Origin: an uncultured Bacilli bacterium
GTDB lineage: Bacteria; Bacillota_I; Bacilli_A; RF39; UBA660
DNA: 64,000 bases
Reading direction: 5' to 3'
Assembly (NCBI GenBank): GCA_910579455.1
Contig: CAJTUT010000002.1
Location: 44,353 to 108,352 of the forward strand
Part shown: positions 1 to 64,000 of the stretch, one piece after another
Position numbering within the stretch: position 1 is the first letter of the stretch
How the letters are laid out: every line of letters starts with the position of its first letter
Program-made: the position numbers and the translations under genes
Notes under the pieces: model-generated
What the model was told of the DNA's origin: nothing
The model's input: the letters and a program-made list of their open reading frames with translations, nothing else
Database searches by the model: none

Positions 1-204
1 TAATTTTTTGTACTTTCTAATTTCATCATAACAATAAATTTCTAACCGTAACTGAGAATTTAAGGTTTCTTGATACCTTTTTATTTTATCCATCAACTCC
101 CGATTTTGATATACACTATTTTTAGCCTGATATAAGTGTTTCCATATTTCTAACTGATCTAATTCTTTCTTTAATGACTCCACTTTACCTAATAATTCCA
201 ACAT
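1..204 (-). CDS. partial ORF (68 codons in window, runs past the window start), small coiled-coil protein, possibly YlbF/UPF0342-like
   Basis: ATG at 204-202 (minus) opens a frame reading MLELLGKVESLKKELDQLEIWKHLYQAKNSVYQNRELMDKIKRYQETLNSQLRLEIY... with no stop before position 1. Its position next to YlbD/YlbE-like ORFs resembles the B. subtilis ylbD-ylbE-ylbF order. Weak, by-eye only. Confidence 0.3.
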   Translation of the reverse strand, partial: MLELLGKVESLKKELDQLEIWKHLYQAKNSVYQNRELMDKIKRYQETLNSQLRLEIYCYDEIRKYKKL

Positions 205-334
205 ATATCATCACTCTTTTCTATATCAACATTATAACAACCTATCAATTTAAATTCAACTTACAAATTAGTTATCATTCCTTCTTTTCGTAGTTATATG
301 ATCATAAAAAAGTACTTACCCAAAAGATAAATAC

Positions 335-556
335 TTATTTTAATACATCCATGAAACTTCTAATAAGACTCATGCTATTATTTAATTTTTCCAATCGACC
401 CTCTGCCGTTAACTTATATCGATTTCTCATCTCTAATTCTAATTGCTTAATACTCTCTGGATTTCTATTTAGACTCTTATACCAATATGAATTTTCTCTT
501 AAATATCTATAAATATTAGGATTACTTTTTACTATAATTTGAGTTTTAATATTCAT
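335..556 (-). CDS. small hypothetical protein (YlbE-like?)
   Basis: 73-aa ORF; the motif Y.YLRENSYWYK.LNRNP recalls the YlbE family as I remember it, with no verification. It is start-to-stop adjacent to the next ORF (position 556 shared). Confidence 0.4.
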   Translation of the reverse strand: MNIKTQIIVKSNPNIYRYLRENSYWYKSLNRNPESIKQLELEMRNRYKLTAEGRLEKLNNSMSLIRSFMDVLK

Positions 557-909
557 TAGTCATCAAAATATCGATATAATGGTCTAGGTTCATAAGTAGA
601 AGTACTGGATTTTGAACCAATTCCAATATCCTGAAGTAAGCCGATTGTTTTTTGAAGATTAGAAACACCCTTCTGGACAGACTCCAAATCAACATTTCTT
701 ATCATATTGATTAAATCACTAAAAGAAGATTCATTATTCTTTGTTGATGCTACAGAATGTCTTACAATATATTTATCCCAAACATCACTTTCCTCACCAT
801 ACATTTCATACAACTCATATAATTTCTGCCAACTGGTTTTGTTATCCATCACATAATTACCTAGTTCTGGATGAATTCGTACAAATTTTTTAAATAATTC
901 TTTTGACAT
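556..909 (-). CDS. hypothetical protein (YlbD-like?)
   Basis: 117-aa ORF tightly coupled to the downstream ORF; no recognisable catalytic motif. Confidence 0.4.
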   Translation of the reverse strand: MSKELFKKFVRIHPELGNYVMDNKTSWQKLYELYEMYGEESDVWDKYIVRHSVASTKNNESSFSDLINMIRNVDLESVQKGVSNLQKTIGLLQDIGIGSKSSTSTYEPRPLYRYFDD

Positions 910-1108
910 ATAACCACCTAATAATATATATGATAAAAAAATAAGTAAATACCTACTTATTCTTTTTATTTTGATGGATATCTTCTATAGATTCGATTTT
1001 CTTTCAAAAAACACTCATCACATTTTTATTGGAATTTTCATTAATAGAAAATCCTAAAAACCTAAAACTATCAAATAGGTTGGAATACGAGCAAATATAT
1101 TGTATTCT

Positions 1109-3670
1109 CTACTCTTTCTTTAAAAAGTCATCTATTGTCATTAAGCGATCATCAATTTCTTCTACTGAAATCTGATCCTTTTTTAACTTTATCTCCGCCC
1201 TTGAAGAATTCTTTTCCTCCTGAGGTGCAAATTGTTCTTCCCCTACTAATTCACTGACAATAAAAGCATCACTTATTTCTTTTTTAAAAATTTGACTACC
1301 TGTTGAGTAACGGTCTAGTATTGGTAATTCTGTCATTTTTAATGTTTTAATCTCCTCGCCTTTAATCCCTAAATATTTTTTAGAATCTACAACAAATGTC
1401 TTAACAATAGAGTATGGATTGGTCTTAACTTCACGAATTGTTAATAATCCACGGCGAGCTCTAGTAGAAATTGGAAATTCATTAAGTCTTACCCTTTTAC
1501 CTGTTCCTTTATCGGTAATAATCGTAATAAATTCTTCAGAATCATAACTAAAGTTATTCATAGAAACTATTCTCTCATCTTTTAGCCTCATTGATTTTAC
1601 ACCACTTGCTTTCACTCCTACTATTGGGATTTCTTCTACTAAGAAACTCAAACCATATCCAGTATTGGTAGTCAGAAATACAGCATCACCATCTTCTCTC
1701 ATCGCCGCAATTAGTAGATCATCTTCTTTTAACTTCATACAAGAAGCTGGTTTTGAATACCTACTAAGTTTAAAATCACAAATCTTACTTCTTTTTATCA
1801 TTCCATTTTGGGTGGCTATTATAATATTATTTTCTCTATCAAATGAATAAATAGGGATTGCTGATACTACATATTCTTCTGGTGAAATCGGAGTTAAATT
1901 TGAAATATGTTTTCCCATATCTTTCCACTTAATATCAAAAATCATATGTACTGGAATATATAAATAATTCCCTAAAGATGTAAACACTAATAAAGTGTGA
2001 ATTGTTGACATTTCATATTGTCCAATAATATAATCATTTTCCTTTAGAGCTGGTAAACCCTCACTACTTGCTTGATAGCTTCTAAGACTAGTCCTTTTAA
2101 TATATCCATCTTTTGTAACCATCACAATCACATCTTCTTTAGGAATCATGACTGTAGTATCAATTTTAATTTCTGTAATTTCCTCTTTAATATCTGTAAT
2201 TCGGTCTACTCCAAAATTTTTCTTTACATCCTTTAACTCTTTTTTCATAACTCCCTTTAAAACTTCAGTATCCCCTAAAATGGCTGTTAATCCCTCAATA
2301 ATTTTTTTCAGTTTTTCCATTTCACTTTCTAATTCTACTACATCGGTATTAGTCAAACGATAAAGTTGTAACATAACAATAGCCTCAGCCTGACGTTCTG
2401 AAAAATCAAATTCCTTTACTAAATTTAGTTTGGCATCATTTTTATTTTTAGATGAACGAATTACTTTAATTACCTCATCCAAAATAGAAATACATTTAAT
2501 TAATCCCTCTACAATATGAAGGCGTGCTTTGGCATGATTTAAATCAAACTCAGTTCTTCTAGTGATTACTTGCCTTTGATGAGCAATAAAAGCATCTAAA
2601 GAGGCACATAGCCCAAGAAGCTTAGGTCTTTTATTAACAATAGATACCATATTAAAATTATAACTGATTTGCATATCTGTATTTTTCAATAAATAATTAA
2701 TAATAAGTTCTTCATTGGCTCCCTTTTTTAAATCAATTACAATACGTACATCACTAGCGGATTCATCTCTAACTTCTAAGATACCATCGATTTTCTTATC
2801 AATTCTAATATCATCTATTTTCTTAACCATTTGAGCTTTATTAGATTCAAATGGAATCTCTGTAATAATAATAGAAGTCTTACCCTGTATTTTCTCTGTA
2901 CTATAACGACTTCTAATAACAATACGACCTCGTCCAGTTTCGTAAGCATTTCGAATTCCATCAAGGCCCTCAACAATCCCACCAGTTGGAAAATCAGGTC
3001 CTTTTACGTATTTCATTAATGTATCCAGGCTACAATTAGGAGTATCAATTCTATGAATGGTAGCATCAATTACTTCTGATAAATTATGGGGAGGAATATT
3101 GGTAGCATATCCTGCCGAAATTCCTTGAGCACCATAAACAAGAAGTGCCGGAAACCTCGCAGGTAAAACGGTAGGCTCTACTGTAGTATCATCAAAGTTT
3201 GGTGCAAACTCAATCGTATTTTTATCAATATCACGAAGCATTTCATTACTGATTTGAGAAAGTCTTGCCTCAGTATAACGATAAGCAGCTGGACTATCCC
3301 CATCAATAGAACCATTGTTACCATGCATATCAATATAAGGAGTTCTAGTCTTCCAAGATTGACTCATTCTAACCATCGCATCATAAATAGAGGTATCTCC
3401 ATGGGGATGATAATTCCCAATAACATCCCCAACTGTTTTAGCACTTTTACGATATCCTCTATCAAAAGTATTTTTCTCCTTATACATAGAATATAAAATA
3501 CGACGTTGCACAGGTTTTAAACCATCCCTTGCATCAGGAATTGCACGATCTTGAATAATGTATTTAGAGTAGCTTCCAAAACGTTCTCCCATAATATCTT
3601 CTAATGTATAATCAAATATTTTCTCTATTACTTCTTGTGTTTCTGTTTTTTTTCTTGACATATCAATCAC
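1109..3670 (-). CDS. parC: DNA topoisomerase IV subunit A (ParC/GrlA)
   Basis: 853 aa. The type IIA topoisomerase A-subunit motif KSAKTVGDVIGNYHPHGDTSIYDAMVRMSQSWKTR...MHGNNGSIDGDSPAAYRYTEARL contains the active-site Tyr in AAYRYTEARL. No GyrA-box (QRRGGKG) was seen in the C-terminal domain, and the gene sits directly downstream of a ParE/GyrB-type gene. The SQ.W motif and locus favour ParC over GyrA. Confidence 0.85.
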   Translation of the reverse strand: MIDMSRKKTETQEVIEKIFDYTLEDIMGERFGSYSKYIIQDRAIPDARDGLKPVQRRILYSMYKEKNTFDRGYRKSAKTVGDVIGNYHPHGDTSIYDAMVRMSQSWKTRTPYIDMHGNNGSIDGDSPAAYRYTEARLSQISNEMLRDIDKNTIEFAPNFDDTTVEPTVLPARFPALLVYGAQGISAGYATNIPPHNLSEVIDATIHRIDTPNCSLDTLMKYVKGPDFPTGGIVEGLDGIRNAYETGRGRIVIRSRYSTEKIQGKTSIIITEIPFESNKAQMVKKIDDIRIDKKIDGILEVRDESASDVRIVIDLKKGANEELIINYLLKNTDMQISYNFNMVSIVNKRPKLLGLCASLDAFIAHQRQVITRRTEFDLNHAKARLHIVEGLIKCISILDEVIKVIRSSKNKNDAKLNLVKEFDFSERQAEAIVMLQLYRLTNTDVVELESEMEKLKKIIEGLTAILGDTEVLKGVMKKELKDVKKNFGVDRITDIKEEITEIKIDTTVMIPKEDVIVMVTKDGYIKRTSLRSYQASSEGLPALKENDYIIGQYEMSTIHTLLVFTSLGNYLYIPVHMIFDIKWKDMGKHISNLTPISPEEYVVSAIPIYSFDRENNIIIATQNGMIKRSKICDFKLSRYSKPASCMKLKEDDLLIAAMREDGDAVFLTTNTGYGLSFLVEEIPIVGVKASGVKSMRLKDERIVSMNNFSYDSEEFITIITDKGTGKRVRLNEFPISTRARRGLLTIREVKTNPYSIVKTFVVDSKKYLGIKGEEIKTLKMTELPILDRYSTGSQIFKKEISDAFIVSELVGEEQFAPQEEKNSSRAEIKLKKDQISVEEIDDRLMTIDDFLKKE

Positions 3671-4153
3671 CTAATTTCATTTTTATCTTCGCCTTAATGT
3701 ATTATATCTCATACCTTTTTATTCTTTGTTTTGTTTTTTCATAGCTTCCATCCTGATATTGTTCAAAAATCGAACTATATATTTGATGACTTCTTATAGA
3801 AACAGTATGGTAGCTATTGCTATACCTTTGTTCAATCACTTTATCTATTTGCCAATTCATTTGATTTTTTAAAGAATTTGTATTAAAGAATATGGCATCT
3901 AATATATTCATATACTTTTTACCATTTATCGTACCTACCTTATTAATTGCACAAAATAAAAAGTTATTCGTTAATTCAAAATTACATATAAGCTCATCAA
4001 TCAACAAACCATCTATATATTCAAAAGGAATCAAACTAAATCTACCTTATTTTAGGACTAGCATCCTCAACTGATTCAAATGAATCAGCTGGCTTTACAA
4101 TATAAAAATCGATTGCTGGAATAATATAAGTATTCTCCTTCATATAACATCCC

Positions 4154-6055
4154 CTATATCTGATAATCATCTTCTAGAGTAAATTCTACATTCTCATCAA
4201 TCCATTCCTTACGAGGGGGAACATCATCTCCCATTAAAACAGAGACACGTTTTTCTGCTAATTGTGCATCCTCAATATTTACCCTAATTAGCGTTCTAGA
4301 GCCAGGTTGCATAGTCGTCTCACATAGTTGATCTGCATTCATCTCACCTAATCCCTTATATCGTTGAATATCACATTTTCTACCTTTAGATTTTTCTTTC
4401 ATTTCTTCCACTGTATAAGCATATTCTACCTGTTTTCCACATTGGATTTTAAAAAGTGGTGGTAGGGCAACAAAAAGGCGACCAGCCTCTATTAATGGTT
4501 TCATATAACGATAAAAGAATGTTAAAAGTAAGCACTGAATATGTCCTCCGTCTTCATCTGCATCGCTCATGATAATAACTTTAGAGTATTCGCAATCTTC
4601 AATTGAAAAATTTTGACCATAACCTGCACCAATTGTATAAATCATCGTATTAATCTCTTCATTCTTCAAAATGTCTTCCTCTTTAGTTTTTTCTGTATTT
4701 AAGACTTTACCGCGTAAAGGAAGAATTGCCTGGTACTTACGATTTCTTCCTTGTTTTGCAGAACCACCTGCAGAGTCTCCCTCTACCAAAAACAATTCTT
4801 TTTTTGTTTTATCTTTACTTCCAGCTGGAGCAAGTTTGCCAGATAAACTTCTCTCCTTTGAATTTCTTTTGCTTCCTTTCCGTGCCTCTTCTCTTGCTTT
4901 TCTAGCTGCCTCCCGTGCAATTTTACTTTTCAAGGATTTATTAATAATCTCTGTTGCAATTACTTTATTTTCTTCTAAAAATACTTTCATTTGCTCAGTA
5001 ACAATAGAATCTACCGCAACTCTTGCCTGAGGCGTTCCAAGTTTTCCCTTTGTTTGACCCTCAAATTGAAGAAGTGACTCAGGTATCTTTAAACTAATCA
5101 CTGCAGTCAATCCTTCTCTAACATCACTACCCTCCAGTGATTTTTCTTTGCCCTTAATAAAACCATTACTTTTTGCATAATCATTAAAGACACGGGTTAA
5201 AGCTGTTTTAAATCCAACCTCATGACTTCCACCATCTATAGTTTTAACATTATTAACAAAACTTACGATATTTTCAGAATAAGTATCCGTATACTGCATA
5301 GAAATCTCTACTTCAATTTTATCCTTTGTACCACCAATAGATAATACCTTATGAAGTACGTTTTTTCCATGATTTAAATCCTCTACAAACTCTTCAATCC
5401 CTCTTTCATAGCAAAATTTTGCTTTTCTTTCATCTTCCTCATCAATAACCTCTATTGTAATTCCTTTTAATAAAAAGGCAGACTCTTGCATCCTTTCACA
5501 TATCGTTGTAAAGGAAAAATTAGTAGAAGAAAAAATATCAGAATCTGGTAAAAATCTAACTGTAGTACCGCTTTTATTTGTACTCCCTATTTTTTTAAGA
5601 GGTACAGAGACTGTTCCACCATTTTCAAATCGAATATAGTACTCTTCTTTATTATGTTTAATAGTTACTTCCATCCATTTGGATAAAGCGTTAACGACAC
5701 TAGAACCAACTCCATGTAAACCTCCAGACACTTTATAGCCATCTGATTCAAATTTACCGCCTGCATGTAATACAGTAAATATAACTTCTGGAGTAGACTT
5801 ACCAGATGCATGCATTCCCGTAGGAACCCCACGTCCATGATCCTCTACACTAACACTTTTATCAGAATGAATTATAATTTTAATATAATCTCCAAAACCA
5901 TTAATTGCTTCATCTACAGAATTATCAACAATTTCCCAAATCAAATGATGGAGTCCTCTTTTATCAGTAGAACCAATATACATTCCGGGACGCTTTCTCA
6001 CTGCTTCTAATCCCTCTAGTATTTTAATCGATGAATCATCATACTTTAACGACAT
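4154..6055 (-). CDS. parE: DNA topoisomerase IV subunit B (ParE/GrlB)
   Basis: GHKL ATPase plus Toprim: ILEGLEAVRKRPGMYIGS, HHLIWEIVDNSVDEA, EGDSAGG, PLRGKVLN. The track ORF starts at 6112, but the conserved N-terminus MSLKYDDSSIKILEGLEAV begins at the ATG 6055-6053, preceded by a GGTGAT RBS. Confidence 0.85.
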   Translation of the reverse strand: MSLKYDDSSIKILEGLEAVRKRPGMYIGSTDKRGLHHLIWEIVDNSVDEAINGFGDYIKIIIHSDKSVSVEDHGRGVPTGMHASGKSTPEVIFTVLHAGGKFESDGYKVSGGLHGVGSSVVNALSKWMEVTIKHNKEEYYIRFENGGTVSVPLKKIGSTNKSGTTVRFLPDSDIFSSTNFSFTTICERMQESAFLLKGITIEVIDEEDERKAKFCYERGIEEFVEDLNHGKNVLHKVLSIGGTKDKIEVEISMQYTDTYSENIVSFVNNVKTIDGGSHEVGFKTALTRVFNDYAKSNGFIKGKEKSLEGSDVREGLTAVISLKIPESLLQFEGQTKGKLGTPQARVAVDSIVTEQMKVFLEENKVIATEIINKSLKSKIAREAARKAREEARKGSKRNSKERSLSGKLAPAGSKDKTKKELFLVEGDSAGGSAKQGRNRKYQAILPLRGKVLNTEKTKEEDILKNEEINTMIYTIGAGYGQNFSIEDCEYSKVIIMSDADEDGGHIQCLLLTFFYRYMKPLIEAGRLFVALPPLFKIQCGKQVEYAYTVEEMKEKSKGRKCDIQRYKGLGEMNADQLCETTMQPGSRTLIRVNIEDAQLAEKRVSVLMGDDVPPRKEWIDENVEFTLEDDYQI

Positions 6056-6090
6056 TTTATTATCACCATTACTTTCCACAATAATTATAC

Positions 6091-6124
6091 AAAAAAAATA
6101 GTCAAACATCAAATTATTTGACTA
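6091..6124 (-). terminator. rho-independent terminator (8-bp stem tagtcaaa/tttgacta, 10-nt loop, then a T8 run on the minus strand)
   Basis: Inverted repeat 6099-6106 / 6117-6124 with an A8 run at 6091-6098 on the plus strand, which is a U-tract on the minus strand. It lies between the 309-aa gene and parE. Confidence 0.5.
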
Positions 6125-6274
6125 CTTTTGACATCGACTACTCCTATTTTTGCCAGTTATGCTCTTCTTTAAAAGGGATTTAAAATACTTTTTATAAATT
6201 ATGCTTTCAAAATTTCATAAAAATTTGCTATACTTAAGCACCTACCGTTTAAGGTAATAATACACTATATAATT

Positions 6275-7204
6275 TTAAACCACATTAACACTTCTTACTG
6301 AGGTACCTGTATTCCCATCGCTATCAGTTACCTTATAATATATATAATAAGTACCTAGTCTTGTTGTATCAATTCTATCTATTTTCTCTAAAGCACCATT
6401 ATTAGAATAATAATACGTCATAATAATAGAAGAAGTAGGAATTTTATCCTTATCATCTACTACCTTACTTACCCCTGCATCTATATAATTAGTTCCATGT
6501 TCAACATTAACACTAGACTCTCCATTTAATACAATAACTGGTGTAGTACCATCTACAATATCTTGTTCCTTTACATTATCTTGAACAGCACTCACAACAA
6601 TTCTAGCAGCAAAAGTTTTTCCCTGAACACTATTGTCAGCATCTTCTGTCAACCACATTTTTAATTCGTAGTCAATTTTATCATTTCCAGATTCTGCACT
6701 CAAACTACCACTATCCAAAAGCAGACTATCTGAAAGATACCTAGCATCAGACCAATTGCTATCTCCTAATTTTAGACTATATCGAATATATTTTCTATCT
6801 AGGGTTTTCTCATTAACAGCCATTTCTTCTAAACTAACATTATATTTAGCATTCACATCACCTGTATTCTTAATTGTAAAATGATAACTATCTGTAGCCA
6901 TTCCTTCACTATCACTCATAGGTGCTAAATTAGACATATGAATTTCTTTTCCGTCTTCAAATTTCACCTTAAAAGTTCCTGCTACAATTTCTGTTTCTTT
7001 TTTACTATCGACAGAAAAACGGAAAAATGCATAGCTTGTTCCTATTACAGACATCAATAAAAAAGCTGCTAAAACAATAATTTTTGTTATTTCTCTTCTA
7101 TTTTTCTGATGTAAATTATCATTATTTAATTCTACTGTTCTAAAATGATCTCCTACTTTTCCCTTTTTAAACTGTCTTTTCTTCTTACGATCCATGAATC
7201 TCAC
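6275..7204 (-). CDS. TasA/camelysin-like (SipW-cognate-type) secreted protein with a C-terminal DUF5011/Ig-like domain; short paralogue of the giant protein
   Basis: The N-terminus has a basic tail (KKGKVGDHFRTVELNNDNLHQKNRRE), a TM helix (IIVLAAFLLMSVIGTSYAFF) and then SVDSKKETEIVAGTFKVKF...MSNLAPMSDSEG...FTIKNTGDVNAKY. This aligns by eye with CalY/TasA (GGGTFAYFSDKE...AAGTLDL...DLKPGD...FLLQNSGSLTIK). The first ~205 aa are about 70% identical to the N-terminus of the 2724-aa protein. The C-terminus (PVIVLNGESSVNVEHGTNYIDAGV...YYIYYKVTDSDGNTG) is a DUF5011-type Ig-like fold. Confidence 0.55.
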   Translation of the reverse strand: MRFMDRKKKRQFKKGKVGDHFRTVELNNDNLHQKNRREITKIIVLAAFLLMSVIGTSYAFFRFSVDSKKETEIVAGTFKVKFEDGKEIHMSNLAPMSDSEGMATDSYHFTIKNTGDVNAKYNVSLEEMAVNEKTLDRKYIRYSLKLGDSNWSDARYLSDSLLLDSGSLSAESGNDKIDYELKMWLTEDADNSVQGKTFAARIVVSAVQDNVKEQDIVDGTTPVIVLNGESSVNVEHGTNYIDAGVSKVVDDKDKIPTSSIIMTYYYSNNGALEKIDRIDTTRLGTYYIYYKVTDSDGNTGTSVRSVNVV

Positions 7205-7288
7205 ACCTTACATTTACAATTATTCTAATTACCATTCTACAATACTTTTAAAAAATAATAAAGAGAAACAGCAAAAAAAGTAGTAACT

Positions 7289-8011
7289 TTACTTACTACC
7301 TTCCCTAGAAAAAACTAAAATATTATTTTTATAAATCTTATATCGAACTTTAACCGTTCCAATATTCGTTCCAAATTTTACTATATTTTTATTAGTTAAA
7401 TACTTTTCGATATTTTTTCTATTACTATCCCCTCTCAAATAATCATTAATATTCTTTACTGCTGATTCATCCTTTTTATCCATATAAAAATTTAATACTT
7501 CATGCGGATTCTTCACTTTATATTGGTTATAAATAACTTCATAGGTATTCCTACCTTTCTTTTTCATTTTTTTTATATCATATTTTATTAAAGGAATTTC
7601 TGCTATAACAGAAGAGGATAGATCATCTGTTGTTATAATATACTCATCAGTAGTTGGATTATACGTTATATATTGCTCTATCATATATGAGGTAATCCCT
7701 ACTTCCTGTATTTGTTTTTTATTTACATTCAGATCAAAATGACGATTTATAAATTCTACTATTTCCTCTACCCCCACATTATTTTTGTGATATTCGTTTT
7801 TGTAATAAACAACAGTATAACATATATAGTGATCTAAATCATTTTTCTCTAAAACATTCATATATGTCATCATTCTATCGCTATACTTTTTAATAGTAAA
7901 TTTCTCTAAATCGGACATTCTAAATCGATTAAGTATTAATAGGGATAATAGTAATATAATTATCCCTATCATAACATATTTAATTTTAATTATTCTTTTT
8001 ATTTTCTCCAT
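7289..8011 (-). CDS. membrane-anchored hypothetical protein (N-terminal TM, ~200-aa extracytoplasmic part)
   Basis: 240 aa with an N-terminal hydrophobic segment IGIIILLLSLLILN. It sits between the two TasA-like genes, 10 bp after the giant gene stop. Its size and position resemble TapA in the tapA-sipW-tasA operon, but there is no sequence motif to support that. Confidence 0.5.
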   Translation of the reverse strand: MEKIKRIIKIKYVMIGIIILLLSLLILNRFRMSDLEKFTIKKYSDRMMTYMNVLEKNDLDHYICYTVVYYKNEYHKNNVGVEEIVEFINRHFDLNVNKKQIQEVGITSYMIEQYITYNPTTDEYIITTDDLSSSVIAEIPLIKYDIKKMKKKGRNTYEVIYNQYKVKNPHEVLNFYMDKKDESAVKNINDYLRGDSNRKNIEKYLTNKNIVKFGTNIGTVKVRYKIYKNNILVFSREGSK

Positions 8012-8021
8012 AGACTATCTC

Positions 8022-11000
8022 CTACTCCATAAATTCTAGAATACAATACTCATATCCTGTTTCTTCGTCAGTATAAAATCTTACTTCATATCCTGGTTCT
8101 ACCTCAGTTGTAGTCTCTGGTTTTGCATTTGTTGAACCGATGATCCTTCCATCATAATATTTAAATATACCATTCCCTTTTATTACACCAATTCCTGTTA
8201 CTGTAGCAGTTGCTTGTATTAGTGGATTTTCTATTGAGACATTAGCATAATTAGTACCAGATCCATCCTTTATCCCCATTATAACAGTACCACTATCTAT
8301 GTAAATACCGTAAGCCATTCTACCATGAACATCGATTCTTCCACTTTCTAGTTTTATGTTAGAATCACTATTCGATGAGTATATACCTGCTGAGGTAATA
8401 TTACGACCACTAAATACATTTGTGTTTTCCCTCAAATAAATATTCGTATTTTTTAACGTTAAATTGGCAGCTGCTTGTGTAGATATACCATAATTACTAG
8501 TAAAGTTTTCTATATTAAAATCTGTATTTTCTATATTAATATTAGAATTATCATTTATTACAATAGCTGTTGCATCAGCCGAATTTACTGTAGTATTAGA
8601 TGTAATAGCTACATTTTTTATAGATGCATCAGAACTCAATACTATACCCACATATTGAGTGATGTCACCATCACTTGATATCGAACCACCCTCTATATTT
8701 AGTTGACCTTTTCGATGACGTATTATTGGATCACTATCACTAGTACGATAGCTATATATAATATTTGTATTAAGCAAATTTAATATAGCATTTTGATTAT
8801 TATTATCGATAGTAGAGTACATAGTTCCCCCTTGGATTGTTAATTCTCCACTATTATTTACGATATCTCTATATCCAAAATAATAACCAGATACACGATA
8901 AGTATTATTCCGTAAAAGGGCTTCATGATCTTCAGAAGTTTGGTTATAAAATAGATAACCACCAGTTTTCTTATCACTTTTATTTAATGTTGAGTTGCTT
9001 ATCTTACAATTTGAATAATTATATATTCCCGATGATATTACATCTAAAGTTATATCATTCGCTACTAGATTTGCCCCTGCATAATTATGAATTCCTGAAT
9101 ATCCTTTAAATGATGTGCCATTAGCCTCTATACTTGCATTAGCAAAATTAGTAATTAGATAATAATTCGTCGTTAAATTTTCTAATAAAATATCCTCCAA
9201 AACTAAATTTCCTTTATTCGAAATGATAATTGAATTTGTACTAATACTTAACTTTCCTTGATCTGCATTATCCCTTATAGATAATGTTCCTTCATTCATT
9301 ATTGCCTGATTTAGTCTTAGATGATGCCCGTTTAAATCTAATGTAATATTTTTTCCAGCAGTATTAACTTCCTCAAATACCTTAGAATCTTTAATAATCG
9401 TCAACGTATCTCCATTCTGAGATTCTAGTACAGCTGTTTTTAAACTCTTATATTGCATCTCGCCATTTTGAACAAAATATTCTGTTGCTTTTAATGTATT
9501 TCTATGATACATGACCTCGTCAATAATTTGAGTATCATCATCAATTACATAATCATTTGGTATTTTAGAAATTGCCCCATAGTATCCAGCTATTTGCCCA
9601 GATAAAGCACCATCATAGAATGATATAGTTCCATTACCTCCATTATATAGTCCATATTGTTCTCCTATTACTTCTGGACTTTTCGTACTTACTTCATCAT
9701 CCTTATTTCCTAACACCAAATTTGCATTATTTTTTGTTTCTATTCCATATGTTTTTCCTACAATTTTTCCTCCATATACATTTAAGTTTCCATTATTCAT
9801 GATGATACCATCTCCCGATTGTCCTGTTATGGTTCCTTGATATATATTAATTGTGGCACTAGCACTTGAACTTACAAAAATTCCTTCAGAACCAGAGATT
9901 TCTCCATTATAAATATCTAGAGTTCCTCCATTTACAGTTATACGATTACTTATGTTTGGAACCTTTGTTGCATCTTCTGGATCTCCTATTACTGTATTTC
10001 CATAACTACTAATTGATCCATAGCTTCCACTTTTTATTGTTATGTTTGCTCGTTCATGTGCTGAAGGATTTACCCTATAAATATTTGAATTCTCTATTGT
10101 CACATTTGCATTATTGCTAGCTGTAACTCCACCTCTATCAATTTCTACTCCTGTAATATTGACTGTTTTACCTGTTGCTATAGAAATAGTCGTGTCATGT
10201 TTACTATAAGAACTATAACTACCTCCTGTAATATCTATATCAGTTGCAATATACAATACTCTAGCACCATTGGCTGCACTATACGTTCCTCCTGTAATTT
10301 TTCCTTTTCCTGATAGATAAATTACACTTGCTCTTTCTGTTGTTTTTATCGTTCCTGAATTTACTGTTAAATCATTTGTTGACTTGATTGCATATTCACC
10401 ACTTACTACTGATGTGTTAGTATAGGATCCTGTAGCTTCTACACTACTATCTAATATTCTCAATTTTCCTTCATTTGTAATCATTTTTGAGTTTACAAGT
10501 TGCTTTCCACCCAAATCGATGGTTATTTCTTTTCCATTTGGTATTAATACTTCTTCTGCTATTGATACAGACTCAATTACTTCTATAGTACCTTCTGTAT
10601 CTATCGCATCAAGGGCTTTCTTGAAAGTATTATACTCTTCATCTCCTACCTTTAAGAAGTTTGTCATTTTTCCTAAATATGATGTGCTATATAGGATTCC
10701 ATCGACAGTTTCTTCACCTGTTTCTATACCATATCCATCAAGAAGTGTCGTAATTACTCCTGCATGTCCTGCAGTTGTTCCTTTTAATATTCCGTCATAG
10801 AATGATATAGTTCCATTACCTCCACTATATAGTCCATATTGTTCTCCTATTACTTCTGGACTTTTCGTACTTACTTCATCATCCTTATTTCCTAACACCA
10901 AATTTGCATTATTTTTTGTTTCTATTCCATATGTTTTTCCTACAATTTTTCCTCCATATACATTTAAGTTTCCATTATTCATGATGATACCATCTCCCGA

Positions 11001-14000
11001 TTGTCCTGTTATGGTTCCTTGATATATATTAATTGTGGCACTAGCACTTGAACTTACAAAAATTCCTTCAGAACCAGAGATTTCTCCATTATAAATATCT
11101 AGAGTTCCTCCATTTACAGTTATACCATTATATTTACTGATTATAGAAGGAAGTTTAGACTTATCATTTGCATCACCTATATTTACACGACCATTAGAGG
11201 TAAGCGCTGTAGACACCGATTCATAGTTTCCCTCTATCACATTAAGTATACCACTATTATTGGATATACAATATCTCCCTTTATAGGTTCCATTTTTAAT
11301 CACTAAATTACCTTTACCATTAATACTGTAATTCTGTACATCTATATTGGCATTATCTATGATTATTGTTCCGGAAGTATAAATACCGTTTTTACCTGTA
11401 GTAATGTTCACATCGACAATTTCTACATTTGCATCTGGTGACATTTTTATTGCGTAACTACCTGTCGATTGAAAATAACCACCATCAAGAATGAACTTGT
11501 CTGAACTAGATATATAAAGGGCATCACCTGAAATGGAATTAATATGAGAATTATTATCAATAGTTAATTCACCAGCATTTATATTTAACCCGTAACCACC
11601 TGTTGCATTAACATTTGAACGAATAATATTTAAATAACCACTGCTGTCTATTGTGTTTGTGTTTGTTGTCTGGCTTATAGTAATACCATCTAAACTTAAT
11701 GTAGCAGTGCTTTTGTTAGTTATTGTTTTAGATATTTTTAAGATTCCCTTTATTACACTACTATCTATTAATTTTAGATTTCCTGAATTGGTTACATCAT
11801 ATCCTGTTTCTACAGTGTAACCTGATACATCTATAATTACCTCTTTATTTTGGGCTAAATCAAGTGGATATGCTGCTTCGAAATCCCTTATTGCATAGAT
11901 CGTTCTATTTTTCTCAAAATCAGTATTCATATCTGTTATAAAGTCAATTGCATCTTGTAAATTAAAATAATAATTTGTACTAATAATTTCGTTACTATCC
12001 TCACTACTATAATTTACTGTTTTAGCTACTGCTCTTGTCAAGATTGAAGATGTCTCTTCTAAATATATTTTTTGATAACCATTACTATAATCGTGATCTG
12101 TAAACACTTCATATCCTTCTGGTTTGTTGTATACATAACCATCAAGTCCTAATTCTGCAGTTATTAATCCATCATAGAAATTCATTATTCCTTGCTGTTC
12201 TATTCCCTTTGTTGTTCCTTCTATACATGGATTATCCTTTAATACATCCCCATCATTTTCTCCTAAGGTTAATATAGAATGATTTACTATTGCCGTATTA
12301 GTTGTGTTCTTAATAGTACCATTGTTAAGAATTGTTAATGTACCATTATTTATTATTGTACTATCATTAACTCCTGTTACGGTTTTTCCATTCAAATCAA
12401 GAGTTATATCTTTTACATTTTCTACACTTTCTATTGTGTCTTTCAACATCACAATGGTATCGCCACTTTCTTTAGCAGCAGCCAATGCCTCTTCTAAACT
12501 TTTATAATATACCTTTTCTATTCTAGCAACAGCATCACTAGAACCTATTTCTGGTTTTTTTATGGTAATCGTATACTCCTTAGTTGCTGTAGAATAATTA
12601 TTAGTTGCTAAACAGGTCACTCGTATAGTTATTACAGTCCCAATAGCTAAATTGGAAAGATTTGATATTGTTACAGTTTTATCATCTAAAGTAACTTCCG
12701 CGTCAGTTTCCGTAACCTCTACTACACTAGTTTCTCCTCCATGTGAATCTACTATCATAAAAGAGTCACTATCTTGACCTTGATCAATGATTCTTTCATT
12801 AGAACTTAAATCAATATATCCCTGTGCACGTATAATGTCATAGGCCTTTCTATTATTATCTAATGTATAATTTTCAATACGTCCTCTTCCTCCTATAACA
12901 CTAGCTATAGAGACTTCTGATACATAACTACCTACATCAACTGCTTTTGACTGAATTAATTCTAATGCTTCGTTTTCTATTCGATCATTTAAACTATATT
13001 CATAATCTGGAGCTTGTCTTTCCCCATTATAAGAAAATTCAGTTGCCTCATCCCATGTAATATTCACCCTTTTAGGAGTGATAGTATGTGCAACACAACT
13101 TGATTGAAGAGGAAGACTCCCTTCCTTTCCTTCTAATACTGCTTTTACTGAATAATTACCTGCATCAATTGGAACAGATGACAACTCATTGCTACAATTT
13201 GTATCACTATAATATTGATAAGAAAGCTGTGAAGAATCTACACCTTCTGATACTTTTGCGTCATTTGCTTCTATTTCTCTACCAGTATATTCTTCAATTT
13301 TAGAATTTAAAGAGATACTTTCTGATCTTTTAAAAATTGCATATAGAGTCATATTCCCTGTAACAGTAGGAGGTGAGGTGAAACCGCTGGAAGAATCTTT
13401 ATTAGTGTGCCATCCTAAAAAGTCATATCCACTTTTTTTTGCAACTTCATCTAAATCAACAATATCCCCATATCTTAAAGTTTTATCTGGGATATTGCAA
13501 CTACCACCTGTTGTAGTACAATCATACTTTATCACATATTTTTTTTCTTTTGCCCTTGCAATTAGTTCCTTATTTCCATGAATTGTATACTCATCATTAG
13601 GATTTCCAATAACTGTATCATGATCATACCATTGACCACTAGCATAATGATCCCTACTTATAATATCTGGTAATGTCTTCGTACAATTATGACCCTCAAC
13701 AGTATAACGATCTCCATCCATTATTTGGTAGTTATCACACTGATCACTAGTAGATCCTATACTTTTAACAGACTCATCATCATTGGTATAAGAAACTTCC
13801 CATTTTCCTTTATATACCGCATAATACACTTCATTCTTTGTTGTAATGGAAGACTCAATATGACGATAATCAAATGGTCTAGTAGATAATCCATAATAAG
13901 TTCTATCATCCCCACCTTGTGATAAAAGAACCTCTTCTGGTACAGAAACTTCTTCTTCATTAATATGATAAGTCGCACTATCTTCATTTATTAACACAGA

Positions 14001-16196
14001 GTTAACCTTATTTGTTGAAAAAATGAACCTTTGTCCGTCGTTATAATAATAAAACTTAGTATCAATATTACCAGTATATACCGCATAATACACCTGATTA
14101 TTAGTAATGTTGGTATATATATCTTCCGTTTCCATATTGTTTAACTTAGAAGAAATTCCCTTATATGGTAGTCCCCTTAAGCCAATACTATTTACCACCT
14201 CATCAGAAGCTCTATAAGTACCCTTATTTTGATTATAAATTGTTTTATTTTCTGTTATAGATTCTACATTCCCATTATTATTATAATAGACCTTAATACT
14301 AATATCTTTTGAAGTAATTGCATAATATGTAGAATTATCAGATATCATTTTTTTTGTATTAATATCCCAGCTACCACTAGTATCGTTTTCATTTTGACTA
14401 AATCCTAGGATTTTATATCCTTCTCTTTCTATAGAAGGAGAAGATATTTCACAACTGGTAGCTTCTCCCCAAATCTCACAACTTTTAGTAGTAGAATCTA
14501 ATTGACTACCATTAGCAGAAAAGGTAACAGTTACTTCCTTATATACATTTACTGTAATATCAATCATAGATGAAGTAGCTGTATCTGTGACTGTTATAGT
14601 CGTAGTTCCAACAGAAACCCCCTGAATCACTCCATTCTTATCTACTGTTGCAATACCAGAATTACTACTCGCATATGATAAAGTACCCGTATTGTTGCTA
14701 ATATCCGCTTTTTTGGATTGCCCAACCTTTAAATTAATCTCATCGTCAGAAGAAGAAATATCACCAATTTTTTTTACTTCTATTTTTTTACTTACTACAT
14801 TATGGTTGGTATCATATACCCATAAATAATAAGTACCACTACTAGGAACCACGAATTCTTTATCATATTGATTCGTTACCTCCTCCAATTTAGTATAATT
14901 AGAAGTAGTTGGCATTTTATTATGATTACTTAAATAATAACCACCTATATTTCCCTCTTTTGCCATGATATGAACTGGAATATAGTACTTGTTATCCTTT
15001 CTGGTAATTGTCTCAGTAGTAATTTCAATACTTCCCTTAGGAATGATATGAACAACTCTAACAACACTATTAGTATTTCCCTTACTATCAATAACAATAT
15101 ACTTAACTGTATAAACCCCTTCAACAAAAGAGTTTACAGTTCCAACGGTAATGATCTTATCTGTCAAGACACCATCTTCTATATCCTCAGCACTAGCACC
15201 TAAATCTTGATAGGTTTCACCCTTTTTCAATTCTAAATTTGATTCCCCTACTAAATCAATAGTAGGAATGTGGTCATCAGAAGTAGGATTAACACTAACA
15301 CTTACAACTGTACACCCAATATTTCCATTTTTATCACTAACTCTATAATAAATATAGTAAATTCCTAATTTAGAAGGGTCCACATTATCAACGGTCATAG
15401 TATTTACTCCATCATAATATTCATATGTCTTAGTAACATTAGAAATATCAATACTCTGACCTGAACTATCCTTAATTTCATATGGAACAGGATCCGTAAA
15501 AGAATCATTCAAAGAGATATGAATAGACGTATTTGGAATGTTAATTACAGGGGCAACAAGATCATTAGCAGCACCGTTACTTTGTACAGCACTCACAACA
15601 ATTCTAGCGGCGTATGTTTTTCCTTGAACACTATTGTCAGCGTCCTCTCGTAGCCACATCTTAAGTTCATAATCTACCTCATCTTTTCCAGATTCTGCAC
15701 TTAAACTACCGCTGTTTAAAAGTAAACCATCAGCAAGAGATCTTGGACTTGTCCAACTCCCATCACTTAATTTAATACTATAATTAATATATTTTCTATC
15801 TAAAGTATTAGAAGATGCTGGAGTTTCTTCTAAACTAACATGATATTTAGCATCAATAGTTCCTGTATTTTTTATGGTAAAATGATAACCATCTGTACTC
15901 ATTCCTTCACTATCACTCATAGGTGCTAAGTTAGTCAAATGAATTTCATTTCCCTCCTCAAACTCAACCTTAAACGTTCCAGCCACAACTTCATGCTCAC
16001 TAGTATTATCAATTAAAACTTTAAATAATCCGTAGCTAGTGCCAATGACAGAAATTAATAAAAACATTACTAAAATAGCAATCTTTTTATATTCCCTTTT
16101 ATTCTTCCTTTTTAAATTATCATTATTGATTTCCACAGTTCTAAAACGATCACCAATTCTACCTTTATGAAAACTTTTTTTATTTTTGTTACTCAT
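8022..16196 (-). CDS. giant (2724 aa) secreted/surface multi-domain protein: N-terminal TasA/camelysin-like domain, 2x DUF5011 Ig-like, Big_2, Flg_new (Listeria-Bacteroides) repeats, >=4 parallel beta-helix modules
   Basis: One uninterrupted ORF. N-terminus: basic tail, TM, then IGTSYGLFKV...EVVAGTFKVEF..LTNLAPMSDSEG..FTIKNTGTIDAKY (TasA/CalY-like). Two DUF5011-like domains (DHIPTIDLVGESNLELKKGETYQDLGASAEDIEDGVLTD). Big_2 (TLSYASSNSGIATVDKNGVIQGVSVGTTTITV). Flg_new repeats (TVTFSANGSQLDS...EGYKILGF; KYVIKYDC...SGYDFLGWH). Recurrent beta-helix entry motifs (SLEEALAAAKESGDTIVMLKD...ITLDLNGKTV; GDTLTIIKDSK...ITLDLNGHHL) and Gly-rich G..I.N.G.L.I rungs. No C-terminal LPXTG. Confidence 0.8.
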   Translation of the reverse strand: MSNKNKKSFHKGRIGDRFRTVEINNDNLKRKNKREYKKIAILVMFLLISVIGTSYGLFKVLIDNTSEHEVVAGTFKVEFEEGNEIHLTNLAPMSDSEGMSTDGYHFTIKNTGTIDAKYHVSLEETPASSNTLDRKYINYSIKLSDGSWTSPRSLADGLLLNSGSLSAESGKDEVDYELKMWLREDADNSVQGKTYAARIVVSAVQSNGAANDLVAPVINIPNTSIHISLNDSFTDPVPYEIKDSSGQSIDISNVTKTYEYYDGVNTMTVDNVDPSKLGIYYIYYRVSDKNGNIGCTVVSVSVNPTSDDHIPTIDLVGESNLELKKGETYQDLGASAEDIEDGVLTDKIITVGTVNSFVEGVYTVKYIVIDSKGNTNSVVRVVHIIPKGSIEITTETITRKDNKYYIPVHIMAKEGNIGGYYLSNHNKMPTTSNYTKLEEVTNQYDKEFVVPSSGTYYLWVYDTNHNVVSKKIEVKKIGDISSSDDEINLKVGQSKKADISNNTGTLSYASSNSGIATVDKNGVIQGVSVGTTTITVTDTATSSMIDITVNVYKEVTVTFSANGSQLDSTTKSCEIWGEATSCEISSPSIEREGYKILGFSQNENDTSGSWDINTKKMISDNSTYYAITSKDISIKVYYNNNGNVESITENKTIYNQNKGTYRASDEVVNSIGLRGLPYKGISSKLNNMETEDIYTNITNNQVYYAVYTGNIDTKFYYYNDGQRFIFSTNKVNSVLINEDSATYHINEEEVSVPEEVLLSQGGDDRTYYGLSTRPFDYRHIESSITTKNEVYYAVYKGKWEVSYTNDDESVKSIGSTSDQCDNYQIMDGDRYTVEGHNCTKTLPDIISRDHYASGQWYDHDTVIGNPNDEYTIHGNKELIARAKEKKYVIKYDCTTTGGSCNIPDKTLRYGDIVDLDEVAKKSGYDFLGWHTNKDSSSGFTSPPTVTGNMTLYAIFKRSESISLNSKIEEYTGREIEANDAKVSEGVDSSQLSYQYYSDTNCSNELSSVPIDAGNYSVKAVLEGKEGSLPLQSSCVAHTITPKRVNITWDEATEFSYNGERQAPDYEYSLNDRIENEALELIQSKAVDVGSYVSEVSIASVIGGRGRIENYTLDNNRKAYDIIRAQGYIDLSSNERIIDQGQDSDSFMIVDSHGGETSVVEVTETDAEVTLDDKTVTISNLSNLAIGTVITIRVTCLATNNYSTATKEYTITIKKPEIGSSDAVARIEKVYYKSLEEALAAAKESGDTIVMLKDTIESVENVKDITLDLNGKTVTGVNDSTIINNGTLTILNNGTIKNTTNTAIVNHSILTLGENDGDVLKDNPCIEGTTKGIEQQGIMNFYDGLITAELGLDGYVYNKPEGYEVFTDHDYSNGYQKIYLEETSSILTRAVAKTVNYSSEDSNEIISTNYYFNLQDAIDFITDMNTDFEKNRTIYAIRDFEAAYPLDLAQNKEVIIDVSGYTVETGYDVTNSGNLKLIDSSVIKGILKISKTITNKSTATLSLDGITISQTTNTNTIDSSGYLNIIRSNVNATGGYGLNINAGELTIDNNSHINSISGDALYISSSDKFILDGGYFQSTGSYAIKMSPDANVEIVDVNITTGKNGIYTSGTIIIDNANIDVQNYSINGKGNLVIKNGTYKGRYCISNNSGILNVIEGNYESVSTALTSNGRVNIGDANDKSKLPSIISKYNGITVNGGTLDIYNGEISGSEGIFVSSSASATINIYQGTITGQSGDGIIMNNGNLNVYGGKIVGKTYGIETKNNANLVLGNKDDEVSTKSPEVIGEQYGLYSGGNGTISFYDGILKGTTAGHAGVITTLLDGYGIETGEETVDGILYSTSYLGKMTNFLKVGDEEYNTFKKALDAIDTEGTIEVIESVSIAEEVLIPNGKEITIDLGGKQLVNSKMITNEGKLRILDSSVEATGSYTNTSVVSGEYAIKSTNDLTVNSGTIKTTERASVIYLSGKGKITGGTYSAANGARVLYIATDIDITGGSYSSYSKHDTTISIATGKTVNITGVEIDRGGVTASNNANVTIENSNIYRVNPSAHERANITIKSGSYGSISSYGNTVIGDPEDATKVPNISNRITVNGGTLDIYNGEISGSEGIFVSSSASATINIYQGTITGQSGDGIIMNNGNLNVYGGKIVGKTYGIETKNNANLVLGNKDDEVSTKSPEVIGEQYGLYNGGNGTISFYDGALSGQIAGYYGAISKIPNDYVIDDDTQIIDEVMYHRNTLKATEYFVQNGEMQYKSLKTAVLESQNGDTLTIIKDSKVFEEVNTAGKNITLDLNGHHLRLNQAIMNEGTLSIRDNADQGKLSISTNSIIISNKGNLVLEDILLENLTTNYYLITNFANASIEANGTSFKGYSGIHNYAGANLVANDITLDVISSGIYNYSNCKISNSTLNKSDKKTGGYLFYNQTSEDHEALLRNNTYRVSGYYFGYRDIVNNSGELTIQGGTMYSTIDNNNQNAILNLLNTNIIYSYRTSDSDPIIRHRKGQLNIEGGSISSDGDITQYVGIVLSSDASIKNVAITSNTTVNSADATAIVINDNSNINIENTDFNIENFTSNYGISTQAAANLTLKNTNIYLRENTNVFSGRNITSAGIYSSNSDSNIKLESGRIDVHGRMAYGIYIDSGTVIMGIKDGSGTNYANVSIENPLIQATATVTGIGVIKGNGIFKYYDGRIIGSTNAKPETTTEVEPGYEVRFYTDEETGYEYCILEFME
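9613..9943. repeat. 331-bp intragenic direct repeat, copy A (about 99.7% identical to 10795..11125)
   Basis: Direct comparison of the sequence: 9613-9943 and 10795-11125 (offset 1182 bp) differ at a single position. Both encode ...EQYGLY(S/N)GGNGTISFYDG / ITVNGGTLDIYNGEISGSEGIFVSSSASATINIYQGTITGQSGDGIIMNNGNLNVYGGKIVGKTYGIETKNNANLVLGNKDDEVSTKSPEVIG. Confidence 0.9.
10795..11125. repeat. 331-bp intragenic direct repeat, copy B
   Basis: See copy A. Flanking sequence diverges immediately (9944 g versus 11126 c). Confidence 0.9.
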
Positions 16197-16227
16197 AAGT
16201 TCACATCCTACTAATTTGTTCTATTTT

Positions 16228-16256
16228 CTATTAACATTTTACAATATTTTTTGCAA
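16228..16256 (-). promoter_or_regulatory. candidate sigma-A promoter for the giant gene (-35 TTGCAA at 16251-16256; 17-nt spacer; extended -10 TGtTAATAG at 16228-16236 on minus)
   Basis: Motif match read from the reverse complement; located about 30-60 nt upstream of the ATG at 16196 and just downstream of the terminator of the preceding gene. Confidence 0.3.
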
Positions 16257-16272
16257 ATAGGAAAGAAAAATT

Positions 16273-16307
16273 TCAAAAAAAGAAGTGATGACAAACTTAT
16301 CATCACT
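16273..16307 (-). terminator. rho-independent terminator (stem agtgatga/tcatcact, 8-nt loop, U-tract on minus strand)
   Basis: Inverted repeat 16284-16291 / 16300-16307 preceded on the plus strand by an A-rich run 16275-16283. It terminates the 113-aa gene and insulates the giant gene. Confidence 0.5.
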
Positions 16308-16374
16308 TTCTAACCTGTAATGGTACAAAACATTAAAAGAAATATCATTATCTCCTTTTCAGGAATGAATCATC

Positions 16375-16716
16375 TTATTTTCCTGGCTTAAAAGCATGTA
16401 CTATAACCTTAGTTTTATCCTTACTTAACTGTGAAGTATACTCATAAAAATCATTCATTCCTTCAGAAGTTCCCTGTTCTAAATATTGAAGACACTCATC
16501 CAAATGTTGGTCAATAAACTCTCTAATTTGCAAATTATCCACATTATCTTTATTCGGTTTAGAAATTTGAAATGCATTAGGAACAGATAATTTTGTTATA
16601 TCATACTTCTGATCTCCAACCCTAAAATAATAAACAACATTATCTTCTGATTTTTCTGGTGAAGTTTCCCCAGAAATCATCTGATATAAGTCAACTACCT
16701 CAATTGTATTATCCAT
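16375..16716 (-). CDS. hypothetical acidic small protein
   Basis: 113-aa ORF with good coding appearance and no recognisable motif. Confidence 0.45.
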   Translation of the reverse strand: MDNTIEVVDLYQMISGETSPEKSEDNVVYYFRVGDQKYDITKLSVPNAFQISKPNKDNVDNLQIREFIDQHLDECLQYLEQGTSEGMNDFYEYTSQLSKDKTKVIVHAFKPGK

Positions 16717-17087
16717 ATAACCCCTCCTTTTGACTACATATTATAACATAATATTCCATTATTTGCAAGATAAATAGAATAACTCAAGCTACAAACGAAA
16801 AGTTATGGAGTTCTAGTACAAACAAATGAGTGATTCGTTTTAAAGAAAAAATTGTCCCTTATCCTCCTCTTAATTCTAACTCTTCTTCATTATTCTATCT
16901 CTCATACTACACTAATATAACTAATAAGAGATAAATAATCATAATAAACTTTCTTCAGTTTTAATAGTTAAATATACATCTACTATATACAATAACAAGA
17001 AAATGGATAAACAATAATAAAACAAATCGATATGGAATTTATACTAGAAGATATTGCTCCATATTTTCTTTAGAATTTCTATCACGA

Positions 17088-19139
17088 CTATTTTTCTTTA
17101 ATAATATTCTTACTACAGAAATAAGTTATTAAGAAATAGCCTCCATAAATCATTATGATAAAGCAAGCTGTCATAATAATAGACGGTAATAATCCCTTTG
17201 TACCAAATGTTTCTAAAAAATAAGTACAAAACTTAATTCCAAAAATGGAATGAATTATAGCAAGGATCAATGGCATAAGAAAGAAAATTCCTATTTGTCT
17301 AAATAATGCCCTGTTAATTAGTTTTTCATCAGTACCTATTTTTCTTAACATCTTGAATCTCTCTTTGTTATCACTAGATTCTGATAATTCCTTTAAAGCA
17401 AGAATTGCAGCACTGGATATTAAGAAAATAATCCCTAGATATAGTCCGATAAAAGTAACCATTCCTCCAAGTCCCAAGCAGGCTTCTGCAATATCTAATC
17501 TAGTATTACTACTTGGAATAATATATTGATCATTATCTTGAACAAAGTGAAGTTTTTCCTCAAACTCCTGTTTTGCCTCTTTTGTCCTTGCCTTATAATT
17601 AGCCGTCAGTATACTACTAACACGATACTCTTCTTTTACTACGTGGTCAGGGACAACAAAGAATCCCATATTAGTATGATTACCAGACATTTGAAGAAAA
17701 CCATCTTGACATACTTTATATTTCGGACTCAAAACATGATCAAAAATGCGAATTGAAATACCCTGTTTTAGAGGAATATCCCGTATTTTTGACATAGATT
17801 CAAGATTGGCAACCACTATATATTCGTCATCATTCAAATGATAAGTCTTTTTACCAAAAAGCTTTGCAAGCTTATTATAATCGCTAATTCGAACAATATT
17901 TTCTCTCTGATCATAGTGCACAAATCTATGTTTTTCTTGTAATAGTTCAAAACTACTTCCAAGTGAATCTTTAAAAGTAAACTCAGAAGATTCATAAACA
18001 GTAACCGTTACAATATCTTTTAAATCGTCCTCTATATCAACACCACTCCGTTTTAAAGACTCCATAATTGTTAAATTAGAATTTTTCACCATTTGTTCTG
18101 TATAATAATCTGATATATCACTTGATTGTAAATTAATCACTCGATAAAGTTGAATATCCGCAGGAGCAAGTTCATTTAGATTTTTTGTCATAGAATTTTT
18201 TATTGATAAAGCACTGGATAAAACACACAAGGTTACAAATAGCATAATACAAATAATAGACATTGAAAATACAGTCGTATTTACTTTTGAACTAATCTGT
18301 CTTAAAGTAAAGCTATTTAACCCTTTATAATAAAGATTCTTCACTGCCATAACAATCTTTAGTAAAAGTCCTGATAAAGACCAAAAAATAAAGAAGGTTG
18401 AAAGGCATCCCAAGGCAATAGGAATATAAATTTCATTAGCATTGTGTATAGTATCGATACCAGCAGTTACCATGTAGTATGCGTATCCCAGAAAAATACT
18501 AGATATAATAAATATAATAACACAAAGCCATGGATTTTTAAATTTAACCCTTTCAGATTTTTTATTAAAATGTAATAAATCAATTAGCTTACATCTACCA
18601 ACACTAATGGCATTAAAGATGATAACGAATAAATACATAATACTAAAATACAAAAGACACTTCATACTAGCTTCTAGAGAAAAGATAAACTCAAATCTTT
18701 CTACATCCGCCTCAAACATACCTGCTACTAATATACTCATGAATTGGGATAAAATAAATCCTAACCCAAGCCCTACAATTAAAGAAATAATTCCAATTAT
18801 TAATGTCTCTAAAAACAGAATCAATGAAATTTTCCGTTTGCTCATACCAAGTGTTAAATAGATGCCAAATTCCTTATTTCTTCTTTTCATTAAAAATCTG
18901 GATGCATAGATAATCAGAAATCCCAAAATAAAAGAAACAAAGACACTAACTCCTGCCAACATATTAGTCATTAGTTTTATAATCTCCTTGGTTGATTTTG
19001 TAACATTCATCATAACAGTTTGAGAGTCTATCGCATTAAATACATAAAAAATAGCAACTCCCAATATCAGTGTAAAAAAATAAATCGCATAATCTTTTAT
19101 ACTTCTTATAATATTTTTAACAGAAAGTTTAAAGAGCAT
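17088..19139 (-). CDS. ABC transporter permease, FtsX-like, BceB-type (10 TM with a large extracellular domain between TM7 and TM8)
   Basis: 683 aa with four N-terminal TMs, a long hydrophilic domain (~aa 300-520), then further C-terminal TM clusters. It overlaps the upstream ATPase gene and follows an RR-HK pair, the classical BceRS-BceAB arrangement. Confidence 0.75.
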   Translation of the reverse strand: MLFKLSVKNIIRSIKDYAIYFFTLILGVAIFYVFNAIDSQTVMMNVTKSTKEIIKLMTNMLAGVSVFVSFILGFLIIYASRFLMKRRNKEFGIYLTLGMSKRKISLILFLETLIIGIISLIVGLGLGFILSQFMSILVAGMFEADVERFEFIFSLEASMKCLLYFSIMYLFVIIFNAISVGRCKLIDLLHFNKKSERVKFKNPWLCVIIFIISSIFLGYAYYMVTAGIDTIHNANEIYIPIALGCLSTFFIFWSLSGLLLKIVMAVKNLYYKGLNSFTLRQISSKVNTTVFSMSIICIMLFVTLCVLSSALSIKNSMTKNLNELAPADIQLYRVINLQSSDISDYYTEQMVKNSNLTIMESLKRSGVDIEDDLKDIVTVTVYESSEFTFKDSLGSSFELLQEKHRFVHYDQRENIVRISDYNKLAKLFGKKTYHLNDDEYIVVANLESMSKIRDIPLKQGISIRIFDHVLSPKYKVCQDGFLQMSGNHTNMGFFVVPDHVVKEEYRVSSILTANYKARTKEAKQEFEEKLHFVQDNDQYIIPSSNTRLDIAEACLGLGGMVTFIGLYLGIIFLISSAAILALKELSESSDNKERFKMLRKIGTDEKLINRALFRQIGIFFLMPLILAIIHSIFGIKFCTYFLETFGTKGLLPSIIMTACFIIMIYGGYFLITYFCSKNIIKEK

Positions 19140-19896
19140 CGTTCAAATCACCACCAAGCATTGTGACAACATCAATTATCTTGTCAAAAAATTCACGCCT
19201 TTCATCATCACCTCTATGAATTTCATTAAAAACTTTTCCATCTTTAATAAAAATAACACGAGTTGCATAACTAGCTGTAAAGGCATCATGGGTAACCATT
19301 AAAATAGTTGCTTTCAACTCCTTATTTAAAAACTGAAATCTCTCTAATAACATTTTAGCAGATTTAGAATCCAAGGCTCCTGTTGGTTCATCCGCAAGTA
19401 CTAACTTTGGATTGGTAATAATTGCCCTAGCAGATGCCACTCTTTGTTTTTGGCCACCTGACATTTGATAGGGATATTTATTTAATATATCCTGAATATT
19501 TAATTCCCTAGCTACCTCTTTAATCCGTTCATCAATCTGATTTGCCTTTACATTTTGAATAGACAATGCTAATGCAATATTTTCATAGGCAGTTAAAGTA
19601 TCCAAAAGATTAAAATCCTGAAAGATAAATCCTAACTCTTCTCGTCGAAATTTATTAAGATGATTGCCTCGTAATTTGGTAATATCCTCTCCTCCAACAT
19701 AAATATGACCAGATGTTACCTTATCAATAGTTGATATTAAATTTAGTAATGTCGTTTTTCCACTACCACTAGCTCCCATAATAGCAACAAATTCTCCCTT
19801 TTCCACCTCAAAGGAAAGATTATTGATTGCCTTCGTTAAGCTAGACTTATTTCCATAGTATTTTTCAATTTCTTCTATTCTTAAAACTTTTTCCAT
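19129..19896 (-). CDS. ABC transporter ATP-binding protein (BceA-type)
   Basis: Walker A GASGSGKTTL, signature LSGGQKQR, Walker B LVLADEPTGALD, H-loop VTHD. The start at ATG 19896 (MEKVLRIEEIEKYYG) has the RBS AAAGGAGA; the track start at 19920 is probably too far upstream. Confidence 0.85.
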   Translation of the reverse strand: MEKVLRIEEIEKYYGNKSSLTKAINNLSFEVEKGEFVAIMGASGSGKTTLLNLISTIDKVTSGHIYVGGEDITKLRGNHLNKFRREELGFIFQDFNLLDTLTAYENIALALSIQNVKANQIDERIKEVARELNIQDILNKYPYQMSGGQKQRVASARAIITNPKLVLADEPTGALDSKSAKMLLERFQFLNKELKATILMVTHDAFTASYATRVIFIKDGKVFNEIHRGDDERREFFDKIIDVVTMLGGDLNDAL

Positions 19897-19983
19897 ACTA
19901 TTTCTCCTTTCTATCACCATTTTAGTAAAAAATATGTCAAATGTCCCTCGTTTAATATTACCGAATATTACAATTTTGTAATT

Positions 19984-21003
19984 TCATCGCTCCGTATGAT
20001 AAAAATCATTGTTTCCAAAAATAATTTTAACTTCTGTACCCTCATGATAAACGGATGAAATTTCTAAAATATGTCCCATTTTCTTACATAATTTATCTAC
20101 TATATATAATCCCATTCCTGTAGACTTTGTTTTCCTCCTCCCATTTTCTCCTGTAAAAGACTTTTTGCATACATAATTTAAATCACCTTTTTGTATTCCT
20201 ATTCCATTATCTACAATATTTAAAATAGTTTGATCTTTCTGAATTTCAGCAAATATTCTTATATATGATTTTCTTTTCTCATCCCTATATTTAATGCTAT
20301 TATTGATAATCTGATTTAAAATAAACTCTAACCATTTCATATCACTATAAACTTCAATGTTTCCCAAATCCACTTCTAAATCAATTTTACTTTCTAATAA
20401 ATCATCTTTATTTTTGATTAATACATTACCGACCATTTTCTCTAAGGATACTTTTCTAATCACAAAGTCCTCCTCTGTATAATTGCTTCTTACATAATAT
20501 AATACCTGATCAATATAATTATCCAGTCTTCTAACTTGTTCAAGAAATGATTTATGAAGTTTTTCCTTATGATTATGACAAAGTAGTATCAAACTAGAAA
20601 TAGGTAGTTTTACTTCATGAATCCACATTTCTATATACTCCTTAAAATCTTCTATATCCTTTTTATTCTTTTGTACATTTTCTGACATAGATCTATCAAT
20701 TTCATATAAATTATGATATAAAATCTCTCCTTCATAAAAACTAGGCTTTGAAATAGTCTCCAATACTAAGTACTTTTGATCTAGTAACTCTATATTACTA
20801 ATAAGCTCATCATAAAATCGTTTTTTTCTAATAAAATTAATACCAAAAAGCAGAATATGCATCATAAAAAAGATAAAGGTAATAGAAAAAATTAAAGAAA
20901 TATTTATGTTAAAAACAAGAAGTAATAATAATATCACAGCATAAGAAAAGAAAATTAATAAAATAGATAAATAGTGATCCACAATGTACTTACTTAATTT
21001 CAT
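19984..21003 (-). CDS. sensor histidine kinase, intramembrane-sensing BceS-type (two N-terminal TM helices, no extracellular domain)
   Basis: 339 aa; two TMs in the first ~60 aa; an H-box-like region (IHEVKLPIS), an N-box/G-boxes (NSIKY..., DNGIGI, GMGL) and a HATPase_c C-terminus. Confidence 0.8.
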   Translation of the reverse strand: MKLSKYIVDHYLSILLIFFSYAVILLLLLVFNINISLIFSITFIFFMMHILLFGINFIRKKRFYDELISNIELLDQKYLVLETISKPSFYEGEILYHNLYEIDRSMSENVQKNKKDIEDFKEYIEMWIHEVKLPISSLILLCHNHKEKLHKSFLEQVRRLDNYIDQVLYYVRSNYTEEDFVIRKVSLEKMVGNVLIKNKDDLLESKIDLEVDLGNIEVYSDMKWLEFILNQIINNSIKYRDEKRKSYIRIFAEIQKDQTILNIVDNGIGIQKGDLNYVCKKSFTGENGRRKTKSTGMGLYIVDKLCKKMGHILEISSVYHEGTEVKIIFGNNDFYHTER

Positions 21004-21662
21004 AATAAAATATATCCCTGTCCCTTTCTAGTTTCAATCACATTACAGTATCCCAATTCACTCAATTTACTTCTCAACCGACTAATATTAACTGTTAATG
21101 CATTATCATTAATGTACTCATCGTTATTCCATAAATCTGTCATTAAAACATCTCGGGTTACAATCTTTCCTTGATTATTTAATAAATAACTAAATACAAT
21201 CATTTCGTTTTTGGTTAATTCTATTTCCTCCTCATTCTTTTTTAAAATCCCTTTACTTGGAAAAAATTCTAATTCTCTATATTTGTAAGAGTCAACTTTT
21301 TGTTCCATCCTTCTCAATACATTTTGAATTCTTAAAAGTAAAATAGTTGGGTTATATGGTTTAGTAATATAATCATCTGCCCCATAAGACATAGATAGAA
21401 CCTCATCCAATTCACTAACACGACTAGTAACCATAATAATGGGAATATTCGTCTTCTTTCTAACTTCCCTCAACAAAGTTTCTCCATTTAAAAAAGGAAT
21501 GTTAATATCTAATAAAACTAAATCAGCATTACTATTTATAATTTCCTCAAAAGAATTGGAAAAATTATTTAAGATGTTTACAACATAACCTGAATGTTCT
21601 AATAGATTCTTTAACTCTTTGCAAATTGTTTGATCGTCCTCTACTATCATAATTCTTTTCAC
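21000..21662 (-). CDS. OmpR-family response regulator (BceR-type)
   Basis: Receiver motifs MIVEDD..., LVLLDINIP, SELDEVL plus a winged-helix C-terminus (LTKNEMIVFSYLL..., RLRSKL). The track ORF (start 21752) carries a hydrophobic N-terminal artefact; the likely start is GTG 21662 or ATG 21650, after a GGTGGA RBS. Confidence 0.8.
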   Translation of the reverse strand: MKRIMIVEDDQTICKELKNLLEHSGYVVNILNNFSNSFEEIINSNADLVLLDINIPFLNGETLLREVRKKTNIPIIMVTSRVSELDEVLSMSYGADDYITKPYNPTILLLRIQNVLRRMEQKVDSYKYRELEFFPSKGILKKNEEEIELTKNEMIVFSYLLNNQGKIVTRDVLMTDLWNNDEYINDNALTVNISRLRSKLSELGYCNVIETRKGQGYILL

Positions 21663-21957
21663 AAAACATTCCACCTTTAATAATAGTATATCATAAAATA
21701 AAACTTTAAAAAGAATAGAAAAATTTGGGTCCAATTTTTTACAAAAAATCATTATAGAATGATGACAATTTTAAAAGTTTAGTAAAATATTATAAATTTC
21801 TTCTCAATATTTACCCATATCAATATAGAACATTTTAAGAATGTTCTTTTCATGTGATTTAATTAGGCAATTTCTAAAGTTTTAGCTCTAATTGTTTGGA
21901 TTTCCTTCAATTTTTCCTAACAAAACAGCCTCACATACATGATATCCAGATTTTATT

Positions 21958-23040
21958 TTATGTCAGTTTCCCTGGCATATTTATATTACCATAAAAAAGA
22001 CTTTTGACAGGTTTTCTATTTAAAGTTCGAATAGTTCGAACAGATTTCCCAATGGTACCCTTAAGGATGAAGAATAATAACTTTTTTAGAGTAAAGTCTC
22101 GTTCTATTTTTGATAAATTTGCTTTTAATAAAGGTATCATACTAGCAGTTGCACTAATACAGCTAACTTCAATAGAATTTAAAAAATCTAAATTTTCTAG
22201 GTAATTAGTATGTTCACCGCATACTCCTATCTCAATTTTTTTATTTCCAACTTTGGCCCTATAAATAGATTCAATAATTTTATCTTTTGTATCATCATTT
22301 AAATAATTAAAATCATTATCTTGTTTATCGCGTGATTTTTTTGTTATACTTTCTTTTAAATAGTGTAATCTAAAGGAAATAAAATCAACTAATTTTGAAA
22401 TTCTATCAGCGTTATAAATAGATTGCACATTTTCTATCATAGCACCAATTTATAGTTTATATTATGTATTTTATTAACATTTACCCATTGCTTATATTTT
22501 TCTTCCTCGGGTGCACTATTAATGTAAGCTTCTCTAGCTGTTAAAGTACCATCTATCACTTTTTTTTACATCTTCTGAATTAAAACCTAAAATTGCCATA
22601 GAACTAACAAATAAATCAATTTTTTGTTATTCTATTAAATTTTCCCATTTTTCAGAATATTTTAACCTAGGCTTATAATATTCATTGTTTGCCATTTCCA
22701 TTATAGAAATATTTGAATATTCGTTTTCATTATCAATACTAAACATAATTGCATAGTTAAAATTTAATTTATCACTTATAATATCACCAACAATTAAACC
22801 CAATTGCGTATAAACTTGACTTTCTGAATGATTAGGATATCCCCTAAATCACCAAACGCATCCCTTATCTATTTTAAATGTACACTAACTATCACTGCTA
22901 TAAGTATAAAGTCTAGGAAACAAATCACTTTCAAAATCAAAAAAATCTAATTTTTTTCATGCAAATCAAATGCAAAAGAAATTAAATTCACAGGTTCTAA
23001 TTCAGTATTTTTACAGTTTTTTAATAGCATATTTTTATTC
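21958..23040 (-). pseudogene. decayed gene of unknown function (about 360 codons broken by >=3 frameshifts/stops)
   Basis: Hand translation of the minus strand from 23035 downwards gives MLLKNCKNTELEPVNLISFAFDLHEKKLDFFDFESDLFPRLYTYSSDS* ... RGYPNHSESQVYTQLGLIVGDIISDKLNFNYAIMFSIDNENEYSNISIMEMANNEYYKPRLKYSEKWENLIE* ... and then runs into the 160-aa ORF 21958..22440. The text is protein-like but is interrupted. Confidence 0.45.
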
Positions 23041-23195
23041 ACCTAAATTATAATACTATTGATTTTGTCAATATACAAGTGTGTTTTACTACACTGTCAC
23101 ATTTTATCACAAAACATTGTATAAAGAACAAATATTATAGGAACATTTAATAAGTTGGGTGGAGCCAAACTTCATAAAAGAAGGGAGGCGATGCA

Positions 23196-23279
23196 ATGAA
23201 CAAGAAAGATTTACAAATCTTTGCTCTAGTAATTATTATCTTCCTTTTACTATTATTGTTATTTATAACTCTAATATAA
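23196..23279 (+). CDS. 27-aa hydrophobic peptide ORF (MNKKDLQIFALVIIIFLLLLLLFITLI) with a strong RBS
   Basis: AAGGGAGG sits 7 nt upstream of the ATG. It has a single predicted TM helix and is the only well-signalled plus-strand ORF in an otherwise minus-strand region. It is below the size cutoff of the supplied ORF track. Confidence 0.3.
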   Translation: MNKKDLQIFALVIIIFLLLLLLFITLI

Positions 23280-23380
23280 AAGAAATCCACCTAACTCATC
23301 CAATGATTTAGGTGGTAACTATTAATATGGCAAACACTCAACATCGGCATATTGAATGTTCCTCTTTATTTTATGTTTTT

Positions 23381-23929
23381 TTAATCATTTGTTTCATAGT
23401 AGTAAGATGTTTCAATTCCCTTAAAAACACTCTCTAAACTTAAATCATCTGTTAAATTATTTTCTATTAAAGTTTTAATTTCTAAAGTGTTAATAGGGCT
23501 TCTTTCCATAGCCTGTAGATATAATTTTTTATCTATATTTTCCCAATTGACAATCTTGTTTAAATTTTTCTTTAATATTAAATCTAACCAAATTCTTGTA
23601 CTGCGACCATTTCCCTCTAAAAATGGATGAGCAATATTCATTTCCACATACTTATCTATAATTTCATTTAAATTTGTTTCACTCATTGTTTCAATTTTCT
23701 TTAACATTTCTTCTAAATATAGAGAGTTTCCAAATCTAAAATTACCTTTTGAAATATTTTCTTTTCTAATATCACCTGCAAAATCGTATAAACCATCAAA
23801 TAGATATTTATGAATTTGTTGTAATCCTTTTATTGTACCAACTTCAATATTATCTATATTGCCACTTGAAAATAAGTCTTTTGCATTTTCTAAACTTTTT
23901 TTATCTATTTCGTTCATAAAATCCACCAC
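23381..23929 (-). CDS. Fic family protein (Fic/Doc fold, NmFic-like single-domain class)
   Basis: The canonical Fic motif [12 protein letters not shown] (HxFx(D/E)GNGRxxR) occurs in a 182-aa protein. The C-terminal ...[10 protein letters not shown] resembles, but does not perfectly match, the class III inhibitory (S/T)xxxE(G/N) helix. Confidence 0.8.
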
Positions 23930-24290
23930 TTTTTACGAATATTTCTATTGCTTTTATACTTCTATATTCTAGCATAAAATCGTAGATTTTACAATACACG
24001 ATCAAGATTAAAGGTATAAAGATATCTCTAATTCTTGCGAATTAAATACTGTATTTTCTTTAAGATATCATCCAAATATCTTTTTCTTTTTTGCCTCAAT
24101 ATTCATTTCGTTTTCTTTTAATTGTCATAGACTTGCTAGGAAATATGTACCTAATATTATCATTATAGTATATTATTTCTTTATTTTCGTCTTATCAGTA
24201 AAATGTATAATAGGAGATAATGCTTGATTACCTACAATATCATTTGCAAAGAAATAATTGAATGAGAAATTGCATTAAAACTACTACTAT

Positions 24291-24581
24291 TTATACTACA
24301 TCTATAGTTTCTTCAAATCTATCTCTAATACTTATATTCTGCACTTTATTATAATTTTCACTTATTTTAGATAATCTAACTTTCTCCATATATTCTTTTT
24401 GTTCTTTTTCTTCTTGCTCTTTAGTAATACTATAGAAATAATCTTCAATAATTTTAAACTGACTTTCTATTTTTTCTAATTCCATTGAATATCTTTCTTC
24501 ACTCATTGGTTTTAATTTATGCTTGTCGATTAATTTTGTTTTATTACTATAAGACTCCGCTACTATAATTACAATTAACAA
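24291..24581 (-). CDS. hypothetical small coiled-coil protein
   Basis: 96-aa ORF rich in K/E; no motif recognised. Confidence 0.35.
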   Translation of the reverse strand: MLIVIIVAESYSNKTKLIDKHKLKPMSEERYSMELEKIESQFKIIEDYFYSITKEQEEKEQKEYMEKVRLSKISENYNKVQNISIRDRFEETIDVV

Positions 24582-24658
24582 ATCTTATTTCTACACTTTG
24601 GTCTATAAAGTAATCAGCCATTTTGATATTACAAGTCTTTTTATATACTTTCTTTTTC

Positions 24659-24958
24659 TTAGCCATTATATTCACCCGATACAATTGCTTTTAATAAAGT
24701 AATTAATTTACTAATGGTTATAGGCATTGTTCTATCATATAGAAATAAATTCTCTTTATCAAAATATAAAACTAATAATTTATAAGATTTAATTCTAATA
24801 ATAACTTTATGCGGTTCAATAAAACTGATATTAGTATTATCTAAGACAATTATCTTCCCCTCTATAAATTCACACTTAGCACTATTCATAGCACAAGTAA
24901 TTTCTATTCTTTTCTCAAAGTTCTCATCTTTTATGAGATTTTTCATCTTAAAATCCAT
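24659..24958 (-). CDS. hypothetical small protein
   Basis: 99-aa ORF immediately downstream of the tRNA terminators. Confidence 0.4.
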   Translation of the reverse strand: MDFKMKNLIKDENFEKRIEITCAMNSAKCEFIEGKIIVLDNTNISFIEPHKVIIRIKSYKLLVLYFDKENLFLYDRTMPITISKLITLLKAIVSGEYNG

Positions 24959-24974
24959 ACTTTTTCACTCCTTT

Positions 24975-25012
24975 TTTGTTAAAACAAAAAACCGTGAAAT
25001 CCCTTATAAAAT
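24975..25012 (-). terminator. rho-independent terminator (stem aaccgtga/tcacggtt, followed by a T-run on minus)
   Basis: The inverted repeat ccgtga...tcacgg is followed on the plus strand by aaaaaacaaaaaag at 24969-24982, which is a U-tract on the minus strand. A second hairpin (ctccaa/ttggag, 25034-25049) lies just 3' of the tRNA. Confidence 0.45.
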
Positions 25013-25061
25013 CACGGTTTAATCTATGTTTTAACTCCAAAAGTTGGAGCGTATTCACATA

Positions 25062-25138
25062 TGGTAGCGACGGAGGGAATCGAACCCCCGACCTTTCGGG
25101 TATGAACCGAACGCTCTAGCCAGCTGAGCTACATCGCC
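25062..25138 (-). tRNA. tRNA with anticodon CAT (elongator tRNA-Met, or tRNA-Ile2 if lysidinylated), CCA encoded
   Basis: The reverse complement folds as a cloverleaf: acceptor GGCGATG/CGTCGCT, D-arm GCTC-AGCTGGCTA-GAGC, anticodon stem TTCGG / loop TTCATAC / CCGAA, variable AGGTC, T-arm GGGGG-TTCGATT-CCCTC, discriminator A, CCA. Confidence 0.85.
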
Positions 25139-25548
25139 ATAAATAATAAAGCATATTCATAATAACATAATTAGTTTAATTTGACAATACCTTATTTTCC
25201 GAAAACTCTAATTTAGTATCCTTGCTATACCTAAGGATTTGCATATCGTAACCAATACAAAACGATTGTGTGGAACTATATCATATAGAACCAGTAGAAA
25301 TAACAACCGTTATTTTAACCTAGAAAATAATATGTTCATTATGATATTAAATTTCACCAAATATAAAATATAAGAGTCATTTAAGATAGAATAAAATTAT
25401 AACTAGTACTACTATAAAAAATAATATACTTCAAATAGCCACAATAAAACATTAGTTACCCTTGTCAATCTATTATAATCTACTAAAAGACTTATTTCAG
25501 GAAAAAGGCGAATATAAAACAACAGATTAAATAAAAGTTATTTCTCTT

Positions 25549-26340
25549 TTATCTATAAAACAGAAGAAAAAATTTAGCTAAAATTCCTTGCATTACAGGA
25601 ACCCTAATTTTAAAAGATGGTGACTTACTTTCAATTTCTCTAACTACTTTGTAAATTAGTCCTTTAGTGCACCCTTTCTCAATTAAAATAAACATATTTC
25701 TTTGAATTTTATTGATGCTATCTTTATGATCATAAATTTTGTTATTCTTTTTTAAAAATTTGTTCTTATTATCGATCATAACTTGATTAAATCCTGTTTT
25801 ATAGGCACCAGGTTCTATTAAAGAAATTGTAACATTCTTATCCCTTAAATATTTTAACTCTTCCTTTAAAGTAAAAGCTAACATAGAAATAGCTGCCTTG
25901 CTAGATGTATAACATCCCAAAAATGGAATAGGCAACATACTAGCAATAGAGGAAGTAACAAAAATTTTAGCCTTCTCTCCTCTTTCTTTTTTCATTTGAT
26001 AAAATTCCTGTAATAAAGAAAAGGAGGCAAAAATATTTGTTTCATAATTATCCCTTAAAACATCAATATCCATATATAATAAAGAACCTCCGTTTCCAAT
26101 TCCAGCATGATTAACTAAACAATCAATATTTAGAGTATGAATTAATTTTCTATCTTCCTTTACCCTAATATCCATTTTAAAGCATAAGATACCCAACTTC
26201 ATCTCTTTAAGTTTCTCTTTAACCTGTTCCAACTGCTTTTTAGTATGAACAGTAATGTATACTGTATGTCCTTTTTTTGATAACGCTAAAGCCAAGTCAA
26301 AACCAATTCCACTAGCAGCACCCGTTATTAAGACCTTCAT
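25549..26340 (-). CDS. SDR-family oxidoreductase (short-chain dehydrogenase/reductase)
   Basis: Rossmann motif MKVLITGAASGIGFDLA and catalytic Y..xK (YTSSKAA). The start at ATG 26340 has the RBS AGGGTGAAGAGG; the track start at 26388 adds a spurious hydrophobic leader. Confidence 0.8.
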   Translation of the reverse strand: MKVLITGAASGIGFDLALALSKKGHTVYITVHTKKQLEQVKEKLKEMKLGILCFKMDIRVKEDRKLIHTLNIDCLVNHAGIGNGGSLLYMDIDVLRDNYETNIFASFSLLQEFYQMKKERGEKAKIFVTSSIASMLPIPFLGCYTSSKAAISMLAFTLKEELKYLRDKNVTISLIEPGAYKTGFNQVMIDNKNKFLKKNNKIYDHKDSINKIQRNMFILIEKGCTKGLIYKVVREIESKSPSFKIRVPVMQGILAKFFLLFYR

Positions 26341-26391
26341 CCTCTTCACCCTTAATAGTATTTTCAAAAAAAGAAAAAAGAAACCCATAAA

Positions 26392-27666
26392 TTAATGAGT
26401 CTCTCTCGCAATAATAAATGAAACACCTTTTTTTCCATTCTTTATTGCAATATCGTAGCCAATTATATTTAAGGTTTTCTTTACAATAGATAATCCTAAT
26501 CCAAATTCTCCTTTAATTCCTTTTCTATAAGGAGTAAAAATCACTTCTAAAAAATCCCTATCTATTTTATCGCCATCATTATATAAAATTAATTTATTTT
26601 GTTTTGCAATTATTTTTATTGTGGATTTTGTATATCTCATAAAGTTTTCTAAGAGATTATCTAAAATAGTTTCCCAGTGTTCATAAGTTCCATAATAAAT
26701 TGATTTTTTATCTTTATCTAAGATAAAGTTAATATCTTTTCGATGAAATTTAAACTTTTTAATTTCAGTGCTTAATATTTGAACCATATCTACTTTTTCT
26801 ATTTTTATATTCTTAGACTCTTTGAGATAATCAAGTTTATTTAAATAAAGAAGTGAGCGTACTTTTTGATCTAATTTCTTAGATTGTTCGTCGATAACCC
26901 TAAGAGCAGTTTTTTCATCTTCTACCCCATCATATACAGCTTCGACATATGATTTTATTACTGTGAGTGGAGTTTTAAAATCGTGAGAAATGTTTTGATA
27001 CATACGATTACGATATTTTTCCTGATTAATTAAAGTAATTCTCATATCCTCTATAGCAGATGCTAATGATCTAATTTCATCATCTGTAGAAAAATTAATA
27101 AAATGATTATAATCTGGATTATCAATATTATCAACTACATCTTTAATCTTCTCAATTTTTCTAACAATCAAGGAAATCCATAGTATAAGCATTAAACCAA
27201 TCAAAAGACAAGTTCCTAATATGATTGGAAAAATAGCTGATAAAATTCTAGTTTTTGTCTCATCAATATAGCTGTCATCACTAATAGCAATTTTCATCAC
27301 ATTATTGTTAATAATTTTATAATAATAGAAAGTTTGATGATGATATCTAAATTTTCCATACTTTCTTGTCATTTTACCAATAATAACTTCTGGATCATCC
27401 AATCCTTTTACATCTTTAAAATTATCACTTATAATAACTTTACCATCAGCAACATAAAGATAAGCCACCTGAGTATTCAATAAACTGTGATCAATATCTT
27501 GCTGAACAAACTTTAATGGTTCGCTTAAATAACTATAAATACTTTTTTCAGCAACAGAAATCAAGGTTTTAGGAAGGACGATGCCAAAACAGATAAATAC
27601 AATAGTAAATATTAGACCAATTAGGGATAACAACTGACGGCTCAATTTACTCATAATATATTTCAT
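26392..27666 (-). CDS. sensor histidine kinase (two TM helices flanking a ~120-aa extracellular domain, HAMP-like linker, HisKA + HATPase_c)
   Basis: H-box ISHDFKTPLTVI, N/G boxes LLENFMRYT, DGDKIDRDF, GLGLSIVK. It overlaps the RR gene by 4 bp. Confidence 0.8.
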   Translation of the reverse strand: MKYIMSKLSRQLLSLIGLIFTIVFICFGIVLPKTLISVAEKSIYSYLSEPLKFVQQDIDHSLLNTQVAYLYVADGKVIISDNFKDVKGLDDPEVIIGKMTRKYGKFRYHHQTFYYYKIINNNVMKIAISDDSYIDETKTRILSAIFPIILGTCLLIGLMLILWISLIVRKIEKIKDVVDNIDNPDYNHFINFSTDDEIRSLASAIEDMRITLINQEKYRNRMYQNISHDFKTPLTVIKSYVEAVYDGVEDEKTALRVIDEQSKKLDQKVRSLLYLNKLDYLKESKNIKIEKVDMVQILSTEIKKFKFHRKDINFILDKDKKSIYYGTYEHWETILDNLLENFMRYTKSTIKIIAKQNKLILYNDGDKIDRDFLEVIFTPYRKGIKGEFGLGLSIVKKTLNIIGYDIAIKNGKKGVSFIIARETH

Positions 27667-28322
27667 AGTAATCGATACCCATATCCATAAATAGTATTAA
27701 TATTAAGTTTTGGCATTTTTTTTCTAAGTCTTCTAACTAAATCATCTACTACACGGTCAGTTCCAAAATAGTCATTTCCCCAAACCAAATTTAAAATTTC
27801 TTCACGAGAAAAACTTTTTTCTATATTCTTTAAAAATAATAATAATAAATCAAACTCCAATGTAGTTAATTGGATTTCCTTATTTTTATTTTCTACGATC
27901 CTTTTTTTCAAATAAATTGTATACTCCTGATAAATAATTGTCTCATTATCCATTACCTTATAGACACGTTTCATAATATTATTTACTCGCAGTACTAATT
28001 CTTTGGGAGAAAATGGCTTTGTAATATAATCATCACTACCTAGTTCTAAACCTAGTATTTTATCTAAATCTTGATCCCTAGCTGATGTAAAAATAATTGG
28101 AACAGTACTATTATTTTCTCTAACTCGTTTGATAATATCATAACCATTAATATCATCCTTTAGCATAATATCTAATATCCAAAGATCCACTTTATTACCA
28201 ATATAAGAAATGGCATCCTGACCTTTTGAAAAACATACCACTTGATATCCTGCTTTTTCTAAATAGGTCTTTACTAAGCTAGATAAATCCTGCTCATCCT
28301 CTACATAACAAATCCTACGCAT
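27663..28322 (-). CDS. OmpR-family response regulator
   Basis: Receiver residues (ICYVEDEQD, LWILDIML, TSARD, K at ITKPF) plus a winged-helix trans_reg_C domain (LTTLEFDLLLLF..., RLRKK). Confidence 0.85.
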   Translation of the reverse strand: MRRICYVEDEQDLSSLVKTYLEKAGYQVVCFSKGQDAISYIGNKVDLWILDIMLKDDINGYDIIKRVRENNSTVPIIFTSARDQDLDKILGLELGSDDYITKPFSPKELVLRVNNIMKRVYKVMDNETIIYQEYTIYLKKRIVENKNKEIQLTTLEFDLLLLFLKNIEKSFSREEILNLVWGNDYFGTDRVVDDLVRRLRKKMPKLNINTIYGYGYRLL

Positions 28323-28520
28323 ATTATCACCTACTACTAGTATACCATTAATTGTTAGAAAGAACTATCTACTTATATGATCATCCTCCTTAATCTATAT
28401 AAAATATTGTGATACCCAATGTTCTAGTATCATTTTTTTATAATATCATACCTCCTTTATGTTTTCAGTATAATCAATAAATACGGTATAAATATCAAAA
28501 AAATATGGGAAAATATGGGA

Positions 28521-28549
28521 AATAAAAAACTCTTATTTATTAAGAGGTT
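28521..28549 (-). terminator. candidate rho-independent terminator (stem ctctta/taagag with a U-tract on minus) in the murC-to-TCS intergenic region
   Basis: Inverted repeat 28530-28535 / 28541-28546 with A6 at 28524-28529 on the plus strand. It is 380 bp from the murC stop, so the assignment is uncertain. Confidence 0.3.
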
Positions 28550-28925
28550 GTAACTTTTCAAGTACTGTTTGGATACTGATATATTTTTTGCTTTTCATTT
28601 TTTAATTTCACTTTTACTTTATCGTGGAAATCATAATACCAATATCATCCATATAATCCTCTAGCTTAGTTTCATATTCTCCTGATAAATTAACCCAACA
28701 AATCAAAGCATTTAAATTTTCATCAATTATCTAAATAACAAAAAAAACAATCCTTTAACGAATTGTTTTAAAATTGAAAACCTTAAATTTTTTCCAAACC
28801 ACTTAATATCGAACAACCACCCGTTAAAAATACTTGCCCACTCATTCATCAAGAAGTTTCATATGATTATTCCTCCTAAAATTTTATAAAGAAATTATAT
28901 TACAAAATAGAAATTTTTCAATTAC

Positions 28926-30227
28926 TTATAAGTTCTTCTTAAACGCATCAATTAAATGTGAAATTGATGCACAACTCATAAAGCAGATCACCCCTTCTTT
29001 ATATGGTACTAACTTATCTATGGTTTCCTCTCCTATGATTTCACTACCTTCAACTTTATCTGTAATTAAGGAAGATGTAATTCCTGGATAGTCTTCCTGA
29101 CGTTCTCTATTCGAATCTATTTCTGTTAAAAATACTTTATCCGCAATAGATAACGACTCTATAAAGTCGAAAGTAAAGTCTTTGGTTCTAGAGTATGTAT
29201 TTGGCTTAAACACTGCAATTAGTCTTTGACTTGGATACTTTTGTTTTACCGCTTCTAAAGTCGCTTTAATTTCTGTTGGATGATGAGCATAATCATCTAT
29301 AATAATAGTTTTTCCTATTCTTTCTTCTGCAAAACGTCTTTTAGCATTTTGAAAAGTATATAAAGCAGAAGCTATTTTTTCCATTGAAATACCTAGTTCC
29401 CTACAAATAACAATTGCCGCTACTGCATCTAGTACCATATGACTTCCATACAAAGGAATATAAAAATGACCATACACTTGTTGATTTATAATCAAATCGA
29501 ATATAGAACCCTCCTGCGTTAATTCCAATTGATCAATTACCACATCATTATGATCCTGAAATCCATAAAAAACAACCTTTTTTTTAAAACGAATCTTTCT
29601 TATTTCCTCATTATCACCACAAGCCACTATTAAATCTTTTACACCATTTGCAAATGACTCAAAGGTAGTTCGAATATCACAAATATCATGATAACATTCT
29701 AAATGTTCTTCTTCAATATTAGTAATTACAGCATAATTAGGATGATATGCTAAAAAATGTCTATTAAACTCATCACTTTCTATTACAAAATATTGATTGT
29801 TTTTATCAACATACCCATCCCCTGCTCCTATGAAGTAATTACAGCCAATAGTCGTTTCTAAAATATGACGAATTAAAGAAGATGTGGTAGTTTTTCCATG
29901 GGTTCCAGAAACACCAATACTATCAAATTGATCAATAATTTCCCCTATAATTTCATTGTACTTCTTAATAGTAAGCCCTAATTTTTTTGCCCTCTTTATT
30001 TCTGGATGATCTTTTGAAAAAGCAACTGAATAAGTTACAATCGTATTTGGATCAATTGCATGATCTTGATCATAATAAATTCTAATACTTCTATCTTCTA
30101 ATCCTTTTTGAGTAAATTTATAATCCTTGGCATCATCATAACCACATACCTCATTTCCCAAATCTGAAAGTATTTGTGCTAATGTGGACATACCTGTACC
30201 TTTAATCCCAATACAATAGTATTTCAT
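28926..30227 (-). CDS. murC: UDP-N-acetylmuramate--L-alanine ligase
   Basis: N-terminal MKYYCIGIKGTGMSTLAQIL (MurC Rossmann-like start) and the Mur ligase P-loop GVSGTHGKTTTSSLI; 433 aa. Confidence 0.8.
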   Translation of the reverse strand: MKYYCIGIKGTGMSTLAQILSDLGNEVCGYDDAKDYKFTQKGLEDRSIRIYYDQDHAIDPNTIVTYSVAFSKDHPEIKRAKKLGLTIKKYNEIIGEIIDQFDSIGVSGTHGKTTTSSLIRHILETTIGCNYFIGAGDGYVDKNNQYFVIESDEFNRHFLAYHPNYAVITNIEEEHLECYHDICDIRTTFESFANGVKDLIVACGDNEEIRKIRFKKKVVFYGFQDHNDVVIDQLELTQEGSIFDLIINQQVYGHFYIPLYGSHMVLDAVAAIVICRELGISMEKIASALYTFQNAKRRFAEERIGKTIIIDDYAHHPTEIKATLEAVKQKYPSQRLIAVFKPNTYSRTKDFTFDFIESLSIADKVFLTEIDSNRERQEDYPGITSSLITDKVEGSEIIGEETIDKLVPYKEGVICFMSCASISHLIDAFKKNL

Positions 30228-30311
30228 ATTATACCTTCTTTCTATCTTATTATAAACTATGAAAACTAAAAAGTAAATGTTCTTACACCAATGAAAAAAG
30301 AGAAAATTCTC

Positions 30312-30503
30312 TTAATCTTGATTATGATTATCATTTTCTCTTCTAGAATTTCTTTCTTCTTTTCTTTTATCACGACACTCTTTACATCTTTTAGGCTCAT
30401 TATCTAAACCTTTTTCTTTGTAAAAAGCTTGTTCTCCAGCTGTAAATGTGAATTCATTCCCACAATCAACACACTGAATTGTTTTGTCTGTAAATTCTTC
30501 CAT
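30312..30503 (-). CDS. small zinc-ribbon protein (probable zf-trcl/PF13451-type)
   Basis: 63 aa with CVDCG...(23)...CKEC and the conserved FxFTxGEQAFYxEKG pattern typical of this small Firmicutes protein family. Confidence 0.5.
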   Translation of the reverse strand: MEEFTDKTIQCVDCGNEFTFTAGEQAFYKEKGLDNEPKRCKECRDKRKEERNSRRENDNHNQD

Positions 30504-30652
30504 AGTTACCTCCTTATCATATTGGTCTTAAGTTATATAGGTATATAAGCCAAACTAAATTATAAGAAAGACTATAGCCATAAATAATTAATAAGTACCA
30601 TTTGTGATTTCCACCACATTATCATTGTAACATACCTAAATAAGTTATGCAA

Positions 30653-31720
30653 TTAAATATGAGTAGTAATTTTTTTGACCTCATCTTTAAGATTGCTTTT
30701 AAAAAAAGAATAGGTAGTTCGAAACAATAAATAAAGGGGTAGTGATGTTATAATACCAAACATCCCAAATAAACTTCCACTAATAGCAATCACTATAATA
30801 CTAACTAAAGGATTTACATCATTCATTTTTCCGTATATTTTCGGAGATACAAAATAATTATCTATCAAGGGAAATAAAATACAAATAATAGTAGTACCAA
30901 TTAAGACTTTGATAGATACAGTGGTTGCTATTGCTACACCTATAACATTAGTAAACAGACCTCCAAAGTAGGGAATAATAGTAGTAACTGCTGCTAATAT
31001 CCCCAATAATAACCAATTAGGATGACCAACTAGTAAAAATAAAAATGAGTATTCGCACAGTTGAATTAACATGATTATAACTAGTCCTTTTACATAATTC
31101 CCTAGTTCCATATCTAAGCGTTTTATATATTGATAAAACCTGGTAGAAATTTTCTTTGTAATGAATTTGATACGATCTCTAATAATATTCATATGATATA
31201 AAAAATAAATTCCAGATACATAGGCGATTACCAGATTCGATACAAAATGAACTGACTTACTCACTACATAAACAGCTTTATTTCCTATAACATTACTTAA
31301 ATGATGAAGCATTGAATTCAAATAATCTGTAAGTTCTAACTCAAATTTTCCTAAATTCCAATGAAAATTGCTATTTATATGTTTGAAAAGAGAAATCACA
31401 TATTTAGAGAATAAAACCAATTGTTCATATAATAATGGAAATATAATAATAATAAGACATATGGCAAATAGACTAAATCCTAAAATAATTACAGTAACTG
31501 CCAAATACTTTTTCATACCCCTTCTAGTAAGGAATCCAACTAATGGATATAAGGAATATGAAAAAGCAAAAGAAATTAAAAATGGAACTAATAAAGATAT
31601 TATTTTTCCTATAATCTGTACCCATAATTCTATATTAGAAAATCCAATATAAAAAAGAAGTAACAAAGCGGTCATATTAATTAGCCTATAATTCAGTTTG
31701 TTAGAAAACACATCCATCAC
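30653..31720 (-). CDS. AI-2E family transporter (PerM-like) integral membrane protein
   Basis: 355 aa with ~8 TM segments arranged as in AI-2E/UPF0118 proteins; it overlaps the dtd stop by 4 bp. Confidence 0.55.
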   Translation of the reverse strand: MMDVFSNKLNYRLINMTALLLLFYIGFSNIELWVQIIGKIISLLVPFLISFAFSYSLYPLVGFLTRRGMKKYLAVTVIILGFSLFAICLIIIIFPLLYEQLVLFSKYVISLFKHINSNFHWNLGKFELELTDYLNSMLHHLSNVIGNKAVYVVSKSVHFVSNLVIAYVSGIYFLYHMNIIRDRIKFITKKISTRFYQYIKRLDMELGNYVKGLVIIMLIQLCEYSFLFLLVGHPNWLLLGILAAVTTIIPYFGGLFTNVIGVAIATTVSIKVLIGTTIICILFPLIDNYFVSPKIYGKMNDVNPLVSIIVIAISGSLFGMFGIITSLPLYLLFRTTYSFFKSNLKDEVKKITTHI

Positions 31721-32151
31721 TCCTCTAAAATAATCGTAACAGGACCATCATTTTCTATCTTTAACTTCATATCACTACCAAAAATACCCGTTTGTACTTC
31801 TATATATTTTCTTAATCGTCTATTAAATTCATTATATAATTGAATCGCTTTATCCTTTGACATAGCATTACTATATCCTGGTCTATTACCCTTTTTTGTA
31901 TCCGCATACAAGGTAAATTGTGATACCGATAAAATCTGACCACCAATATCTAATATTGATTGATTCATAACATGATTAGAATCATCAAAAATTCTTAAAT
32001 GAATAATCTTATGAATGAGCTGATCCAATTTTGTAATATCGTCATTTCTATGAAATCCTATAAGTAAGGTAAGCCCCCGATTTATTTTCCCTACTGTTTT
32101 ATGATTGACTTCTACACTAGATGATAAAACTCTTTGAATCACCACTTTCAT
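31717..32151 (-). CDS. dtd: D-aminoacyl-tRNA deacylase
   Basis: MKVVIQRV... and SQFTLYADTKKGNRP (the SQFTL/GxRP DTD motifs); 144 aa; translationally coupled to relA, the classical relA-dtd pair. Confidence 0.85.
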   Translation of the reverse strand: MKVVIQRVLSSSVEVNHKTVGKINRGLTLLIGFHRNDDITKLDQLIHKIIHLRIFDDSNHVMNQSILDIGGQILSVSQFTLYADTKKGNRPGYSNAMSKDKAIQLYNEFNRRLRKYIEVQTGIFGSDMKLKIENDGPVTIILEE

Positions 32152-34301
32152 CTCATTAACCTCTCTACTTTATAAATATATGGCTGTTTTTCTAATTCTA
32201 ATACTAATTGTTTTAATTGATCTAATCCTTTAACATAAACACCTAACTCATAAACCATTTCATTAACCCGATTTATGGTCTTTATACTATCTATATTAAT
32301 ATTCAAAATAGAAGTCTTTTGTACTAATTCTGCCATTTTATTATCCCTAGAATTTGAATAAATAACTAAAAGCGATAAATATCTTTTATCTAATTTCACA
32401 TTCTGATTCCATAAAACAGGAAGCATTCTGTTTTCTAACATTGCAATATTATGACAATTTCTTCTATGAACACTAATTCCATTTCCTTTAGTAATATATC
32501 CTATAATATCATCATCAAAAACAGGATTACAACAATTTGCTAGATTCACCTTTATTTTATCAATACCAGAAACGATAATATCAGCATCAATTTGCTTAGG
32601 AGCAACCTTAACTACCTTAGGAACAGGAACCTCCTGATATTTATCAATGATATTAACAACAGAACCAGCAGAATTTTTCCCATTTCCAACAACTAAATAA
32701 ATTTCTTCTAAATTAGCTACCTTTACAGTTTGGCAAATCTTTTTGATATTGTCTTCCGTAAAAAATTCATTAAAGGACAATTTTCTTTTTCGCAATTCCC
32801 TTTCTAGGTTGTATTTTCCTCTATCAATATACAGTTCTCTTTCATTTTTAGAAAAATAACTTTTAATTTTATTCTTAGTTTGAGTTGCTTTAGCAATATG
32901 GATCCATTCTTTTGATGGAGACGAATTTTTATTAGTATTAATTTTTACAATATCATTATTTTTTAATTCATAGTTTAGAGGAACAATATTATTATTTACA
33001 ATCGCTCCAACAGTCGTTTCTCCAACTTTAGTATGAATTTTATAGGCAAAATCAATTGGAGTAGCACCCCTTGGAAGTTCTATAATATCCCCCTTAGGAG
33101 TAAAGACATAAATATTATTGTTCAATACCTCATCCTTGACACTATGAACAAATTCTTCACTACTCATTTTATCGTTGTTTAAATCCATAATGGTTTTAAA
33201 AAATTGTAATTTTTGCTCTGTAGTAGACTGCATATTAGTCTTTGCATCTTTATTCTCTTTATATGCCCAATGAGAAGCAATCCCATTTTCTGCCACCTCA
33301 TCCATTTCATAAGTTCTAATTTGGATTTCAAAAAGATAGCCATCTAAGCCAAAAACAGTCGTATGTAGAGATTGATACATATTAGGTTTTGGCATAGCAA
33401 TGTAATCCTTGAATCTTTTAGGAAGAGGCCTAAATTTAGAATGAATAATTCCCAAAGCTAAATAACACTCTTGTTCTGTATGAACTAAAATACGAAGAGC
33501 TAATAGATCATAAATATCGCTAAACTTTTTACCCTTATTCAATTTATTATAAATACTATAGATACTCTTACTTCTGCCCTTTATTTCATGAACAATATTA
33601 TGTTCTGTTAAAAGACTAGCAACCTCTTGCAACATTTCATATACCGTTTTATCACGCTCTAATTTTGTATTATTTAACTTTTCTGCTATATCATAAAAAA
33701 CATCTGACTTTAAATATCTTAACGATAAATCCTCTAACTCACTTTTTATTTTATGAATTCCTAAATGATGAGCAATAGGTGCCAAAATTTCTAAAGACTC
33801 TTTTGCCTTGATTTTTTGTTTCTCTTCAGGTAACGCCCAAAGCGTTCTCATATTATGAAGACGATCTGCTAGTTTTATAATAATTACTCTTACATCTTCT
33901 GAAATTCCAACGATTATTTTTTTATAATAATCAATTAAATATTCATTTTCAGTAGAAAAATGAATTTTAGAAAGCTTAGTAACCCCCTGTACAAGCCTAG
34001 TAACCTCACTTCCAAAATTTTCTTGCATTTCCTCAACACTACATTCTGTATCCTCTAATACATCATGAAGTAATGCTGCTTGAATCGTATCATTATCTGC
34101 ATAAATAGTAGTTAAAATGAGAGCAACATGTAATGGATGAACAATATAGTCCTCTCCACTTTTTCTGTATTGTCCCTTATGCTTTTTCTCTGCAAATAAA
34201 TAGGCCTTTTTTATACTTTCCAATTGCGTAGCTTCTTTTATATACGCTTTTAACCTAACAACTAAATCGTCTAGTGTTGGATTTTCTATTTCTTTAGACA
34301 T
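32148..34301 (-). CDS. relA: bifunctional (p)ppGpp synthetase/hydrolase RelA/SpoT (Rel)
   Basis: HD domain (HPLHVALIL...LHDVLEDT), synthetase domain (RSKSIYSIYNKL..., YQSLHTTV), TGS and ACT-like C-terminal domains; 717 aa. Confidence 0.9.
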   Translation of the reverse strand: MSKEIENPTLDDLVVRLKAYIKEATQLESIKKAYLFAEKKHKGQYRKSGEDYIVHPLHVALILTTIYADNDTIQAALLHDVLEDTECSVEEMQENFGSEVTRLVQGVTKLSKIHFSTENEYLIDYYKKIIVGISEDVRVIIIKLADRLHNMRTLWALPEEKQKIKAKESLEILAPIAHHLGIHKIKSELEDLSLRYLKSDVFYDIAEKLNNTKLERDKTVYEMLQEVASLLTEHNIVHEIKGRSKSIYSIYNKLNKGKKFSDIYDLLALRILVHTEQECYLALGIIHSKFRPLPKRFKDYIAMPKPNMYQSLHTTVFGLDGYLFEIQIRTYEMDEVAENGIASHWAYKENKDAKTNMQSTTEQKLQFFKTIMDLNNDKMSSEEFVHSVKDEVLNNNIYVFTPKGDIIELPRGATPIDFAYKIHTKVGETTVGAIVNNNIVPLNYELKNNDIVKINTNKNSSPSKEWIHIAKATQTKNKIKSYFSKNERELYIDRGKYNLERELRKRKLSFNEFFTEDNIKKICQTVKVANLEEIYLVVGNGKNSAGSVVNIIDKYQEVPVPKVVKVAPKQIDADIIVSGIDKIKVNLANCCNPVFDDDIIGYITKGNGISVHRRNCHNIAMLENRMLPVLWNQNVKLDKRYLSLLVIYSNSRDNKMAELVQKTSILNINIDSIKTINRVNEMVYELGVYVKGLDQLKQLVLELEKQPYIYKVERLMR

Positions 34302-34317
34302 CCAATCATCCCCTCAC

Positions 34318-36603
34318 CTAGCAATTAACTCCTTTAACATCTTTTTCCTCAAAGTCATCGCAATATGATTTTTTCTTTTTAGTTTTTCTATTAAGATTCT
34401 TACTTTCAAATACAATAAATAAAACTGTTGCAATATAAATAGAAGAATAAGTACCTACAATAAGTCCAAATAACATAGCTAAATTAAAAGTTAAGATTCC
34501 ACTAGACCCTAATACTATTAATGCAAGTACTGGAAGTATCGTAGTAATAGAAGTATAAATAGTTCTAATAAAAGTTTCTCTAATACTTCGATTACAAATC
34601 TCTGCCAATTTCTCTCTAGTCATCTTCTTTTCCTTATCTAAATTTTCTCTAATACGATCAAAAGACACAATCGTATCATTGATAGAATAACCAATAATAG
34701 CCAAAATTGCTGCAATAAACATAACTGATATTTCTAAACGAAAAATTGCAAATAAGGCAAATACAATTAATACATCATGTAGTAAAGCAATAACAGAAGA
34801 TATTGCGTAACTAAATTTAAAACGAATGGAAATATAGAGAATAATTCCTAAAATCGCAAATAATACTGAAATAATAGCATTTTTGGTTAATTCTTTTTTC
34901 ACAACATTAGAAACAACACCAATATTTACTTTTGCATCCTGATATTTATTCACAAAATATTGATTAACTCTCTCTATTTTTTTTGCATTCAATACATTAT
35001 TTACCTTAAGAATAATTTCTTCATTTCCCTGATTATAGCTGATTAAATTCAAATCTAATTCTTTCATGGCTTGATTAATATCACGCCTCTGTATCTTTTC
35101 CCCAGTTTCAATCGTAATATCGCTACCAGCTTGATAATCAATACTTAAGTTAAATCCCTTAGTAGAAAATATAACTATACCTAATATAATAATGATAATA
35201 GAAAGTGAAGCAAAAACTTTTGTATGCTTTAAGAAATCAACATTTTTACAAGGAATTTTCTTTACTTCTTCATTCTTACCTACATTAGGTATATCTTTTT
35301 GATCAACATGCATAAATAATCCTAACTTATTATCAAAAAAGCCAGTTTTAATAAAGATTTTTAGTAAAATTCTAGTAATGAACACCATAGTAAACATAGT
35401 AACCATAATCGTAATGATTAACATAGTGGCAAATCCTTTTACACTACTTTCACCAAATGAAAACATGATAATAGCAACTAACAAAGTAGTCAAATTAGAA
35501 TCTAAAATAGCTCTTAAAGAAGTTTTGGACCCCTCTTTAAAAGCATGCTGTAAACTTTTTCCATGATATAATTCATCCTGGATACGTGCAAAAGTAATCA
35601 CATTAGCATCTACAGCCATTCCGATTCCTAAGACTAATGCTGCAATTCCTGGTAAAGTTAAAACACCACCTATTAGCCAAAAAATGAAGAAGACTAAAAA
35701 TGTATATAATAACATAGCAACACTAGATATAAGACCTGCAAAATGATATATAATTAATAATAACAAAATAATCGAAGCAACACCAATAATTCCTGCTGTT
35801 AATGTTTTAGATAAAGTAGAATCTCCAAAAGATGCACCTACTGTCTTAGAAGATATTTCAGTTAATTTAGACGGTAAGGAACCACTATTAATTAGATCCA
35901 CTAAATTTTCTACTTCCTCCTGCTCAAAATTTCCTTGAATAATTACATTAGAAGCAAAACCTTCCGATACAGTAGCAGCACTCAAACAATTAGAACCACT
36001 ACTTCCACAACTCTGTTTTTCCGTACTATAATGATCCTCTGAACTATTATAATCTAACCAAATAACAATCGTATTGTCACTTCTTTTAGATACTTTATTG
36101 GTAACCTGATAAAATTTATCTTTATCCCTTATGGATAATAAAACAGCGGGCTTTCCCGAGGAATCCTCACTAACCTTTGCTCCTCCAGCCTTTAAAACAT
36201 CACTATTCATAAGCAATTGGTCTTCTGTATCCCTAAAGGATAAAGTAGCTACCGTTGATAACTGCTTTCTAGCCTCATCCGGATTAGAAACTCCAGCTAG
36301 TTTTATTCTAATCTTATCGTCTCCTTCTAAGATGATTTCTGGTTCATTCACCCCTAAGGAATCAATTCTTTTACTTAATGTTTTATAAGTAGCAGTTAGC
36401 TTTTCCCTGTTCATTTTAGAGCCATCTATACTTTCTACCTTGTATAAAACTTCAAAGCCACCTTGTAGATCTAAACCGAATTTCAAATCCTTAAAAATAG
36501 GAATAAAGCAAAATAAAATTCCTATAATGAAGAGAATCATAATAGTAGCAGATATGATTACCTTGTTTTTTTGTTGTTTTTTTCCTTTACTTATTTTTCC
36601 CAT
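34318..36603 (-). CDS. secDF: protein translocase subunit SecDF (fused)
   Basis: 761 aa with two blocks of 6 TM helices, each preceded by a periplasmic domain, as in Firmicutes SecDF fusions; GxSxxxD..V motifs present. Confidence 0.85.
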   Translation of the reverse strand: MGKISKGKKQQKNKVIISATIMILFIIGILFCFIPIFKDLKFGLDLQGGFEVLYKVESIDGSKMNREKLTATYKTLSKRIDSLGVNEPEIILEGDDKIRIKLAGVSNPDEARKQLSTVATLSFRDTEDQLLMNSDVLKAGGAKVSEDSSGKPAVLLSIRDKDKFYQVTNKVSKRSDNTIVIWLDYNSSEDHYSTEKQSCGSSGSNCLSAATVSEGFASNVIIQGNFEQEEVENLVDLINSGSLPSKLTEISSKTVGASFGDSTLSKTLTAGIIGVASIILLLLIIYHFAGLISSVAMLLYTFLVFFIFWLIGGVLTLPGIAALVLGIGMAVDANVITFARIQDELYHGKSLQHAFKEGSKTSLRAILDSNLTTLLVAIIMFSFGESSVKGFATMLIITIMVTMFTMVFITRILLKIFIKTGFFDNKLGLFMHVDQKDIPNVGKNEEVKKIPCKNVDFLKHTKVFASLSIIIIILGIVIFSTKGFNLSIDYQAGSDITIETGEKIQRRDINQAMKELDLNLISYNQGNEEIILKVNNVLNAKKIERVNQYFVNKYQDAKVNIGVVSNVVKKELTKNAIISVLFAILGIILYISIRFKFSYAISSVIALLHDVLIVFALFAIFRLEISVMFIAAILAIIGYSINDTIVSFDRIRENLDKEKKMTREKLAEICNRSIRETFIRTIYTSITTILPVLALIVLGSSGILTFNLAMLFGLIVGTYSSIYIATVLFIVFESKNLNRKTKKKKSYCDDFEEKDVKGVNC

Positions 36604-36604
36604 G

Positions 36605-36856
36605 TTACACCTCTTCTTTATTTTTACTTTTTATATAAGTACTTAACTTATGATTATCTACATGAATAATATCACTAACAATATCAGAAAGCATTAAATT
36701 TTTAGAGCTTTTCCATTTGATTTCTATTAGATACCTCCATATATCTAATTCCTGAATTCCGTTATAATTTAATCTCTTTAACTCCTGCAGTTTAGCATGT
36801 AGAGCTGGTTTTACTCTATCATATAACTCTTTTTGAGTATGAAATTCAAAATCCAT
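36605..36856 (-). CDS. ComN-like post-transcriptional regulator (YrzD family)
   Basis: From the internal ATG 36856 (RBS GGGTG): MDFEFHTQKELYDRVKPALHAKLQELKRLNYNGIQELDIWRYLIEIKWKSSKN, which matches B. subtilis ComN (ELMRLGYEGVTEEELWQYLKGKTWKK). It sits immediately upstream of secDF, as comN does. The track start at 36925 adds 23 hydrophobic, implausible residues. Confidence 0.5.
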   Translation of the reverse strand: MDFEFHTQKELYDRVKPALHAKLQELKRLNYNGIQELDIWRYLIEIKWKSSKNLMLSDIVSDIIHVDNHKLSTYIKSKNKEEV

Positions 36857-36959
36857 ATAGATCACCCTATCTTTTGAGCCAATTCTATTATATCTGAAAT
36901 ATAAAAAAATGAAAAGAAAAACCACAAAATTTATATAAAAAACTTTGTTCTAAAATTTT

Positions 36960-37859
36960 CTAATCATCTTTCTTAGCCCTAGGGAAACTACTATAGTATA
37001 CTTCTTTTAATCTATCCGTAGTAATATGAGTATACACTTGTGTGGCACTAATACTCTCATGCCCTAGAAGTTTTTGAACACTCAACAAATCACACCCCTC
37101 ATTTAATAGATGGGTTGCGAAAGAATGACGCAACATATGAGGAGATATATTTTTAGTTAAGGAGGTTTCTTTTATTAACTGATTTAAGATATATCGAACT
37201 CCCCTCTCACTAAGTTTTCCTCCTAAATGATTTAAAAATAAATAATCATTTGAACCTTTTAGCAATTCTTGCCTACCATCTTTCACATATCTTTTTAATA
37301 TTTCCTCACAGTAGTCACCATATTCTACCATTCTTTCCTTATTACCTTTACCACAAATAATAATCTTTCTATCTAGTTGATTAATATCTTTTATCTTAAT
37401 ATTAACAAGCTCTCCGACCCTAACACCTGTTGCATACAACATTTCTAAAATTAATAAATCTCTTTGCCCCAGTGCCCTATTAGTATCAGGAACCAAAAAT
37501 AACTCCTCCAATTCATTATACTCAAAATATCTTGGCAATTTTTTTTCCCTTTTTAAGCCATTAAGTAATAAAAAAACATTATTCTTAATAATTCCCTTAT
37601 TAGATAAATATTTATAAAAACCTCTTAAAGCACTTAGTTTTCTATTAATAGAAGAATTGTTATCCTTCTTTTGTTCTTTTAGATACATTAGGTATAGTCT
37701 TGTATCACTGTACTCTATATTTAAATAACCAATAGATTCCTGATTACAAAAATTTACAAATTCTATAAGATCATCCTCGTAGTTCTTGATCGTATATTTA
37801 GAATATGCCTTTTGGTACTCCAAATATTCCAAATAATTCTTTACATAATCATCTCTCAT
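36960..37859 (-). CDS. xerC: site-specific tyrosine recombinase XerC/XerD family
   Basis: Catalytic R..HxxR..Y: ATGVRVGEL, HMLRHSFATHLL, LLGHESISATQVYTH (Y nucleophile). The position downstream of topA matches codV/xerC of Bacillus. Confidence 0.8.
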   Translation of the reverse strand: MRDDYVKNYLEYLEYQKAYSKYTIKNYEDDLIEFVNFCNQESIGYLNIEYSDTRLYLMYLKEQKKDNNSSINRKLSALRGFYKYLSNKGIIKNNVFLLLNGLKREKKLPRYFEYNELEELFLVPDTNRALGQRDLLILEMLYATGVRVGELVNIKIKDINQLDRKIIICGKGNKERMVEYGDYCEEILKRYVKDGRQELLKGSNDYLFLNHLGGKLSERGVRYILNQLIKETSLTKNISPHMLRHSFATHLLNEGCDLLSVQKLLGHESISATQVYTHITTDRLKEVYYSSFPRAKKDD

Positions 37860-37918
37860 TTTATCCCTACCTCAAAAAATTATATTACAAAAAGAAAAAA
37901 CTCATCAAAAATTTTTAT

Positions 37919-39088
37919 CTAAAGTTTCCTTTTCATATGATTTTTCGGTAAAATTCCTAATAACACAGCATCATTACTAGATCCTAATATTTCATCTAAA
38001 TCCATTTGTTCCATTACTTCTCCAACACCACCATCGGTAAATAGGTCAGATATTCTTTCACTTTCAAAACTAATAATGGATGAAGTCATTGATAAATTGC
38101 TATAATATTCATCCTCCTCGTCAATACCAAATAAATCCCTGTTATAAAAATCTTTATTATTTCTTTGCTCCTTAGCCAAATCTAGTCTTTTCATTTGCAA
38201 TAAAATAATAGATTTCCTCTTCTGAGATAGTTGGTCCTTATTTAGACATGAACACAAAACTTGTCTATACTGGCCTTCCCACTCAATCATTTTCCTTAAA
38301 TTCCTATAATCTTCTCTAAAAAAAGAATGAATTCTATGATTGATTTCTCTTAATTCCCTTTCTATATCTAAAGTAGATAGATTCTTATAATATAAATCAT
38401 AATACATCTCCTGCATTGATACGTAATTTTCTAATAATGTTCTTAATCCTTGGTATTTAAAACTACTAGATTCCTCTTCTGCATTTGATTTATCTAATAA
38501 TATATCTGTTGTTAATTTTTCTCTCTCGTCAAAATTCAAGTATCCTATTTTTTTCGGATTTAGAATAAAATATCTAGTAGTCTTGTTAAAGGCAAGAGAT
38601 TTAATGAATTGGATATAGGTCCCTAGTCTCGCTGAATTTTCAGTTAAAACTTTTCGTTTATTATGGATTATTTTTTTTTGGTTTCTAAGACTAATAGCCT
38701 GCTCTAAAAGCAATAGGTCATTAAATATGAGAGGACATTCTTTTGTCTTACCATTTTGTCTATAGGCTAACGTTAGATGTGAGTAAGCCTGCTCTTTATC
38801 CGATAAGTAAGAAATATTATGTTTCTTTAATTCAAGAATAAAGTCCTTCTCGCTTTTATACCCACAAGTCAAAGAATCAATTTCCTCTATTTTAAAATTA
38901 TCCTTAAGCTTTCCATATAAAGAAAACTTAATTGGGGTTGCAGCATCATAGGAACATTTTTCACGATCTCTTTTTTCCTTTGGAAAACTAGCCAAACGAT
39001 CTCGATTTTGAATCGTTTTAATATCATTTAAATACAATCGATATGCCACTTTTACGCCTCCTTTATATAACGCTATTATACCACACAT
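37919..39088 (-). CDS. hypothetical protein (occupies the position of trmFO/gid but is not TrmFO)
   Basis: 389 aa with no FAD-binding GxGxxG; an acidic C-terminal tail (EEDEYY..., DLDEILGSSNDA). It starts MCGII, but the rest does not resemble Ntn amidotransferases. Confidence 0.5.
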   Translation of the reverse strand: MCGIIALYKGGVKVAYRLYLNDIKTIQNRDRLASFPKEKRDREKCSYDAATPIKFSLYGKLKDNFKIEEIDSLTCGYKSEKDFILELKKHNISYLSDKEQAYSHLTLAYRQNGKTKECPLIFNDLLLLEQAISLRNQKKIIHNKRKVLTENSARLGTYIQFIKSLAFNKTTRYFILNPKKIGYLNFDEREKLTTDILLDKSNAEEESSSFKYQGLRTLLENYVSMQEMYYDLYYKNLSTLDIERELREINHRIHSFFREDYRNLRKMIEWEGQYRQVLCSCLNKDQLSQKRKSIILLQMKRLDLAKEQRNNKDFYNRDLFGIDEEDEYYSNLSMTSSIISFESERISDLFTDGGVGEVMEQMDLDEILGSSNDAVLLGILPKNHMKRKL

Positions 39089-39103
39089 AATAAAAGAGAG
39101 AAA

Positions 39104-41131
39104 CTATTTTTCTCTCTCATAACTACATTTACTGCACTTTATCTTATCCTTCTTTTCAACCAAAATCTCCTCACATTCTGGACACTTCTCACCAGTTGGC
39201 TTATCCCAAGATGCAAATTTACATTTTGGATACTGGTTACATCCATAAAATACCTTACCACGCCTTGTAGCCTTTTCTATAACTCTTCCATCACAAAGTG
39301 GGCAATCCATAATTTCATGAATTTCCTTTTCCTCTTTTTTTACATGTTTGCACTCTGGATAATTACTACAAGCAACAAAATCGCCATATCTCCCCTTACG
39401 AATAACCAAAGGATTCCCGCATTCTGAACATATTTCCCCAGTCTCTACCGGAGCCTTTTTCTCCATTTCATCAAAGGCATTCTTGACTCTAGGTTCAAAC
39501 AATTTATAAAATGCCTCCAATACATGATTCCAAACCAAATTTCCTAATGCTATTTTGTCTAGATCATCCTCCATATTCTTCGTATATTCCACATTAATTA
39601 AGTCAGAAAAGAACTCTTGTAACTTATCTGTTGTCTCAATTCCTACCTCGGTAGGCTTAAACTTTTTTTCAACTAATTCTACATAGCCTCTTTCTTTAAT
39701 TGTATCCATAGTTTTTGCATAGGTAGAGGGTCTACCAATCCCTAACTCTTCCATCTCCTTAATTAGCTTTGCTTCTGTATATCTTGCAGGAGGTTTCGTA
39801 AAATGTTGCTCTTTTTCTACAATTTCTGTAGTTAATACCTCGTTTTCATGAATTTCTGGTAAAATTTTATCCTCGCTAGACTCATAATCTTTATATACTC
39901 TTAAATATCCATCAAAAATCAGAACTTGACCATTCACTTTAAATTTATAATCATGATTATCCAGTATAATTGTTGTTTGATTTACCTTAGCATCAGCCAT
40001 TAACGAAGCCAGTGCCCTTTTATAAATTAAACTATATAATTTAAATTCATCATTTGATAAATACCTTTTCACCTGAATTGGCTCTCTAAAAATACTAGTT
40101 GGTCTTATTGCTTCATGTGCATCTTGAACATTTTCTGTTTTCTTACTTTGTTTGATATACCCAACATAATCCTTACCATAATTTTCTATAATATATTGAT
40201 AGGCTGGCTTTGTAAAGTCCTCGCTTAATCTTGTAGAATCTGTTCTCATATACGTAATTAAACCTACTGTCTCATTCTCCAAATCAATACCCTCATATAA
40301 TTTTTGGGCAATACTCATAGTCTTTTTAGCTGAAAATCCCAATTTGGTAGAGGCCTCTTGCTGCAAGGTACTAGTAATAAAAGGAAATCTACTTTTTTTA
40401 CTTCTTTTTTTCTGCTCAATTTTCTCTACTAGATAATTTTTATCCAATTGTTCCAACACATGATCGCAATCTTGTTCACAGATGAGTTCAATATCTTCAT
40501 TTTGATATTTAAATAAATTAGCATCAAATGAATCAAATTTTGAAGTGATCGTCCAATACTCTTCTGGAATAAAGGCCTCAATATCTCTTTCCCTATCTAC
40601 AATTAATTTTAAGGCAACACTTTGAACACGTCCAGCTGACTTAGCACCTATTTTAGATTGTAAAAGTTTAGAAAGTCTGAATCCAATAATTCGATCCAAA
40701 ATTCTCCTTGTTTCTTGACTCCTAACTAAATGGTCATCAATCAAAGTGGGATGGTTAATAGCTTCAATTACCTTATCATGAGTAATTTCATTAAATAATA
40801 CCCTCTTATATTGATCATCAGGGATCCCTAAAGCATCTTTTAAATGCCAGGCAATGGCCTCCCCCTCACGATCTGGATCTGATGCAAGGTATACAATATC
40901 ACTATCCTTTACATCCTTTTTTAATTCCGTAATAATCCTCTTTTTTCCGGTAATTGGAACATAACTCGGTTGAAATCCATTTTCAATATCTACCCCTAAT
41001 CCAAATTTTCCAGAAGTGGCCAAATCTCTAATATGACCTTTAGAAGATACTACTTTAAAATCATTTCCTAAGTATTTCTCAATAGTCTTACTCTTACTGG
41101 GACTCTCCACTATCACTAAATGTTTACTCAT
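39104..41131 (-). CDS. topA: DNA topoisomerase I
   Basis: Toprim (KHLVIVESPSKSKTIEKYLG), active-site region (GFSAKKTMSIAQKLYEG, YMRTDSTR) and C-terminal C4 zinc ribbons (CSECGNPL...CSNYPEC; CPLCDG...CNQYPKC; CPEC...CSKC). The start at ATG 41131 has the RBS GAAGGA; the track start at 41182 is less likely. Confidence 0.9.
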   Translation of the reverse strand: MSKHLVIVESPSKSKTIEKYLGNDFKVVSSKGHIRDLATSGKFGLGVDIENGFQPSYVPITGKKRIITELKKDVKDSDIVYLASDPDREGEAIAWHLKDALGIPDDQYKRVLFNEITHDKVIEAINHPTLIDDHLVRSQETRRILDRIIGFRLSKLLQSKIGAKSAGRVQSVALKLIVDRERDIEAFIPEEYWTITSKFDSFDANLFKYQNEDIELICEQDCDHVLEQLDKNYLVEKIEQKKRSKKSRFPFITSTLQQEASTKLGFSAKKTMSIAQKLYEGIDLENETVGLITYMRTDSTRLSEDFTKPAYQYIIENYGKDYVGYIKQSKKTENVQDAHEAIRPTSIFREPIQVKRYLSNDEFKLYSLIYKRALASLMADAKVNQTTIILDNHDYKFKVNGQVLIFDGYLRVYKDYESSEDKILPEIHENEVLTTEIVEKEQHFTKPPARYTEAKLIKEMEELGIGRPSTYAKTMDTIKERGYVELVEKKFKPTEVGIETTDKLQEFFSDLINVEYTKNMEDDLDKIALGNLVWNHVLEAFYKLFEPRVKNAFDEMEKKAPVETGEICSECGNPLVIRKGRYGDFVACSNYPECKHVKKEEKEIHEIMDCPLCDGRVIEKATRRGKVFYGCNQYPKCKFASWDKPTGEKCPECEEILVEKKDKIKCSKCSYEREK

Positions 41132-41690
41132 GAAAACACATCCTTCTTTTATACTTATACAGATTAAATCTATTTTTGTCAATTATATTTTATACATCCT
41201 ACTATTATTATAGTATGTTTATCTCTTTTTTATCTTTAGTTTTCAATTAAATTTATCCGTTATAAATATTATAATTATATTCCTTCTCAGTATTTTTACT
41301 CAAGTAACAAATAGCAATTTTTTCTTTATATCACTTTTTGATGGTCAAACGTCTCTATACTCAATTCTGGTTTAGTAAACCTCTGTAATTTCCTTTCTTA
41401 ACTGATATAAATATATAATAGCTTTGCCAGTTGATGACAATGGCAAATGAGACAGGAAATTAACATACGAATCCGTATCATTAAATAAATAATTAAATAT
41501 AGTAGATAAATTAATTAATTTATATTCAACCTAATATAACTTTTAAGAGTTGTTCATGCGATATATCTGTATAAAAATAATAAAGTGCCATTTTTAATAA
41601 CAAATAGTAATCAATACAAAATTGTTTTATATAACTACCACTCTCAAATAGTAATATTTTTCCATAATCAAAGAAACATTCTACTATTGG

Positions 41691-42430
41691 TTAGGGCAAC
41701 CTAAATGTATCAAGCAAAGTCTGTTTTAATGAATCTATACTTTTTTGAAAAATCTTTCTTCCCTCTTTTTCATCAAAGAGTAGTTTGATTTCATTGATAT
41801 CAACTCTTGTGATTTTCCCATAATTTATACCGAAATTCATCAACTCCTCTATTGATAAAATTCCTTCATTAATCATAACTTTTCCCCTAAAACTTTACAT
41901 ATTATAATCAAAGATTAACGAAATGTCGATCTTTATCACTTGCCTTTATATGCTTTAAAAAAATGTTTTAGTGTATCATAAGAACCAAATAATTTTTCTA
42001 ACCTACCTGTAATATCCCCCCTACTAGAAATATCACTAAAAAGGAGTAAAGACTATAATTTAATTGGTTAAAATTTTAGAAACGTAATTCTTCTGTAGAT
42101 AAGTCATAGCAGGGATGAAACATGTCTATATCACTCATTTCTATTCTTGCCTTGGTTAAAAGTTCCAAATCAGCTTCCAAATTGCTAACATTCTCTAATA
42201 ATAAAGGAATAGGCATCTCTAAAATAGATCCATCCTTTTTGGAGACAATAACCTCATTTTGTAAGCAGCACAAACAGAATACATATCACTATCTTCTGTA
42301 CTATCTTTAATCTTAAATATATCAAGTGCTTGTAATATATTTTTTTAGGGCAGCTTTCTCATCTTATAATAAGAAGCTGGGTCCAGTGAAAAAACTTTAC
42401 TATCATAAAAAAATCTTTATGGCATAATCA
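41691..42430 (-). pseudogene. possible remnant of dprA/smf (DNA processing protein A), decayed
   Basis: A 1.4-kb stretch without an intact gene lies between rnhB and topA, where dprA normally sits in Bacillota. The short ORFs 42076..42273 (LLENVSNLEADLELL...) and 41691..41876 (SIEELMNFGINYGKITRVDINEIKLLFDEKEGRKIF) faintly resemble the DprA C-terminal region and its winged-helix domain, respectively. Inference only. Confidence 0.25.
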
Positions 42431-42560
42431 CCATTATCAGATTCGTATTTCCAAACACTAAAATTTACCCCATTTCCTAAATAAAATAAATCCTTCTATT
42501 CCTCCGATGGGGCTGTATTATAACATATAAAGATCTAAAACACAAGATAAAAGTTAAGCT

Positions 42561-43541
42561 TTATAACCCTTGTTTCTGTATATAATCACTTATTGGCTTA
42601 TAACTTTTTCTATGATCATCCAAAATGCCATATTTCTCAATTGCCTCTAAGTGTTTTTTAGTAGGATACCCCTTATTATTTTTAAAATCATACATTGGAT
42701 ATTTTTTATCTAACTCTAGCAGCATTCTATCCCTTTCTACTTTTGCAATTACACTAGCAGCAGATATAGTAATACTCTTTAAATCCCCCTTAATAATAGA
42801 AGTAGTTGGAATATTTACATTTAATGGCATAGCATCAATTAAAATGTGTTCCGGTTTAATATTGCAATTACTAATCGCTTCTTTCATTGCAAGCTTCGTA
42901 GCCTCATAAATATTGATTTCATCAATTTTCTTCTCATCAATAATTCCAACACCAATAGAGATAGCCTGTTTTTTAATTTTTTCATAAAATTGTTCTCTTT
43001 TTTTCTCACTTAGTTTTTTAGAATCTGTCAATCCCTCTAAATCAAATTTATCAGGCAAAATCACACAGGCAGCAACAACTGGACCCACTAATGGTCCACG
43101 CCCTACCTCGTCTACCCCTGCAATAAGACTAATTCCCTGCCCTTTTAATTTTTTCTCATATCGATAATTATCCTTACTACACAAGTATAAATCTAATCTT
43201 TCAATTATTTTTTTATCCTGCTTTCTATTTAATCTTCGTTTTATCTCTAAACATTTTTCTATATTCATACATTGATATCCATCAACATAAGTCATATCTT
43301 TTGGATAGTATAAATGATCACTGATTTCTATCGCATCATGATACTTATGTCCTAATAAAAATGCTCTTATTTTGGTATTCCAAGGAATTTGATTATAGAA
43401 TTTTGTACTACAACTTAAATCAATATTTAATGTTTTTTCTATGATCCCTTGTAAGACTAAACTAGCATCGCTAATTACAATATAAGAATTTTTATCTAGT
43501 TCTAATTCACTTAGAGCATTCAATATTTCTTCCTTATTCAT
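42561..43541 (-). CDS. rnhB: ribonuclease HII with an ~140-aa N-terminal extension
   Basis: The C-terminal 185 aa are a canonical RNase HII: [21 protein letters not shown] (DEDD motif 1), [14 protein letters not shown]..., [11 protein letters not shown]. The N-terminal 140 aa ([20 protein letters not shown]...) have no recognisable motif. It follows rbgA, as in B. subtilis ylqF-rnhB. Confidence 0.8.
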
Positions 43542-43558
43542 TATTTCACCTTATCTAT

Positions 43559-44449
43559 TTATGTTAATCTATCTAGTGTAATATTTCCTAAATACCCATT
43601 TTTTAAATCATTAATAATAATATTTGATACTTTATCATAATCAGCTATTCCACCACGAGACAAGGCACCCCTCGATTTTCCAATCATATCAAATGTTTCT
43701 ATCAAATCCTCATCTAACTTTTGAATGCCATAACGCCTTTCTAACTCTTGTGGGTATAACTCTATCATTTTTTTTAAGATAAAACAAGCAAGATCGAGAT
43801 TATCGATTACTTCTTCTTTTATAGAAGAAAGTGCTGCTAGTATATGTGCATTGTCTTGATTTTCCAACTTAGGCCAAAGTATTCCTGGAGAATCTAAAAG
43901 TTCTATCTCTTTATTAATTCTTATCCACGAAAGATTTTTAGTAATACCCGGCCTATTTCCAACACTTGCTGATTTTTTTCCTACCAAACGATTAATAAGT
44001 GTTGATTTTCCTACATTAGGCACCCCAATAATCAAGACCCTAACACTTCTAGATTTAAGACCCTTCTCCAGCCTTTTTCTATTTTCATTTGCAACCATTT
44101 CTTTACTTTTTTCTATAATTTTTGATGTATCATTTCCATTCATTAAATCTACTGGTATTACAGTATAATTTTTATCTTCATAATATTTAATTATTTTATC
44201 TGTTTCAAACTTATCACAAATATCATATTTTGTCATAATGAGTACTCTTTTTTTATTTCCTATCAACTCATCCATATCTACTATTTTAGAAGATATAGGC
44301 ATACGGGAATCAATTACTTCATAAACTATATCAATTAGATTTAGTTTTTCTTTTATTTCTCTTTTGGTTTTGGCCATATGTCCTGGATACCAGTTGATTA
44401 CACTTTTTTGTAACCCCCCCTGTGTTTCATTATTGTTCATTAAAATCAC
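43559..44449 (-). CDS. rbgA: ribosome biogenesis GTPase A (RbgA/YlqF)
   Basis: Circularly permuted GTPase: NWYPGHMAKT, G4 TKYD, G1 GVPNVGKSTLINRL, G3 DSPGILWP; 296 aa. Confidence 0.85.
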   Translation of the reverse strand: MILMNNNETQGGLQKSVINWYPGHMAKTKREIKEKLNLIDIVYEVIDSRMPISSKIVDMDELIGNKKRVLIMTKYDICDKFETDKIIKYYEDKNYTVIPVDLMNGNDTSKIIEKSKEMVANENRKRLEKGLKSRSVRVLIIGVPNVGKSTLINRLVGKKSASVGNRPGITKNLSWIRINKEIELLDSPGILWPKLENQDNAHILAALSSIKEEVIDNLDLACFILKKMIELYPQELERRYGIQKLDEDLIETFDMIGKSRGALSRGGIADYDKVSNIIINDLKNGYLGNITLDRLT

Positions 44450-45233
44450 TTCTTTCTACTTTGTTGCTTATAAAAATATTCATTATATTTCTTATATCTT
44501 CCATTCTTATCTTTGTTTCTAAATCATTGTAATTAAATCTATCTATTAATATGTTAATATAATTATTACTCTTAACAATTTTATAAGTTTCTTTAAAATT
44601 TAAATCAAATATAAATGCTAAAACACAACACCAATAATCAATAAGTGTTATTCTGTCATGAATATCTACACATTTTTGATTTTTAATTGTTTTATAGACT
44701 TTATCAGACAATGTTGAATTTTCCATATCACTTTTGTATTTTAGTTTTCCTGGAAATATTGCTTCTATTTTTTCTTCTTTCTTTACTCTAAAATTATCTA
44801 ACTTATCTGCATCTCTTATTATTTTTGAATGTAAGAGGCATCTTTCATTTAAGCCTTCTTTAATAGTTAATCTACTATGATTATCAATTGCTGTTTTTAT
44901 TATTTCATCATAGCTATCATCTTCTATAAAGTTTCTTATCAAATTATCATCAAATAACATTTTAACACCATATGAGGCATGATCGAATTTAACACTATCA
45001 AATTGTTTTAAGAAAATAATTTCTTCAAACCTTCCAATATCGTGAAGTAAGGCAATTAATTCCGCCAAATATATATCTTCTTCAGATAAATTTAATTTGG
45101 TTGCTATTTCTTTAGCATTCTCAACAACATGATATGTATGAATCACTTTTAATTCAAAGCCCAATTGATTTTTATCTTTGTATCTTTCTAAAAATATTTT
45201 GAATGAATTTCTAGCTTTTTGTATATCAATCAT
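44430..45233 (-). CDS. HD-domain phosphohydrolase family protein
   Basis: H...HD signature: VIHTYHVVENA ... LIALLHDIGRFEE ... DNHS; 267 aa; overlaps the rbgA start by 20 bp. Confidence 0.6.
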   Translation of the reverse strand: MIDIQKARNSFKIFLERYKDKNQLGFELKVIHTYHVVENAKEIATKLNLSEEDIYLAELIALLHDIGRFEEIIFLKQFDSVKFDHASYGVKMLFDDNLIRNFIEDDSYDEIIKTAIDNHSRLTIKEGLNERCLLHSKIIRDADKLDNFRVKKEEKIEAIFPGKLKYKSDMENSTLSDKVYKTIKNQKCVDIHDRITLIDYWCCVLAFIFDLNFKETYKIVKSNNYINILIDRFNYNDLETKIRMEDIRNIMNIFISNKVERSDFNEQ

Positions 45234-45249
45234 ATCTTCTCATTCCTTT

Positions 45250-45543
45250 TCACCTATATAAATTCTTTAAAACATTAGTCAAACAATCTTCAGCAGTTAA
45301 ATCTGTGTTTTCTGAAAATCTAATTCTAACTAATTTTCCTTTCACTTTAAATATATATGGATTCTTTGTCTTTATAATAAAATCCAATATTCTTTCATTA
45401 CTAGGTTTTCTTCTATCTATTTTTATATCTGTTATTTCATCTACATCTTCTAATTTTACATCATCAAGATTTACATTTCTACATCTTTCTAATTTTTCTG
45501 ATAATTCTTTTAAATTATATTTATTCATAAAATCACACTCCAA
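45250..45543 (-). CDS. hypothetical small protein
   Basis: 97 aa, acidic, no motif recognised. The start is possibly the internal MNKYNLKEL. Confidence 0.4.
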   Translation of the reverse strand: MECDFMNKYNLKELSEKLERCRNVNLDDVKLEDVDEITDIKIDRRKPSNERILDFIIKTKNPYIFKVKGKLVRIRFSENTDLTAEDCLTNVLKNLYR

Positions 45544-45612
45544 ATTAATTATAAATTTAAATACAATTAATGTTAAATGTGCAATTTTTAGGATTATATT
45601 TCTGTTGACCTA

Positions 45613-46623
45613 TTATTCATCAATTTCTTTTTCATCTAAATCTATATGAAGATTAATATCTTCTTCTGTAGGTAATTTTTCTAATATATCTTTAGGTATA
45701 TATTTCTCTATTTCGTATGACGACACACCGATTGGTACATTAGTACTTTCTAAAGACCATTCCACAGATAACTTGTCTTTTTCTCTACAAAGCAAAAGAC
45801 CTATTGTAGGTTTATCATATTCTTTTTTTAAAATATTATCTACTGCTTTAACATAAAAACCTAATTGTCCTATATAATCCGGCTTAAATGCACTAGCCTT
45901 CAACTCTACAACTATATAGCATCTTAATTCCAAATGATAAAATAAAAGATCAATATAATAATCACTTTCAGGAGTAGATACTTTGTATTGATTTCCAACA
46001 AAACTAAAACCTGTCCCAAGTTCTAATAAAACATTCCTAATCTTCATAAGCATAGCATTTTCTAATTCTTGTTCTTTATAGTCATCTTTTAGTGTAATGA
46101 AATCAAAAATATAAGGATCTTTTATTGTGCTATTTACTAAATCACTATCATATAAAGATTTTTTAAAATTGTTACTACTATTTCCTATCCTAAGATGATA
46201 ATTATTATCTATTTGAAGCGCTAACATATTTCTTCCCCAACCATTTTTTATAATTTCATTGGCATAAAGTTCTCTAATTTTTCTATCCTTTATTTTGCTA
46301 ATTAATAGTAAATTATGTCCCCAAGGTAATTTGGCAACAAGCTGTTGCCATTTTTCATCATCACAATATTCTTCATAAAATAAACACATAGATCTTATAT
46401 TTCTTTCAGAAAATCCTTTCATATTCGGAAAAGCTAATTTTAATTCTATCGATACCTCTTTTACAAAATTATTACCATACTTTTTATTTTCAGAAACAAT
46501 TTTACCCAATTTAAAATAAAGCATAATTAAGTTACTATTCACTTCTTGAATTGTTTTAATCTGAGCTTTCTTTATTTCATCTTTTATATTATTTATAGTT
46601 TCTTTCATATTTTTATCTAACAA
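45613..46623 (-). CDS. PDDEXK-nuclease-fold protein, YhcG/DUF1016 family
   Basis: 336 aa. The N-terminal DUF1016-like region (IMLYFKLGKIVSENKKYGNNFVKEVSIELK, PWGHNLLLISKIKD) is followed by a C-terminal restriction-endonuclease-like core (YIDLLFYHLELRCYIVVELK, D...E.K). Confidence 0.6.
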   Translation of the reverse strand: MLDKNMKETINNIKDEIKKAQIKTIQEVNSNLIMLYFKLGKIVSENKKYGNNFVKEVSIELKLAFPNMKGFSERNIRSMCLFYEEYCDDEKWQQLVAKLPWGHNLLLISKIKDRKIRELYANEIIKNGWGRNMLALQIDNNYHLRIGNSSNNFKKSLYDSDLVNSTIKDPYIFDFITLKDDYKEQELENAMLMKIRNVLLELGTGFSFVGNQYKVSTPESDYYIDLLFYHLELRCYIVVELKASAFKPDYIGQLGFYVKAVDNILKKEYDKPTIGLLLCREKDKLSVEWSLESTNVPIGVSSYEIEKYIPKDILEKLPTEEDINLHIDLDEKEIDE

Positions 46624-46881
46624 AAATATTTCCTCCTTAATTTTTAGTTTAGAGAGTTAAAAGGTGTAATCACCTTGTTAATTCCTACCTTATATTCGCT
46701 AGAAATAGCTATTTTTTACTAATTTTTATATATTTTAACATATTATTAATCAAAATATGCAAGATGTTAATTCTCGCAAACCCTTATAAATAAATGATTT
46801 ATTAAAGGGGTTAAATAAATCGTAATCAACCAGTTAATTGTCGAATTTTGTCGATTATTGTCCATTATTATCACATCCTTA

Positions 46882-47422
46882 CTATTTCCCTTTTATCATT
46901 TCTACTACTTGAATATGTATTCTTCCATTAGTAACTAACAAAGTGTCAATATTTTGTCTTTTCATACCTTTTAAATTAGTAACTTTTCCACCCGCTTCTT
47001 GTACTAATAATTTACCAGCAGCTGAACTTAATCCAATACTTGGTTTAACATTTAATACCCCATCTATTTTACCAGAAGCACACCATGCTAATTCTAATGC
47101 AGCAGATACTATCAATCTTAACCCTCTAACATTTGGCACTAACTTTTCTTCTACATCTATCACATCTTTAATTTGCATATCATTATAATGCGATGTTAAA
47201 CAAAAGGAGATTTTCTCCATTTTCTTCAGAATAGATAGAATGTTCAGGAAATTTATGACTTATAAATTCTATTATTCTATCATCTATATATTTATCTGTA
47301 GAAGTAACTATATCATTTAATTCTTTGTAAGAAATTTCATTTTTTAAATTTTTACTTTCTTCATATGCCTGAATTGTAATAGTCGATAATTCCTTTAATA
47401 AATCAAAATTAAAATCACTCAT
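46882..47422 (-). pseudogene. inositol monophosphatase family gene, frameshifted/truncated
   Basis: ORF 47183..47422 (…NDIVTSTDKYIDDRIIEFISHKFPEHSIYSEENGEN) matches the IMPase N-terminal region. The overlapping ORF 46882..47220, in another frame (…IVSAALELAWCASGKIDGVLNVKPSIGLSSAAGKLLVQEAGGKVTN), matches the IMPase C-terminus. Together these give ~190 aa against ~260 expected, and the metal-binding DPIDGT block appears to be missing. Confidence 0.5.
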
Positions 47423-47904
47423 AAAATACCTCCTAATTTTTTTACATAATTGGATACACCTTTATGTGACATTTCATGTGTAAGATGTGTTAATATCATT
47501 TTTTAGGTTTTAGTATATTAAATATTTCTATACTACCATTTATGTCAGCATGACCATGACCTTTATTATTTAAACTATTGTCATCAGAAATTATTAAATC
47601 ACAATTTTTTAATTTTTCTATTTGTAAAATTTTATTAAAATCACTCATATAAGCAAATTTAAAATTATTAGAGCTAAATATATATCCATAACATAGTGCA
47701 TCTGTACCCCATCTTTTTTGTGTTCAAGTTTTACAATTTCAATACTTATACCATCTATAAAAAACGGATTGAATTCTTCTACTATTATTGTTTTATTTCT
47801 AATTCAGTTAAATCCTCATCTTCTGTATTATATTGTCCTAATGCATTATGAGGGACTTGCCCATGTCTTACTATATACCTTCATCTTTATCTTCCCCTTA
47901 CACG

Positions 47905-48303
47905 TTACACGAGATAATCCTCTTGATAATCCCATAAACTTAATCTTCCTTTAATCGGAATCGAACTAATTTTCCTTATATTTTCTATTTTAAATCCATA
48001 TCCTTTCCATTCTTTGCATTTAATGACACCACTATAGATAATTTTATCCTTCTCTAATAACTTTTTTCTAAAGTTATTATCAACTTCTACGCAGTCAGTT
48101 ATATTTCCTTTAGCAATAATACAACCAGTTGGATATTCTAAATTTAGATATTCAAACTTCTTCATTGCTTTCTTATCTATACTTTTACCTGCATGAATTA
48201 ATATTTCACCACGATATTTAGTTTTCCAAGTTCTAAATTCATATTCTTTTAAACCTTCTGCTATTAATGTTGCCCATGGCTGCTTAACTGTTATCGCTTT
48301 CAT
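47905..48303 (-). CDS. ASCH domain protein
   Basis: 132 aa; MKAITVKQPWATLIAEGLKEYEFRTWKTKYRGEILIHAG is typical of the ASCH/PUA-like fold. Confidence 0.6.
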   Translation of the reverse strand: MKAITVKQPWATLIAEGLKEYEFRTWKTKYRGEILIHAGKSIDKKAMKKFEYLNLEYPTGCIIAKGNITDCVEVDNNFRKKLLEKDKIIYSGVIKCKEWKGYGFKIENIRKISSIPIKGRLSLWDYQEDYLV

Positions 48304-48415
48304 ATTTTACCTCCACAACTATCCATATAAATTTTCTAAAAAACTAGTAAAGCAATCCCTCTGTTTTATCCAAATCTAAATATCGAATTCTTATTAGTAT
48401 TTTATTATACTATCT

Positions 48416-49402
48416 TTATCTTTTTCTTCCTTTTTTTTCTATCTCATAAGCTATGGAATCGTAAGCACTGGCTAATTTATTCCTTATCCGTTGATAGATA
48501 CCTTTTTGTACTTTTTTTTCTAGCCTCTCCACTAAAACTGGCAATGACTCATGATCCATCAGCTCTGTATAGTTACAATTTTTTGGAAAATTACTCATGA
48601 TTTCATCTCGATTTTTTTGAACAATTGGTATATATTGATCCATTATATTATCATATATAGCATTTTGATCGTGTTTTATAAAATCCTTCATCCCTCTAAA
48701 TGATTGACTATCAGCCTTACCACGTAATGCTTTTAAAACATATTCTGTTTTAGATTTTGTAAAATAATGATTTATTTGCATTTTTTTACATTGTCCATAA
48801 GAATTGAATGGACCCTTTATAACATGACCGTCTTCATCAATGCTATAATACCCCTTCATATATACTGGATAGTGTGGATTTTGAAAGGTAACTACCTTTC
48901 TAGGATTACATATAGTTTTTATATGTCTATTGACATCAAAATCATCTTCTGCCCTAAATTTGTAATTTTCTATCACAAGCCCTTTTGGTGGCTTCTCATA
49001 ACCATTAGATCCATATATCCTCCAATTAATTGCTACTCCTGCAGCACCCTCTTTTTTTGCTAGTACATCATCGACAATATCACCTAGATCATTATCTTCA
49101 TGTGGTATAACAAACTCATCAATATCAATAAAACCCATATATTTTGATTCATCTTTATATTTCTTTATGGCATCCGCATATACTATATTTTGCATATTTT
49201 TTCCTGGTACATATTGATATACTACAATTCCATTCTCAATATATGGATTTAATAATTTTTTCAAGTCATCAGAACTTTCATTATCATATATATAAAATTT
49301 ATTTACCCCAACTAGTCTATGAAACTCGATCCATTCTATAATATAGGGTTCTTCATTTTTAACAATCGCTACAAAGGACAATTTATTTTTATTGCTTTCC
49401 AC
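48416..49402 (-). CDS. glycosyltransferase (GT92/GT2-like, DxD-type)
   Basis: 328 aa; LSFVAIVKNEEPYIIEWIEFH and a FIDIDEF (DxDE) motif typical of GT92/DUF23-type nucleotide-sugar transferases. Confidence 0.5.
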   Translation of the reverse strand: MESNKNKLSFVAIVKNEEPYIIEWIEFHRLVGVNKFYIYDNESSDDLKKLLNPYIENGIVVYQYVPGKNMQNIVYADAIKKYKDESKYMGFIDIDEFVIPHEDNDLGDIVDDVLAKKEGAAGVAINWRIYGSNGYEKPPKGLVIENYKFRAEDDFDVNRHIKTICNPRKVVTFQNPHYPVYMKGYYSIDEDGHVIKGPFNSYGQCKKMQINHYFTKSKTEYVLKALRGKADSQSFRGMKDFIKHDQNAIYDNIMDQYIPIVQKNRDEIMSNFPKNCNYTELMDHESLPVLVERLEKKVQKGIYQRIRNKLASAYDSIAYEIEKKGRKR

Positions 49403-49511
49403 TTCTTATTCCCCCAATCATCTCTGTACATTTTTATGCATTCCTTCCTTTTAATAGCAATACCTTTTTACTTTAAGCAAATGTCTCCTTACCATACATA
49501 ACAATCCCACA

Positions 49512-50063
49512 TTAGACTCTTAGTTTTATATTTGAAGACTCCTCTATACTATACTCATATATTTTTGCGTTTTCACATTCTAATAACGTAGAATCGATTC
49601 CATAACAATACCAATCGATTGCTCTTTTAATTCCACCATGTGTTACTAGTAAAATACTTTTATCATAATACTTTACTTTTATCTCATTCAAAAAGCTAAC
49701 AGTTCTTTCATAAACACTTTTCATAGATTCTAACTCAGGATACTTTTTTTGTGATGAATAACTCCAAAATTCTTTCCAATCCAAGTCTTCAAAAGAAACA
49801 CCTTCATATAAGCCCATATTCCTCTCTTCTAGTCTTTTATCGACGAATACAGGTATCTTTTTATCTAAATTAAATAAATCCAATGTATCAATCACTCTTT
49901 TTATAGGTGAGGAAAATACCATATTAATATCCAATTGTCTTAACTTTTCTCCTACCCTTATCGCCTGAATTTTTCCATTTTTATTTAACGGTTCTTCTTT
50001 ACTAGCAATCAACTTGTTTTTGCCCATTTCAGTTTCGCCATGTCTAACTACATAAATCTTCAT
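49512..50063 (-). CDS. histidine phosphatase (phosphoglycerate mutase family) protein
   Basis: RHG motif MKIYVVRHGETE, downstream SSPIKRVIDT and LVTHGG. Confidence 0.75.
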   Translation of the reverse strand: MKIYVVRHGETEMGKNKLIASKEEPLNKNGKIQAIRVGEKLRQLDINMVFSSPIKRVIDTLDLFNLDKKIPVFVDKRLEERNMGLYEGVSFEDLDWKEFWSYSSQKKYPELESMKSVYERTVSFLNEIKVKYYDKSILLVTHGGIKRAIDWYCYGIDSTLLECENAKIYEYSIEESSNIKLRV

Positions 50064-50578
50064 TACTCTTTTATTCCCATTCGATGAGGTGGAAATAATG
50101 TTAAAGAGGTTTTGCCAATAATATTTTTCTTTGGAATAAAACCGATCATTCTACTATCCATAGAATTTCCTCTATTATCACCCAGAACAAAATAATAATG
50201 ATCTGGTACCTGTTTGGAATCTAATTCCTCTAACGTAAAGTCTTCTGTTTTTTTATGAGAGAAATTTTCATCCACTTTCTTTCCATTAATATATAAAATA
50301 TTATCTTTATATTCAACATTTTCTCCAGGAAGGCCAATTACCCGTTTAATTAAATATTCCTTATCTTGTCTTATTACAACAATATCAAACCGTTTAATAG
50401 GAGAAAATCTATAACTTAATTTGTCTAAAATCATAATATCCTTATTTTCTAAAGTATCGTCCATAGAATTCCCATTCACCTTAATAAAAGCAACTACATA
50501 ATATCTTAAAAGTAATACCACGATAATTACTATAATATATATTCCTACTTCTTTAAAAAATTTTTTTGCCTTTTCCAT
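50063..50578 (-). CDS. lepB: signal peptidase I (P-type, Ser/Lys dyad; LepB/SipS-like)
   Basis: Box B NGNSM (the catalytic Ser), box D KRVIGLPGE (the catalytic Lys) and box E GDNRGNSMDSR; 171 aa; an N-terminal TM. Confidence 0.85.
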   Translation of the reverse strand: MEKAKKFFKEVGIYIIVIIVVLLLRYYVVAFIKVNGNSMDDTLENKDIMILDKLSYRFSPIKRFDIVVIRQDKEYLIKRVIGLPGENVEYKDNILYINGKKVDENFSHKKTEDFTLEELDSKQVPDHYYFVLGDNRGNSMDSRMIGFIPKKNIIGKTSLTLFPPHRMGIKE

Positions 50579-50651
50579 CTATATCCCTCCATACTATATT
50601 ATATATTATAAGTAATTTTGACTTGACTTTCAAGAAAAGAAAAAGAAATCA

Positions 50652-51026
50652 TTAGATAATTTCTTCTTCTTTCTTAGAACCCTTTTGTCCTCTTTCTTTA
50701 ATCTTATATTGACCAACATAATCCTTTAAGAAAGTTAATTTGGCACGTCTTACCTTTCCCTTACGTATTACAGTAAGCTTATCAATCTTTGGTGAGTTTA
50801 CAGGAAAAATCCTCTCTACTCCTACACCTGATGACATCTTACGAACAGTAAAAGTTTCGGAAACGCTTCCGTTGCGTTTTGCTACTACAACACCTTCAAA
50901 GGCTTGAATACGTTCTCTTTTTCCCTCAATAATCTTATAGTCAACTCTAACAGTATCTCCTACACGAAATTCAGGAATATCAGTTCTTAATTGTTTTTTG
51001 TTAATTTCGTCAATAATATTAGTCAT
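50652..51026 (-). CDS. rplS: 50S ribosomal protein L19
   Basis: [17 protein letters not shown]...[16 protein letters not shown]...FTVRK...GVGVERIFP...VRRAKL, a close match to bL19. Confidence 0.9.
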
Positions 51027-51098
51027 ACTCTATCTCCTTTCATATATTACCAAATGATCATAAATAAAATTCATCGGATCATTCTCCTGACGAGATAA

Positions 51099-51127
51099 AT
51101 TATAACATAAAGATTTAAAAGATGCAA
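51099..51127 (-). promoter_or_regulatory. candidate sigma-A promoter for rplS (-35 TTGCAT at 51122-51127; extended -10 TGtTATAAT at 51099-51107, minus strand)
   Basis: Motif match read from the reverse complement with a 17-nt spacer, about 70 nt upstream of the rplS ATG. Confidence 0.35.
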
Positions 51128-51240
51128 TTATTTTTAGTACATTATATTAAATCTTACAAAATGTATTTCTCTTTTTATCCATTCTTCTACTTTACTATGA
51201 TAAAACCGTAACCGTTTTTGCCATTAATAATGTAATCCAT

Positions 51241-53580
51241 TTATCTTTTCCAAGTCCAATTTTTAATATATGGCATGTCTTCACCAAATTCCTTAATATA
51301 ATCTGAGTGCTTCTTCAACATATCATAACACCAATCTGATAAGATCTTAGCATTCTTACGATACTTAGGAATCAATTCAATTGCTGCAATAACTAAGTGA
51401 AATCGATCAATTTTATTTTGAACCCTGATATCAAAAGATGTAGTAATTGTTCCTTCTTCTTGATAGCCATGAACATGTAAATCCCTATTTTTTCTTTTAT
51501 AGGTTAATTGATGAATTAGATCAGGATAACCATGAAAGTTAAATAAAATAGGCTTATCTTTAGTAAAAATTTCATCATAATCTTCATCGATTAATCCATG
51601 AGGGTGAATTTCCTTTGATTGTAACCTCATTAAATCTACCACATTAACTACCCATATTTTAATCCCCTTAATCGATGTCTTTAAAATATCAACTGCTGCT
51701 AGAGTCTCCAATGTTGGAGTTTCCCCACAACAGGCCATAACAATATCTGGATTAGTTACATCGTCACTAGCAAAATCCCAAATTCCTACTCCCTTCTTAC
51801 AGTGCCTTTTAGCCTCTTTTTTATTAAGCCATTGTGGTCTAGGATGTTTAGAAGCCACAATCACATTAATATGATCCTTCGTCTTAATACAATGATCAAA
51901 ACAAGAAAGTAAACAATTCGCATCAGGTGGTAAATACATTCTAACAATATCTGCCTTTTTGGTTACTAAGTGATTTAAAAATCCAGGATCTTGATGAGTA
52001 TATCCATTATGATCTTGTTGAAAGACATGAGAAACTAATAAATAATTTAGCGAGGCAATTTCTTCACGCCACGGAATATCCCTACACACCTTTAACCATT
52101 TTGCATGTTGACTAGCCATAGAATCAATGATTCTTACAAAAGCCTCATAACTATGTATAAAACCATACCTTCCTGTTAATAAATACCCTTCTAACATCCC
52201 CTCACAAACATGTTCTGAAAGAAAAGAGTCCATAACCCTACCTTTACTAGATAAAAACTCATCCTGTTTTAATACTTTACTATTCCAAGTTCTTGATTCT
52301 GTTTCAAAAACATGATGAAATCTATTTGATAATGCTTCATCGGGACCAAAAACTCTAAAATTCTTATTTCTAGAATTCAGCTTAAATAAATCTCTAAGAT
52401 AGTTTCCAAGTTCCATAGTATCCTGTGTAACTACTACTCCAGGAGTTGGTACCTCTACTGCATATTTTTCCCAACTAGGAGTAATTAATTCTTTTAATAA
52501 AAGTCCACCATTAGCATATGGAGAAGCTCCCATACATTTAGATGGAGGTGGTGCCAAATCCCTTAGTCTTTTTATTAGGCGACCATCTTGATCAAATAAC
52601 TCCTCGGGTTTATAGCTTTTTAGCCATTTTTCAAGCAATGCTAAGTTCTCAATATGTTCATTATCAACAGGAATAGGAACTTGATGTGATCGAAAACTAT
52701 TCTCTATTTGCTTTTGCTCTACTTGTTTTGGACCTGTCCATCCCTTTGGTGTCGTCAATACAATCATCGGATATCTAACGGTTGTAAGTTCACCACTCTT
52801 GATCTTTTTTATATCCTTAATAACATCATCTAAAGCCTTTGCCATAACATCATGAAGCCTTAAAGGAACATCACCAGATACATGATAAACCTTATATCCA
52901 CATCCCTCAAAAAAATGATTAATCTCACTTGTTGACATTCTACCAAAAATAGTAGGTGATGCTATTTTATATCCATTTCGATGTAATATCGGTAAAACAA
53001 CCCCATCTGTTTTAGGGTTTAAAAACTTATTAATATGCCAACTAGTAGCAAGTGGTCCTGTTTCTGCCTCTCCATCTCCAATAACACAAGCAGCTATTAA
53101 ATCAGGATTATCCAGAACTGCCCCATAAGCATGTGCCAAGCTATATCCTAATTCTCCTCCTTCATTTATAGATCCTGGAGTCTCAGGTGCAACATGAGAA
53201 GATACACCTTGAGGAAAACTAAACTGCTTATTTAGTTTTTTTAACCCCTCCTCATTTTCCGAAATATCAGGATAAAATTTTGAATAAGTACCATCCAAAT
53301 AATTATTAGCAATCATGGCCTGACCACCATGACCAGGTCCTGAAATATAAATTATTTTTAAATTATACTTTTTAATAATCCTATTCAAATGAACATAAAT
53401 GAAATTTTGACCAGGTGCAGTTCCAAAATGCCCCACAATGTTGGGTTTAATATCATTTATACTTAGTTTTCTTCTTAAAAGTGGATTATCTAATAGATAA
53501 AGCTGAGTCACTGATAAATAATTACAAGCTCTAAAATAACCATCTATATTCATTAATTCATCTTTTGTCAATACCTTCAT
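51241..53580 (-). CDS. xfp: xylulose-5-phosphate/fructose-6-phosphate phosphoketolase
   Basis: 779 aa; GHFGTAPGQNFIYVHLNR and the ThDP-binding GPGHGG...GGELGY blocks are diagnostic of XFP phosphoketolases. Confidence 0.9.
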   Translation of the reverse strand: MKVLTKDELMNIDGYFRACNYLSVTQLYLLDNPLLRRKLSINDIKPNIVGHFGTAPGQNFIYVHLNRIIKKYNLKIIYISGPGHGGQAMIANNYLDGTYSKFYPDISENEEGLKKLNKQFSFPQGVSSHVAPETPGSINEGGELGYSLAHAYGAVLDNPDLIAACVIGDGEAETGPLATSWHINKFLNPKTDGVVLPILHRNGYKIASPTIFGRMSTSEINHFFEGCGYKVYHVSGDVPLRLHDVMAKALDDVIKDIKKIKSGELTTVRYPMIVLTTPKGWTGPKQVEQKQIENSFRSHQVPIPVDNEHIENLALLEKWLKSYKPEELFDQDGRLIKRLRDLAPPPSKCMGASPYANGGLLLKELITPSWEKYAVEVPTPGVVVTQDTMELGNYLRDLFKLNSRNKNFRVFGPDEALSNRFHHVFETESRTWNSKVLKQDEFLSSKGRVMDSFLSEHVCEGMLEGYLLTGRYGFIHSYEAFVRIIDSMASQHAKWLKVCRDIPWREEIASLNYLLVSHVFQQDHNGYTHQDPGFLNHLVTKKADIVRMYLPPDANCLLSCFDHCIKTKDHINVIVASKHPRPQWLNKKEAKRHCKKGVGIWDFASDDVTNPDIVMACCGETPTLETLAAVDILKTSIKGIKIWVVNVVDLMRLQSKEIHPHGLIDEDYDEIFTKDKPILFNFHGYPDLIHQLTYKRKNRDLHVHGYQEEGTITTSFDIRVQNKIDRFHLVIAAIELIPKYRKNAKILSDWCYDMLKKHSDYIKEFGEDMPYIKNWTWKR

Positions 53581-53692
53581 TCTAATCCCTCTATTCTTAT
53601 TCTTACTTAATATTATAGCAAGAAAAAAGAATCCCGTCTATAACGAATTCAATTTTTCTTGGGTTATAAAATCTACAAAAAAAACATAAATT

Positions 53693-54469
53693 TTAATTCT
53701 TAATTTGGACACTTTCTAACAAGAAATGATTCCTATCCTTTATAAATGTAAATGTAGTAATAGGTAAATTATCCTTTATTTCATGATATTGACGTTTTGT
53801 ATTCATAACTAAGTTTTTTGAATGAATACAATTCTGATAACTACTATAATATCCCGAAAAAGGACCACACGTATCACCACAATAATTACTGTACAAAATA
53901 TGGGTATTTATAATATAGTGATTACCATCTATTTTACTAGATACAAAATAAATATCTGTATCCATAGAAGGGCCTCCCCCATGCTCATGGGTATCTACAG
54001 ACGTATAAGTCTTACTTTCATTGTTTAACTTATATAAAGCATCATCCCCAACATGACACTCTATATCTTCATAAATTGCTTGAAATCCAGATATAAAATA
54101 ATTATGATACATCTCCTTTAAATCTTCTATCTTATAATAATTGTTAATATTTTCGTCCCTTTTTAATGCCAGAATACCAAACTGTAATTTTAGTTGGTTT
54201 TCTATTTTATTAATATCCAAAATAGGATACTCACTTTTAAATACCTCATTATATAATTCTATTTGAAAAAGCAATTGATCAACTTCACTATAATACATCT
54301 CTTTTCTAGCACCATCTTTTTTTAATGGTTTTTCATCTTGTTTTTTCATATATTCAAAATAACCAATATATCCTAGCGAAAGCAATAACAATAAAACTAA
54401 TATGACAATTGTTACGGTTTTCCCAGTAGATTTTTTAACTTTATAAACTATCTTTGTCCTTTCATTCAT
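53693..54469 (-). CDS. membrane-anchored hypothetical protein (signal-anchor TM, Cys/His-containing extracytoplasmic domain)
   Basis: 258 aa; TM TVTIVILVLLLLLSLGYIGYF; no motif recognised. Confidence 0.45.
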   Translation of the reverse strand: MNERTKIVYKVKKSTGKTVTIVILVLLLLLSLGYIGYFEYMKKQDEKPLKKDGARKEMYYSEVDQLLFQIELYNEVFKSEYPILDINKIENQLKLQFGILALKRDENINNYYKIEDLKEMYHNYFISGFQAIYEDIECHVGDDALYKLNNESKTYTSVDTHEHGGGPSMDTDIYFVSSKIDGNHYIINTHILYSNYCGDTCGPFSGYYSSYQNCIHSKNLVMNTKRQYHEIKDNLPITTFTFIKDRNHFLLESVQIKN

Positions 54470-54553
54470 GCCAACACCTTCTTTTAATTAAAAAGTATCA
54501 TAACAAAAAGAAAGAGGCAACAGAATAAAAAAAATAGATTATCAATTGACAAT

Positions 54554-54997
54554 CTATTTACATGATGATTTTCTAGAACTTTTAGAAAGCGTATTTTGTA
54601 ATTCCATGAATCTATTTTTAGCTTCTTTTTGAAACATAGACAAATTTTTTCCCATTACTTCCAATTCTTTTTTAGGTAAATAATCACGATACTTATTTTT
54701 AATAATCTGTCTAAATCTTTCAATCTGATTTAATGCCTCTTTATAACATTCACCACTATCATCGTCACTGACTAAAAGATCGGTAAGCAAAGAAATTAAA
54801 CGACCATATTTATGATCTACCTGTTTTTTGGCAATAGGACTAGCTAATTTTTTATTATAAATAGTTAATGAAGTAACTTCCTCTCCTGCTATTTTATATC
54901 CTTTATTTTTAGAACCAAATAAGAAACCATTCATATCATTTAACTGACTCTCATCTTTTAGTTTGTATTTATTTTTCTTCTGCCGAATAATATACAT
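54554..54997 (-). CDS. hypothetical protein
   Basis: 147-aa basic protein directly downstream of trmD; no motif recognised. Confidence 0.4.
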   Translation of the reverse strand: MYIIRQKKNKYKLKDESQLNDMNGFLFGSKNKGYKIAGEEVTSLTIYNKKLASPIAKKQVDHKYGRLISLLTDLLVSDDDSGECYKEALNQIERFRQIIKNKYRDYLPKKELEVMGKNLSMFQKEAKNRFMELQNTLSKSSRKSSCK

Positions 54998-55005
54998 ATC
55001 AACAC

Positions 55006-55674
55006 CTACTTTTCTAATAAATCTGGCCTTAAATCCCGTGTTTTTTTAACACTTTCTGAGTATCTATACTTAGCAATCTTTTTATGATCTCCAGAAAGCA
55101 ATATTTCTGGAACTGCCATATCTTGATATACCCTAGGCTTAGTATAAGTTGGATAATCCAATAAGTAATGCTCATTAAAAGAGTCTTCTAGATGACTTTT
55201 TTCATTAATCACCCCTGGTAATAATCTAGTAATAGAATCAACCAATACCATAGCAGGAATTTCTCCTCCTGTTAAAACGTAATCACCAATGCTAATTTCT
55301 AAATTCACAAGACTCCTAATTCTCTCATCAAATCCTTCATAATGACCACATATTATAATCAAATGCGTCTCCTTAGATAGATCATACGCCACTCTTTGAT
55401 GATATGGACCCCCAGACGGTGTCAGCAAAATAATTTTACAATTTTCTGTCTTTAGTGCATTCACACAATCAAAAATCGGCTGACACATCAATACCATTCC
55501 AGCACCTCCCCCGTATGGAGTATCATCCACCTTATGATGAGGATCTTTAGAATAGTTCCTAAAATCATGAACATAGATCTCGACTTTTTGTAATTTCTGT
55601 GCACGCTTTATAATTGATTCCTGAAAAACTGTATCAAACATATTAGGAAATAACGTTAATATATCAATTCTCAT
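55006..55674 (-). CDS. trmD: tRNA (guanine37-N1)-methyltransferase
   Basis: MRIDILTLFPNMF..., GGGAGMVLM, the SPOUT knot residues; 222 aa; coupled to rimM (1-bp gap). Confidence 0.9.
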   Translation of the reverse strand: MRIDILTLFPNMFDTVFQESIIKRAQKLQKVEIYVHDFRNYSKDPHHKVDDTPYGGGAGMVLMCQPIFDCVNALKTENCKIILLTPSGGPYHQRVAYDLSKETHLIIICGHYEGFDERIRSLVNLEISIGDYVLTGGEIPAMVLVDSITRLLPGVINEKSHLEDSFNEHYLLDYPTYTKPRVYQDMAVPEILLSGDHKKIAKYRYSESVKKTRDLRPDLLEK

Positions 55675-55675
55675 A

Positions 55676-56182
55676 CTAAATCATTCCTTTAATCAAATCT
55701 ACCTCTATTTCTTTCCTTTTAGGATCAATTCTTTTAATCATGGGAGAATTAAGAGGAATCAAAACTTCACAAGTAAACTCTACTCGAATTATTTTATTAG
55801 TAGGACTTGCATAAAAGATTTCCTTTATTATACCACAATTTTTATTTTTATCAATTACTTTAAATTGAATTAAATCACTATCTAGGATCTCTTCCTCTGA
55901 AAGGTTTAATTCAGTCTTTTCCTTATAAACTTTTTTACCTTTTAAGAATAAAACATCATTAATATTGGAATATCCCTCAAGCGTAATCATATCAAATTCT
56001 TTATGCTTTCTATAAGATAAGATTTTATACTCCATATGATCAATAATAATCTTGCTTCCAACAAGGAAAGCTTTTTCTTTGTATAAAAAATCACTAAGTA
56101 TCCTAATTTCTCCTTTTATTCCATGAGTATTTACCACTCTTCCTATATATACATTATTCATTTTCGTTCTCTTTCTGTGCAA
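55676..56182 (-). CDS. rimM: 16S rRNA processing protein RimM
   Basis: YIGRVVNTHGIKGEIRI (the RimM N-terminal beta-barrel motif) plus a PRC-barrel C-terminus. The true start may be the ATG at 56161 (MNNVYIGRV). Confidence 0.8.
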   Translation of the reverse strand: MHRKRTKMNNVYIGRVVNTHGIKGEIRILSDFLYKEKAFLVGSKIIIDHMEYKILSYRKHKEFDMITLEGYSNINDVLFLKGKKVYKEKTELNLSEEEILDSDLIQFKVIDKNKNCGIIKEIFYASPTNKIIRVEFTCEVLIPLNSPMIKRIDPKRKEIEVDLIKGMI

Positions 56183-56239
56183 TCATTTCATCATAATATT
56201 GATCTATATCATCTAATCCATATTTCACTTCTATCTCTT

Positions 56240-56986
56240 TCATATAACCTCCTCAATTTCTCCTGCTAATTCATATAATAAAATACTAGTGGCAACCCCT
56301 ACATTTAGACTTTCTACACTATCGTTCATTCTAATATATAAATTAAAATCAGCAAGTTCTGAAATTTCCTTACTTACCCCTTGCCCCTCATTACCAACAA
56401 TTAAAGCATATTTATTTTTAGGTCCTATTTTCTTAACATCACTACCATGAACAACACTAGTAGAATAAATCGGATAATTTCTATTTTTCAAATCCTCTAT
56501 AACCTCTTTTAAATCTTTCTTTACAATATTGATATGAAATAAAAAGCCTTGTGTTGCTCTTACTACCTTAGGATTATATAAATCTACTGTATCTTTAGAT
56601 AAAACAATAGTATCCACATTAAATGCCTTACTACTTCTAATAATTGTACCTAAATTTCCTGGATCTTGAATATTGTCTAGTAATAAAATTCTGTTTCCTA
56701 CAACCTCATGATAATCTGGCATAGCACAAATACCTATCATATTAGGAATAGTATCTAGGGTTGATAACTTTTTCATAATTTCTTGTGTAACATAGATGGG
56801 ATCCATGTCAAATGGATTTTCTACTTCCTCTAGTACTATTATTTTTTCTAAGAGATTTTTTCTATACGCTTCCTCAACTAAATGAAAGCCCTCTACTATA
56901 AATGATGAATGCTTATCCCGATATTTTTTTTGATTTAATTTACAATACTCTTTAATTTCCTTATTCTCAATACTAGTTAAAGCCAT
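56240..56986 (-). CDS. TrmH/SpoU-family RNA 2'-O-methyltransferase (RlmB-like)
   Basis: 248 aa; SPOUT motifs LLLDNIQDPGNLGTIIRS, ALIVGNEGQGVS, SLNVGVATSILLYE. Confidence 0.75.
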   Translation of the reverse strand: MALTSIENKEIKEYCKLNQKKYRDKHSSFIVEGFHLVEEAYRKNLLEKIIVLEEVENPFDMDPIYVTQEIMKKLSTLDTIPNMIGICAMPDYHEVVGNRILLLDNIQDPGNLGTIIRSSKAFNVDTIVLSKDTVDLYNPKVVRATQGFLFHINIVKKDLKEVIEDLKNRNYPIYSTSVVHGSDVKKIGPKNKYALIVGNEGQGVSKEISELADFNLYIRMNDSVESLNVGVATSILLYELAGEIEEVI

Positions 56987-56999
56987 ATTTTAATTCCTC

Positions 57000-57647
57000 C
57001 TAAAATAATCTCATTTCTTTTTTTATTTCCTTATAATTAGGACAATTTTCTTCCACTAAACTCCAAAATCTTGATGAATGATTTCCCTCTAGCAGATGAG
57101 ATAACTCATGAACAATTACATAATCTAAATATTTTAAGTCCCTTTTAATCAACTCCAAATTCAAGGTAATTACTTTCAATTTCGTATTACATACTCCCCA
57201 TCTACTAGTCATTTTTCGAATCCGTAAACCAGGGTATGGAATTTTCCTGCTATATTCGTGGTACACAGTATCTAAATGTTGTTTAAATATACGTTTAGCT
57301 TGTTTTTTATACCAAGTATCTACATCAAAACTTTTATTCATGAGTACCTTTTCATCTCCAAGAGAAAATGCTAAACCATCTACATAAATAATATCGTATT
57401 TTCTTCCTAAATAGTGGAATCCTTCATTACTCTCATTTTTTTGATACTGATTTTTAATCATTTTTACAACAGATTGATAATTTTCATCTAACAGTCTTTG
57501 GATATCTCTATCTCTTGTAAAAATATTAGTAGTAACATAAATAACCAAATCCTTTTTCACTCTAATATAAGTATTACGATTTGTCTTTTTTTTATCAATT
57601 ACTACTTCATAGTTCTTATTATCATAAGTAAATACCACAGCTACCAC
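57000..57647 (-). CDS. YgjP-like metal-dependent hydrolase (DUF45 / M48-family zincin fold)
   Basis: HELSHLLEGNHSSRFW is the HExxH...NHS..FW signature of the YgjP/UtrA family; 215 aa. Confidence 0.7.
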   Translation of the reverse strand: MVAVVFTYDNKNYEVVIDKKKTNRNTYIRVKKDLVIYVTTNIFTRDRDIQRLLDENYQSVVKMIKNQYQKNESNEGFHYLGRKYDIIYVDGLAFSLGDEKVLMNKSFDVDTWYKKQAKRIFKQHLDTVYHEYSRKIPYPGLRIRKMTSRWGVCNTKLKVITLNLELIKRDLKYLDYVIVHELSHLLEGNHSSRFWSLVEENCPNYKEIKKEMRLF

Positions 57648-57747
57648 CTATTTTTATTATACTAAAAAAAATGATAAAGGAAAAGAGCCTAAAATAGTTT
57701 CATTTCACATTTCTATTTAAAACACATAAATTACTATAGGTGATAAC

Positions 57748-58515
57748 ATGTACTACAATAAAGATACCTATTCTATCTATTACGAAACATATGGTAAAGG
57801 AGAAAAAAACATATTAATTCTTCCGGGATGGGGTAATACCAGAGAAACTTTTTATCAAATTATTAACTATTTTAAAGACAGTTATAAAATTTATATTCTC
57901 GATTATCCTGGCTTTGGAAAAAGCATTTTCCCTGATCATGATTTAACCATTTACGATTATACAAACATAATCAGAGAATTTATAAAGGATCAAAGAATAA
58001 ACAAACCAATAATTATCGCTCACTCTTTTGGGGGAAGAATTGCAACTCTGCTTTCAGCTTATTATAAAGAAAATTTAGAAAAATTAATTTTAATAGATAT
58101 AGCTGGTATTAAGCCTAAAAAAAATATTTTCAAACTAATAAAACTGTACACTTATAAATTTTTAAAAAAATTGAAATCTATTATTCCAAAAAGAAAACAA
58201 AGTCTATATTTAAAAAGATTAATTAATCTTTTTGGTTCTAATGACTACAAGGTGTTAAATAAAGAAATGCAAAAAAGCTTTAGAAATATTGTAAATGAAG
58301 ACTTAAAACCTTATATCAAATATATCGATCAACAAACCCTAATTATCTGGGGGAAAAAAGATAAAGACACCCCTATAAAAGATGCCAAATTTATAAGAAA
58401 ACAAATCCCGAATTCTTCCCTGGTTATATATCCAGATGCATCTCACTATTCTTATCTAAAATATCCCAAACTAACCAATCAACTAATTGATAATTTCATA
58501 AAAAATACTGACTAA
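57748..58515 (+). CDS. alpha/beta hydrolase fold protein
   Basis: The only long plus-strand gene. Nucleophile elbow HSFGG; a catalytic His near the C-terminus (DASHY). Confidence 0.75.
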   Translation: MYYNKDTYSIYYETYGKGEKNILILPGWGNTRETFYQIINYFKDSYKIYILDYPGFGKSIFPDHDLTIYDYTNIIREFIKDQRINKPIIIAHSFGGRIATLLSAYYKENLEKLILIDIAGIKPKKNIFKLIKLYTYKFLKKLKSIIPKRKQSLYLKRLINLFGSNDYKVLNKEMQKSFRNIVNEDLKPYIKYIDQQTLIIWGKKDKDTPIKDAKFIRKQIPNSSLVIYPDASHYSYLKYPKLTNQLIDNFIKNTD

Positions 58516-58561
58516 TTTAGTCAGTATTTTTGTAATACTCTCCTTAATTCTAGAAGAAGAA

Positions 58562-59989
58562 TTAATATTGAATTCCCCATACTACATGGTGCTTAGCATC
58601 TTCTCCGCAACAAACACACTTCTCGTCTATTTTCTCTGCCTTTTCCAAAATACATCTAGATTTACAACCTCTTATTTCTTTAATCTTTTCTTCGCATTCT
58701 ACCTTTCCACACCACATAGCATGGATAAATCCTGGCTGTTTATTTAAAATAGATGCCATCTGATCTAAATTATGAGCGTTGAATGTTAGATCATCCCTTC
58801 TTTTTTTAGCACGTTCATACATATCCCTTTGAATGATATCTAAAATCTCTTTAGTGTATTCTAAGATATTGGTATTAATAGGAACTACTAATTTTTCTCT
58901 AGTGTCACGCCTTACAAAAGTAACCTGATTTTTTTCTAAATCCCTAGCACCAATTTCAATTCTTACAGGAATTCCATTCACCTCTGCTTCTGCAAACTTA
59001 AAGCCAGGAGATTTCTCTGTATCATCTATATAAGTAGTAATATCATTCTCCAAGAAAAGATTTTGATACTCCAAAGCCAACTGATTAACCCTTTCATCTT
59101 TTCCAATTGGGATAATTACAACCTGTTTGGGTGCTATCTTTGGAGGCAATACAAGTCCATAATCATCACTATGTACCATAATTAAACCACCAATCATACG
59201 TGTTGTTGTTCCCCAAGAGGTTTGATAAGGAAAAGTCTCCTGATTATTTCTATCAGTAAAGGTAACTTCATAAGCCTTAGAAAATTTTTGTCCAAAAAAG
59301 TGAGAAGTCCCAGCCTGAAGAGCAACTCCATTATACATCAAAGCTTCATTTGTAAGTGTATATTCAGCACCTGCAAACTTTTCTTTTTCTGTTTTTTTAC
59401 CACGAATCGAAGGAATCGCTAAAATCTCATTGAAAAACCAATGATAAACTCCCATCATTTGATCAGTTTCTTTCTCTGCTTCTTCCTTAGTCTCATGCAA
59501 AGTATGACCTTCCTGCCATAAAAATTCTCTACTTCTTAAAAAGGGTCTAGTTTCTTTTTCCCATCTTAATACATTACACCACTGATTATATAATTTTGGT
59601 AAATCCCTGTAAGATTTAATATGAGTTCTATAATAATCACAAAATAGTGTTTCACTAGTAGGTCGAATACAAAGTCTCTCCTCTAAAGGTTTTTGTCCTC
59701 CTTCAGTTACCCAAGCAACCTCAGGGGCAAATCCTTCTACTAGTTCCCCTTCTTTTTTCAAAAGATTCTCAGGAATTAGGGAAGGCATTTGACAATTTAC
59801 ATGACCAAGTCTTTTAAACTCCTTATCTAGTATCTCTTGCATCTTCTCCCAAATCGCATATCCATTTGGCTCTATGACAATACAGCCCTTTACAGATGAG
59901 TAATCAGCAAGATGAGCAGCACGTACAATATCAGTATACCATTTTGCAAAGTCATCTTCTCTTTTCGTAATCGCCTCATTATTTTTCAT
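58562..59989 (-). CDS. proS: proline--tRNA ligase, archaeal/eukaryotic-type (short form without an editing insertion)
   Basis: 475 aa; FAKWYTDIVRAAHLADYSSVKGCIVIEPNGYAIWE, class II motifs (FRPTSETL; GGLIMVHSDDYGL), a C-terminal zinc-binding CxxC...CxxC (CGKVEC...CVCCGE) and a C-terminal Y. Confidence 0.9.
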   Translation of the reverse strand: MKNNEAITKREDDFAKWYTDIVRAAHLADYSSVKGCIVIEPNGYAIWEKMQEILDKEFKRLGHVNCQMPSLIPENLLKKEGELVEGFAPEVAWVTEGGQKPLEERLCIRPTSETLFCDYYRTHIKSYRDLPKLYNQWCNVLRWEKETRPFLRSREFLWQEGHTLHETKEEAEKETDQMMGVYHWFFNEILAIPSIRGKKTEKEKFAGAEYTLTNEALMYNGVALQAGTSHFFGQKFSKAYEVTFTDRNNQETFPYQTSWGTTTRMIGGLIMVHSDDYGLVLPPKIAPKQVVIIPIGKDERVNQLALEYQNLFLENDITTYIDDTEKSPGFKFAEAEVNGIPVRIEIGARDLEKNQVTFVRRDTREKLVVPINTNILEYTKEILDIIQRDMYERAKKRRDDLTFNAHNLDQMASILNKQPGFIHAMWCGKVECEEKIKEIRGCKSRCILEKAEKIDEKCVCCGEDAKHHVVWGIQY

Positions 59990-60198
59990 ATCTTTCCTCC
60001 CCTCTTTTTTTGATATACAATACTTGTAGAATGAGAATTTTTCTTCCCATCTTTTCTATCATCTTTCAATGCAGCCATCAATTCCTCATAACTATCAAAT
60101 AAAGGCATCCCTGTTAAATCACGATATCGCTGCAACTCTTTATTAGTATACTTTTTTTGATGAGATTCATAAAAAGAATGGGTAAAAGAATTTCCCAT
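59986..60198 (-). CDS. hypothetical small protein
   Basis: 70-aa ORF overlapping the proS start by 4 bp; no motif. Confidence 0.35.
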   Translation of the reverse strand: MGNSFTHSFYESHQKKYTNKELQRYRDLTGMPLFDSYEELMAALKDDRKDGKKNSHSTSIVYQKKRGGKI

Positions 60199-60213
60199 AA
60201 TAACTCAACCTCC

Positions 60214-60758
60214 TTATAACGAAAATATATATTTTTCTAACACAGTATAAACTTCCTCCCTTGGAACTAAACTCTTGGTCTTTCTAAGTTGTCTCAATTC
60301 TGATATGGAGCAAAACTTAATTGATTGAACTTCCTCTTCTTGTATTTTAATATTTTCAATTTCTAAATCATTTCTCCTTAAAATAAATAAATCATAAAAT
60401 TGTCTTTCTATAAAATCATCAGCAAACTTCTGTTCTTTTCTAAAGGAATACATATATCTAAAATCTTTAATATCTATATGATACCCTAAGTCGATACTTA
60501 CTTCTTCATTAATTTCACGAGCCGCAGCAGACAAAGCATCTTGACCTGATGCGATATGTCCTGCAACCGAGACATCCCACATATTCGCATTTTTATCTTT
60601 GTTTTTACTCCTCTGTTGCAGTAACACTTCGTTTTTTTCATTAATAATCAAAACAATAATCGACCTATGCCAGTACCCCCCCTATGGATTTCTTTTCTTG
60701 GTAAAACTTTTCCAGTTGACATTCCATTTTCATCTAATACATCAATCATTTCTTCCAT
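60214..60758 (-). pseudogene. NUDIX hydrolase gene interrupted by a frameshift at a G7 homopolymer (C7 on the plus strand at 60676-60682)
   Basis: From ATG 60758 (RBS AAGGAGA) the frame reads MEEMIDVLDENGMSTGKVLPRKEIHRGG and then stops. Adding one G to the run gives ...HRGGYWHRSIIVLIINEKNEVLLQQRS..., which is exactly continuous with the downstream ORF 60214..60651 carrying the Nudix box GHIASGQDALSAAAREINEEVSI. Confidence 0.6.
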
Positions 60759-60770
60759 ATAAAATTCTCC

Positions 60771-62090
60771 TTATGGTTCAATTCTATTAGGGCCTCTAAA
60801 TAAGAATTGGGTTTCTTTAATGTTAGGAAGTCCTAAAAGTAACATCGTAAATCGATCAATTCCAATACCAAATCCACCATGTGGAGGACATCCATATTTG
60901 AAAAACTCTAAATAAAACTCTACATCCTTAGAAAGTCCTTTTTCTTTTGCATTTTTTAATATTTCTTCATATCTATGCTCTCTTTGAGCACCTGTTGTAA
61001 TTTCTACTCCTCTAAATAATAAGTCATACCCTTGTAAAATTCCTTTCTCATCTCTCATATGATAAAAGGCACGTTTTTCTGCTGGATAATTGGTAACAAA
61101 TAAGAATTCATGATGAAATTTGTCTTTTGATAATTTGTAACATAACTTTTCAGCTTCTGTTGTTAAATCATTTTTCTCAGATTCTTCTACATGATAAGAA
61201 TACCTTTCTTCCAGCTCCCTATATACCTCCTCTAAACTCATTACTGGAAAAGGAAGTGTGGGAATAATTAAATCAGAACCAAATAAATCCTTAATTTGAT
61301 CACCCATTTCTTCTTTTACTTTTGAAAATGATTGATGAATCATTTCTGACTCTAACTCCATCACATCCTGAAAACTATCAATATAAGAAAATTCAACATC
61401 AAAACTAGTATATTCAGTAGCATGTCTATTGGTGTTAGAGTTTTCTGCTCGAAAAGCGGGTGCTACTTCAAAAATTTTAGACATTCCACTAGCCATTGCC
61501 ATTTGTTTATAAAACTGAGGCGACTGAGCAAGATAGGCTTTTCTATCAAAATACTTCACTTCAAACACTTCAGAACCTGATTCACTTGCAGCACCTATTA
61601 ACTTTGGAGTATGAATTTCTATAAAATCTTTTTGATAAAGATACTCTCTCATATACTGAACCAACTTATTTTGAATTTGAAAGATTGCTAAGTTTTTATC
61701 ATTTCTTAAATCAATAAAACGATAATCAAGTCTAGTATCTAAATTGACACCTTCTAAATTTTTATAAGTAAAGGGTAGTTCATCTAAACTTTTACTAGTA
61801 ACTTCAATCGATTCTGGTATTAACTCCATCCCATTTAATTTTACTTTAGGAGCCTCCATCAAAACCCCAGAAACTTTTACTGTACTTTCTAGCGGTAGAT
61901 TACTAATTAGTTCTACCATTTCTTTATTTTTCTCCTCTGACTTTTCAATCGTTACTTGAACTTTACCAGTTGAGTCTCTTAATATTACAAACTGTACCCA
62001 CTGTAAATCTCTGATATTATCTACAAATCCACTAAATTCTATTTGTTTTCCATAATATTGATGTAAATCTTTCGCATCTATTTTTTTCAT
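60771..62090 (-). CDS. aspS: aspartate--tRNA ligase, archaeal-type short form (AspRS type 2; asparaginyl alternative not excluded)
   Basis: 439 aa; an N-terminal OB anticodon-binding domain; class II motifs FRAENSNTNRHATEYTSFDVE and GGFGIGIDRFTMLLLG. It lies immediately downstream of hisS, the conserved hisS-aspS operon. Confidence 0.7.
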   Translation of the reverse strand: MKKIDAKDLHQYYGKQIEFSGFVDNIRDLQWVQFVILRDSTGKVQVTIEKSEEKNKEMVELISNLPLESTVKVSGVLMEAPKVKLNGMELIPESIEVTSKSLDELPFTYKNLEGVNLDTRLDYRFIDLRNDKNLAIFQIQNKLVQYMREYLYQKDFIEIHTPKLIGAASESGSEVFEVKYFDRKAYLAQSPQFYKQMAMASGMSKIFEVAPAFRAENSNTNRHATEYTSFDVEFSYIDSFQDVMELESEMIHQSFSKVKEEMGDQIKDLFGSDLIIPTLPFPVMSLEEVYRELEERYSYHVEESEKNDLTTEAEKLCYKLSKDKFHHEFLFVTNYPAEKRAFYHMRDEKGILQGYDLLFRGVEITTGAQREHRYEEILKNAKEKGLSKDVEFYLEFFKYGCPPHGGFGIGIDRFTMLLLGLPNIKETQFLFRGPNRIEP

Positions 62091-62101
62091 CCTATCACCT
62101 C

Positions 62102-63451
62102 TTAATCATCATGACAGTGACAATCTCCACTGCATTCATGATCATTTATAGAACAATCAGAACAACTACAGTCATCTCCCATTTCATCTACTAACTTCTC
62201 ATCTAAATAGTAAATAATGGCATCTAATGAGATTACTTCTTCTTCCTTTGTTTGATTATTTTTAATCTTAATTTCATAATTATTTAAATCTTCCTCGTTT
62301 AAAACAGCAATATATTTAGCTTTTAGTCTATCCGCTTGCTTAAATTGAGCTTTTAAACTACGAGAAGTATACTCTGTATCCACAACAAATCCAGCTAATC
62401 GTAACTCTTGAGATAGATAAGCGGCATATTTTTTTTCATCCTCTGATACATACAACAAGAACAAATCAATATCTTCTTTTATAGGAAGCTCAACATTCTC
62501 TAATTCTAATGCCTTAACAAGACGTCCTATTCCTGATGCAAACCCAATAGCAGGAGTACTTGGTCCACCTAAAGTTTCACAAAGACCATTATAACGTCCT
62601 CCTCCTCCTAATACATTGTTAGAGCCAAATCCTTTGATATCTGCCTCAATTTCAAATACTGTATGATTATAATAGTCAAGACCTCTAACAATTTTTGGAT
62701 CTACTTCATAATCAATTTGTAATAAATCTAAAAATTCACAAACAGAAGAAAACCTTTTCTTGCTTTCCTCGTTTAAATACTCAATAGTAGTTGGTGCCTT
62801 TTTTAAAATTTCATTATTTTGATCTACTTTACAGTCTAGTATTCTTAATGGATTTTTAGAAAAACGCTCTTTACAGTCCTCACAAAAATCATTAATATGA
62901 GGAGAAAAATATTGAATTAATTCCTCCCTATATTTCATTCTTGATTCCTGATCTCCTAAAGAATTTATTTTCACCTTAATTCCTTTTAATCCTAATAACT
63001 TATAAATTTGAACAGCAAGAGAAATTACCTCAGCATCTACCATTGGGTCATCACTACCTAAAACTTCCATACCAAATTGAGTAAGTTCTCTATCCCTTCC
63101 TGATTGCGGTCTCTCATATCGATACATGGTTCCATTATAATAAACCTTAACAGGATTTTGCTCCCCATACATTTTGTTTTCAAGATAGCTTCTAACAACT
63201 CCAGCAGTTCCTTCTGGGCGTAATGTCATTTCCCTTTTTCCACGATCTAGAAAATCATAAGTTTCCTTGGTTACAATATCCGTAGAATCTCCCACTCCTC
63301 TATGAAAAAGTTCAGTAGATTCAAAAAGTGGAGTACGAATATATCCATAGTGATATTTTTCCATTACGGAATCCACAATCTGCTCAACATATTTCCATAC
63401 TTTTGCTTCATGCCCATAAAGATCAATACATCCTTTTGGTTTCGTTATCAT
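62102..63451 (-). CDS. hisS: histidine--tRNA ligase with a Cys/His/Asp-rich C-terminal tail
   Basis: MITKPKGCIDLYGHEAKVWKYVE...RTPLFESTELF, motif 2 MTLRPEGTAGVVRS, the HisA/HisB signature, motif 3 GGGGRYNGL; then a ~25-aa tail GDDCSCSDCSINDHECSGDCHCHDD. Confidence 0.9.
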   Translation of the reverse strand: MITKPKGCIDLYGHEAKVWKYVEQIVDSVMEKYHYGYIRTPLFESTELFHRGVGDSTDIVTKETYDFLDRGKREMTLRPEGTAGVVRSYLENKMYGEQNPVKVYYNGTMYRYERPQSGRDRELTQFGMEVLGSDDPMVDAEVISLAVQIYKLLGLKGIKVKINSLGDQESRMKYREELIQYFSPHINDFCEDCKERFSKNPLRILDCKVDQNNEILKKAPTTIEYLNEESKKRFSSVCEFLDLLQIDYEVDPKIVRGLDYYNHTVFEIEADIKGFGSNNVLGGGGRYNGLCETLGGPSTPAIGFASGIGRLVKALELENVELPIKEDIDLFLLYVSEDEKKYAAYLSQELRLAGFVVDTEYTSRSLKAQFKQADRLKAKYIAVLNEEDLNNYEIKIKNNQTKEEEVISLDAIIYYLDEKLVDEMGDDCSCSDCSINDHECSGDCHCHDD

Positions 63452-63694
63452 AAATTATCCTCCTTATAAATAAAAAAGATAACACTCACTAAGGACAAAA
63501 ATCATTTCATGGTGCTACCTTAATTTATACTTATTATACTGTTAACGTAGTTACACGCTCCTATTTTTGTAAGTTCTTTCAAATTTAACAATTCCATGTT
63601 TTCATCAACTACATTTTCTCTGTTTAATCTATTAAACTTTACTCTTCTTACTAGAAGATAGTACCATTATACAATAAATCATTTAAATAAACAA

Positions 63695-64000
63695 TCAGTT
63701 TTCATGATAAATTTTTTGTTTTACTTTAATATCTCCATCCATTTTTCTTGCTATCATATTAGGTAATTGTTGGTAATCTTCCACAAATGTTGTAAAATCA
63801 TCCTTAGAAAAACAATTGGCTCTTTTAGAAAGAAAGTTATGATAATAATACTCATACTTATCTTTATCATGAGTTTCTAAACCATCAAAATAAAGGGCAA
63901 GCATACCTCCATAGGCATATGCTAAACTTCTAAACAAATCCAAATCATTTGGATAAAATAAATCCTCATCAATTCCTACTATAGTATCTTTTCCTACCAC
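63695..64000 (-). CDS. partial ORF (C-terminal 101 codons; the gene starts beyond the window end)
   Basis: Open to the window edge; no motif recognised. Confidence 0.35.
   Translation of the reverse strand: MVGKDTIVGIDEDLFYPNDLDLFRSLAYAYGGMLALYFDGLETHDKDKYEYYYHNFLSKRANCFSKDDFTTFVEDYQQLPNMIARKMDGDIKVKQKIYHEN

Follow-up and report, generated by a model that had tools for sequence, protein, structure and literature searches.

A candidate TasA-type module heads a giant adhesin-like protein and its small paralog in an uncultured gut Bacilli bacterium

Introduction

TasA-type fibers are made of small, single-domain subunits of the biofilm matrix that come with a dedicated peptidase. Donor-strand complementation, by which the subunits join, is established for the superfamily, having been described for TasA (PMC9674648), BsaA (PMC11580942), AbpA (PMC9245690), and the cannulae (PMC12518558). 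In TasA, the donor strand is residues 28-38, and its hydrophobic contacts are made by F29, I32, and F39 (PMC9674648). Loci of the TasA superfamily include minor subunits, tip adhesins, and anchors that are predicted to co-assemble by donor-strand complementation (bioRxiv 10.64898/2026.01.04.697558). A dedicated peptidase nearby is not universal in the superfamily, CanX being an example, and CanA/CanX are presumed to be processed by the general signal peptidase I and to self-assemble (PMC12518558).

The subject here is a pair of proteins, of 2724 and 306 aa, encoded in one 64-kb window (the whole stretch of DNA analyzed, 64,000 nucleotides of an uncultured Bacilli bacterium), whose shared N-terminal domain the original prediction had aligned by eye with TasA and CalY. 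Compared with TasA of Bacillus subtilis and CalY of Bacillus cereus, the domain has a compact core of about 150 aa versus the 234 aa of TasA; it follows a conserved basic n-region of 36 aa, has no adjacent sipW or tapA, and is fused to 100 to 2500 aa of adhesin-type domains. BsaA and BsaB of Clostridium perfringens (sipW-bsaA-bsaB-bsaC) are likewise remote TasA homologs in Bacillota, and share with the present case several paralogs per locus, suggesting heteropolymers, and a disordered N-terminal segment that is predicted as the donor strand. BsaA, however, is served by a dedicated SipW and carries an Asn-Glu-Lys isopeptide triad, whereas the family logo obtained here has no conserved donor Asn, and the Bsa proteins are small and single-domain, unlike the giant. 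The AbpX/AbpA/Tafi systems resemble the present locus in combining a major subunit with larger tip or anchor proteins that carry the TasA module (bioRxiv 10.64898/2026.01.04.697558, PMC9245690), but a typical locus of theirs adds a dedicated signal peptidase I, a DUF5305 protein as accessory, and anchors of the SLH or LPXTG type, all missing here, and the passengers here are much larger. CanA/CanX are also of the TasA superfamily with no dedicated peptidase or chaperone nearby (PMC12518558), but are archaeal, calcium-dependent, tube-forming, and single-domain. Because published superfamily loci and the cannula proteins show each of these features, the giant-plus-small arrangement and the absence of sipW are within known variation. 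As an analogy only, with no homology claimed, FimH-type tip adhesins of chaperone-usher pili also join a passenger to a pilin-type sandwich that plugs in by strand complementation, although there the order is reversed (N-terminal lectin, C-terminal pilin domain) and the machinery is Gram-negative.

Results

The genes referred to are the following.

6275..7195, minus strand: small paralog, 306 aa from the ATG at 7195
7289..8011, minus strand: 240-aa protein, a single-pass membrane protein, maybe 227 aa
8022..16196, minus strand: giant protein, 2724 aa (ORF list and translation)
16283..16308, minus strand: terminator-like hairpin upstream of the giant gene (consensus scan, weak)
50063..50578, minus strand: LepB, P-type housekeeping signal peptidase I (TIGR02227, 169.6 bits), adjoining rplS

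Three co-oriented minus-strand ORFs fill positions 6275-16196, where the original prediction had placed them, with one correction. The small-protein ORF at its maximum length is 6275-7204, giving 309 aa from a GTG, but the ATG at 7195 is the start in the orthologs of the small protein, so that it has 306 aa. The gene for the 240-aa protein begins 10 nt past the stop codon of the giant; an identical database entry begins 13 codons later and has 227 aa. The consensus scan found no terminator-like sites between the three genes, with which a single transcription unit is compatible, but the scan is weak, with 2 sites found versus 2.3 expected by chance. The 64-kb window is core chromosome, containing parE/parC, SecDF, RelA, TopA, MurC, and aminoacyl-tRNA synthetases, and it has no further family member; sortases, LPXTG proteins, and pilins are lacking as well. 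The one match to a sortase motif (TLxTC) is spurious, lying in a 59-aa plus-strand ORF.

A sister species (GCA_948850035.1 and other assemblies) has the same order of giant, 243-aa protein, small protein (306 aa), parE, and parC. While parE is 97% identical in amino acids between the two (dN/dS 0.018), the giant is 64% identical to its 2722-aa ortholog (dN/dS 0.29), the 240-aa protein 54% (dN/dS 0.24), and the small protein 81% (dN/dS 0.13), and these ratios indicate that all three genes are under purifying selection. The divergence of the giant is uneven: the first 200 aa are 94% identical, the C-terminal blocks are 25-60% identical, and the C-terminal repeat region is the part that evolves fastest. 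Hence the N-terminal module is constrained and the passenger is fast-evolving.

The giant consists of a signal peptide, the TasA-like module, Ig-like and Flg_new domains, and a long repeat-rich C-terminal region, as follows (all minus strand).

16029..16196: aa 1-56, basic n-region, hydrophobic helix, and predicted cleavage site GTSYG/LF (slash at the predicted cut)
15990..16028: aa 57-69 (LFKVLIDNTSEHE), candidate donor strand and polar linker (family logo, TasA register)
15576..15989: aa 70-207, TasA-like beta-sandwich core (AGTFKV...NLAPMSDSEGM...FTIKNTG...QGKTYAARIVVSAVQ)
15045..15554: aa ~215-384, two PF16403 domains (Bact_surface_Ig-like, formerly DUF5011; Pfam)
14571..14699: aa 500-542, Big_2 Ig-like domain (Pfam, E = 5.5 × 10−6)
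13338..13538: aa 887-953, Flg_new (Listeria-Bacteroides repeat), the better of two stretches (Pfam)
8025..12449: aa ~1250-2724, Gly/Asn/Ile-rich repeat region (fold by eye)

PF16403, Flg_new, and Big_2 are significant by Pfam. The parallel beta-helix of the original prediction is backed in the C-terminal ~1500 aa by a weak match to PF13229 (Beta_helix, E = 0.019); judged by eye, the repeat region is probably a beta-solenoid. There is neither an LPXTG nor a C-terminal transmembrane helix in the giant, whose C-terminus reads ...CILEFME.

The small protein aligns with the N-terminus of the giant at 56% identity over 306 aa (BLASTP E = 2 × 10−120), and the paralogy therefore spans the N-domain and the first Ig domain of the giant; its first PF16403 domain and the Ig domain in the small protein are paralogs. 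Its parts are as follows (all minus strand).

7028-7195: aa 1-56, signal peptide
6989-7027: aa 57-69, donor-like segment FFRFSVDSKKETE
6575-6988: aa 70-207, TasA-like core
6281-6535: aa 221-305, PF16403 Ig domain (Pfam, E = 8.9 × 10−11)

The motifs quoted in the original prediction are present in both proteins, GTSYAFF or GTSYGLF followed by (I/V)VAGTFKV.F..G.EIH..NLAPMSDSEGM.TD.YHFTIKNTG...AKY. An AF2 model of the small protein, built on a 28-sequence alignment with a pLDDT of 73.9, has a helix at residues 25-58, a low-confidence (low pLDDT) stretch at residues 52-72, a nine-strand sandwich at 68-205, and the Ig domain at 220-305.

The next matter is how closely the N-domain is related to TasA; the identity is about 16%. 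PF12389 (Peptidase_M73) aligns profile positions 7-83 to residues 37-122 of the small protein with 19.5-20.4 bits (E = 5 × 10−4 to 1 × 10−3) where the gathering cut-off is 22.5; it has no match at E ≤ 1 to the N-domain of the giant alone, and the SipW-dependent-type signal peptide model TIGR04088 matches neither protein. The window's own proteins are thus outside strict PF12389 membership. Among 49 N-domain-only relatives, PF12389 matches 13 at E ≤ 0.01, the best at 2.8 × 10−7, with every other family at 2 or fewer; one relative (P0124) scores exactly 22.5 bits, and in the PF12389 matches with coordinates listed, the N-terminus of the protein always falls on the N-terminus of the profile. TIGR04088 is found in 4 of the 49 and the TasA equivalog NF046066 in 2. 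Conversely, an HMM made from the 49 relatives scores the TasA precursor at 19.8 bits, spanning the signal peptide, donor strand, and first strand to NLSNLKP, for a precursor sequence whose residues 28-261 were checked against PDB ID: 8aur. The hydrophobic signal-peptide region contributes part of these TasA-type HMM scores. By hhalign, the family profile aligns weakly to the single TasA sequence (E = 0.002-0.04). A profile search of PDB with the family alignments gave nothing significant, with AbpX on top at E = 0.069; the TasA chains in PDB lack the signal peptide, on which much of the alignment score depends. Support independent of the profiles comes from the AF2 model, which has a jellyroll/beta-sandwich core structurally like TasA, the best long-alignment structural match of the modeled sandwich.

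A quite unlikely alternative is that these are secreted or wall-associated proteins that do not polymerize, with the N-domain a beta-sandwich of a generic kind (Ig, CARDB, or DUF11-like) that may bind a ligand; the TasA likeness would then come from a common fold and the shape of a signal peptide, not from a shared assembly mechanism. Foldseek against PDB with the two-domain model is noisy with Ig-like matches dominating, the FxIxNxG strand is common to many beta-sandwich families, and there are weak matches to HYDIN/VesB, DUF11, and FixG_C. However, PF12389 is the only family that recurs, always in N-terminal register, TIGR04088 and NF046066 appear as well, and TasA leads the long structural alignments. 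The module is also tied to protein N-termini: for 149 of the best 150 representatives the family match begins no later than residue 40, and a generic binding module would not usually be placed so. From profiles and the model together, the N-domain is very likely a divergent homolog of TasA at the superfamily level. The original TasA/CalY assignment stands at that level, on the family profiles and the structure; it does not extend to the PF12389 cut-off or to TIGR04088 in the window proteins.

The family is large. The N-domain profile has 6137 matches at E ≤ 1 × 10−3 and 2872 at E ≤ 1 × 10−10 in a HMMER scan of 1.84 billion cluster representatives; the weakest of these matches may include canonical TasA proteins. 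Among the best 150 representatives, 43 have 260 aa or fewer, some of them being fragments, and 17 have 1000 aa or more, up to 3667 aa; the N-domain-only proteins have 170-220 aa. Long members share the layout of the window's giant: of the 18 scanned, 16 have PF16403, 14 have Flg_new, and 9 have Big_2. The architecture is not unique to the window. The genomic matches are all in metagenome-assembled genomes (MAGs) labeled uncultured Bacilli, Erysipelotrichaceae, "Tenericutes", or Candidatus Onthousia, from sources that include mouse, rabbit, and Hadza human gut, and one MAG (CAKOXP01) has at least 3 giants of ~1800 aa with the same N-module (loci L011-L013). Together, the giants among the representatives and in MAGs imply that TasA-module proteins of this size are common in metagenomes, while no description of one was found in the literature. 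With high probability, both window proteins are members of a large and divergent family, so far unannotated, within the TasA (camelysin/TasA/AbpX) superfamily, and the TasA-type module with giant adhesin passengers and no SipW found nearby is a recurrent and, it seems, undescribed variant in uncultured gut Bacilli.

As the original prediction had it, there is no sipW in the window, where LepB is the only signal peptidase. Of a SipW-type peptidase there is also no sign within 10 kb of a family gene in 23 related loci (L001-L023), by a motif search covering L001-L021 and precomputed Pfam annotation covering L001-L006, L022, and L023. The signal-peptidase motif S.SM.P does not occur in any frame of the 64 kb, no ORF of L001-L021 or the window has S.SM.P or the peptidase motif KGDxN, and no Peptidase_S24 or S26 is in the Pfam-annotated neighborhoods. 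LPXTG likewise has no match by motif search in the window or the related loci. Most family genes are solitary among housekeeping genes, without conserved partner genes, a pattern as compatible with an autonomous anchor as with a fiber.

A few related loci do have pilus genes, which raises the idea that a type IV pilus or Com-like machinery has the proteins as substrates or works alongside them. A T2SSE ATPase gene and pilin-like genes adjoin family member P0012 in L006, a pilin gene is in L017, and in L021 two giants flank an ORF that resembles a prepilin peptidase; one passenger module is common to P0013, a family member, and a 711-aa pilin-like protein of L006, and in C. perfringens the secretion of BsaA and BsaC depends on type IV pilus genes (PMC11580942). 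The idea is nonetheless extremely improbable. Pilus or Com genes are in only 3 of the 23 related loci, which we estimate to be near chance for Com genes in Bacilli, neither protein nor the family logo shows the prepilin leader G/F[TS]LxE, and pilus genes are lacking in the window; because of the 3 loci and the bare window, we reject the association as a general feature. The 711-aa protein was considered as having a hidden TasA-like domain, and the family HMM does not match it.

The 240-aa protein had been nominated as the counterpart of TapA, in an operon of the tapA-sipW-tasA type in which it would be a nucleator or anchor. Like B. subtilis TapA, it is about 240 aa long, has a hydrophobic helix at the N-terminus, and is encoded near TasA-like genes; it sits between the two paralogs in the same orientation, right after the stop of the giant, and is kept in the sister species under purifying selection. 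TapA, however, is all-beta, while the 240-aa protein is predicted as mixed alpha/beta, a low-confidence model whose fold-search matches are for that reason uninformative, and it is confined to one genus and has no TasA-like donor motif. It has 3 matches in 5.8 billion proteins, all close relatives; by tblastn it is confined to the loci L001-L003 of the sister species, with nothing in L004-L021, profile searches give no family match, and the G-x-S-Y-A motif is absent. It is a genus-restricted orphan, neither a TapA homolog nor a conserved partner of the family. With no similarity to TapA or TasA in sequence, profile, or fold, the operon reading as homology is largely refuted, and a true operon of that type is very improbable.

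The signal peptide was examined in the 28-sequence alignment, where S54 and Y55 are invariant and are followed by A, G, or S, and in a logo of 120 family representatives anchored on the motif, the anchoring pattern having forced the [ST]-[YFWL]-[AGSC] positions. In the logo, a hydrophobic core of ~17 residues is followed by G in 82%, two residues before the S/T; at the positions constrained by the anchoring, S/T is at -3, Y occurs in 89%, and A/G/S is at -1. This placement of small residues satisfies the (-3, -1) rule of type I signal peptidases. After the cleavage-type motif come two hydrophobic residues (94% and 92%), then an alternating t-x-t-[LVIF] strand, G/S-K-K-E, and the strand AGT[LF]x[VI]xF. 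No conserved Asn is in the post-cleavage strand of the logo, and FFRFSVDSKKETE of the small protein has none. The signal-peptide end G-x-S-Y-[AGS]/[FL][FL] shares its register with GGTWA/AFNDIKSKDATFASGTLDL of TasA, and also with the CalY site, and the candidate donor segment falls in register with TasA residues 28-38. Giant and small protein differ most in this segment: between them it is identical at 4 of 13 residues, versus 66% over the whole domain, and between orthologs at 12 of 13; divergent between paralogs and kept between orthologs is what subunit-specific strands would look like.

In front of the hydrophobic core, the basic cytoplasmic tail of 36 residues has a motif KG[KR][IV]GD[HR][FY]R.V (KGRIGDRFRTV in the giant) conserved in the close clade, which comprises giants and their small paralogs. 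A conserved n-region of that length is unusual for a cleaved signal peptide. By eye it resembles the KxYKxGKxW type of signal peptide, to which the model TIGR03715 gives no match.

Discussion

The mechanism that we tentatively put forward, and rate as possible but short of probable, is that of a Sec-exported, cleaved TasA-type module that polymerizes or docks by donor-strand complementation and carries adhesin passengers. Both proteins would be exported by Sec, and to judge from the motif the signal peptide is probably cut after residue 56 (G-T-S-Y-[A/G]) by a type I signal peptidase, which may be the housekeeping LepB or an unlinked enzyme. Cleavage would expose a short amphipathic N-terminal strand in front of the compact TasA-type beta-sandwich. 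The module would be the conserved assembly or attachment end and the variable remainder the adhesive passenger, composed in the giant of Ig-like, Flg_new, and solenoid-like repeats, and in the small protein of one Ig domain. By analogy to the superfamily, donor-strand complementation is most likely what would join the modules. In the fiber, the giant may serve as mega-subunit or as distal adhesin, with the small paralog as a short subunit of its stalk or base; the two would then co-assemble, and both would be located at the cell surface. The 240-aa membrane protein would be a lineage-specific accessory. The donor-strand mechanism fits because the N-terminal strand is conserved as amphipathic and is low in confidence in the monomer model, and because the module is strongly constrained in an exported protein of 2724 aa with no other retention signal.

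The main rival is an uncleaved signal anchor, in which the N-terminal helix tethers each protein singly, the sandwich is a membrane-proximal spacer, and there is no polymerization; the small paralog would then be a short surface protein in its own right. A cytoplasmic tail so long and conserved suggests an N-terminus that is retained and functional, and for the tail, the solitary genes among housekeeping neighbors, and the lack of a dedicated SipW the anchor accounts equally well. Without sortase or LPXTG, a membrane anchor would explain retention directly, and the three or more giants with one N-module in CAKOXP01 are as expected of a generic anchor. We consider it somewhat unlikely, however, because the (-3, -1) small residues are kept family-wide in exact register with the TasA and CalY cleavage sites, and because the segment after the motif is conserved as an amphipathic strand, for which a passive linker would have no need. 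The many N-domain-only proteins of 170-220 aa, moreover, make little sense as anchors of nothing.

Generalized over the family, the cleaved, strand-exchanging module would be a display system operating without sortase, chaperone, or SipW, with giants as donor-strand mega-subunits and short paralogs as stalk, a proposition that is unlikely as it stands. If true, it would give fibers carrying arms of >2000 residues and make the large family (about 6000 clusters at 50% identity) a previously unrecognized fiber type, which may have an export signal of its own in the motif conserved in the cytoplasmic n-region. In gut Bacilli that have never been cultured, the module stands at the head of thousands of proteins without annotation, giant adhesins among them in large number, and it does so without the usual accessory genes. 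If strand exchange is true of them, it would be a widespread and simple way to build adhesive fibers, or to attach huge adhesins, without sortase, with a bearing on how uncultured gut Bacilli colonize hosts. At the least, a dedicated family profile would bring annotation to a large set of proteins that now have none.

Two minor features of the locus may be added. A segment of ~100 aa is duplicated in the giant, as 300 nt at 9541-9840 and 10723-11022 with 88% nucleotide identity, and the sister-species locus has two additions, the remnant of an IS (rve) and a further gene of 260 aa.

Signal region and the small paralogue

The giant (2724 aa) and its small paralogue (306 aa), both headed by the TasA-like N-module, have a common cytoplasmic n-region motif, [KR]x[FY][HK]KG[KR][IV]GD[HR][FY]R[KT]V, which sits ~20 residues upstream of the hydrophobic helix and is retained in relatives down to ~40% identity.

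16090-16196, minus strand: n-region of the giant, with the motif
7090-7195, minus strand: n-region of the small protein, with the motif

By eye there is a likeness to KxYKxGKxW-type signal peptides; the corresponding model, TIGR03715, gives no match.

A 280-aa version of the small protein, P0002, is present on 3 contigs (NCBI, ENA, Logan) and matches the window protein (6275-7195) exactly save for 26 aa, TDSYHFTIKNTGDVNAKYNVSLEEMA, which are deleted in frame between EGMA and EEMA; with them the invariant FxIxNxG strand is lost. P0002 may be an assembly artefact, or it may come from a strain in which the small subunit is inactivated.

Surrounding genes

Upstream of the locus, the window encodes a set of genes that, by our interpretation of their Pfam domains, resembles a BceAB/BceRS-like peptide-resistance module, and for which no connection to the fibre genes was found.

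16375-16716: 113-aa ORF, no family match
17088-21752: the module-like set, comprising an FtsX-type permease, ABC ATPase, histidine kinase and OmpR-type response regulator

The locus in the sister species (L001-L004) has two further elements, neither of them present in the window, with coordinates given for L002 as the example.

L002 9063-9744: remnant of a transposase (rve), with the 243-aa gene on one side and the small gene on the other
L002 11205-11987: extra 260-aa gene, no family match, between the small gene and parE

Giant proteins and their passengers

Within the giant gene, two direct copies of a 300-nt stretch, 88% identical and spaced 1182 nt apart, encode near-identical segments of ~100 aa (ITVNGGTLDIYNGEISGSEG...), and have the look of an internal duplication that arose recently in the solenoid-like part.

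9541-9840, minus strand: repeat copy
10723-11022, minus strand: repeat copy

In the related locus L023, the N-module fragment and the long ORF that follows it are probably one giant of >3600 aa that a frameshift or an assembly error has divided in two.

L023 1799-12161: P0014 (120 aa, N-module fragment), then a 3482-aa ORF with the Ig-like domain PF16403

Pilin-type genes adjoin the family member P0012 in L006, and the 711-aa pilin-like protein there has in common with the C-terminus of another family protein, P0013, a 47-aa module (NNYVWYSGHLWRAVSID; 55% identity, E = 1e-12), which is therefore one passenger attached to a pilin in one case and to a TasA-like N-module in the other.

L006 11899-16157: T2SSE-type ATPase; two genes resembling type IV pilins (GFMLAE, GFTAIE)

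A further locus, L021, holds two family giants on either side of a short ORF whose sequence resembles a prepilin peptidase.

L021 9929-20001: giants of 1173 and 1207 aa
L021 15427-16188: 254-aa ORF between them, CDKCHHELSFIDLIPLLS

Follow-up and report, generated by a model that had tools for sequence, protein, structure and literature searches.

A near-identical 331-bp tract shared by two diverged beta-helix modules points to recent intragenic recombination in a giant protein gene of an uncultured gut Bacilli

INTRODUCTION

Recombination between the repeats of a surface-protein gene is textbook knowledge, and the case described here should not surprise specialists. The Periscope Proteins (SasG/Aap, Rib, Sgo_0707, CdrA, and Esp) are large bacterial surface proteins with repeated folded domains. 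The high DNA identity between their domains has been proposed to drive intragenic recombination, by which entire repeats are gained or lost in frame, and assembly of their genes is difficult unless long reads are available (Whelan et al. 2021, PMC8201768). In CagY of Helicobacter pylori, many intragenic direct repeats are reported to recombine, and the resulting variants of this surface-exposed protein are invariably in frame (Aras et al. 2003, PMC2194252). Between bacterial paralogues, concerted evolution or gene conversion is seen when paralogues within a genome are closer to each other than orthologues between species are (survey in PMC6053082).

The window, a DNA stretch of 64 kb from an uncultured gut Bacilli lineage, contains a gene for a 2724-aa protein that resembles each of these systems in part. 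As in the Periscope Proteins, one orthologue (P0001) gained a whole module by such a route. On the other hand, Periscope repeats are small (about 70–130 aa), highly identical, mostly Ig-like, and stalk-forming, in long tandem arrays, whereas the present protein has only four beta-helix modules of ~400 aa with ~27% mutual identity. Instead of a tandem array of whole domains highly identical in DNA, there are two modules with just 110 identical residues out of ~400 (28% of one module). The protein also lacks a C-terminal wall anchor. CagY can be taken as a model of how dispersed direct repeats in one ORF bring about in-frame deletion or duplication; it has very many short direct repeats, with variants shown experimentally and in vivo, whereas the window gene has one 331-bp pair and the evidence is comparative only. 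With conversion between bacterial paralogues, the tract shares sharp boundaries and a discordant phylogeny. Those cases, however, concern separate genes, often with whole-gene homogenization maintained over long periods, while the present tract is intragenic, partial, and recent, with extent and direction that vary between lineages.

The event belongs to a known kind, namely gene conversion or unequal recombination within the gene of a repetitive surface protein. It offers a clean and well-bounded example of concerted evolution at module level within a giant protein that is secreted or located at the surface. Donor, recipient, and recombination anchor are all identifiable, and a relative displays the predicted length-changing product.

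RESULTS AND DISCUSSION

The host protein and its modules

The neighborhood of the giant ORF (Table 1) comprises gyrA/gyrB-like genes, two small ORFs, an ABC/FtsX gene, and a histidine kinase gene; a 240-aa neighbor has no family in NCBIfam and relaxed Pfam searches. The 2724-aa protein has a basic region and a hydrophobic signal/anchor at its N terminus, followed by Ig-like domains, Listeria-Bacteroides repeats, and modules M1–M4. The Pfam matches (Bact_surface_Ig-like, Flg_new, and Big_2) are all confined to the N-terminal half. In the C-terminal half, formed by the beta-helix modules, no Pfam or NCBIfam family is found, relaxed Pfam thresholds included, and a reading of the C terminus reveals no LPXTG motif. 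The protein is putatively secreted or surface-located, judging from its sequence. The only domains recognized are of the stalk type (Ig-like, Flg_new) or beta-helices; fold and architecture are compatible with an adhesin and also with an enzyme.

The modules are paralogues of ~400 residues with 25–33% amino acid identity along their full length, as seen in a BLASTP self-comparison of the protein cut into pieces (the uncut protein returned nothing). In an AF2 model, a module is predicted to fold as a right-handed parallel beta-helix (pectin-lyase-like). The C-terminal copy of the repeat (copy B) corresponds to residues 241–351 of that model: the final beta-helix rungs, followed by the FYDG box and then by the C-terminal hairpin cap. 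The FYDG box, a conserved motif, ends every module and is the best-conserved stretch between modules; the tail rungs are also better conserved than the module middle. Sequence profiles hardly see this fold: Pfam Beta_helix (PF13229) gives E = 0.12 and 12.5 bits, below the cutoff of 25.9, with no other profile match, and a PDB sequence search with modules 2–3 finds nothing meaningful. The structural neighbors include adhesins as well as glycan-degrading enzymes (Vag8, UpaB, pertactin, Hap, PfbA, tailspikes, and polysaccharide lyases, at 9–18% sequence identity). Unlike the autotransporter passengers among them, the window protein, from a Gram-positive-type Bacilli MAG, is no autotransporter and combines a signal/anchor at the N terminus with several beta-helix modules in tandem.

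Table 1. Coordinates of the giant ORF, its modules, and the repeat pair in the window
Feature	Coordinates	Strand	Position in protein and content	Remark
Giant ORF	8022..16196	minus	2724 aa	No C-terminal LPXTG
Module M2	10665..12029	minus	aa ~1390–1844	Head and middle of M2 type, tail of M3 type
Module M3	9477..10664	minus	aa 1845–2240; N-cap, right-handed parallel beta-helix, FYDG box, C-terminal hairpin	Fold as predicted by the AF2 model
Module M4 and C terminus	8025..9476	minus	aa 2241–2724	Outside the tract
Repeat copy A	10795..11125	minus	aa ~1691–1801; last ~110 codons of M2	Probable recipient, ancestral M2 tail overwritten
Repeat copy B	9613..9943	minus	aa ~2085–2195; last ~110 codons of M3	Probable donor type
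Sole mismatch	9643	minus		T at 9643, C at 10825 (plus strand)
Unique spacer	9944..10794	minus	851 nt; M2 C-cap/linker, M3 head and middle
FYDG box of M3	9603..9620	minus	Closes M3	M2 counterpart at 10785–10802

The identity tract and its flanks

The two copies, of 331 nt each, differ at a single base and start 1182 nt apart, as an earlier note on this DNA had stated and as a base-by-base comparison bears out; its further observations, that the duplication extends at the protein level but diverges and that the modules are beta-helices, agree with the full-length paralogy and the model just described. The longest exact runs are 300 nt (9644–9943) and 30 nt (9613–9642), separated by the mismatch, which on the coding strand is AAT (Asn) in M3 and AGT (Ser) in M2. 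The distance of 1182 nt equals 394 codons and both copies are in frame in the ORF; spacer and one copy add up to a unit of 1182 nt, the stretch that would be lost or doubled if the copies recombined. Neither a third copy, on either strand, nor any further high-identity repeat is present in the 64 kb. A mobile element is rejected as the origin, since the tract is an orthologous and in-frame portion of the module and has no third copy.

The tract is sharply bounded. In the codon alignment of the two modules, its flanks have 27.8% and 26.5% amino acid identity and 42% and 46% nucleotide identity. At third positions, identity is 99.1% in the tract and 35–37% in the flanks. At the FYDG end, identity extends into the Asp codon as far as its second base, and synonymous differences follow directly (TTC TAT GAT GGT vs. 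TTC TAT GAC GGA). Beyond the other boundary (9943/11125), the matches between modules amount to only 4 + 4 nt. Given the flank identity of 0.43, 300 consecutive matches would be expected with a probability of ~1e-110 per position, which rules out chance. The tract thus has the signature of gene conversion, near-identity that includes synonymous sites between homologous flanks that are far more diverged.

An old duplication held identical by strong purifying selection on the module tail would agree with the end point of the tract, which lies in the motif best conserved across the family, and with the conservation of the tail rungs. Against it, identical residues have identical codons in 108 of 109 cases in the tract, compared with 22 of 54 in the flank. 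Furthermore, between species the orthologous tails differ by 26–56% at the amino acid level, and that of P0001 M2 is only 44% identical to its window counterpart. Protein-level constraint is ruled out as the cause by the identity at synonymous sites, and a reading by purifying selection alone, refuted by the same pattern, keeps almost no probability.

Near-identical repeat pairs in a surface-protein gene also recall the template and variable repeats of a diversity-generating retroelement, and the sole difference is indeed A vs. G on the coding strand. But one difference in 331 nt stands where many adenine-specific ones would be expected, and both copies are in-frame structural parts of one protein. 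No reverse transcriptase domain occurs among the neighboring genes and no pattern of adenine mutagenesis is present; we reject this explanation and give it next to no weight.

Ancestry of the tract

Outside the tract, the modules pair by position across species. In the identity matrix, the head of window M2 is 76% identical to that of P0001 M2 and the head of window M3 is 72% identical to that of P0001 M3, in contrast with 27% between the two window heads. In the tract, on the other hand, each of the window copies shares 74% identity with the M3 tail of P0001 and only 44% with its M2 tail, which has insertions missing from copy A in the alignment. The matrices for head, middle, and tract are accordingly discordant: the paralogues cluster by genome inside the tract and by position outside it. 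The M3-type ancestry of both copies, together with the positional grouping of the heads, indicates that sequence moved from M3 to M2.

Gene conversion accounts for such a transfer better than simple duplication does. The earlier suggestion of a recent duplication or gene conversion is supported in this way and can be sharpened: only the last ~110 of the ~400 residues of the module are homogenized, with sharp boundaries and in the direction M3 to M2. Recent ectopic intragenic recombination of some form, by which M3-type sequence came to lie on M2, very probably took place.

Behavior of the repeat in assemblies

Could the identity result from assembly, with tails that are in fact similar but non-identical, or with another number of modules, after an assembler had fused repeat nodes or used one of them twice? 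The window comes from a metagenome-type assembly; De Bruijn assemblers are able to pop bubbles between near-identical repeats, and the copy number of exact repeats is inherently uncertain in short-read assemblies. The public MAG GCA_022791375.1, which represents the same strain and matches the window at 100% identity, breaks inside both repeat copies. Its contigs enter copies A and B from the unique flanks by 135 and 171 nt and then stop, and the gene is split in two "partial" proteins with ~1.2 kb lost. The earlier warning of collapses or mis-joins in assembly at such repeats is supported by this MAG.

The same contigs, however, remain 100% identical up to the point where they stop, as at a true branch of the read graph, and the single mismatch between the copies is retained. 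Also, the M3 head of the window is orthologous to that of P0001, which makes the join in the window colinear with the orthologues; module order and reading frame agree with three of them. Similar tracts appear in independent studies with other assemblers, and in part of the module family (see below). No sign of a mis-join is seen in the window itself, with two copies of the repeat as assembled. An artefact is therefore a most improbable source of the tract, while module counts taken from short-read assemblies of this family are not to be trusted.

Orthologous lineages and the wider family

In each of three orthologous lineages, modules 2 and 3 share a tract peculiar to that lineage. Like everything used for comparison here, these sequences come from metagenome assemblies, in which exact repeats may be collapsed or mis-counted. 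In L003/P0003, an exact tract of 754 nt and of M2 type spans the middle and tail of M3, a direction opposite to that in the window. The contig of L006, contributed by a scan of genome contigs, stops exactly 55 nt into its exact repeat (offset 1209), another contig break inside a repeat; a further contig of that scan (L008) ends upstream of the modules. In L001/P0001, a perfect tandem duplication of 1164 bp (no mismatch) adds one module; it is bounded by a triplicated 38-nt FYDG box and creates a new M3|linker junction. A contig with one copy from another sample is 99.8% identical to the two-copy contig of the P0001 species (5x vs. 17.7x coverage, collapse possible). The downstream boundary of the tract lies at the FYDG box, or at most 15 codons after it, in three of the four lineages, those in which it is visible.

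A control lineage (P0004) contains no identical tract, and the seven full-length members of its cluster are all 3348 or 3347 aa long. The three members of the cluster of the window's species are all 100% identical. A scan of JGI metagenomes returned only two distant relatives of the N-terminal part, with no added orthologues or strain variants.

The modules belong to a family of ~14,000 representatives (at 50% clustering), found in giant gut Firmicutes proteins with several beta-helix modules each. Tracts of at least 60 aa with at least 95% identity at module-scale offsets are present in 18 of 148 family representatives, and P0050 and P0047 likewise carry such tracts. The window case points, in this way, to a large multi-module beta-helix family without Pfam or NCBIfam model for its module, in which tracts are common.

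Routes to the identity and its consequences

We lean, modestly, toward a one-step and non-reciprocal gene conversion between two old and diverged paralogous modules within a single gene. In this event, the final ~110 codons of module 3 would have replaced the matching part of module 2 by copying, with one end of the conversion anchored at the conserved FYDG box; repair or template switching with the adjacent module as template may provide such a route. The independent tracts between modules 2 and 3 in other lineages, which differ in extent and direction, argue for conversion. Against a single step speaks the ~42% identity of the modules outside the FYDG box, which offers scant homology for a RecA-mediated start or resolution at the upstream boundary.

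This scant upstream homology, with only the few matching nucleotides beyond the tract, makes a two-step route a serious alternative, though we consider it the less likely one. An unequal crossover at the FYDG box would duplicate M3 in tandem, and an in-frame deletion from mid-M2 to the matching point of the first M3 copy would then restore four modules, with M2 left carrying an M3 tail. The first step is visible in P0001, with its triplicated box and M3|linker junction. This scheme also predicts an identity that ends at the FYDG box, as observed, and a single junction in poorly homologous sequence suffices. On the other hand, two rare events are needed, and the deletion endpoints have to be exactly homologous and in frame within sequence of 42% identity. 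The five-module intermediate is not known in the lineage of the window, and the tract of opposite polarity in P0003 (M2 onto M3) would demand another and more complicated two-step path. Both routes predict the same end product.

The 300-bp perfect direct repeat that results, with copies 1182 bp apart, lends itself well to homologous unequal recombination or to replication slippage. A loss would remove 394 codons in frame and lead to a three-module protein of 2330 aa; a gain would add 394 codons in frame and lead to a five-module protein of 3118 aa. In both cases, the register of the beta-helix would stay intact. The FYDG box may, further, be a built-in recombination anchor, and the family a "beta-helix periscope" system with frequent and selected conversion of partial modules and with module gain and loss. 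We regard this as rather doubtful; if true, FYDG-anchored recombination would be a form of selected surface or antigen variation rather than a series of occasional accidents. That such repeats permit in-frame deletion or expansion had been proposed for this gene on the basis of the 394-codon distance; the arithmetic is correct, and the 1164-bp tandem duplication in L001/P0001 is a product of the predicted type.

Modules of the giant protein and boundaries of the repeat

Direct reading of the sequence shows, at the N-terminus of the giant protein, a basic stretch and a hydrophobic segment (IAILVMFLLISVIGTSYGLF); beyond them, Pfam finds Bact_surface_Ig-like, Big_2, and Listeria-Bacteroides (Flg_new) repeats. 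For the C-terminal 1500 residues, neither Pfam nor NCBIfam has a matching family, and a PDB sequence search with the C-terminal modules gave no match. Windowed self-BLAST and local jackhmmer divide the C-terminal half into four paralogous modules, M1 to M4 (25%–33% identity), each with a conserved (F/Y)YDG box and a short cap at its end.

At an offset of 1182 nt (394 codons), the tails of M2 and M3 are identical over 331 nt with a sole difference, which separates two exact runs of 300 and 30 nt. Both copies are in frame in the single ORF of 2724 aa, and the difference gives Ser in the upstream copy (M2) and Asn in the downstream copy (M3). Past the repeat, identity falls immediately to background on the high-coordinate side and is ~45%–55% on the low-coordinate side. 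We did not find a third copy on either strand of the window, and the pair is the only high-identity repeat found in the 64 kb.

Coordinates of the features discussed (window, unless another locus is named)
Feature	Position	Strand	Remark
Giant gene	8022-16196	-	single ORF
Beta-helix modules	8025-12533	-	
Copy B, M3 tail	9613-9943		
Copy A, M2 tail	10795-11125		
Sole difference	9643 / 10825		T / C
Exact runs	9644-9943; 9613-9642		
Match of JAAVYZ010000068 (L002)	23336-10991		100% identical
Match of JAAVYZ010000038 (L005)	9783-7022		
Missing from GCA_022791375.1	9784-10990		~1.2 kb
Giant protein, first ~300 residues	15300-16196	-	
309-aa ORF	6275-7204	-	
240-aa ORF	7289-8011	-	
113-aa ORF	16375-16716	-	
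309-aa ORF/giant gene repeats	6576-7122 / 15577-16123		direct, 9001 bp apart
tRNA-Met	25062-25138	-	
Exact tract, L003	8794-9547 and +1218		
Tandem duplication, L001	6026-8391		
Exact repeat, L006	5102-5156 / 6311-6365		offset 1209

In the codon alignment of M2 and M3, the flanks share 27%–28% of amino acids, 42%–46% of nucleotides, and 35%–37% of third positions, versus 99% of third positions in the tract; the same codon is used at 108 of the 109 identical residues there and at 22 of 54 upstream. Chance is excluded (at flank identity, 300 consecutive matches would arise with probability ~1e-110 per position), as is constraint at the protein level, given the third positions and codons; selection alone is rejected on the same synonymous codons. 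A diversity-generating retroelement was also rejected as an explanation of the tract. The downstream end of the tract falls inside the FYDG box, at the slash in TTC TAT GA/C GGA (M2) and TTC TAT GA/T GGT (M3). Since synonymous differences start directly beyond it, this end marks a boundary of recombination and not of constraint.

Origin of the tract

The nearest full-length relatives are P0001 (71% identity, 3100 aa), P0003 (47%, 2801 aa), and P0004 (37%, 3348 aa, five modules); a partial orthologue, L006 (69% identity), comes from a mouse-gut MAG (MGBC131677). The M2 and M3 modules of these four and of the window were aligned and compared by region.

Amino acid identity (%) by region
Pair	Module head	Tract
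Window M2 – P0001 M2	76	44
Window M3 – P0001 M3	72	74
Window M2 – window M3	27	99
Window M2 – P0001 M3	26	74

Module heads cluster by position; within the tract, both window copies are like the M3 tail of P0001. In addition, insertions present in the M2 tail of P0001 are missing from that of the window. Together, these features indicate that, after the split from the P0001 lineage, module-3 sequence replaced the M2 tail in the window lineage. The earlier note had described a near-perfect 331-bp direct repeat with one mismatch, 1182 bp apart, and read it as duplication or gene conversion; base-by-base comparison agrees with the description, and the identities by region and the FYDG-box boundary support the reading, refined to a transfer of the M3 tail onto M2.

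Recent ectopic intragenic recombination, by one-step conversion or by two-step duplication and deletion, is very probable. We lean slightly toward gene conversion, in which the M3 tail would recently have been copied onto M2 without reciprocal exchange, with the FYDG box as anchor. Homology at the upstream boundary is only 42%, which sits uneasily with classical RecA-mediated conversion; this keeps alive the main rival, in which M3 was duplicated at the box and an in-frame deletion then ran from mid-M2 to mid-M3. The first of these two steps is the state seen in P0001. We consider this route possible but rather unlikely; the end state of both routes is identical.

Modules 2 and 3 in other lineages

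In P0003 (locus L003), an exact tract of 754 nt (250 aa) is shared by modules 2 and 3 at an offset of 1218. The tract holds M2-specific segments, so the transfer here ran from M2 to M3, with a polarity opposite to that in the window. In P0001 (locus L001), 1202 nt are 100% identical at an offset of 1164, a perfect tandem duplication giving a second M3 (unit of 1164 bp, 2.03 copies, no mismatches between units) and thus one additional beta-helix module; this is the product of the in-frame expansion that the earlier note predicted. L001 has three copies of a 38-nt FYDG-box sequence, at M2/linker-H, M3/linker-H (the new junction), and M3/linker-Y, a structure that unequal crossover or slippage at the box classically produces. 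In L006, the contig repeats its own M2 tail exactly for 55 nt and stops there, ahead of the tract end, as expected of a de Bruijn branch at k=55; this reveals another such repeat. An artefactual graph loop at the L001 junction would be unlikely, because 38 nt is shorter than that k, provided that L001 was assembled at a comparable or larger k. Within the same study, a second sample gave a 99.8%-identical contig (L004, 5x coverage) with a single M3, which is a real allele or else a duplicate collapsed in assembly.

In P0004, no identical tract was found, and the seven full-length members of its cluster all have 3348 or 3347 aa, a small but consistent control. The visible downstream tract ends (window, P0001, P0003) lie at the FYDG box or at most 15 residues beyond. 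P0050 and P0047, which are distant relatives, differ in that their tract runs across the box rather than ending there.

Assembly of the repeat

GCA_022791375.1 ("Bacilli bacterium"), a public MAG, represents the strain of the window (100% identical). Its contig JAAVYZ010000068 stops 135 nt into copy A, and of copy B, JAAVYZ010000038 retains no more than the final 171 nt; annotation splits the gene into two "partial" proteins, MCI8347746.1 and MCI8347312.1 (1735 and 586 aa), with the sequence between them missing. The assembly trouble foreseen for such repeats is thus found in the same strain, inside both copies. NCBI lists the protein of the window on a contig of 109,216 bp. No mis-join is seen in the window, since the join is in frame and colinear with the orthologues; the M3 copy number given here is that of the assembly. 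That the repeat is an assembly artefact is very improbable, because the same-strain MAG breaks at both copies, the single mismatch between them is preserved, and comparable tracts occur in independent relatives.

Consequences and known systems

The giant gene today contains a perfect direct repeat of 300 bp, many times longer than the shortest homology on which RecA-dependent exchange can act. If the copies recombined, the outcome would be either to delete 394 codons, leaving 2330 aa without the linker and the M3 head and middle, or to duplicate them, giving 3118 aa.

Such behavior would match that of surface proteins that carry repeats and undergo variation through intragenic recombination. 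Of known concepts, the two nearest are the Periscope Proteins (PMC8201768) and CagY of H. pylori (PMC2194252). Unlike Periscope Proteins, the giant protein has no tandem array of whole domains with high mutual identity, and strain-level length variation, part of that concept, is here a prediction; for both reasons, the protein is not classed among them. The kind of phenomenon is already known; less usual are that the modules are large beta-helices and that the mosaic tracts cover part of a module.

The module family

Out of 1.84 billion cluster representatives, the module profile matches 14,225 at E<=1e-3 and 1661 at E<=1e-30. Many of these are giant proteins of 2000–7000 aa, in which the number of matched stretches reaches 28. 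The beta-helix module is very common, yet without a Pfam or NCBIfam family. Near-identical partial-module tracts (at least 60 aa, at least 95% identity, offset of at least 250 aa) occur in 18 of the 148 best representatives (P0078–P0225), probably an underestimate, as tracts of this kind interrupt short-read assemblies.

Neighborhood of the giant gene

Neither the 240-aa ORF adjoining the giant gene downstream nor the 113-aa ORF upstream matches Pfam or NCBIfam; the former has the same position in L001 and L003, and the latter is called at the same position in L002, from the same-strain MAG. Two genes downstream, the 309-aa ORF is paralogous to the N-terminal ~300 residues of the giant protein (56% amino acid, 74%–76% nucleotide identity), with which it shares the signal/anchor, N-terminal domain, and Ig-like domain; its camelysin/Peptidase_M73 match is weak and below threshold (E 9.7e-4). 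The order giant gene, ~240-aa ORF, ~306-aa paralogue is kept in L001. Over the whole window (1-64000), GC content is 25%–34%, the sole RNA gene found is a tRNA-Met, every part has a strongly negative GC skew (-0.22 to -0.39 per 2 kb), and the minus strand holds 32 of the 33 ORFs of at least 200 aa.

Follow-up and report, generated by a model that had tools for sequence, protein, structure and literature searches.

The analyzed window, a stretch of 64,000 nucleotides from an uncultured Bacilli bacterium with a G+C content of 29%, encodes two paralogous proteins with a TasA-like N-terminal domain. Both genes are on the minus strand, as are the gene between them and all regulatory elements described for them below. 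The larger gene (8022..16196) encodes a giant protein of 2724 amino acids (aa), in which an N-terminal tail, a signal segment, and the TasA-like N-domain are followed by Ig-like domains and beta-helix-like repeats; its orthologs at two other loci have 2722 aa (L002) and 2919 aa (L015). The product of the smaller gene (6275..7195; 306 aa) consists of the tail, the signal segment, the TasA-like N-domain, and one Ig-like domain. The two paralogs flank a gene (7289..8011) for a 240-aa membrane protein with a single membrane pass, and this synteny is conserved. Neither this protein nor a neighboring 113-aa gene product matched a Pfam or NCBIfam family. The other neighbors are an unrelated ABC transporter, a two-component system, and parE/parC, and no candidate partner of the tail is encoded by the adjoining genes.

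Each paralog carries 38 residues, with a net charge of +8 to +10, ahead of its hydrophobic core, in line with the roughly 37 counted in an earlier, sequence-only reading. The N-terminus of the giant protein reads MSNKNKKSFHKGRIGDRFRTVEINNDNLKRKNKREYKK followed by IAILVMFLLISVIGTSYGLF. The first of these segments is the predicted cytoplasmic n-region (16083..16196, net charge +10), and codons 1 to 38 coincide exactly with the interval first proposed; its most conserved core, KGRIGDRFRTVEI, spans K11 to I23 (16128..16166). The small protein begins with MDRKKKRQFKKGKVGDHFRTVELNNDNLHQKNRREITK (net charge +8), followed by IIVLAAFLLMSVIGTSYAFF, and the corresponding core, KGKVGDHFRTVEL, spans K11 to L23 (7127..7165). 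The interval 7088..7204, originally given for the small paralog, needs correction. The mechanical open reading frame starts at a GTG at position 7204, which falls within AGGTG (7204..7208), the ribosome-binding site 8 nt upstream of the ATG at 7195; this ATG is kept in all orthologs. Therefore, the small tail, codons 1 to 38 from the true ATG, occupies 7082..7195.

The start codons of both genes are secure, and the tails are translated from the annotated ATGs. The giant gene has a ribosome-binding site, AGGA (16206..16209), 9 nt upstream of its ATG at 16196, and in all orthologs an in-frame stop precedes the ATG by 4 to 8 codons. In the stretch from the ATG to the hydrophobic core, the two genes share no in-frame start preceded by a ribosome-binding site; the sole internal start candidate is found in the giant gene, where codon V21 is GTG. 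A downstream start that would leave the tail untranslated had been named as the finding that would overturn the observation, and the upstream stops, conserved ATG, and ribosome-binding sites speak against it. Some 40 nt upstream of its ATG, the giant gene has a promoter-like box (TATTGTAAAAT, 16236..16246) that recurs ahead of the small gene (TATTGTAGAAT, 7234..7244) and of all orthologs, with alignment columns 103 to 113 nearly invariant; the shared box suggests that the two paralogs are coregulated. A terminator-like hairpin (16283..16308) ends the upstream gene and separates it from the giant gene, which thus has its own short leader.

The segments downstream of the tails resemble the signal peptide of TasA. 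In both proteins, a hydrophobic core of ~13 residues is followed by G-T-S-Y-A/G↓x-F, with a helix-breaking Gly at −5 and small residues at −3 and −1. The core and c-region comprise aa 39 to 56 in the giant protein (IAILVMFLLISVIGTSYG, 16029..16082), with a predicted signal peptidase site at G56↓L57 that aligns with GGTWA↓AF of TasA, and likewise aa 39 to 56 in the small protein (IIVLAAFLLMSVIGTSYA, 7028..7081), with predicted cleavage at A56↓F57. The sites, GTSYA↓FF (small) and GTSYG↓LF (giant), agree with the TasA type, G-x-[TS]-[WY]-A plus an aromatic residue shortly behind the cut. An hhalign comparison with a manually entered TasA sequence gave an E value of 6e-5 and a probability of 65%, pairing G-T-S-Y-A↓F-F with G-G-T-W-A↓A-F and AGTFKV with SGTLDL. 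The small paralog scored 19.5 bits (E value of 1e-3) against PF12389 (Peptidase_M73), for which the cutoff is 22.5 bits; 15 of 51 family members matched this model at an E value of ≤0.01 (best, 2.8e-7), and two matched the NCBIfam model BioflmMtrxTasA at ~0.002. The TasA jelly-roll fold is present in the N-domain. From the motif and the TasA homology, it appears that the signal peptide is cleaved; the tail probably faces the cytoplasm. The only signal peptidase encoded in the window is a bacterial-type signal peptidase I (TIGR02227; 50063..50578), and no SipW-type (archaeal-type) enzyme was found in the 64-kb window or at the orthologous loci. Archaeal TasA homologs are thought to be processed by a generic peptidase (PMC9245690); on the other hand, TasA-like sites with an aromatic P2′ residue are poor substrates of Escherichia coli LepB (PMC10269814).

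It is possible, if unlikely, that the segment is instead an uncleaved signal anchor (N-in, C-out) and the tail a permanent cytoplasmic stub that tethers the giant adhesin. Conservation and a constant length of such a stub would be in keeping with a permanent membrane protein, SipW is not encoded nearby, and no other attachment is apparent when the C terminus of the giant protein (...CILEFME) is judged by hydrophobicity, since it has no visible hydrophobic segment. The AlphaFold2 model of the small paralog also contains a continuous helix over residues 26 to 63. However, the hydrophobic core is short, with ~13 residues before the Gly, as is typical of cleaved signals; no part of the N-terminus is better conserved than G-[TS]-S-Y-A (G52, S54, and Y55 at 4.1 to 4.3 bits across the clade), which corresponds in the alignment to the known cleavage site of TasA; and the 306-aa paralog carries the same signal. 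Moreover, the N-terminus would have to be free for a donor strand of the TasA kind (PMC9674648). In the AlphaFold2 model, residues 64 to 73, directly before the first strand, are of low confidence, which is compatible with a free donor strand, and pLDDT is <50 at residues 1 to 17, which gives no indication that the tail folds on its own.

An exhaustive profile search returned 5962 matches, 177 of them at <1e-30, and yielded 145 usable N-termini. Their n-regions vary from 3 to 73 residues (at least 20 in 59/145 and at most 12 in 63/145), and homologs at 31 to 33% identity have ordinary short n-regions; thus, the extension is dispensable for export of the fold generally. The pattern [KRNH][YF][RK]x[VI]x[ILFVT] occurs in 30/145 N-termini, 25 of which have n-regions of 30 to 45 aa. 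Within a clade of ~25 to 30 clusters, the tails share the almost indel-free consensus KKG[KR]xGD[RK][YF]R[KT]VxI-(9)-[KR][KR]E[YI]xKI, on giant (1.0 to 3.7 thousand aa) and small (200 to 400 aa) members alike. The per-column conservation that had been proposed as a check was computed from an alignment of 29 tails, including ~25 clusters at 50% identity. A block of ~30 residues (K10 to I39) is nearly free of indels, its best columns reach 3.0 to 3.7 bits, and K11, G12, G15, Y/F18, R19, V21, and I23 fall at 2.6 to 3.7 bits. The motif is present in the orthologs, whose lack of it had been the second finding expected to overturn the observation. A 30-column HMM of the tail separates true tails (31 to 52 bits; 43 in the giant and 51 in the small protein) from all other sequences (≤7 bits), and the tail is covered by no Pfam or NCBIfam model.

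True matches in searches for further carriers of the motif all lay on the same kind of cargo. A degenerate DNA pattern for G-D-x-F-R-T-V-E-x-N-N-D-N-L matched exactly twice in the window and in 0/100 window shuffles. A looser pattern, run against 185,579 species genomes, gave three true matches (two "uncultured Bacilli" MAGs, same domain); matches in a delta-proteobacterium and a Balneolaceae bacterium were discarded as chance, a hydrophobic segment following neither. A pattern validated on eight positive controls had 0 matches in JGI metagenome contigs, which seem to lack this lineage. The tail was found only on the TasA-like domain, in a few gut Bacilli MAGs.

Purifying selection acts on the tail. 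Its dN/dS is 0.08 to 0.32, and its dS (about 0.3 to 1.5) is not lower than that of the adjoining domain (0.30 to 0.86), so what is constrained is the protein rather than RNA or DNA. A function is therefore likely, as the sequence-only reading had argued from the core shared by the paralogs. The family-wide block and the selection carry this point better than the paralog comparison does: the paralogs are not "otherwise diverged," since they are 56% identical over 306 aa and the tail (55 to 61%) is less conserved than the next domain (71 to 73%). The tail is in fact the less conserved part of the N-terminal 207 residues and evolves about twice as fast, with a dN ~2-fold that of the adjoining domain.

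These data also bear on whether the tail is generic positive ballast, that is, a Lys/Asn-rich expansion of the n-region that the low G+C content of the genome and the positive-inside rule would favor, with no specific partner, its conservation reflecting shared ancestry and a need for charge. Long basic n-regions are indeed common and variable in the family, several being plain low-complexity K/S/T runs (e.g., P0042, P0043, and P0074), the window is AT-rich, and the tail evolves faster than the domain. Against this, the positions conserved best are occupied not just by Lys/Arg but also by Gly, Asp, Tyr/Phe, Val, Ile, and Glu, the block is nearly indel-free across clusters that differ by >50%, the dN/dS is low, and the HMM separates true tails sharply. 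We consider this explanation rather improbable. Far less probable still is a function after cleavage, in which the released signal peptide of ~56 residues (the membrane helix plus the 38-residue cytoplasmic part) would itself be the product, for example reporting secretion to a cytoplasmic regulator or becoming a signaling peptide; conservation of the tail independent of the mature protein and the promoter-like box common to both paralogs would suit it, but the adjoining genes encode no regulator or signal peptide peptidase. An annotation artifact, whether a downstream start at the GTG of codon 21 in the giant gene or an RNA or DNA element in place of a peptide, is already contradicted, because codon 21 is GTA in the small paralog, stops lie closely upstream of a conserved ATG with a ribosome-binding site, synonymous changes accumulate freely while the amino acids are retained, and Rfam gave no match.

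The preferred reading, to which we assign a probability of roughly 0.55, regards the 38 residues as an n-region extension, constant in length and specific to this clade, that belongs to a cleavable TasA-type Sec signal peptide and acts before or during export. Being translated, selected, and common to ~25 to 30 clusters, the tail is probably a new family-specific secretion-signal extension. Its charge of +8 to +10 would hold it on the cytoplasmic face while the ~13 hydrophobic residues that follow cross the membrane; a signal peptidase of type I would cut after G-T-S-Y-A/G, and cleavage would free the N-terminal strand of the TasA-like jelly-roll domain. Because specific non-basic residues (G12, G15, D16, Y/F18, V21, I/L23, E35, and Y36) are kept together with a constant distance to the membrane, the tail is most likely read by something. 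Such a reader would act from the cytoplasm or the inner leaflet, before or during translocation; it could belong to the targeting or motor machinery, or it could be a factor that sets where or when export takes place. A role in targeting or sorting, which we infer for the tail, would follow a logic resembling that of the YSIRK/GXXS, KxYKxGKxW, or ESPR extensions. The motif was seen on one cargo domain only, unlike general sorting signals. More tentatively, and with a modest chance of being correct, the tail may be a hitherto undescribed, dedicated sorting or holding signal that brings the small subunit and the giant adhesin to the same site or moment of export through such a reader, and their donor strands could copolymerize into a fiber that carries the 2700-residue adhesin.

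The tailed TasA-like domain heads both small subunits and adhesins of 2.6 to 3.7 thousand residues in uncultured gut Bacilli. If the tail is read by a partner, it offers a handle on the export and assembly of giant surface proteins; if there is no partner, it shows how far an n-region kept by selection can grow. Either way, the 30-column profile can be used for annotating the clade. If coexport into a fiber is correct, it would represent a new Gram-positive route for displaying giant proteins in which a C-terminal anchor is not obvious.

Other N-terminal signals were considered and rejected. A Tat signal ([ST]-R-R-x-F-L-K) does not fit, as the small window protein alone has R-R (NRREITK), where its orthologs and paralog have RK, QK, or KR. 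A class III prepilin signal calls for Gly or Ala at −1 and Glu at +5; the boundary here is K38-I39 (3.1 and 3.5 bits), and the core contains no Glu. The c-di-GMP motif RxxxR is formed by R13 and R17 in the giant protein and reads K..H in the small one.

To our knowledge, signal peptides seldom have conserved extensions, and every such extension studied (YSIRK/GXXS, KxYKxGKxW, and ESPR) has revealed a secretion step that precedes translocation. TasA/camelysin (PF12389), which is processed by SipW in Bacillus, has an n-region of ~6 residues, in contrast to the 38 with their own motif here. TasA is encoded in a tapA-sipW-tasA operon, whereas the window contains neither such an operon nor SipW, and here the domain continues into Ig-like domains, with a fusion to ~2500 further residues in one paralog. 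ESPR (extended signal peptide region; PF13018) is found on autotransporters and two-partner-secretion proteins of Gram-negative bacteria; like the tail, it is a conserved N-terminal extension, placed before a signal peptide that is otherwise ordinary, on adhesins of very large size. It belongs to another phylum and envelope and is partly hydrophobic, whereas the tail is hydrophilic and also occurs on proteins of 200 to 400 aa; no Pfam match to ESPR was found at an E value of ≤1 in the window proteins and none among 51 family members.

The sequence-only reading had likened the tail to YSIRK and KxYKxGKxW; as a comparison of how the signals work this is reasonable, but membership fails in both cases, since the tail lacks the residues that define these signals and matched no model. 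The KxYKxGKxW signal peptide domain (TIGR03715) is known from Lactobacillales and, like the tail, occurs on very large surface proteins. Both window proteins contain K-x-F-x-K-G-[KR]-x-G, with five positions alike, but the defining Trp is missing, the element is 24 residues from the core, and the Phe of K-x-F is poorly conserved in the wider clade (1.15 bits). For YSIRK/GXXS, [YF]SIRK and GxxS are both absent from the tails (..GD[RH]FRTVE..) and cores (IAILVMFLLISVIG and IIVLAAFLLMSVIG), and NCBIfam gave no YSIRK match at an E value of ≤1, a threshold at which very short models may still escape HMMER filters. The YSIRK/GXXS motif of staphylococcal and streptococcal surface proteins abuts the core and occurs on many different cargo proteins, whereas the motif here is 15 to 20 residues away and was found on one N-terminal domain. 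What the two share is a long Gram-positive signal peptide with a conserved aromatic and basic motif before the core. YSIRK exerts its effect ahead of translocation and directs secretion to the septum (PMC11841062 and PMC12004944), and YSIRK/GXXS is the best functional analogy for the tail.

The giant gene (8022..16196, minus strand; 2724 aa) and the small paralog (6275..7195, minus strand; 306 aa), located in a window of 29% G+C, both encode N termini of 38 hydrophilic, strongly basic residues, with net charges of +10 and +8, respectively. This tail is followed in each protein by a hydrophobic core of ∼13 residues, the sequence G-T-S-Y-G/A, and two hydrophobic or aromatic residues. The tail of the giant protein corresponds exactly to codons 1 to 38 (16083..16196), as the sequence-only reading had placed it. 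The tail of the small paralog had been counted from GTG 7204, a mechanical ORF start that sits within the ribosome-binding site AGGTG; counted from the conserved start, ATG 7195, it lies at 7082..7195 on the minus strand. The core motif, written as a degenerate DNA pattern, matched the window only twice, at the two tails, and matched 0/100 shuffles. We propose, with fair confidence, that both proteins carry a cleavable Sec signal peptide of the TasA type and that the tail forms its n-region, on the cytoplasmic side of the membrane.

The Pfam model Peptidase_M73 (camelysin/TasA) matched residues 37 to 122 of the small protein (from ATG 7195) below threshold and matched 15/51 family members, with a best E value of 2.8e-7; an Ig-like domain (PF16403) follows the N-domain, the domain directly after the signal segment. 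AlphaFold2, run on a 51-sequence alignment, modeled the N-domain confidently (mean pLDDT of 83) and residues 26 to 63 as one helix, with low confidence for residues 64 to 73 and pLDDT values of <50 for residues 1 to 17. An hhalign comparison with Bacillus subtilis TasA paired GTSYA/FF with GGTWA/AF and AGTFKV with SGTLDL (E value of 6e-5). Together, the Pfam matches, the structural model, and the alignment support the TasA-like identity and a signal peptidase site homologous to that of TasA, and the cargo is probably a distant relative within the TasA/camelysin superfamily. SipW, the Bacillus peptidase that processes TasA, was not found in the window or the orthologous loci. A bacterial-type signal peptidase I is encoded in the window (50063..50578), and archaeal TasA homologs are thought to use a generic peptidase (PMC9245690).

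The weightiest of four alternatives is that the signal is an uncleaved anchor tethering the giant adhesin, which ends in ...CILEFME with no hydrophobic C-terminal segment visible. Each of the 145 N termini compared below shows a hydrophobic core with a G-[TS]-S-Y-A-like site after it, and the cleavage predicted after residue 56 is fairly likely. The TasA-like, donor-strand-type N-domain of the giant protein precedes Ig-like and beta-helix-like repeats, and relatives reach 3667 aa, alongside small forms of 200 to 400 aa. Because a TasA-like N-domain heads giant and small members, the sequences suggest fibers that incorporate giant adhesins. Within the giant gene, a stretch of at least 300 nt is also directly repeated (9541..9840 and 10723..11022; 88% identity, 1182 nt apart), corresponding to a duplicated block of ∼100 residues or more (…NGGTLDIYNGEISGSEGIFVSSSASATINIYQGTITGQSGDG…). 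In L005, a related metagenome contig, one in-frame stop (in the region 3589..3660) divides the giant gene into a part of 489 aa (P0005) and a part of >3600 aa in the same frame; either the gene is a pseudogene, the stop is a sequencing error, or the stop is read through. A public protein otherwise identical to the small paralog, P0002, lacks 26 residues (the TDSYHFTIKNTGDVNAKYNVSLEEMA region; 280 versus 306 aa), and the gap reflects either an in-frame deletion or an artifact of assembly.

The sequence-only reading had argued for function because the tail core was conserved between otherwise diverged paralogs. This argument needs correcting: the paralogs are 56% identical over 306 residues, their tails are 55 to 61% identical versus 71 to 73% for the next domain, and the tail dN among orthologs is roughly double the value for that domain. 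A protein search by word index recovered just 11 relatives, which keep the tail at 82 to 92% identity, keep a recognizable version at 44 to 48%, and have ordinary n-regions of ∼5 to 15 residues at 31 to 33%. An exhaustive profile search yielded 5962 matches (177 below 1e-30), and n-regions were counted over 145 usable N termini: 63 have 12 or fewer aa, 23 have 13 to 19, 25 have 20 to 29, 29 have 30 to 45, and 5 have over 45. The motif [KRNH][YF][RK]x[VI]x[ILFVT] occurs in 30/145, and 25 of these 30 fall within the 30- to 45-aa class.

An alignment of 29 tail-bearing sequences is nearly free of indels across K10-I39, with the consensus KKG[KR]IGD[RK][YF]R[KT]VxI N x x N x x x x N [KR][KR] E [YI] x K I. 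The most informative columns of this block are K11 (3.7 bits), I39 (3.5), Y/F18 and R19 (3.4 each), G12 (3.2), V21 and K38 (3.1 each), and G15 (3.0), compared with 4.1 to 4.3 bits for G52, S54, and Y55. In a neighbor-joining tree of the mature domain alone, 22 motif-bearing sequences fall inside one group of 26; the sequences beside this group have shortened or degenerate tails, and unrelated, low-complexity Lys-rich tails occur elsewhere. Given this grouping and the presence of the tail on giant and small members alike, the tail is an ancestral trait of a single clade, kept by selection, in a family whose n-regions expand readily. The n-regions of the family proteins P0042, P0043, P0074, and P0107 (48 to 73 residues; net charge of up to +23) consist of low-complexity Lys/Ser/Thr runs without the motif. 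As these branches lengthened their n-regions independently, such expansion is recurrent within the family.

Generic positive ballast, the second alternative, would ask only for charge, but the fixed spacing, the conserved Gly, Asp, aromatic, and aliphatic positions, and the low dN/dS make a sequence-specific role quite likely. A signal peptide that functions after its release by cleavage is a third explanation, with less weight than ballast.

Four kinds of evidence show that the tail is translated. Its ATG, which is positionally conserved and preceded at 8 to 9 nt by AGGA or AGGTG, has an in-frame stop 4 to 8 codons to its 5′ side in the window and nine related loci. A near-invariant box, TATTGTA[AG]AAT, lies ∼40 nt before the ATG in both paralogs and all orthologs, within a near-identical stretch of ∼45 nt (CTTT.TTATTTTTTAAAAGTATTGTA[AG]AAT; 16221..16262 and 7222..7262, minus strand). 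Because both genes share this promoter- or operator-like box, coregulation of the giant and small genes is suggested; the gene upstream of the giant gene ends in a terminator-like hairpin (16308..16283). The tail dN/dS is 0.08 to 0.32 (Nei-Gojobori), and its dS (0.32 to 1.5) is no lower than that of the adjoining domain (0.30 to 0.86); selection therefore constrains the peptide rather than an RNA or DNA element. Rfam had no match in the tail region. The sole candidate for a start inside the tail is codon 21 (GTG) of the giant gene; the small gene has GTA there, and the candidate was rejected. Mis-annotation of the tail, the weakest alternative, is contradicted by the upstream stops, the conserved ATG with its ribosome-binding site, and the dN/dS, and a translated, cytoplasmic tail is very likely.

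A gene for a 240-aa single-pass membrane protein (7289..8011, minus strand), with no match in Pfam or NCBIfam, lies between the giant and small genes. Its synteny is kept in L002, L007, and L009 (227 to 243 aa), and the protein is a candidate partner for assembly or anchoring, by analogy with TapA for TasA. In the mouse-gut relative (L001 to L004), rve-type integrase fragments (ORFs of 59 and 98 to 102 aa; e.g., L002 9063..9744) lie between the 243-aa gene and the small paralog, where the window has just an 85-nt spacer. The more distant locus L015 lacks the 240-aa gene and the small paralog, and its giant gene occupies the same place, adjoining parE/parC. Relative to L015, the giant gene of the window is separated from the Mur-ligase/AI-2E/Dtd/RelA block by an extra ∼12 kb (16717..28900), containing an FtsX-type ABC transporter, a two-component system, a truncated PEP-utilizing enzyme fragment (21958..22440), a Fic-domain gene (23381..23929), and a tRNA (25065..25138).

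A motif-pattern scan of 185,579 species, one genome each, gave two chance matches and three true ones, all on a TasA-like domain, in two "uncultured Bacilli bacterium" MAGs, one from mouse gut (small and giant copies) and one from rabbit. JGI metagenome contigs gave no match with the validated tail pattern. A 30-column tail HMM scored 31 to 52 bits on all known tails and ≤7 bits on the other 1496 ORF pieces of the window and 15 loci. No cargo besides the TasA-like domain turned up, with a small portion of any single genome covered. Within this coverage, the tail is restricted to a rare gut Bacilli lineage.

The tail region lies outside every Pfam and NCBIfam model, the 50 listed members of ten clusters that were looked up had no name in the sources, and we found no published description of the tail. 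The features that define the YSIRK, KxYKxGKxW, ESPR, Tat, and prepilin classes were checked one by one; each was absent, which places the tail outside all five. Against a role in recognition, no partner gene lies nearby, AlphaFold2 gives residues 1 to 17 no fold, and in many relatives a short n-region suffices to export this domain. Targeting or sorting is a tentative choice of sequence-specific role, at somewhat less than even odds. The tail itself is real, translated, and selected, and it would act before or during export. Of the likeness to YSIRK and KxYKxGKxW signals drawn from sequence alone, membership falls away and the manner of working stands: by analogy, the tail would work like an extended signal peptide. 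YSIRK/GXXS signals have been shown to be recognized from the cytoplasmic side, ahead of translocation or during it (PMC11841062, PMC12004944), and we infer that a similar cytoplasmic recognition step would be the most economical role for the tail.

Follow-up and report, generated by a model that had tools for sequence, protein, structure and literature searches.

How did an islet without an integrase come to lie at the 3′ end of a tRNA gene, and which of its genes are still functional? The question is raised by the segment beside a tRNA-Met(CAU) gene in the window, the whole stretch of 64,000 nucleotides from an uncultured Bacilli bacterium that was analysed here. A preliminary description had placed a decayed mini-islet next to a tRNA(CAU). 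Comparison with a sister lineage that shares both flanks (L107) bears out the islet and its position at the tRNA 3′ end, with wider limits: the start that had been given, 21958, was too short, and the islet reaches to ~21700.

25062..25138 (-): tRNA-Met(CAU) gene, the left islet boundary, attL side
21700-25061: islet of 3.36 kb, inserted exactly after the CCA of the tRNA-Met gene
23049..23146: start of the strain-variable distal half, from which the same-species locus L001 diverges
21700..21760 (-): right islet boundary; homology to L107 is back at 21699 (-10 region just upstream of the bceR start)

Both flanks are 85–89% identical in nucleotide sequence between L107 and the window, and the tRNA-Met genes are 100% identical; the two loci diverge from the first base after CCAT to 21699. 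In the slot corresponding to 21700–25061, L107 carries 1.2 kb of unrelated genes (Bro-N and an 82-aa ORF), and the whole islet content of the window is absent. The closest relative with the same flanks thus argues against a conserved core region. At two further loci (L110 and L111) the SDR–tRNA-Met arrangement is kept, yet other genes lie downstream. Within the species, the distal half differs in L001, where an MBL-fold gene replaces the pseudogene relic, and the ends of five metagenome contigs fall exactly at 23146. The base composition of the islet is not deviant (23–27% GC, versus 24–31% in the flanks). We conclude that the region after tRNA-Met is a genuine, strain-variable, decaying islet.

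As had been noted of integrases, no recombinase ORF is present in the islet interval; nor was a relaxase found in the window. The expectation that a direct repeat of the tRNA 3′ end would delimit the islet failed: the terminal 25 nt of the tRNA gene have no second copy in the window with up to three mismatches allowed, a repeat search of 16000–26000 returned AT-rich chance repeats only, and Rfam found only tRNAs between 21000 and 26000. Serine recombinases exchange strands at a 2-bp core, so their integration leaves no long direct repeat of the tRNA, and the missing repeat fits an element of this type.

Further evidence comes from the left side of the islet, where the tRNA gene is followed by a trailer, an intact small gene and the remnant of a second gene.

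24976..25061 (-): post-CCA trailer with two hairpins, CTCCAACTTTTGGAG plus an intrinsic terminator
24659..24958 (-): orf99, an intact 99-aa gene with a strong ribosome-binding site (RBS)
24291..24684 (-): remnant of a 269-272-aa partner gene, frameshifted and internally deleted

The tRNA-Met is not an initiator tRNA, because it has a G1-C72 pair, and it is preceded by a promoter-like TTGTCA-17-TATTAT at 25187–25159. Where the two can be aligned, its trailer is by eye ~92% identical to the one behind tRNA-Trp at L019; it is likewise similar to that of L016 and has the layout of left-end trailers in elements of the orf99 type. The order tRNA-CCA, two-hairpin trailer, orf99 recurs at L021 and L023, with which orf99 and the partner remnant are homologous and collinear. 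The remnant has its start codon at 24666 and shares 8 nt with the end of orf99, as its counterpart in L021 does. One frameshift splits the remnant into a 45-aa ORF and an overlapping 96-aa ORF, and ~128 codons, the WHIHVIV motif among them, are deleted internally. The ‘two tiny unknown ORFs’ of the preliminary description are therefore of different kinds: the 99-aa ORF is an intact gene of a real family, while the 96-aa ORF, small as described, is no gene of its own. The orf99 family is small and unannotated, and its members are the first genes of tRNA/tmRNA-site elements that encode a large serine recombinase. An AlphaFold model of orf99 (pLDDT 90) has no convincing structural neighbour, and relatives were absent from viral contigs. 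The WHIHVIV motif hinted at an HUH nuclease; we dropped this reading of the partner gene when a PDB profile search found nothing and tblastn against plasmid and phage collections was likewise empty.

A second trace of such elements, an att-like junction of ~65–72 nt between a right end and a left end, lies at 22022–22087.

22053..22087 (-): truncated element right end, ...CCTTAAGGGTACCA, homologous to ...TTTAGGGCACCA of tandem serine-recombinase elements
22022..22052 (-): element left-end trailer, TTGGGAAATCTGTTCGAACTATTCGAACTTT, with the hairpin GTTCGAA-CTA-TTCGAAC

At the right of the islet the sequence reads ...GGGTACCA and retains only the 3′ half of a hairpin found in complete elements; the trailer that comes next has homologues at no fewer than 120 element junctions. 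In tandem copies, right ends ...GGGCACCA adjoin the next trailer. The exact 24-mer of 22022–22045 occurs in at least 120 metagenome contigs, in 72 of which it lies 7 nt after the CCA of a tRNA-Leu, -Thr, -Arg or -Cys gene or of tmRNA. In 38 loci an orf99-family gene follows 22–141 nt after the 24-mer (HMM E-values from 1e-29 to 3e-5, mostly 1e-20 or better), and a serine recombinase comes directly after that gene in 15 of 32 evaluable loci. Three complete elements (L119, L177 and L222) encode a protein with Pfam Resolvase, Recombinase and Zn_ribbon_recom domains, together with Mob_Pre. The architecture of the family is thus tRNA-CCA, short hairpin trailer, terminator, orf99-family gene, large serine recombinase, MobV relaxase, cargo and a right end ...(C/T)ACCA. 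L023 is a near-complete element at tRNA-Trp, in which a right end ...GTGCCA is followed by the native trailer and then by Fic. In the window, neither orf99 nor a recombinase follows the trailer at 22022..22052. An IS200/IS605-like reading of the junction (a 72-nt element with a hairpin 11 nt after a fixed target) was rejected, as the genes downstream of the family trailers encode a serine recombinase and a MobV relaxase.

The right ends of the family have the appearance of a tRNA-like minihelix, which we report as an observation only. Of 21 right ends, 12 showed the helix in single-sequence folds, and the z-scores were modest; RNAalifold did not recover from the right ends the helix seen by eye, and Rfam found only tRNAs at five element loci.

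Between these two element-like parts lies a gene whose condition is quite different.

23940..24113 (-): fic upstream region, common to L019 and L021
23381-23929 (-): fic ORF as first called, 182 aa
23381..23917 (-): intact fic gene, 178 aa, predicted NmFic-type class III Fic AMP-transferase
23273..23314 (-): fic terminator, hairpin CCACCTAA...TTAGGTGG followed by a T-tract

Translation of fic probably begins at the ATG of 23917; the protein then has 178 aa, in agreement with every homologue. The catalytic motif HxFx(D/E)GNGRxxR is present in this standalone protein, as had been reported (Pfam Fic, E = 8.6e-11). ‘Class-III-like’ was correct as to class and understated the match: the NCBIfam NmFic equivalog model NF046029 scores 275.5 bits over residues 2–175 of 178, above its cut-off of 230 bits, and phmmer aligns the protein at full length with PDB 3S6A and 2G03 (E = 1e-79; for 3S6A, E = 8.6e-80 and ~70% identity). 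These matches mark the window Fic as a true NmFic orthologue of class III. The C-terminus, SYYYETND, aligns S-Y-Y-Y-E with NmFic S182–E186, and the inhibitory Ser, Tyr and Glu are all kept; the residue after the Glu is T, versus G or N in (S/T)xxxE(G/N). The inhibitory motif had been called imperfect, and its E-T ending is real, but the SYYYE core is intact and the ending is common to ~50 species of the clade, most with T at this position and a few with M, I, N or V, while outgroups have G. The gene is clearly intact and under strong purifying selection (dN/dS 0.04–0.09). Since the G-to-T change is fixed in ~50 species under such selection, it is a feature of the lineage rather than a sign of decay or de-repression.

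In NmFic the C-terminal inhibitory Glu is the key residue, and the mechanism has been described (PMC12894286). By homology, two things would keep the window Fic inactive: oligomerisation, and its C-terminal helix, in which the SYYYE Glu would prevent ATP from binding productively. Auto-AMPylation of the Tyr beside the Ser would release the enzyme, which would then modify GyrB. We infer GyrB AMPylation and control by auto-AMPylation and tetramerisation from the 70% identity to NmFic only.

The fic gene appears to have its own promoter (a promoter-like TTGTAA-17-TGcTAGAAT at 23994–23966), and its terminator, absent from the list of the scanning tool, was read directly from the sequence. In ~50 related species Fic normally lies 53–126 nt after tRNA-Trp; often there is no room for a promoter of its own. 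Judged by this placement, Fic in the relatives is a conserved neighbour of tRNA-Trp and not island cargo. Recent horizontal transfer of Fic was rejected: dS to the nearest relatives is ~0.5, no more recent than the split of this species from L107, so any transfer is old, or the history is other than the one we propose below.

The distal half of the islet had been described as one gene of ~360 codons, broken by several frameshifts. The frameshifts and stops are most probably real, but the region holds the relics of two genes.

22470..23042 (-): relic of gene 1, for a 348-aa protein whose only homologue is P0121; residues 9-189 survive
22102..22461 (-): relic of gene 2, for a 296-aa standalone PEP-utilizers_C protein; residues 173-290 survive at 63% identity

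Set against its intact two-gene homologue, which is longer by ~1 kb of internal sequence, the ‘single frameshifted gene’ is a deletion fusion of two neighbouring genes. Its reading frame between 21958 and 23042 shifts twice and is interrupted by three different stops, TAG, TGA and TAA, all of them within the relic of gene 1. The gene 2 relic, whose ORF reads through to 21958, covers only positions 180–292 of the 293 in the PEP-utilizers_C profile, leaving the PEP-binding TIM-barrel incomplete; its G-x-N-D-L motif is ruined (FISFRLHYLKE versus FISFGLNDLTE in the intact homologue), four catalytic-motif residues being mutated, while the Cys of CGEH is retained. By all these marks the region is non-functional. 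Mollicute code 4 was rejected as the cause of the stops: each of the three stop codons is found in frame, and under table 11 the window's other genes read as intact. Neither P0121, orf99, the 269-aa partner nor the 27-aa ORF considered next could be assigned to a family in Pfam, NCBIfam, PHROGs or PADLOC.

Between the relic and fic, on the opposite strand, lies a short ORF.

23181..23279 (+): RBS AAGGGAGG and 27-aa hydrophobic ORF, peptide MNKKDLQIFALVIIIFLLLLLLFITLI

The ORF itself occupies 23196–23279 and encodes a basic N-terminus followed by one hydrophobic helix; AAGGGAGG, at 23181–23188 and 7 nt before the ATG, is a convincing ribosome-binding site, as the preliminary description had claimed. 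Of the five places in the window where an ATG follows the strong Shine–Dalgarno 7-mer, the four besides this one are real gene starts. One reading of this arrangement is that the ORF functions together with Fic and that the segment was kept for the sake of this pair. The peptide would then regulate Fic or be its partner in the membrane, or else it would be a small membrane protein or type I toxin, made from an mRNA that overlaps fic at its 3′ end. ORF and Shine–Dalgarno sequence are intact in each of three alleles; the ORF converges on fic and shares its terminator hairpin, the T-tract of which overlaps the ORF stop codon; and the L001 allele keeps the ORF beside Fic despite its different downstream genes. 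We nevertheless think this pairing improbable. Homologues of the ORF occur in same-species contigs only (L001, L003–L006 and L008–L010), with none in ~100 loci of other species (L011–L105), and none lies beside Fic in any of the ~50 related species, which indicates that Fic does not need it. No antisense RNA gene was identified, the only overlap being that of the fic 3′ end with the ORF stop; no sigma-70-like promoter was found upstream on the ORF's own strand, and searches gave no Pfam match and no known toxin family. The two polymorphisms in the coding sequence are both non-synonymous, and L009/L010 differ from the window solely within the ORF and its leader, a pattern more like weak constraint.

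Could the frameshifts be assembly errors and the broken gene intact? Only the general error rate of metagenome assemblies speaks for this, and we regard it as refuted by the sequence comparisons and thus extremely improbable. Independent assemblies from other samples match the window at 99.96% over 22996–23042 (L005) and at 100% over 22634–23042 (L006), and so contain the first frameshift and two of the stops, TAG and TGA, with 21958–22633 represented by this assembly alone; the ~1-kb deletion cannot be an error of this kind, and the three different stop codons and the mutated motif speak against error as well. It is rather unlikely, on the other hand, that the islet is a tRNA-side recombination hot spot or small defence-gene slot filled by homologous recombination, in which the likeness to elements reflects drifted-in fragments and Fic was selected as cargo. 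In its favour, the window has no recombinase, the contig ends at 23146 in five samples suggest allelic exchange, and there are matches to PADLOC candidates: the window Fic matches PDC-S04 at full length (1.5e-85), the Bro-N gene in the L107 slot matches PDC-S13 and a KAP NTPase in L021 matches PDC-S49. Against it, PDC-S04 was predicted from gene neighbourhoods and lacks any validation, and one published experiment that tested it directly saw no defence activity (bioRxiv 10.1101/2024.12.20.629700). Moreover, the islet boundary falls exactly at the CCA end, and the position of orf99 and the att-like junction agree point for point with the element family. Recombination of this kind would also be compatible with an origin from integrative elements.

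We therefore return to the element reading. The islet probably derives from one or two integrative mobilizable elements (IMEs) that have since decayed; these would have entered by serine-recombinase integration and then lost their recombinase and relaxase. What remains would be the left trailer, intact orf99, the gutted partner, the fused PEP-utilizer operon relic, the att-like junction and the small peptide ORF. With no recombinase or relaxase left, the link to the family rests on the homology of orf99 and of the junction. Elements of the same kind insert between tRNA-Trp and Fic, which are fixed neighbours in ~50 related species, and the Fic module, together with element remnants, would have travelled to the tRNA-Met site in this lineage. 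Against this origin stand the tRNA-Met trailer, which differs in sequence type from that at 22022–22052, the right end, with only half of the hairpin of complete elements, and the 269-aa partner of orf99, which is not a serine recombinase. Moreover, Fic is part of the islet here, while relatives have it beyond the elements, so the route that we suggest requires one further event, an unobserved capture or rearrangement.

A more specific version seems to us possible rather than likely. The islet might be the relic of an undescribed family of small mobilizable elements of low-GC gut Bacilli, whose large serine recombinases would target the CCA ends of many tRNA and tmRNA genes, with orf99 as the missing directionality or regulatory factor and with right ends that combine a promoter and a covarying tRNA-like acceptor/T-arm minihelix ending in CCA. 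If so, each right end would recreate a site at which a further element could insert, and would let transcription run again into the host gene behind it, for example a tRNA-linked fic.

Much of the finding is ordinary: a decaying tRNA islet and a Fic of a structurally solved family. It also provides a worked example of how serine-recombinase elements leave islets without a tRNA repeat, which would escape repeat-based island finders, and it exposes a family of small elements that target tRNA/tmRNA CCA ends, with tRNA-like right ends, a conserved first gene and a conserved trailer (at least 120 contigs). Genome engineering is in search of large serine recombinases whose attachment sites are defined and conserved, and the associated small protein orf99 could be a directionality factor.

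Among known systems, the closest to the window Fic is NmFic of Neisseria meningitidis (PDB 2G03, 3S6A, 5CGL), with ~70% full-length identity, the same catalytic loop and the same inhibitory C-terminal helix Ser-Tyr-Tyr-Tyr-Glu. The window protein is shorter (178 aa, versus 188–194 aa in the NmFic chains), has Thr instead of Gly/Asn after the inhibitory Glu and ends in a tail cut to three residues, so that the second auto-modification site of NmFic, Tyr188, has no counterpart. These differences are common to the whole low-GC gut clade, and the NmFic orthologue behind tRNA-Trp makes ~50 species a clean natural setting in which to study the role of class III Fic proteins. The 27-aa ORF is like type I toxins of the Fst, TxpA and BsrG type in its short size, strong RBS, convergence and shared terminator, a likeness of form only; unlike them, it has no promoter that we could find and no homologues outside the species.

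With P4-like tRNA islands, which use a tyrosine integrase, the islet shares the tRNA 3′ end, variable cargo and decay; it differs in lacking both the tRNA-derived direct repeat and the tyrosine integrase. A true island of that type occurs at the tRNA-Trp/Fic site of L017, where the 3′ half of the tRNA is repeated over 45 nt. Serine-recombinase IMEs have very short repeats, and the site-specific ones usually insert inside dispensable protein genes, which they disrupt; decayed elements that keep att sites (CIMEs) and tandem accretion have also been described (Guedon et al. 2017, PMC5704250). Like these, orf99 elements form tandem arrays of related elements at one site. Unlike the IMEs described there, they insert precisely after the CCA of tRNA/tmRNA genes and carry a conserved small first gene, orf99, that had not been described previously. 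The window islet is in this sense probably a decayed element of a known kind, possibly with a new variant of integration site.

The window has a G+C content of ~26% and carries nearly all of its genes on the minus strand. We conclude that its segment between tRNA-Met(CAU), the sole tRNA found by ARAGORN and Rfam, and the bceR promoter most plausibly represents a decayed composite serine-recombinase element that carries a still-selected gene for a class III Fic protein of the Neisseria meningitidis type (NmFic). A preliminary description had noted a tRNA-adjoining Fic gene, a broken reading frame, small ORFs and a strongly signalled 27-aa ORF; all of these features are real, although several details have had to be amended.

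Features of the islet and its borders (window positions)
25062-25138, minus strand: tRNA-Met(CAU)
24976-25061, minus strand: two-hairpin trailer downstream of tRNA-Met, with an intrinsic terminator at its end
24659-24958, minus strand: 99-aa ORF with a strong ribosome-binding site
24291-24684, minus strand: overlapping 45-aa and 96-aa ORFs
23994-23966, minus strand: promoter-like TTGTAA-17-TAGAAT with extended TG, in ~360 nt of non-coding DNA upstream of the Fic ORF
23381-23917, minus strand: Fic ORF, counted from ATG; a terminator hairpin follows
23196-23279, plus strand: 27-aa ORF, with AAGGGAGG 7 nt 5' of its ATG
23042 to 21958, minus strand: broken reading frame (the relic), interrupted by two frameshifts plus TAG, TGA and TAA stops in frame
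after the relic: Bce-like two-component system and ABC transporter

The region had been proposed to be an islet, a claim to be judged by its absence from relatives. Relatives were found through the SDR gene just upstream of tRNA-Met. In the sister lineage L107, whose core proteins are 84–97% identical (dS 0.3–1.2), the tRNA is identical and the gene order is that of the window (SecDF-RelA-Dtd-...-RR-HK-SDR-tRNA-Met, then bceRSAB). Homology nevertheless ends at the first base past CCAT and restarts at window 21699, in the bceR promoter; between these shared flanks L107 lacks the window's content and has 1.24 kb encoding a Bro-N protein and an 82-aa ORF. The islet reading thus passes this check, and the islet extends from 21700 to 25061. 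Loci L110 and L111 retain SDR-tRNA-Met, yet have other genes downstream. The bceR-side boundary lies just 5' of the response-regulator start, beside the promoter -10 region; the 250-aa response-regulator ORF (21000-21752) probably starts at a GTG near 21660 (VKRIMIVEDD...); this later start fits the 220-aa L107 orthologue. Downstream, past the Bce-like transporter genes, is a 2724-aa ORF (8022-16196).

The islet also varies within the species. Over the segment aligning to window 33917-23049, the MAG contig L001 has 99.6% identity; past this point it has a 267-aa MBL-fold gene where the window has the relic. Window 23146, an A-run length polymorphism at which the two islet alleles begin to diverge, is the exact end point of five metagenome contigs of different sample origin, and this suggests that both alleles occur together in many samples. 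All differences between the window and the conspecific contigs L009 and L010 fall within 23179-23266, with none in fic. The 27-aa ORF exists in three alleles, all of them intact (Q7L; Q7L plus I24T). A 7-mer Shine-Dalgarno sequence (AAGGAGG or AGGGAGG) followed 4–10 nt later by ATG occurs five times in the window; because the other four instances are real gene starts, the translation signal of this ORF is probably genuine. No homologue of the ORF was found near fic in any other species, and no promoter-like site upstream of it on its own strand. It may encode a small membrane protein or a type I toxin, or may be a chance ORF.

A homology search with the corrected translation, as the preliminary description had advised, changed the view of the relic. 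Of 5.8 billion proteins, P0121 (348 aa, no known domain) alone proved homologous to its conceptual translation. On its contig, the P0121 gene is followed by one for a 296-aa standalone PEP-utilizers_C (PEP-binding) protein. The intact two-gene unit spans positions 791-2739 of locus L106 and has its counterpart at window 22102-23042. Window 23009-22470 corresponds to residues 9-189 of P0121, and 22461-22102 to residues 173-290 of the 296-aa protein (63% identity, with the GxNDL motif destroyed). Since its halves match successive proteins, the relic is, by homology, two genes joined by a ~1 kb deletion and later broken further, rather than the single, multiply frameshifted gene of ~360 codons first supposed.

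Of the ‘two tiny unknown ORFs’ described after tRNA-Met, the 99-aa ORF does belong to an unannotated family (orf99), but the 96-aa ORF, together with the 45-aa ORF, is by collinearity the remnant of a 269–272-aa gene that follows orf99 in loci L021 and L023. In the window, residues ~6-133 of this partner are deleted and one frameshift divides the rest; its start codon overlaps the orf99 stop by 8 nt, as in the full-length homologues. The window orf99 is 50–57% identical to ORFs at the same position in L021, L023, L034, L027 and L035; in L031 and L026 the gene carries a frameshift or truncation. HMMER, run in full against 1.84 billion representative proteins, recovered 81 clusters of this small family, which lacks annotation. 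AlphaFold models the protein with confidence (pLDDT 90), and the model has no convincing structural neighbour. The partner (L021 6455-7264, L023 1776-2594) has a conserved W-H-x-H-hydrophobic motif and a GRPRK stretch, and no match in Pfam, PHROGs, PADLOC, PDB sequences or plasmid and phage collections.

Against the NCBIfam NmFic equivalog model (cut-off 230), the Fic protein reaches 275.5 bits over residues 2-175, and it aligns end to end with the NmFic structures 3S6A and 2G03 (E ~1e-79), SYYYE of the inhibitory helix included; on these matches it belongs to class III proper. When a single genome was scanned for each species, Fic was present at 80–94% identity in MAGs of low-GC gut bacteria representing ~50 species (under the labels Bacilli or Tenericutes, Ca. 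Onthousia, Ca. Coprosoma or Mycoplasma sp. CAG:776) and, at 65–72%, across phyla. Its C-terminal motif does depart from consensus, as had been observed, but it is not simply ‘imperfect’: SYYYET ends nearly all gut-clade proteins (in a few, the Glu is followed by M, I, N or V) and SYYYEGY nearly all outgroup proteins, so that the departure is a fixed lineage trait. Given dN/dS values of 0.04–0.12 against 11 relatives (0.04–0.09 for closer ones), fic is judged functional and under tight constraint. NmFic is held off by the conserved Glu of its inhibitory helix and by tetramerisation, is released through auto-AMPylation of Tyr183, and AMPylates GyrB (PMC12894286). The window protein has the Ser, the Tyr183 equivalent and the Glu, and lacks the Tyr188 equivalent. 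As the first three are all retained, it would be auto-inhibited, and the constitutive activity previously raised is not favoured. It matches the PADLOC defence candidate PDC-S04, which is unvalidated, with one published test negative.

In most of the ~50 species (L011-L077), fic starts 38–126 nt past tRNA-Trp(CCA). The other side of this tRNA carries a SleB-like hydrolase (43 loci), far less conserved across species (58–76% identity) than Fic. In several species the tRNA-Trp-fic gap holds a terminator only, or nothing (e.g. L041 5934-6001, L052 5962-6001), and is too short for a promoter, so that fic would be expressed there by read-through from the tRNA promoter; the window interval from fic to tRNA-Met, for comparison, is 23917-25062. 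Larger gaps are filled by inserted genes: orf99 alone (L034, L027, L035); orf99, a 269-aa gene and a KAP NTPase (L021); an 8.6-kb element with a large serine recombinase at its end (L023); or a tyrosine-integrase element that repeats 45 nt from the 3' half of the tRNA (L017). The seemingly empty site of L019 retains a degenerate orf99 ribosome-binding site and start, and hence is a deletion derivative. Other occupants of the tRNA-adjacent slots match PADLOC defence candidates, namely Bro-N (L107 11515-12351, PDC-S13) and the KAP NTPase (L021 7446-9392, PDC-S49), and L019 and L023 carry genes for ToxN, Abi_2 and Macro-domain proteins close by; by these matches the slots behave like small defence islands.

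The link to serine recombinases comes from a 72-nt stretch, window 22017-22088, that is 85% identical to the sequence right after the L001 MBL gene, in otherwise unshared surroundings. Its 24-nt core, ATCTGTTCGAACTAYTCGAACTTT, recurs in one viral contig and at least 120 metagenome contigs (L113-L233), every one of them low in G+C. It lies exactly 7 nt past the CCA of a tRNA or tmRNA gene in 72 contigs, and 6–8 nt away in 74 (tRNA-Leu 31, tmRNA 24, tRNA-Thr 14, tRNA-Arg 4, tRNA-Cys 1). That the core follows several tRNA species and tmRNA could reflect one recombinase family accepting many tRNA ends with a common CACCA, or spread of the trailer by inter-element recombination. An orf99-family gene follows the core by 22–141 nt in 38 loci. 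Of 32 evaluable loci, 15 have a large serine recombinase gene next; Pfam identifies Resolvase, Recombinase and Zn_ribbon_recom and, after them, a Mob_Pre relaxase. By gene content, the core-bearing elements are small integrative mobilizable elements (IMEs).

Where elements stand in tandem, the preceding element's right end takes the place of the tRNA before the core; it is made up of a promoter-like TGnTATAAT, one hairpin and a second, longer hairpin finishing ...GGGCACCA. Window 22053-22087 corresponds to the 3' half of a right end of this kind (...GGGTACCA) and abuts a left-end trailer (22022-52); neither orf99 nor a recombinase follows this junction (22022-22087). The full architecture is seen at tRNA-Trp in L023 (tRNA-CCA / trailer-orf97 ... 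recombinase-right end ...GTGCCA / native trailer-fic), where the right end finishes GTGCCA instead. Right ends look like small genes, with an extended -10 promoter, a short hairpin, a 9–12-bp hairpin and a single-stranded (G)CACCA end. The stem of the 9–12-bp hairpin covaries between elements (L115, L117, L119, L133, L137, L157, L197 and L222, ~80 nt before the core; also L023 9860-9926). On visual covariation and single-sequence folds the right ends resemble a tRNA acceptor/T-arm minihelix; they go unrecognised by Rfam.

The analysis establishes where the islet begins and ends, what each of its parts is, how the element family is built and that fic is under selection. We believe it likely that the islet arrived by serine-recombinase integration; on this reading, fic would have travelled with element remnants from the tRNA-Trp site. 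The suggested search for a direct repeat of the tRNA 3' end was empty, as may be expected because serine recombinases need only a 2-bp crossover.

Very short repeats are on record for serine-recombinase IMEs, as are tandem accretion of elements and decayed derivatives that retain their ends (CIMEs) (PMC5704250). Serine recombinases are reported usually to insert within protein genes (PMC5704250). The family described here inserts exactly after CCA, which may represent a new variant.
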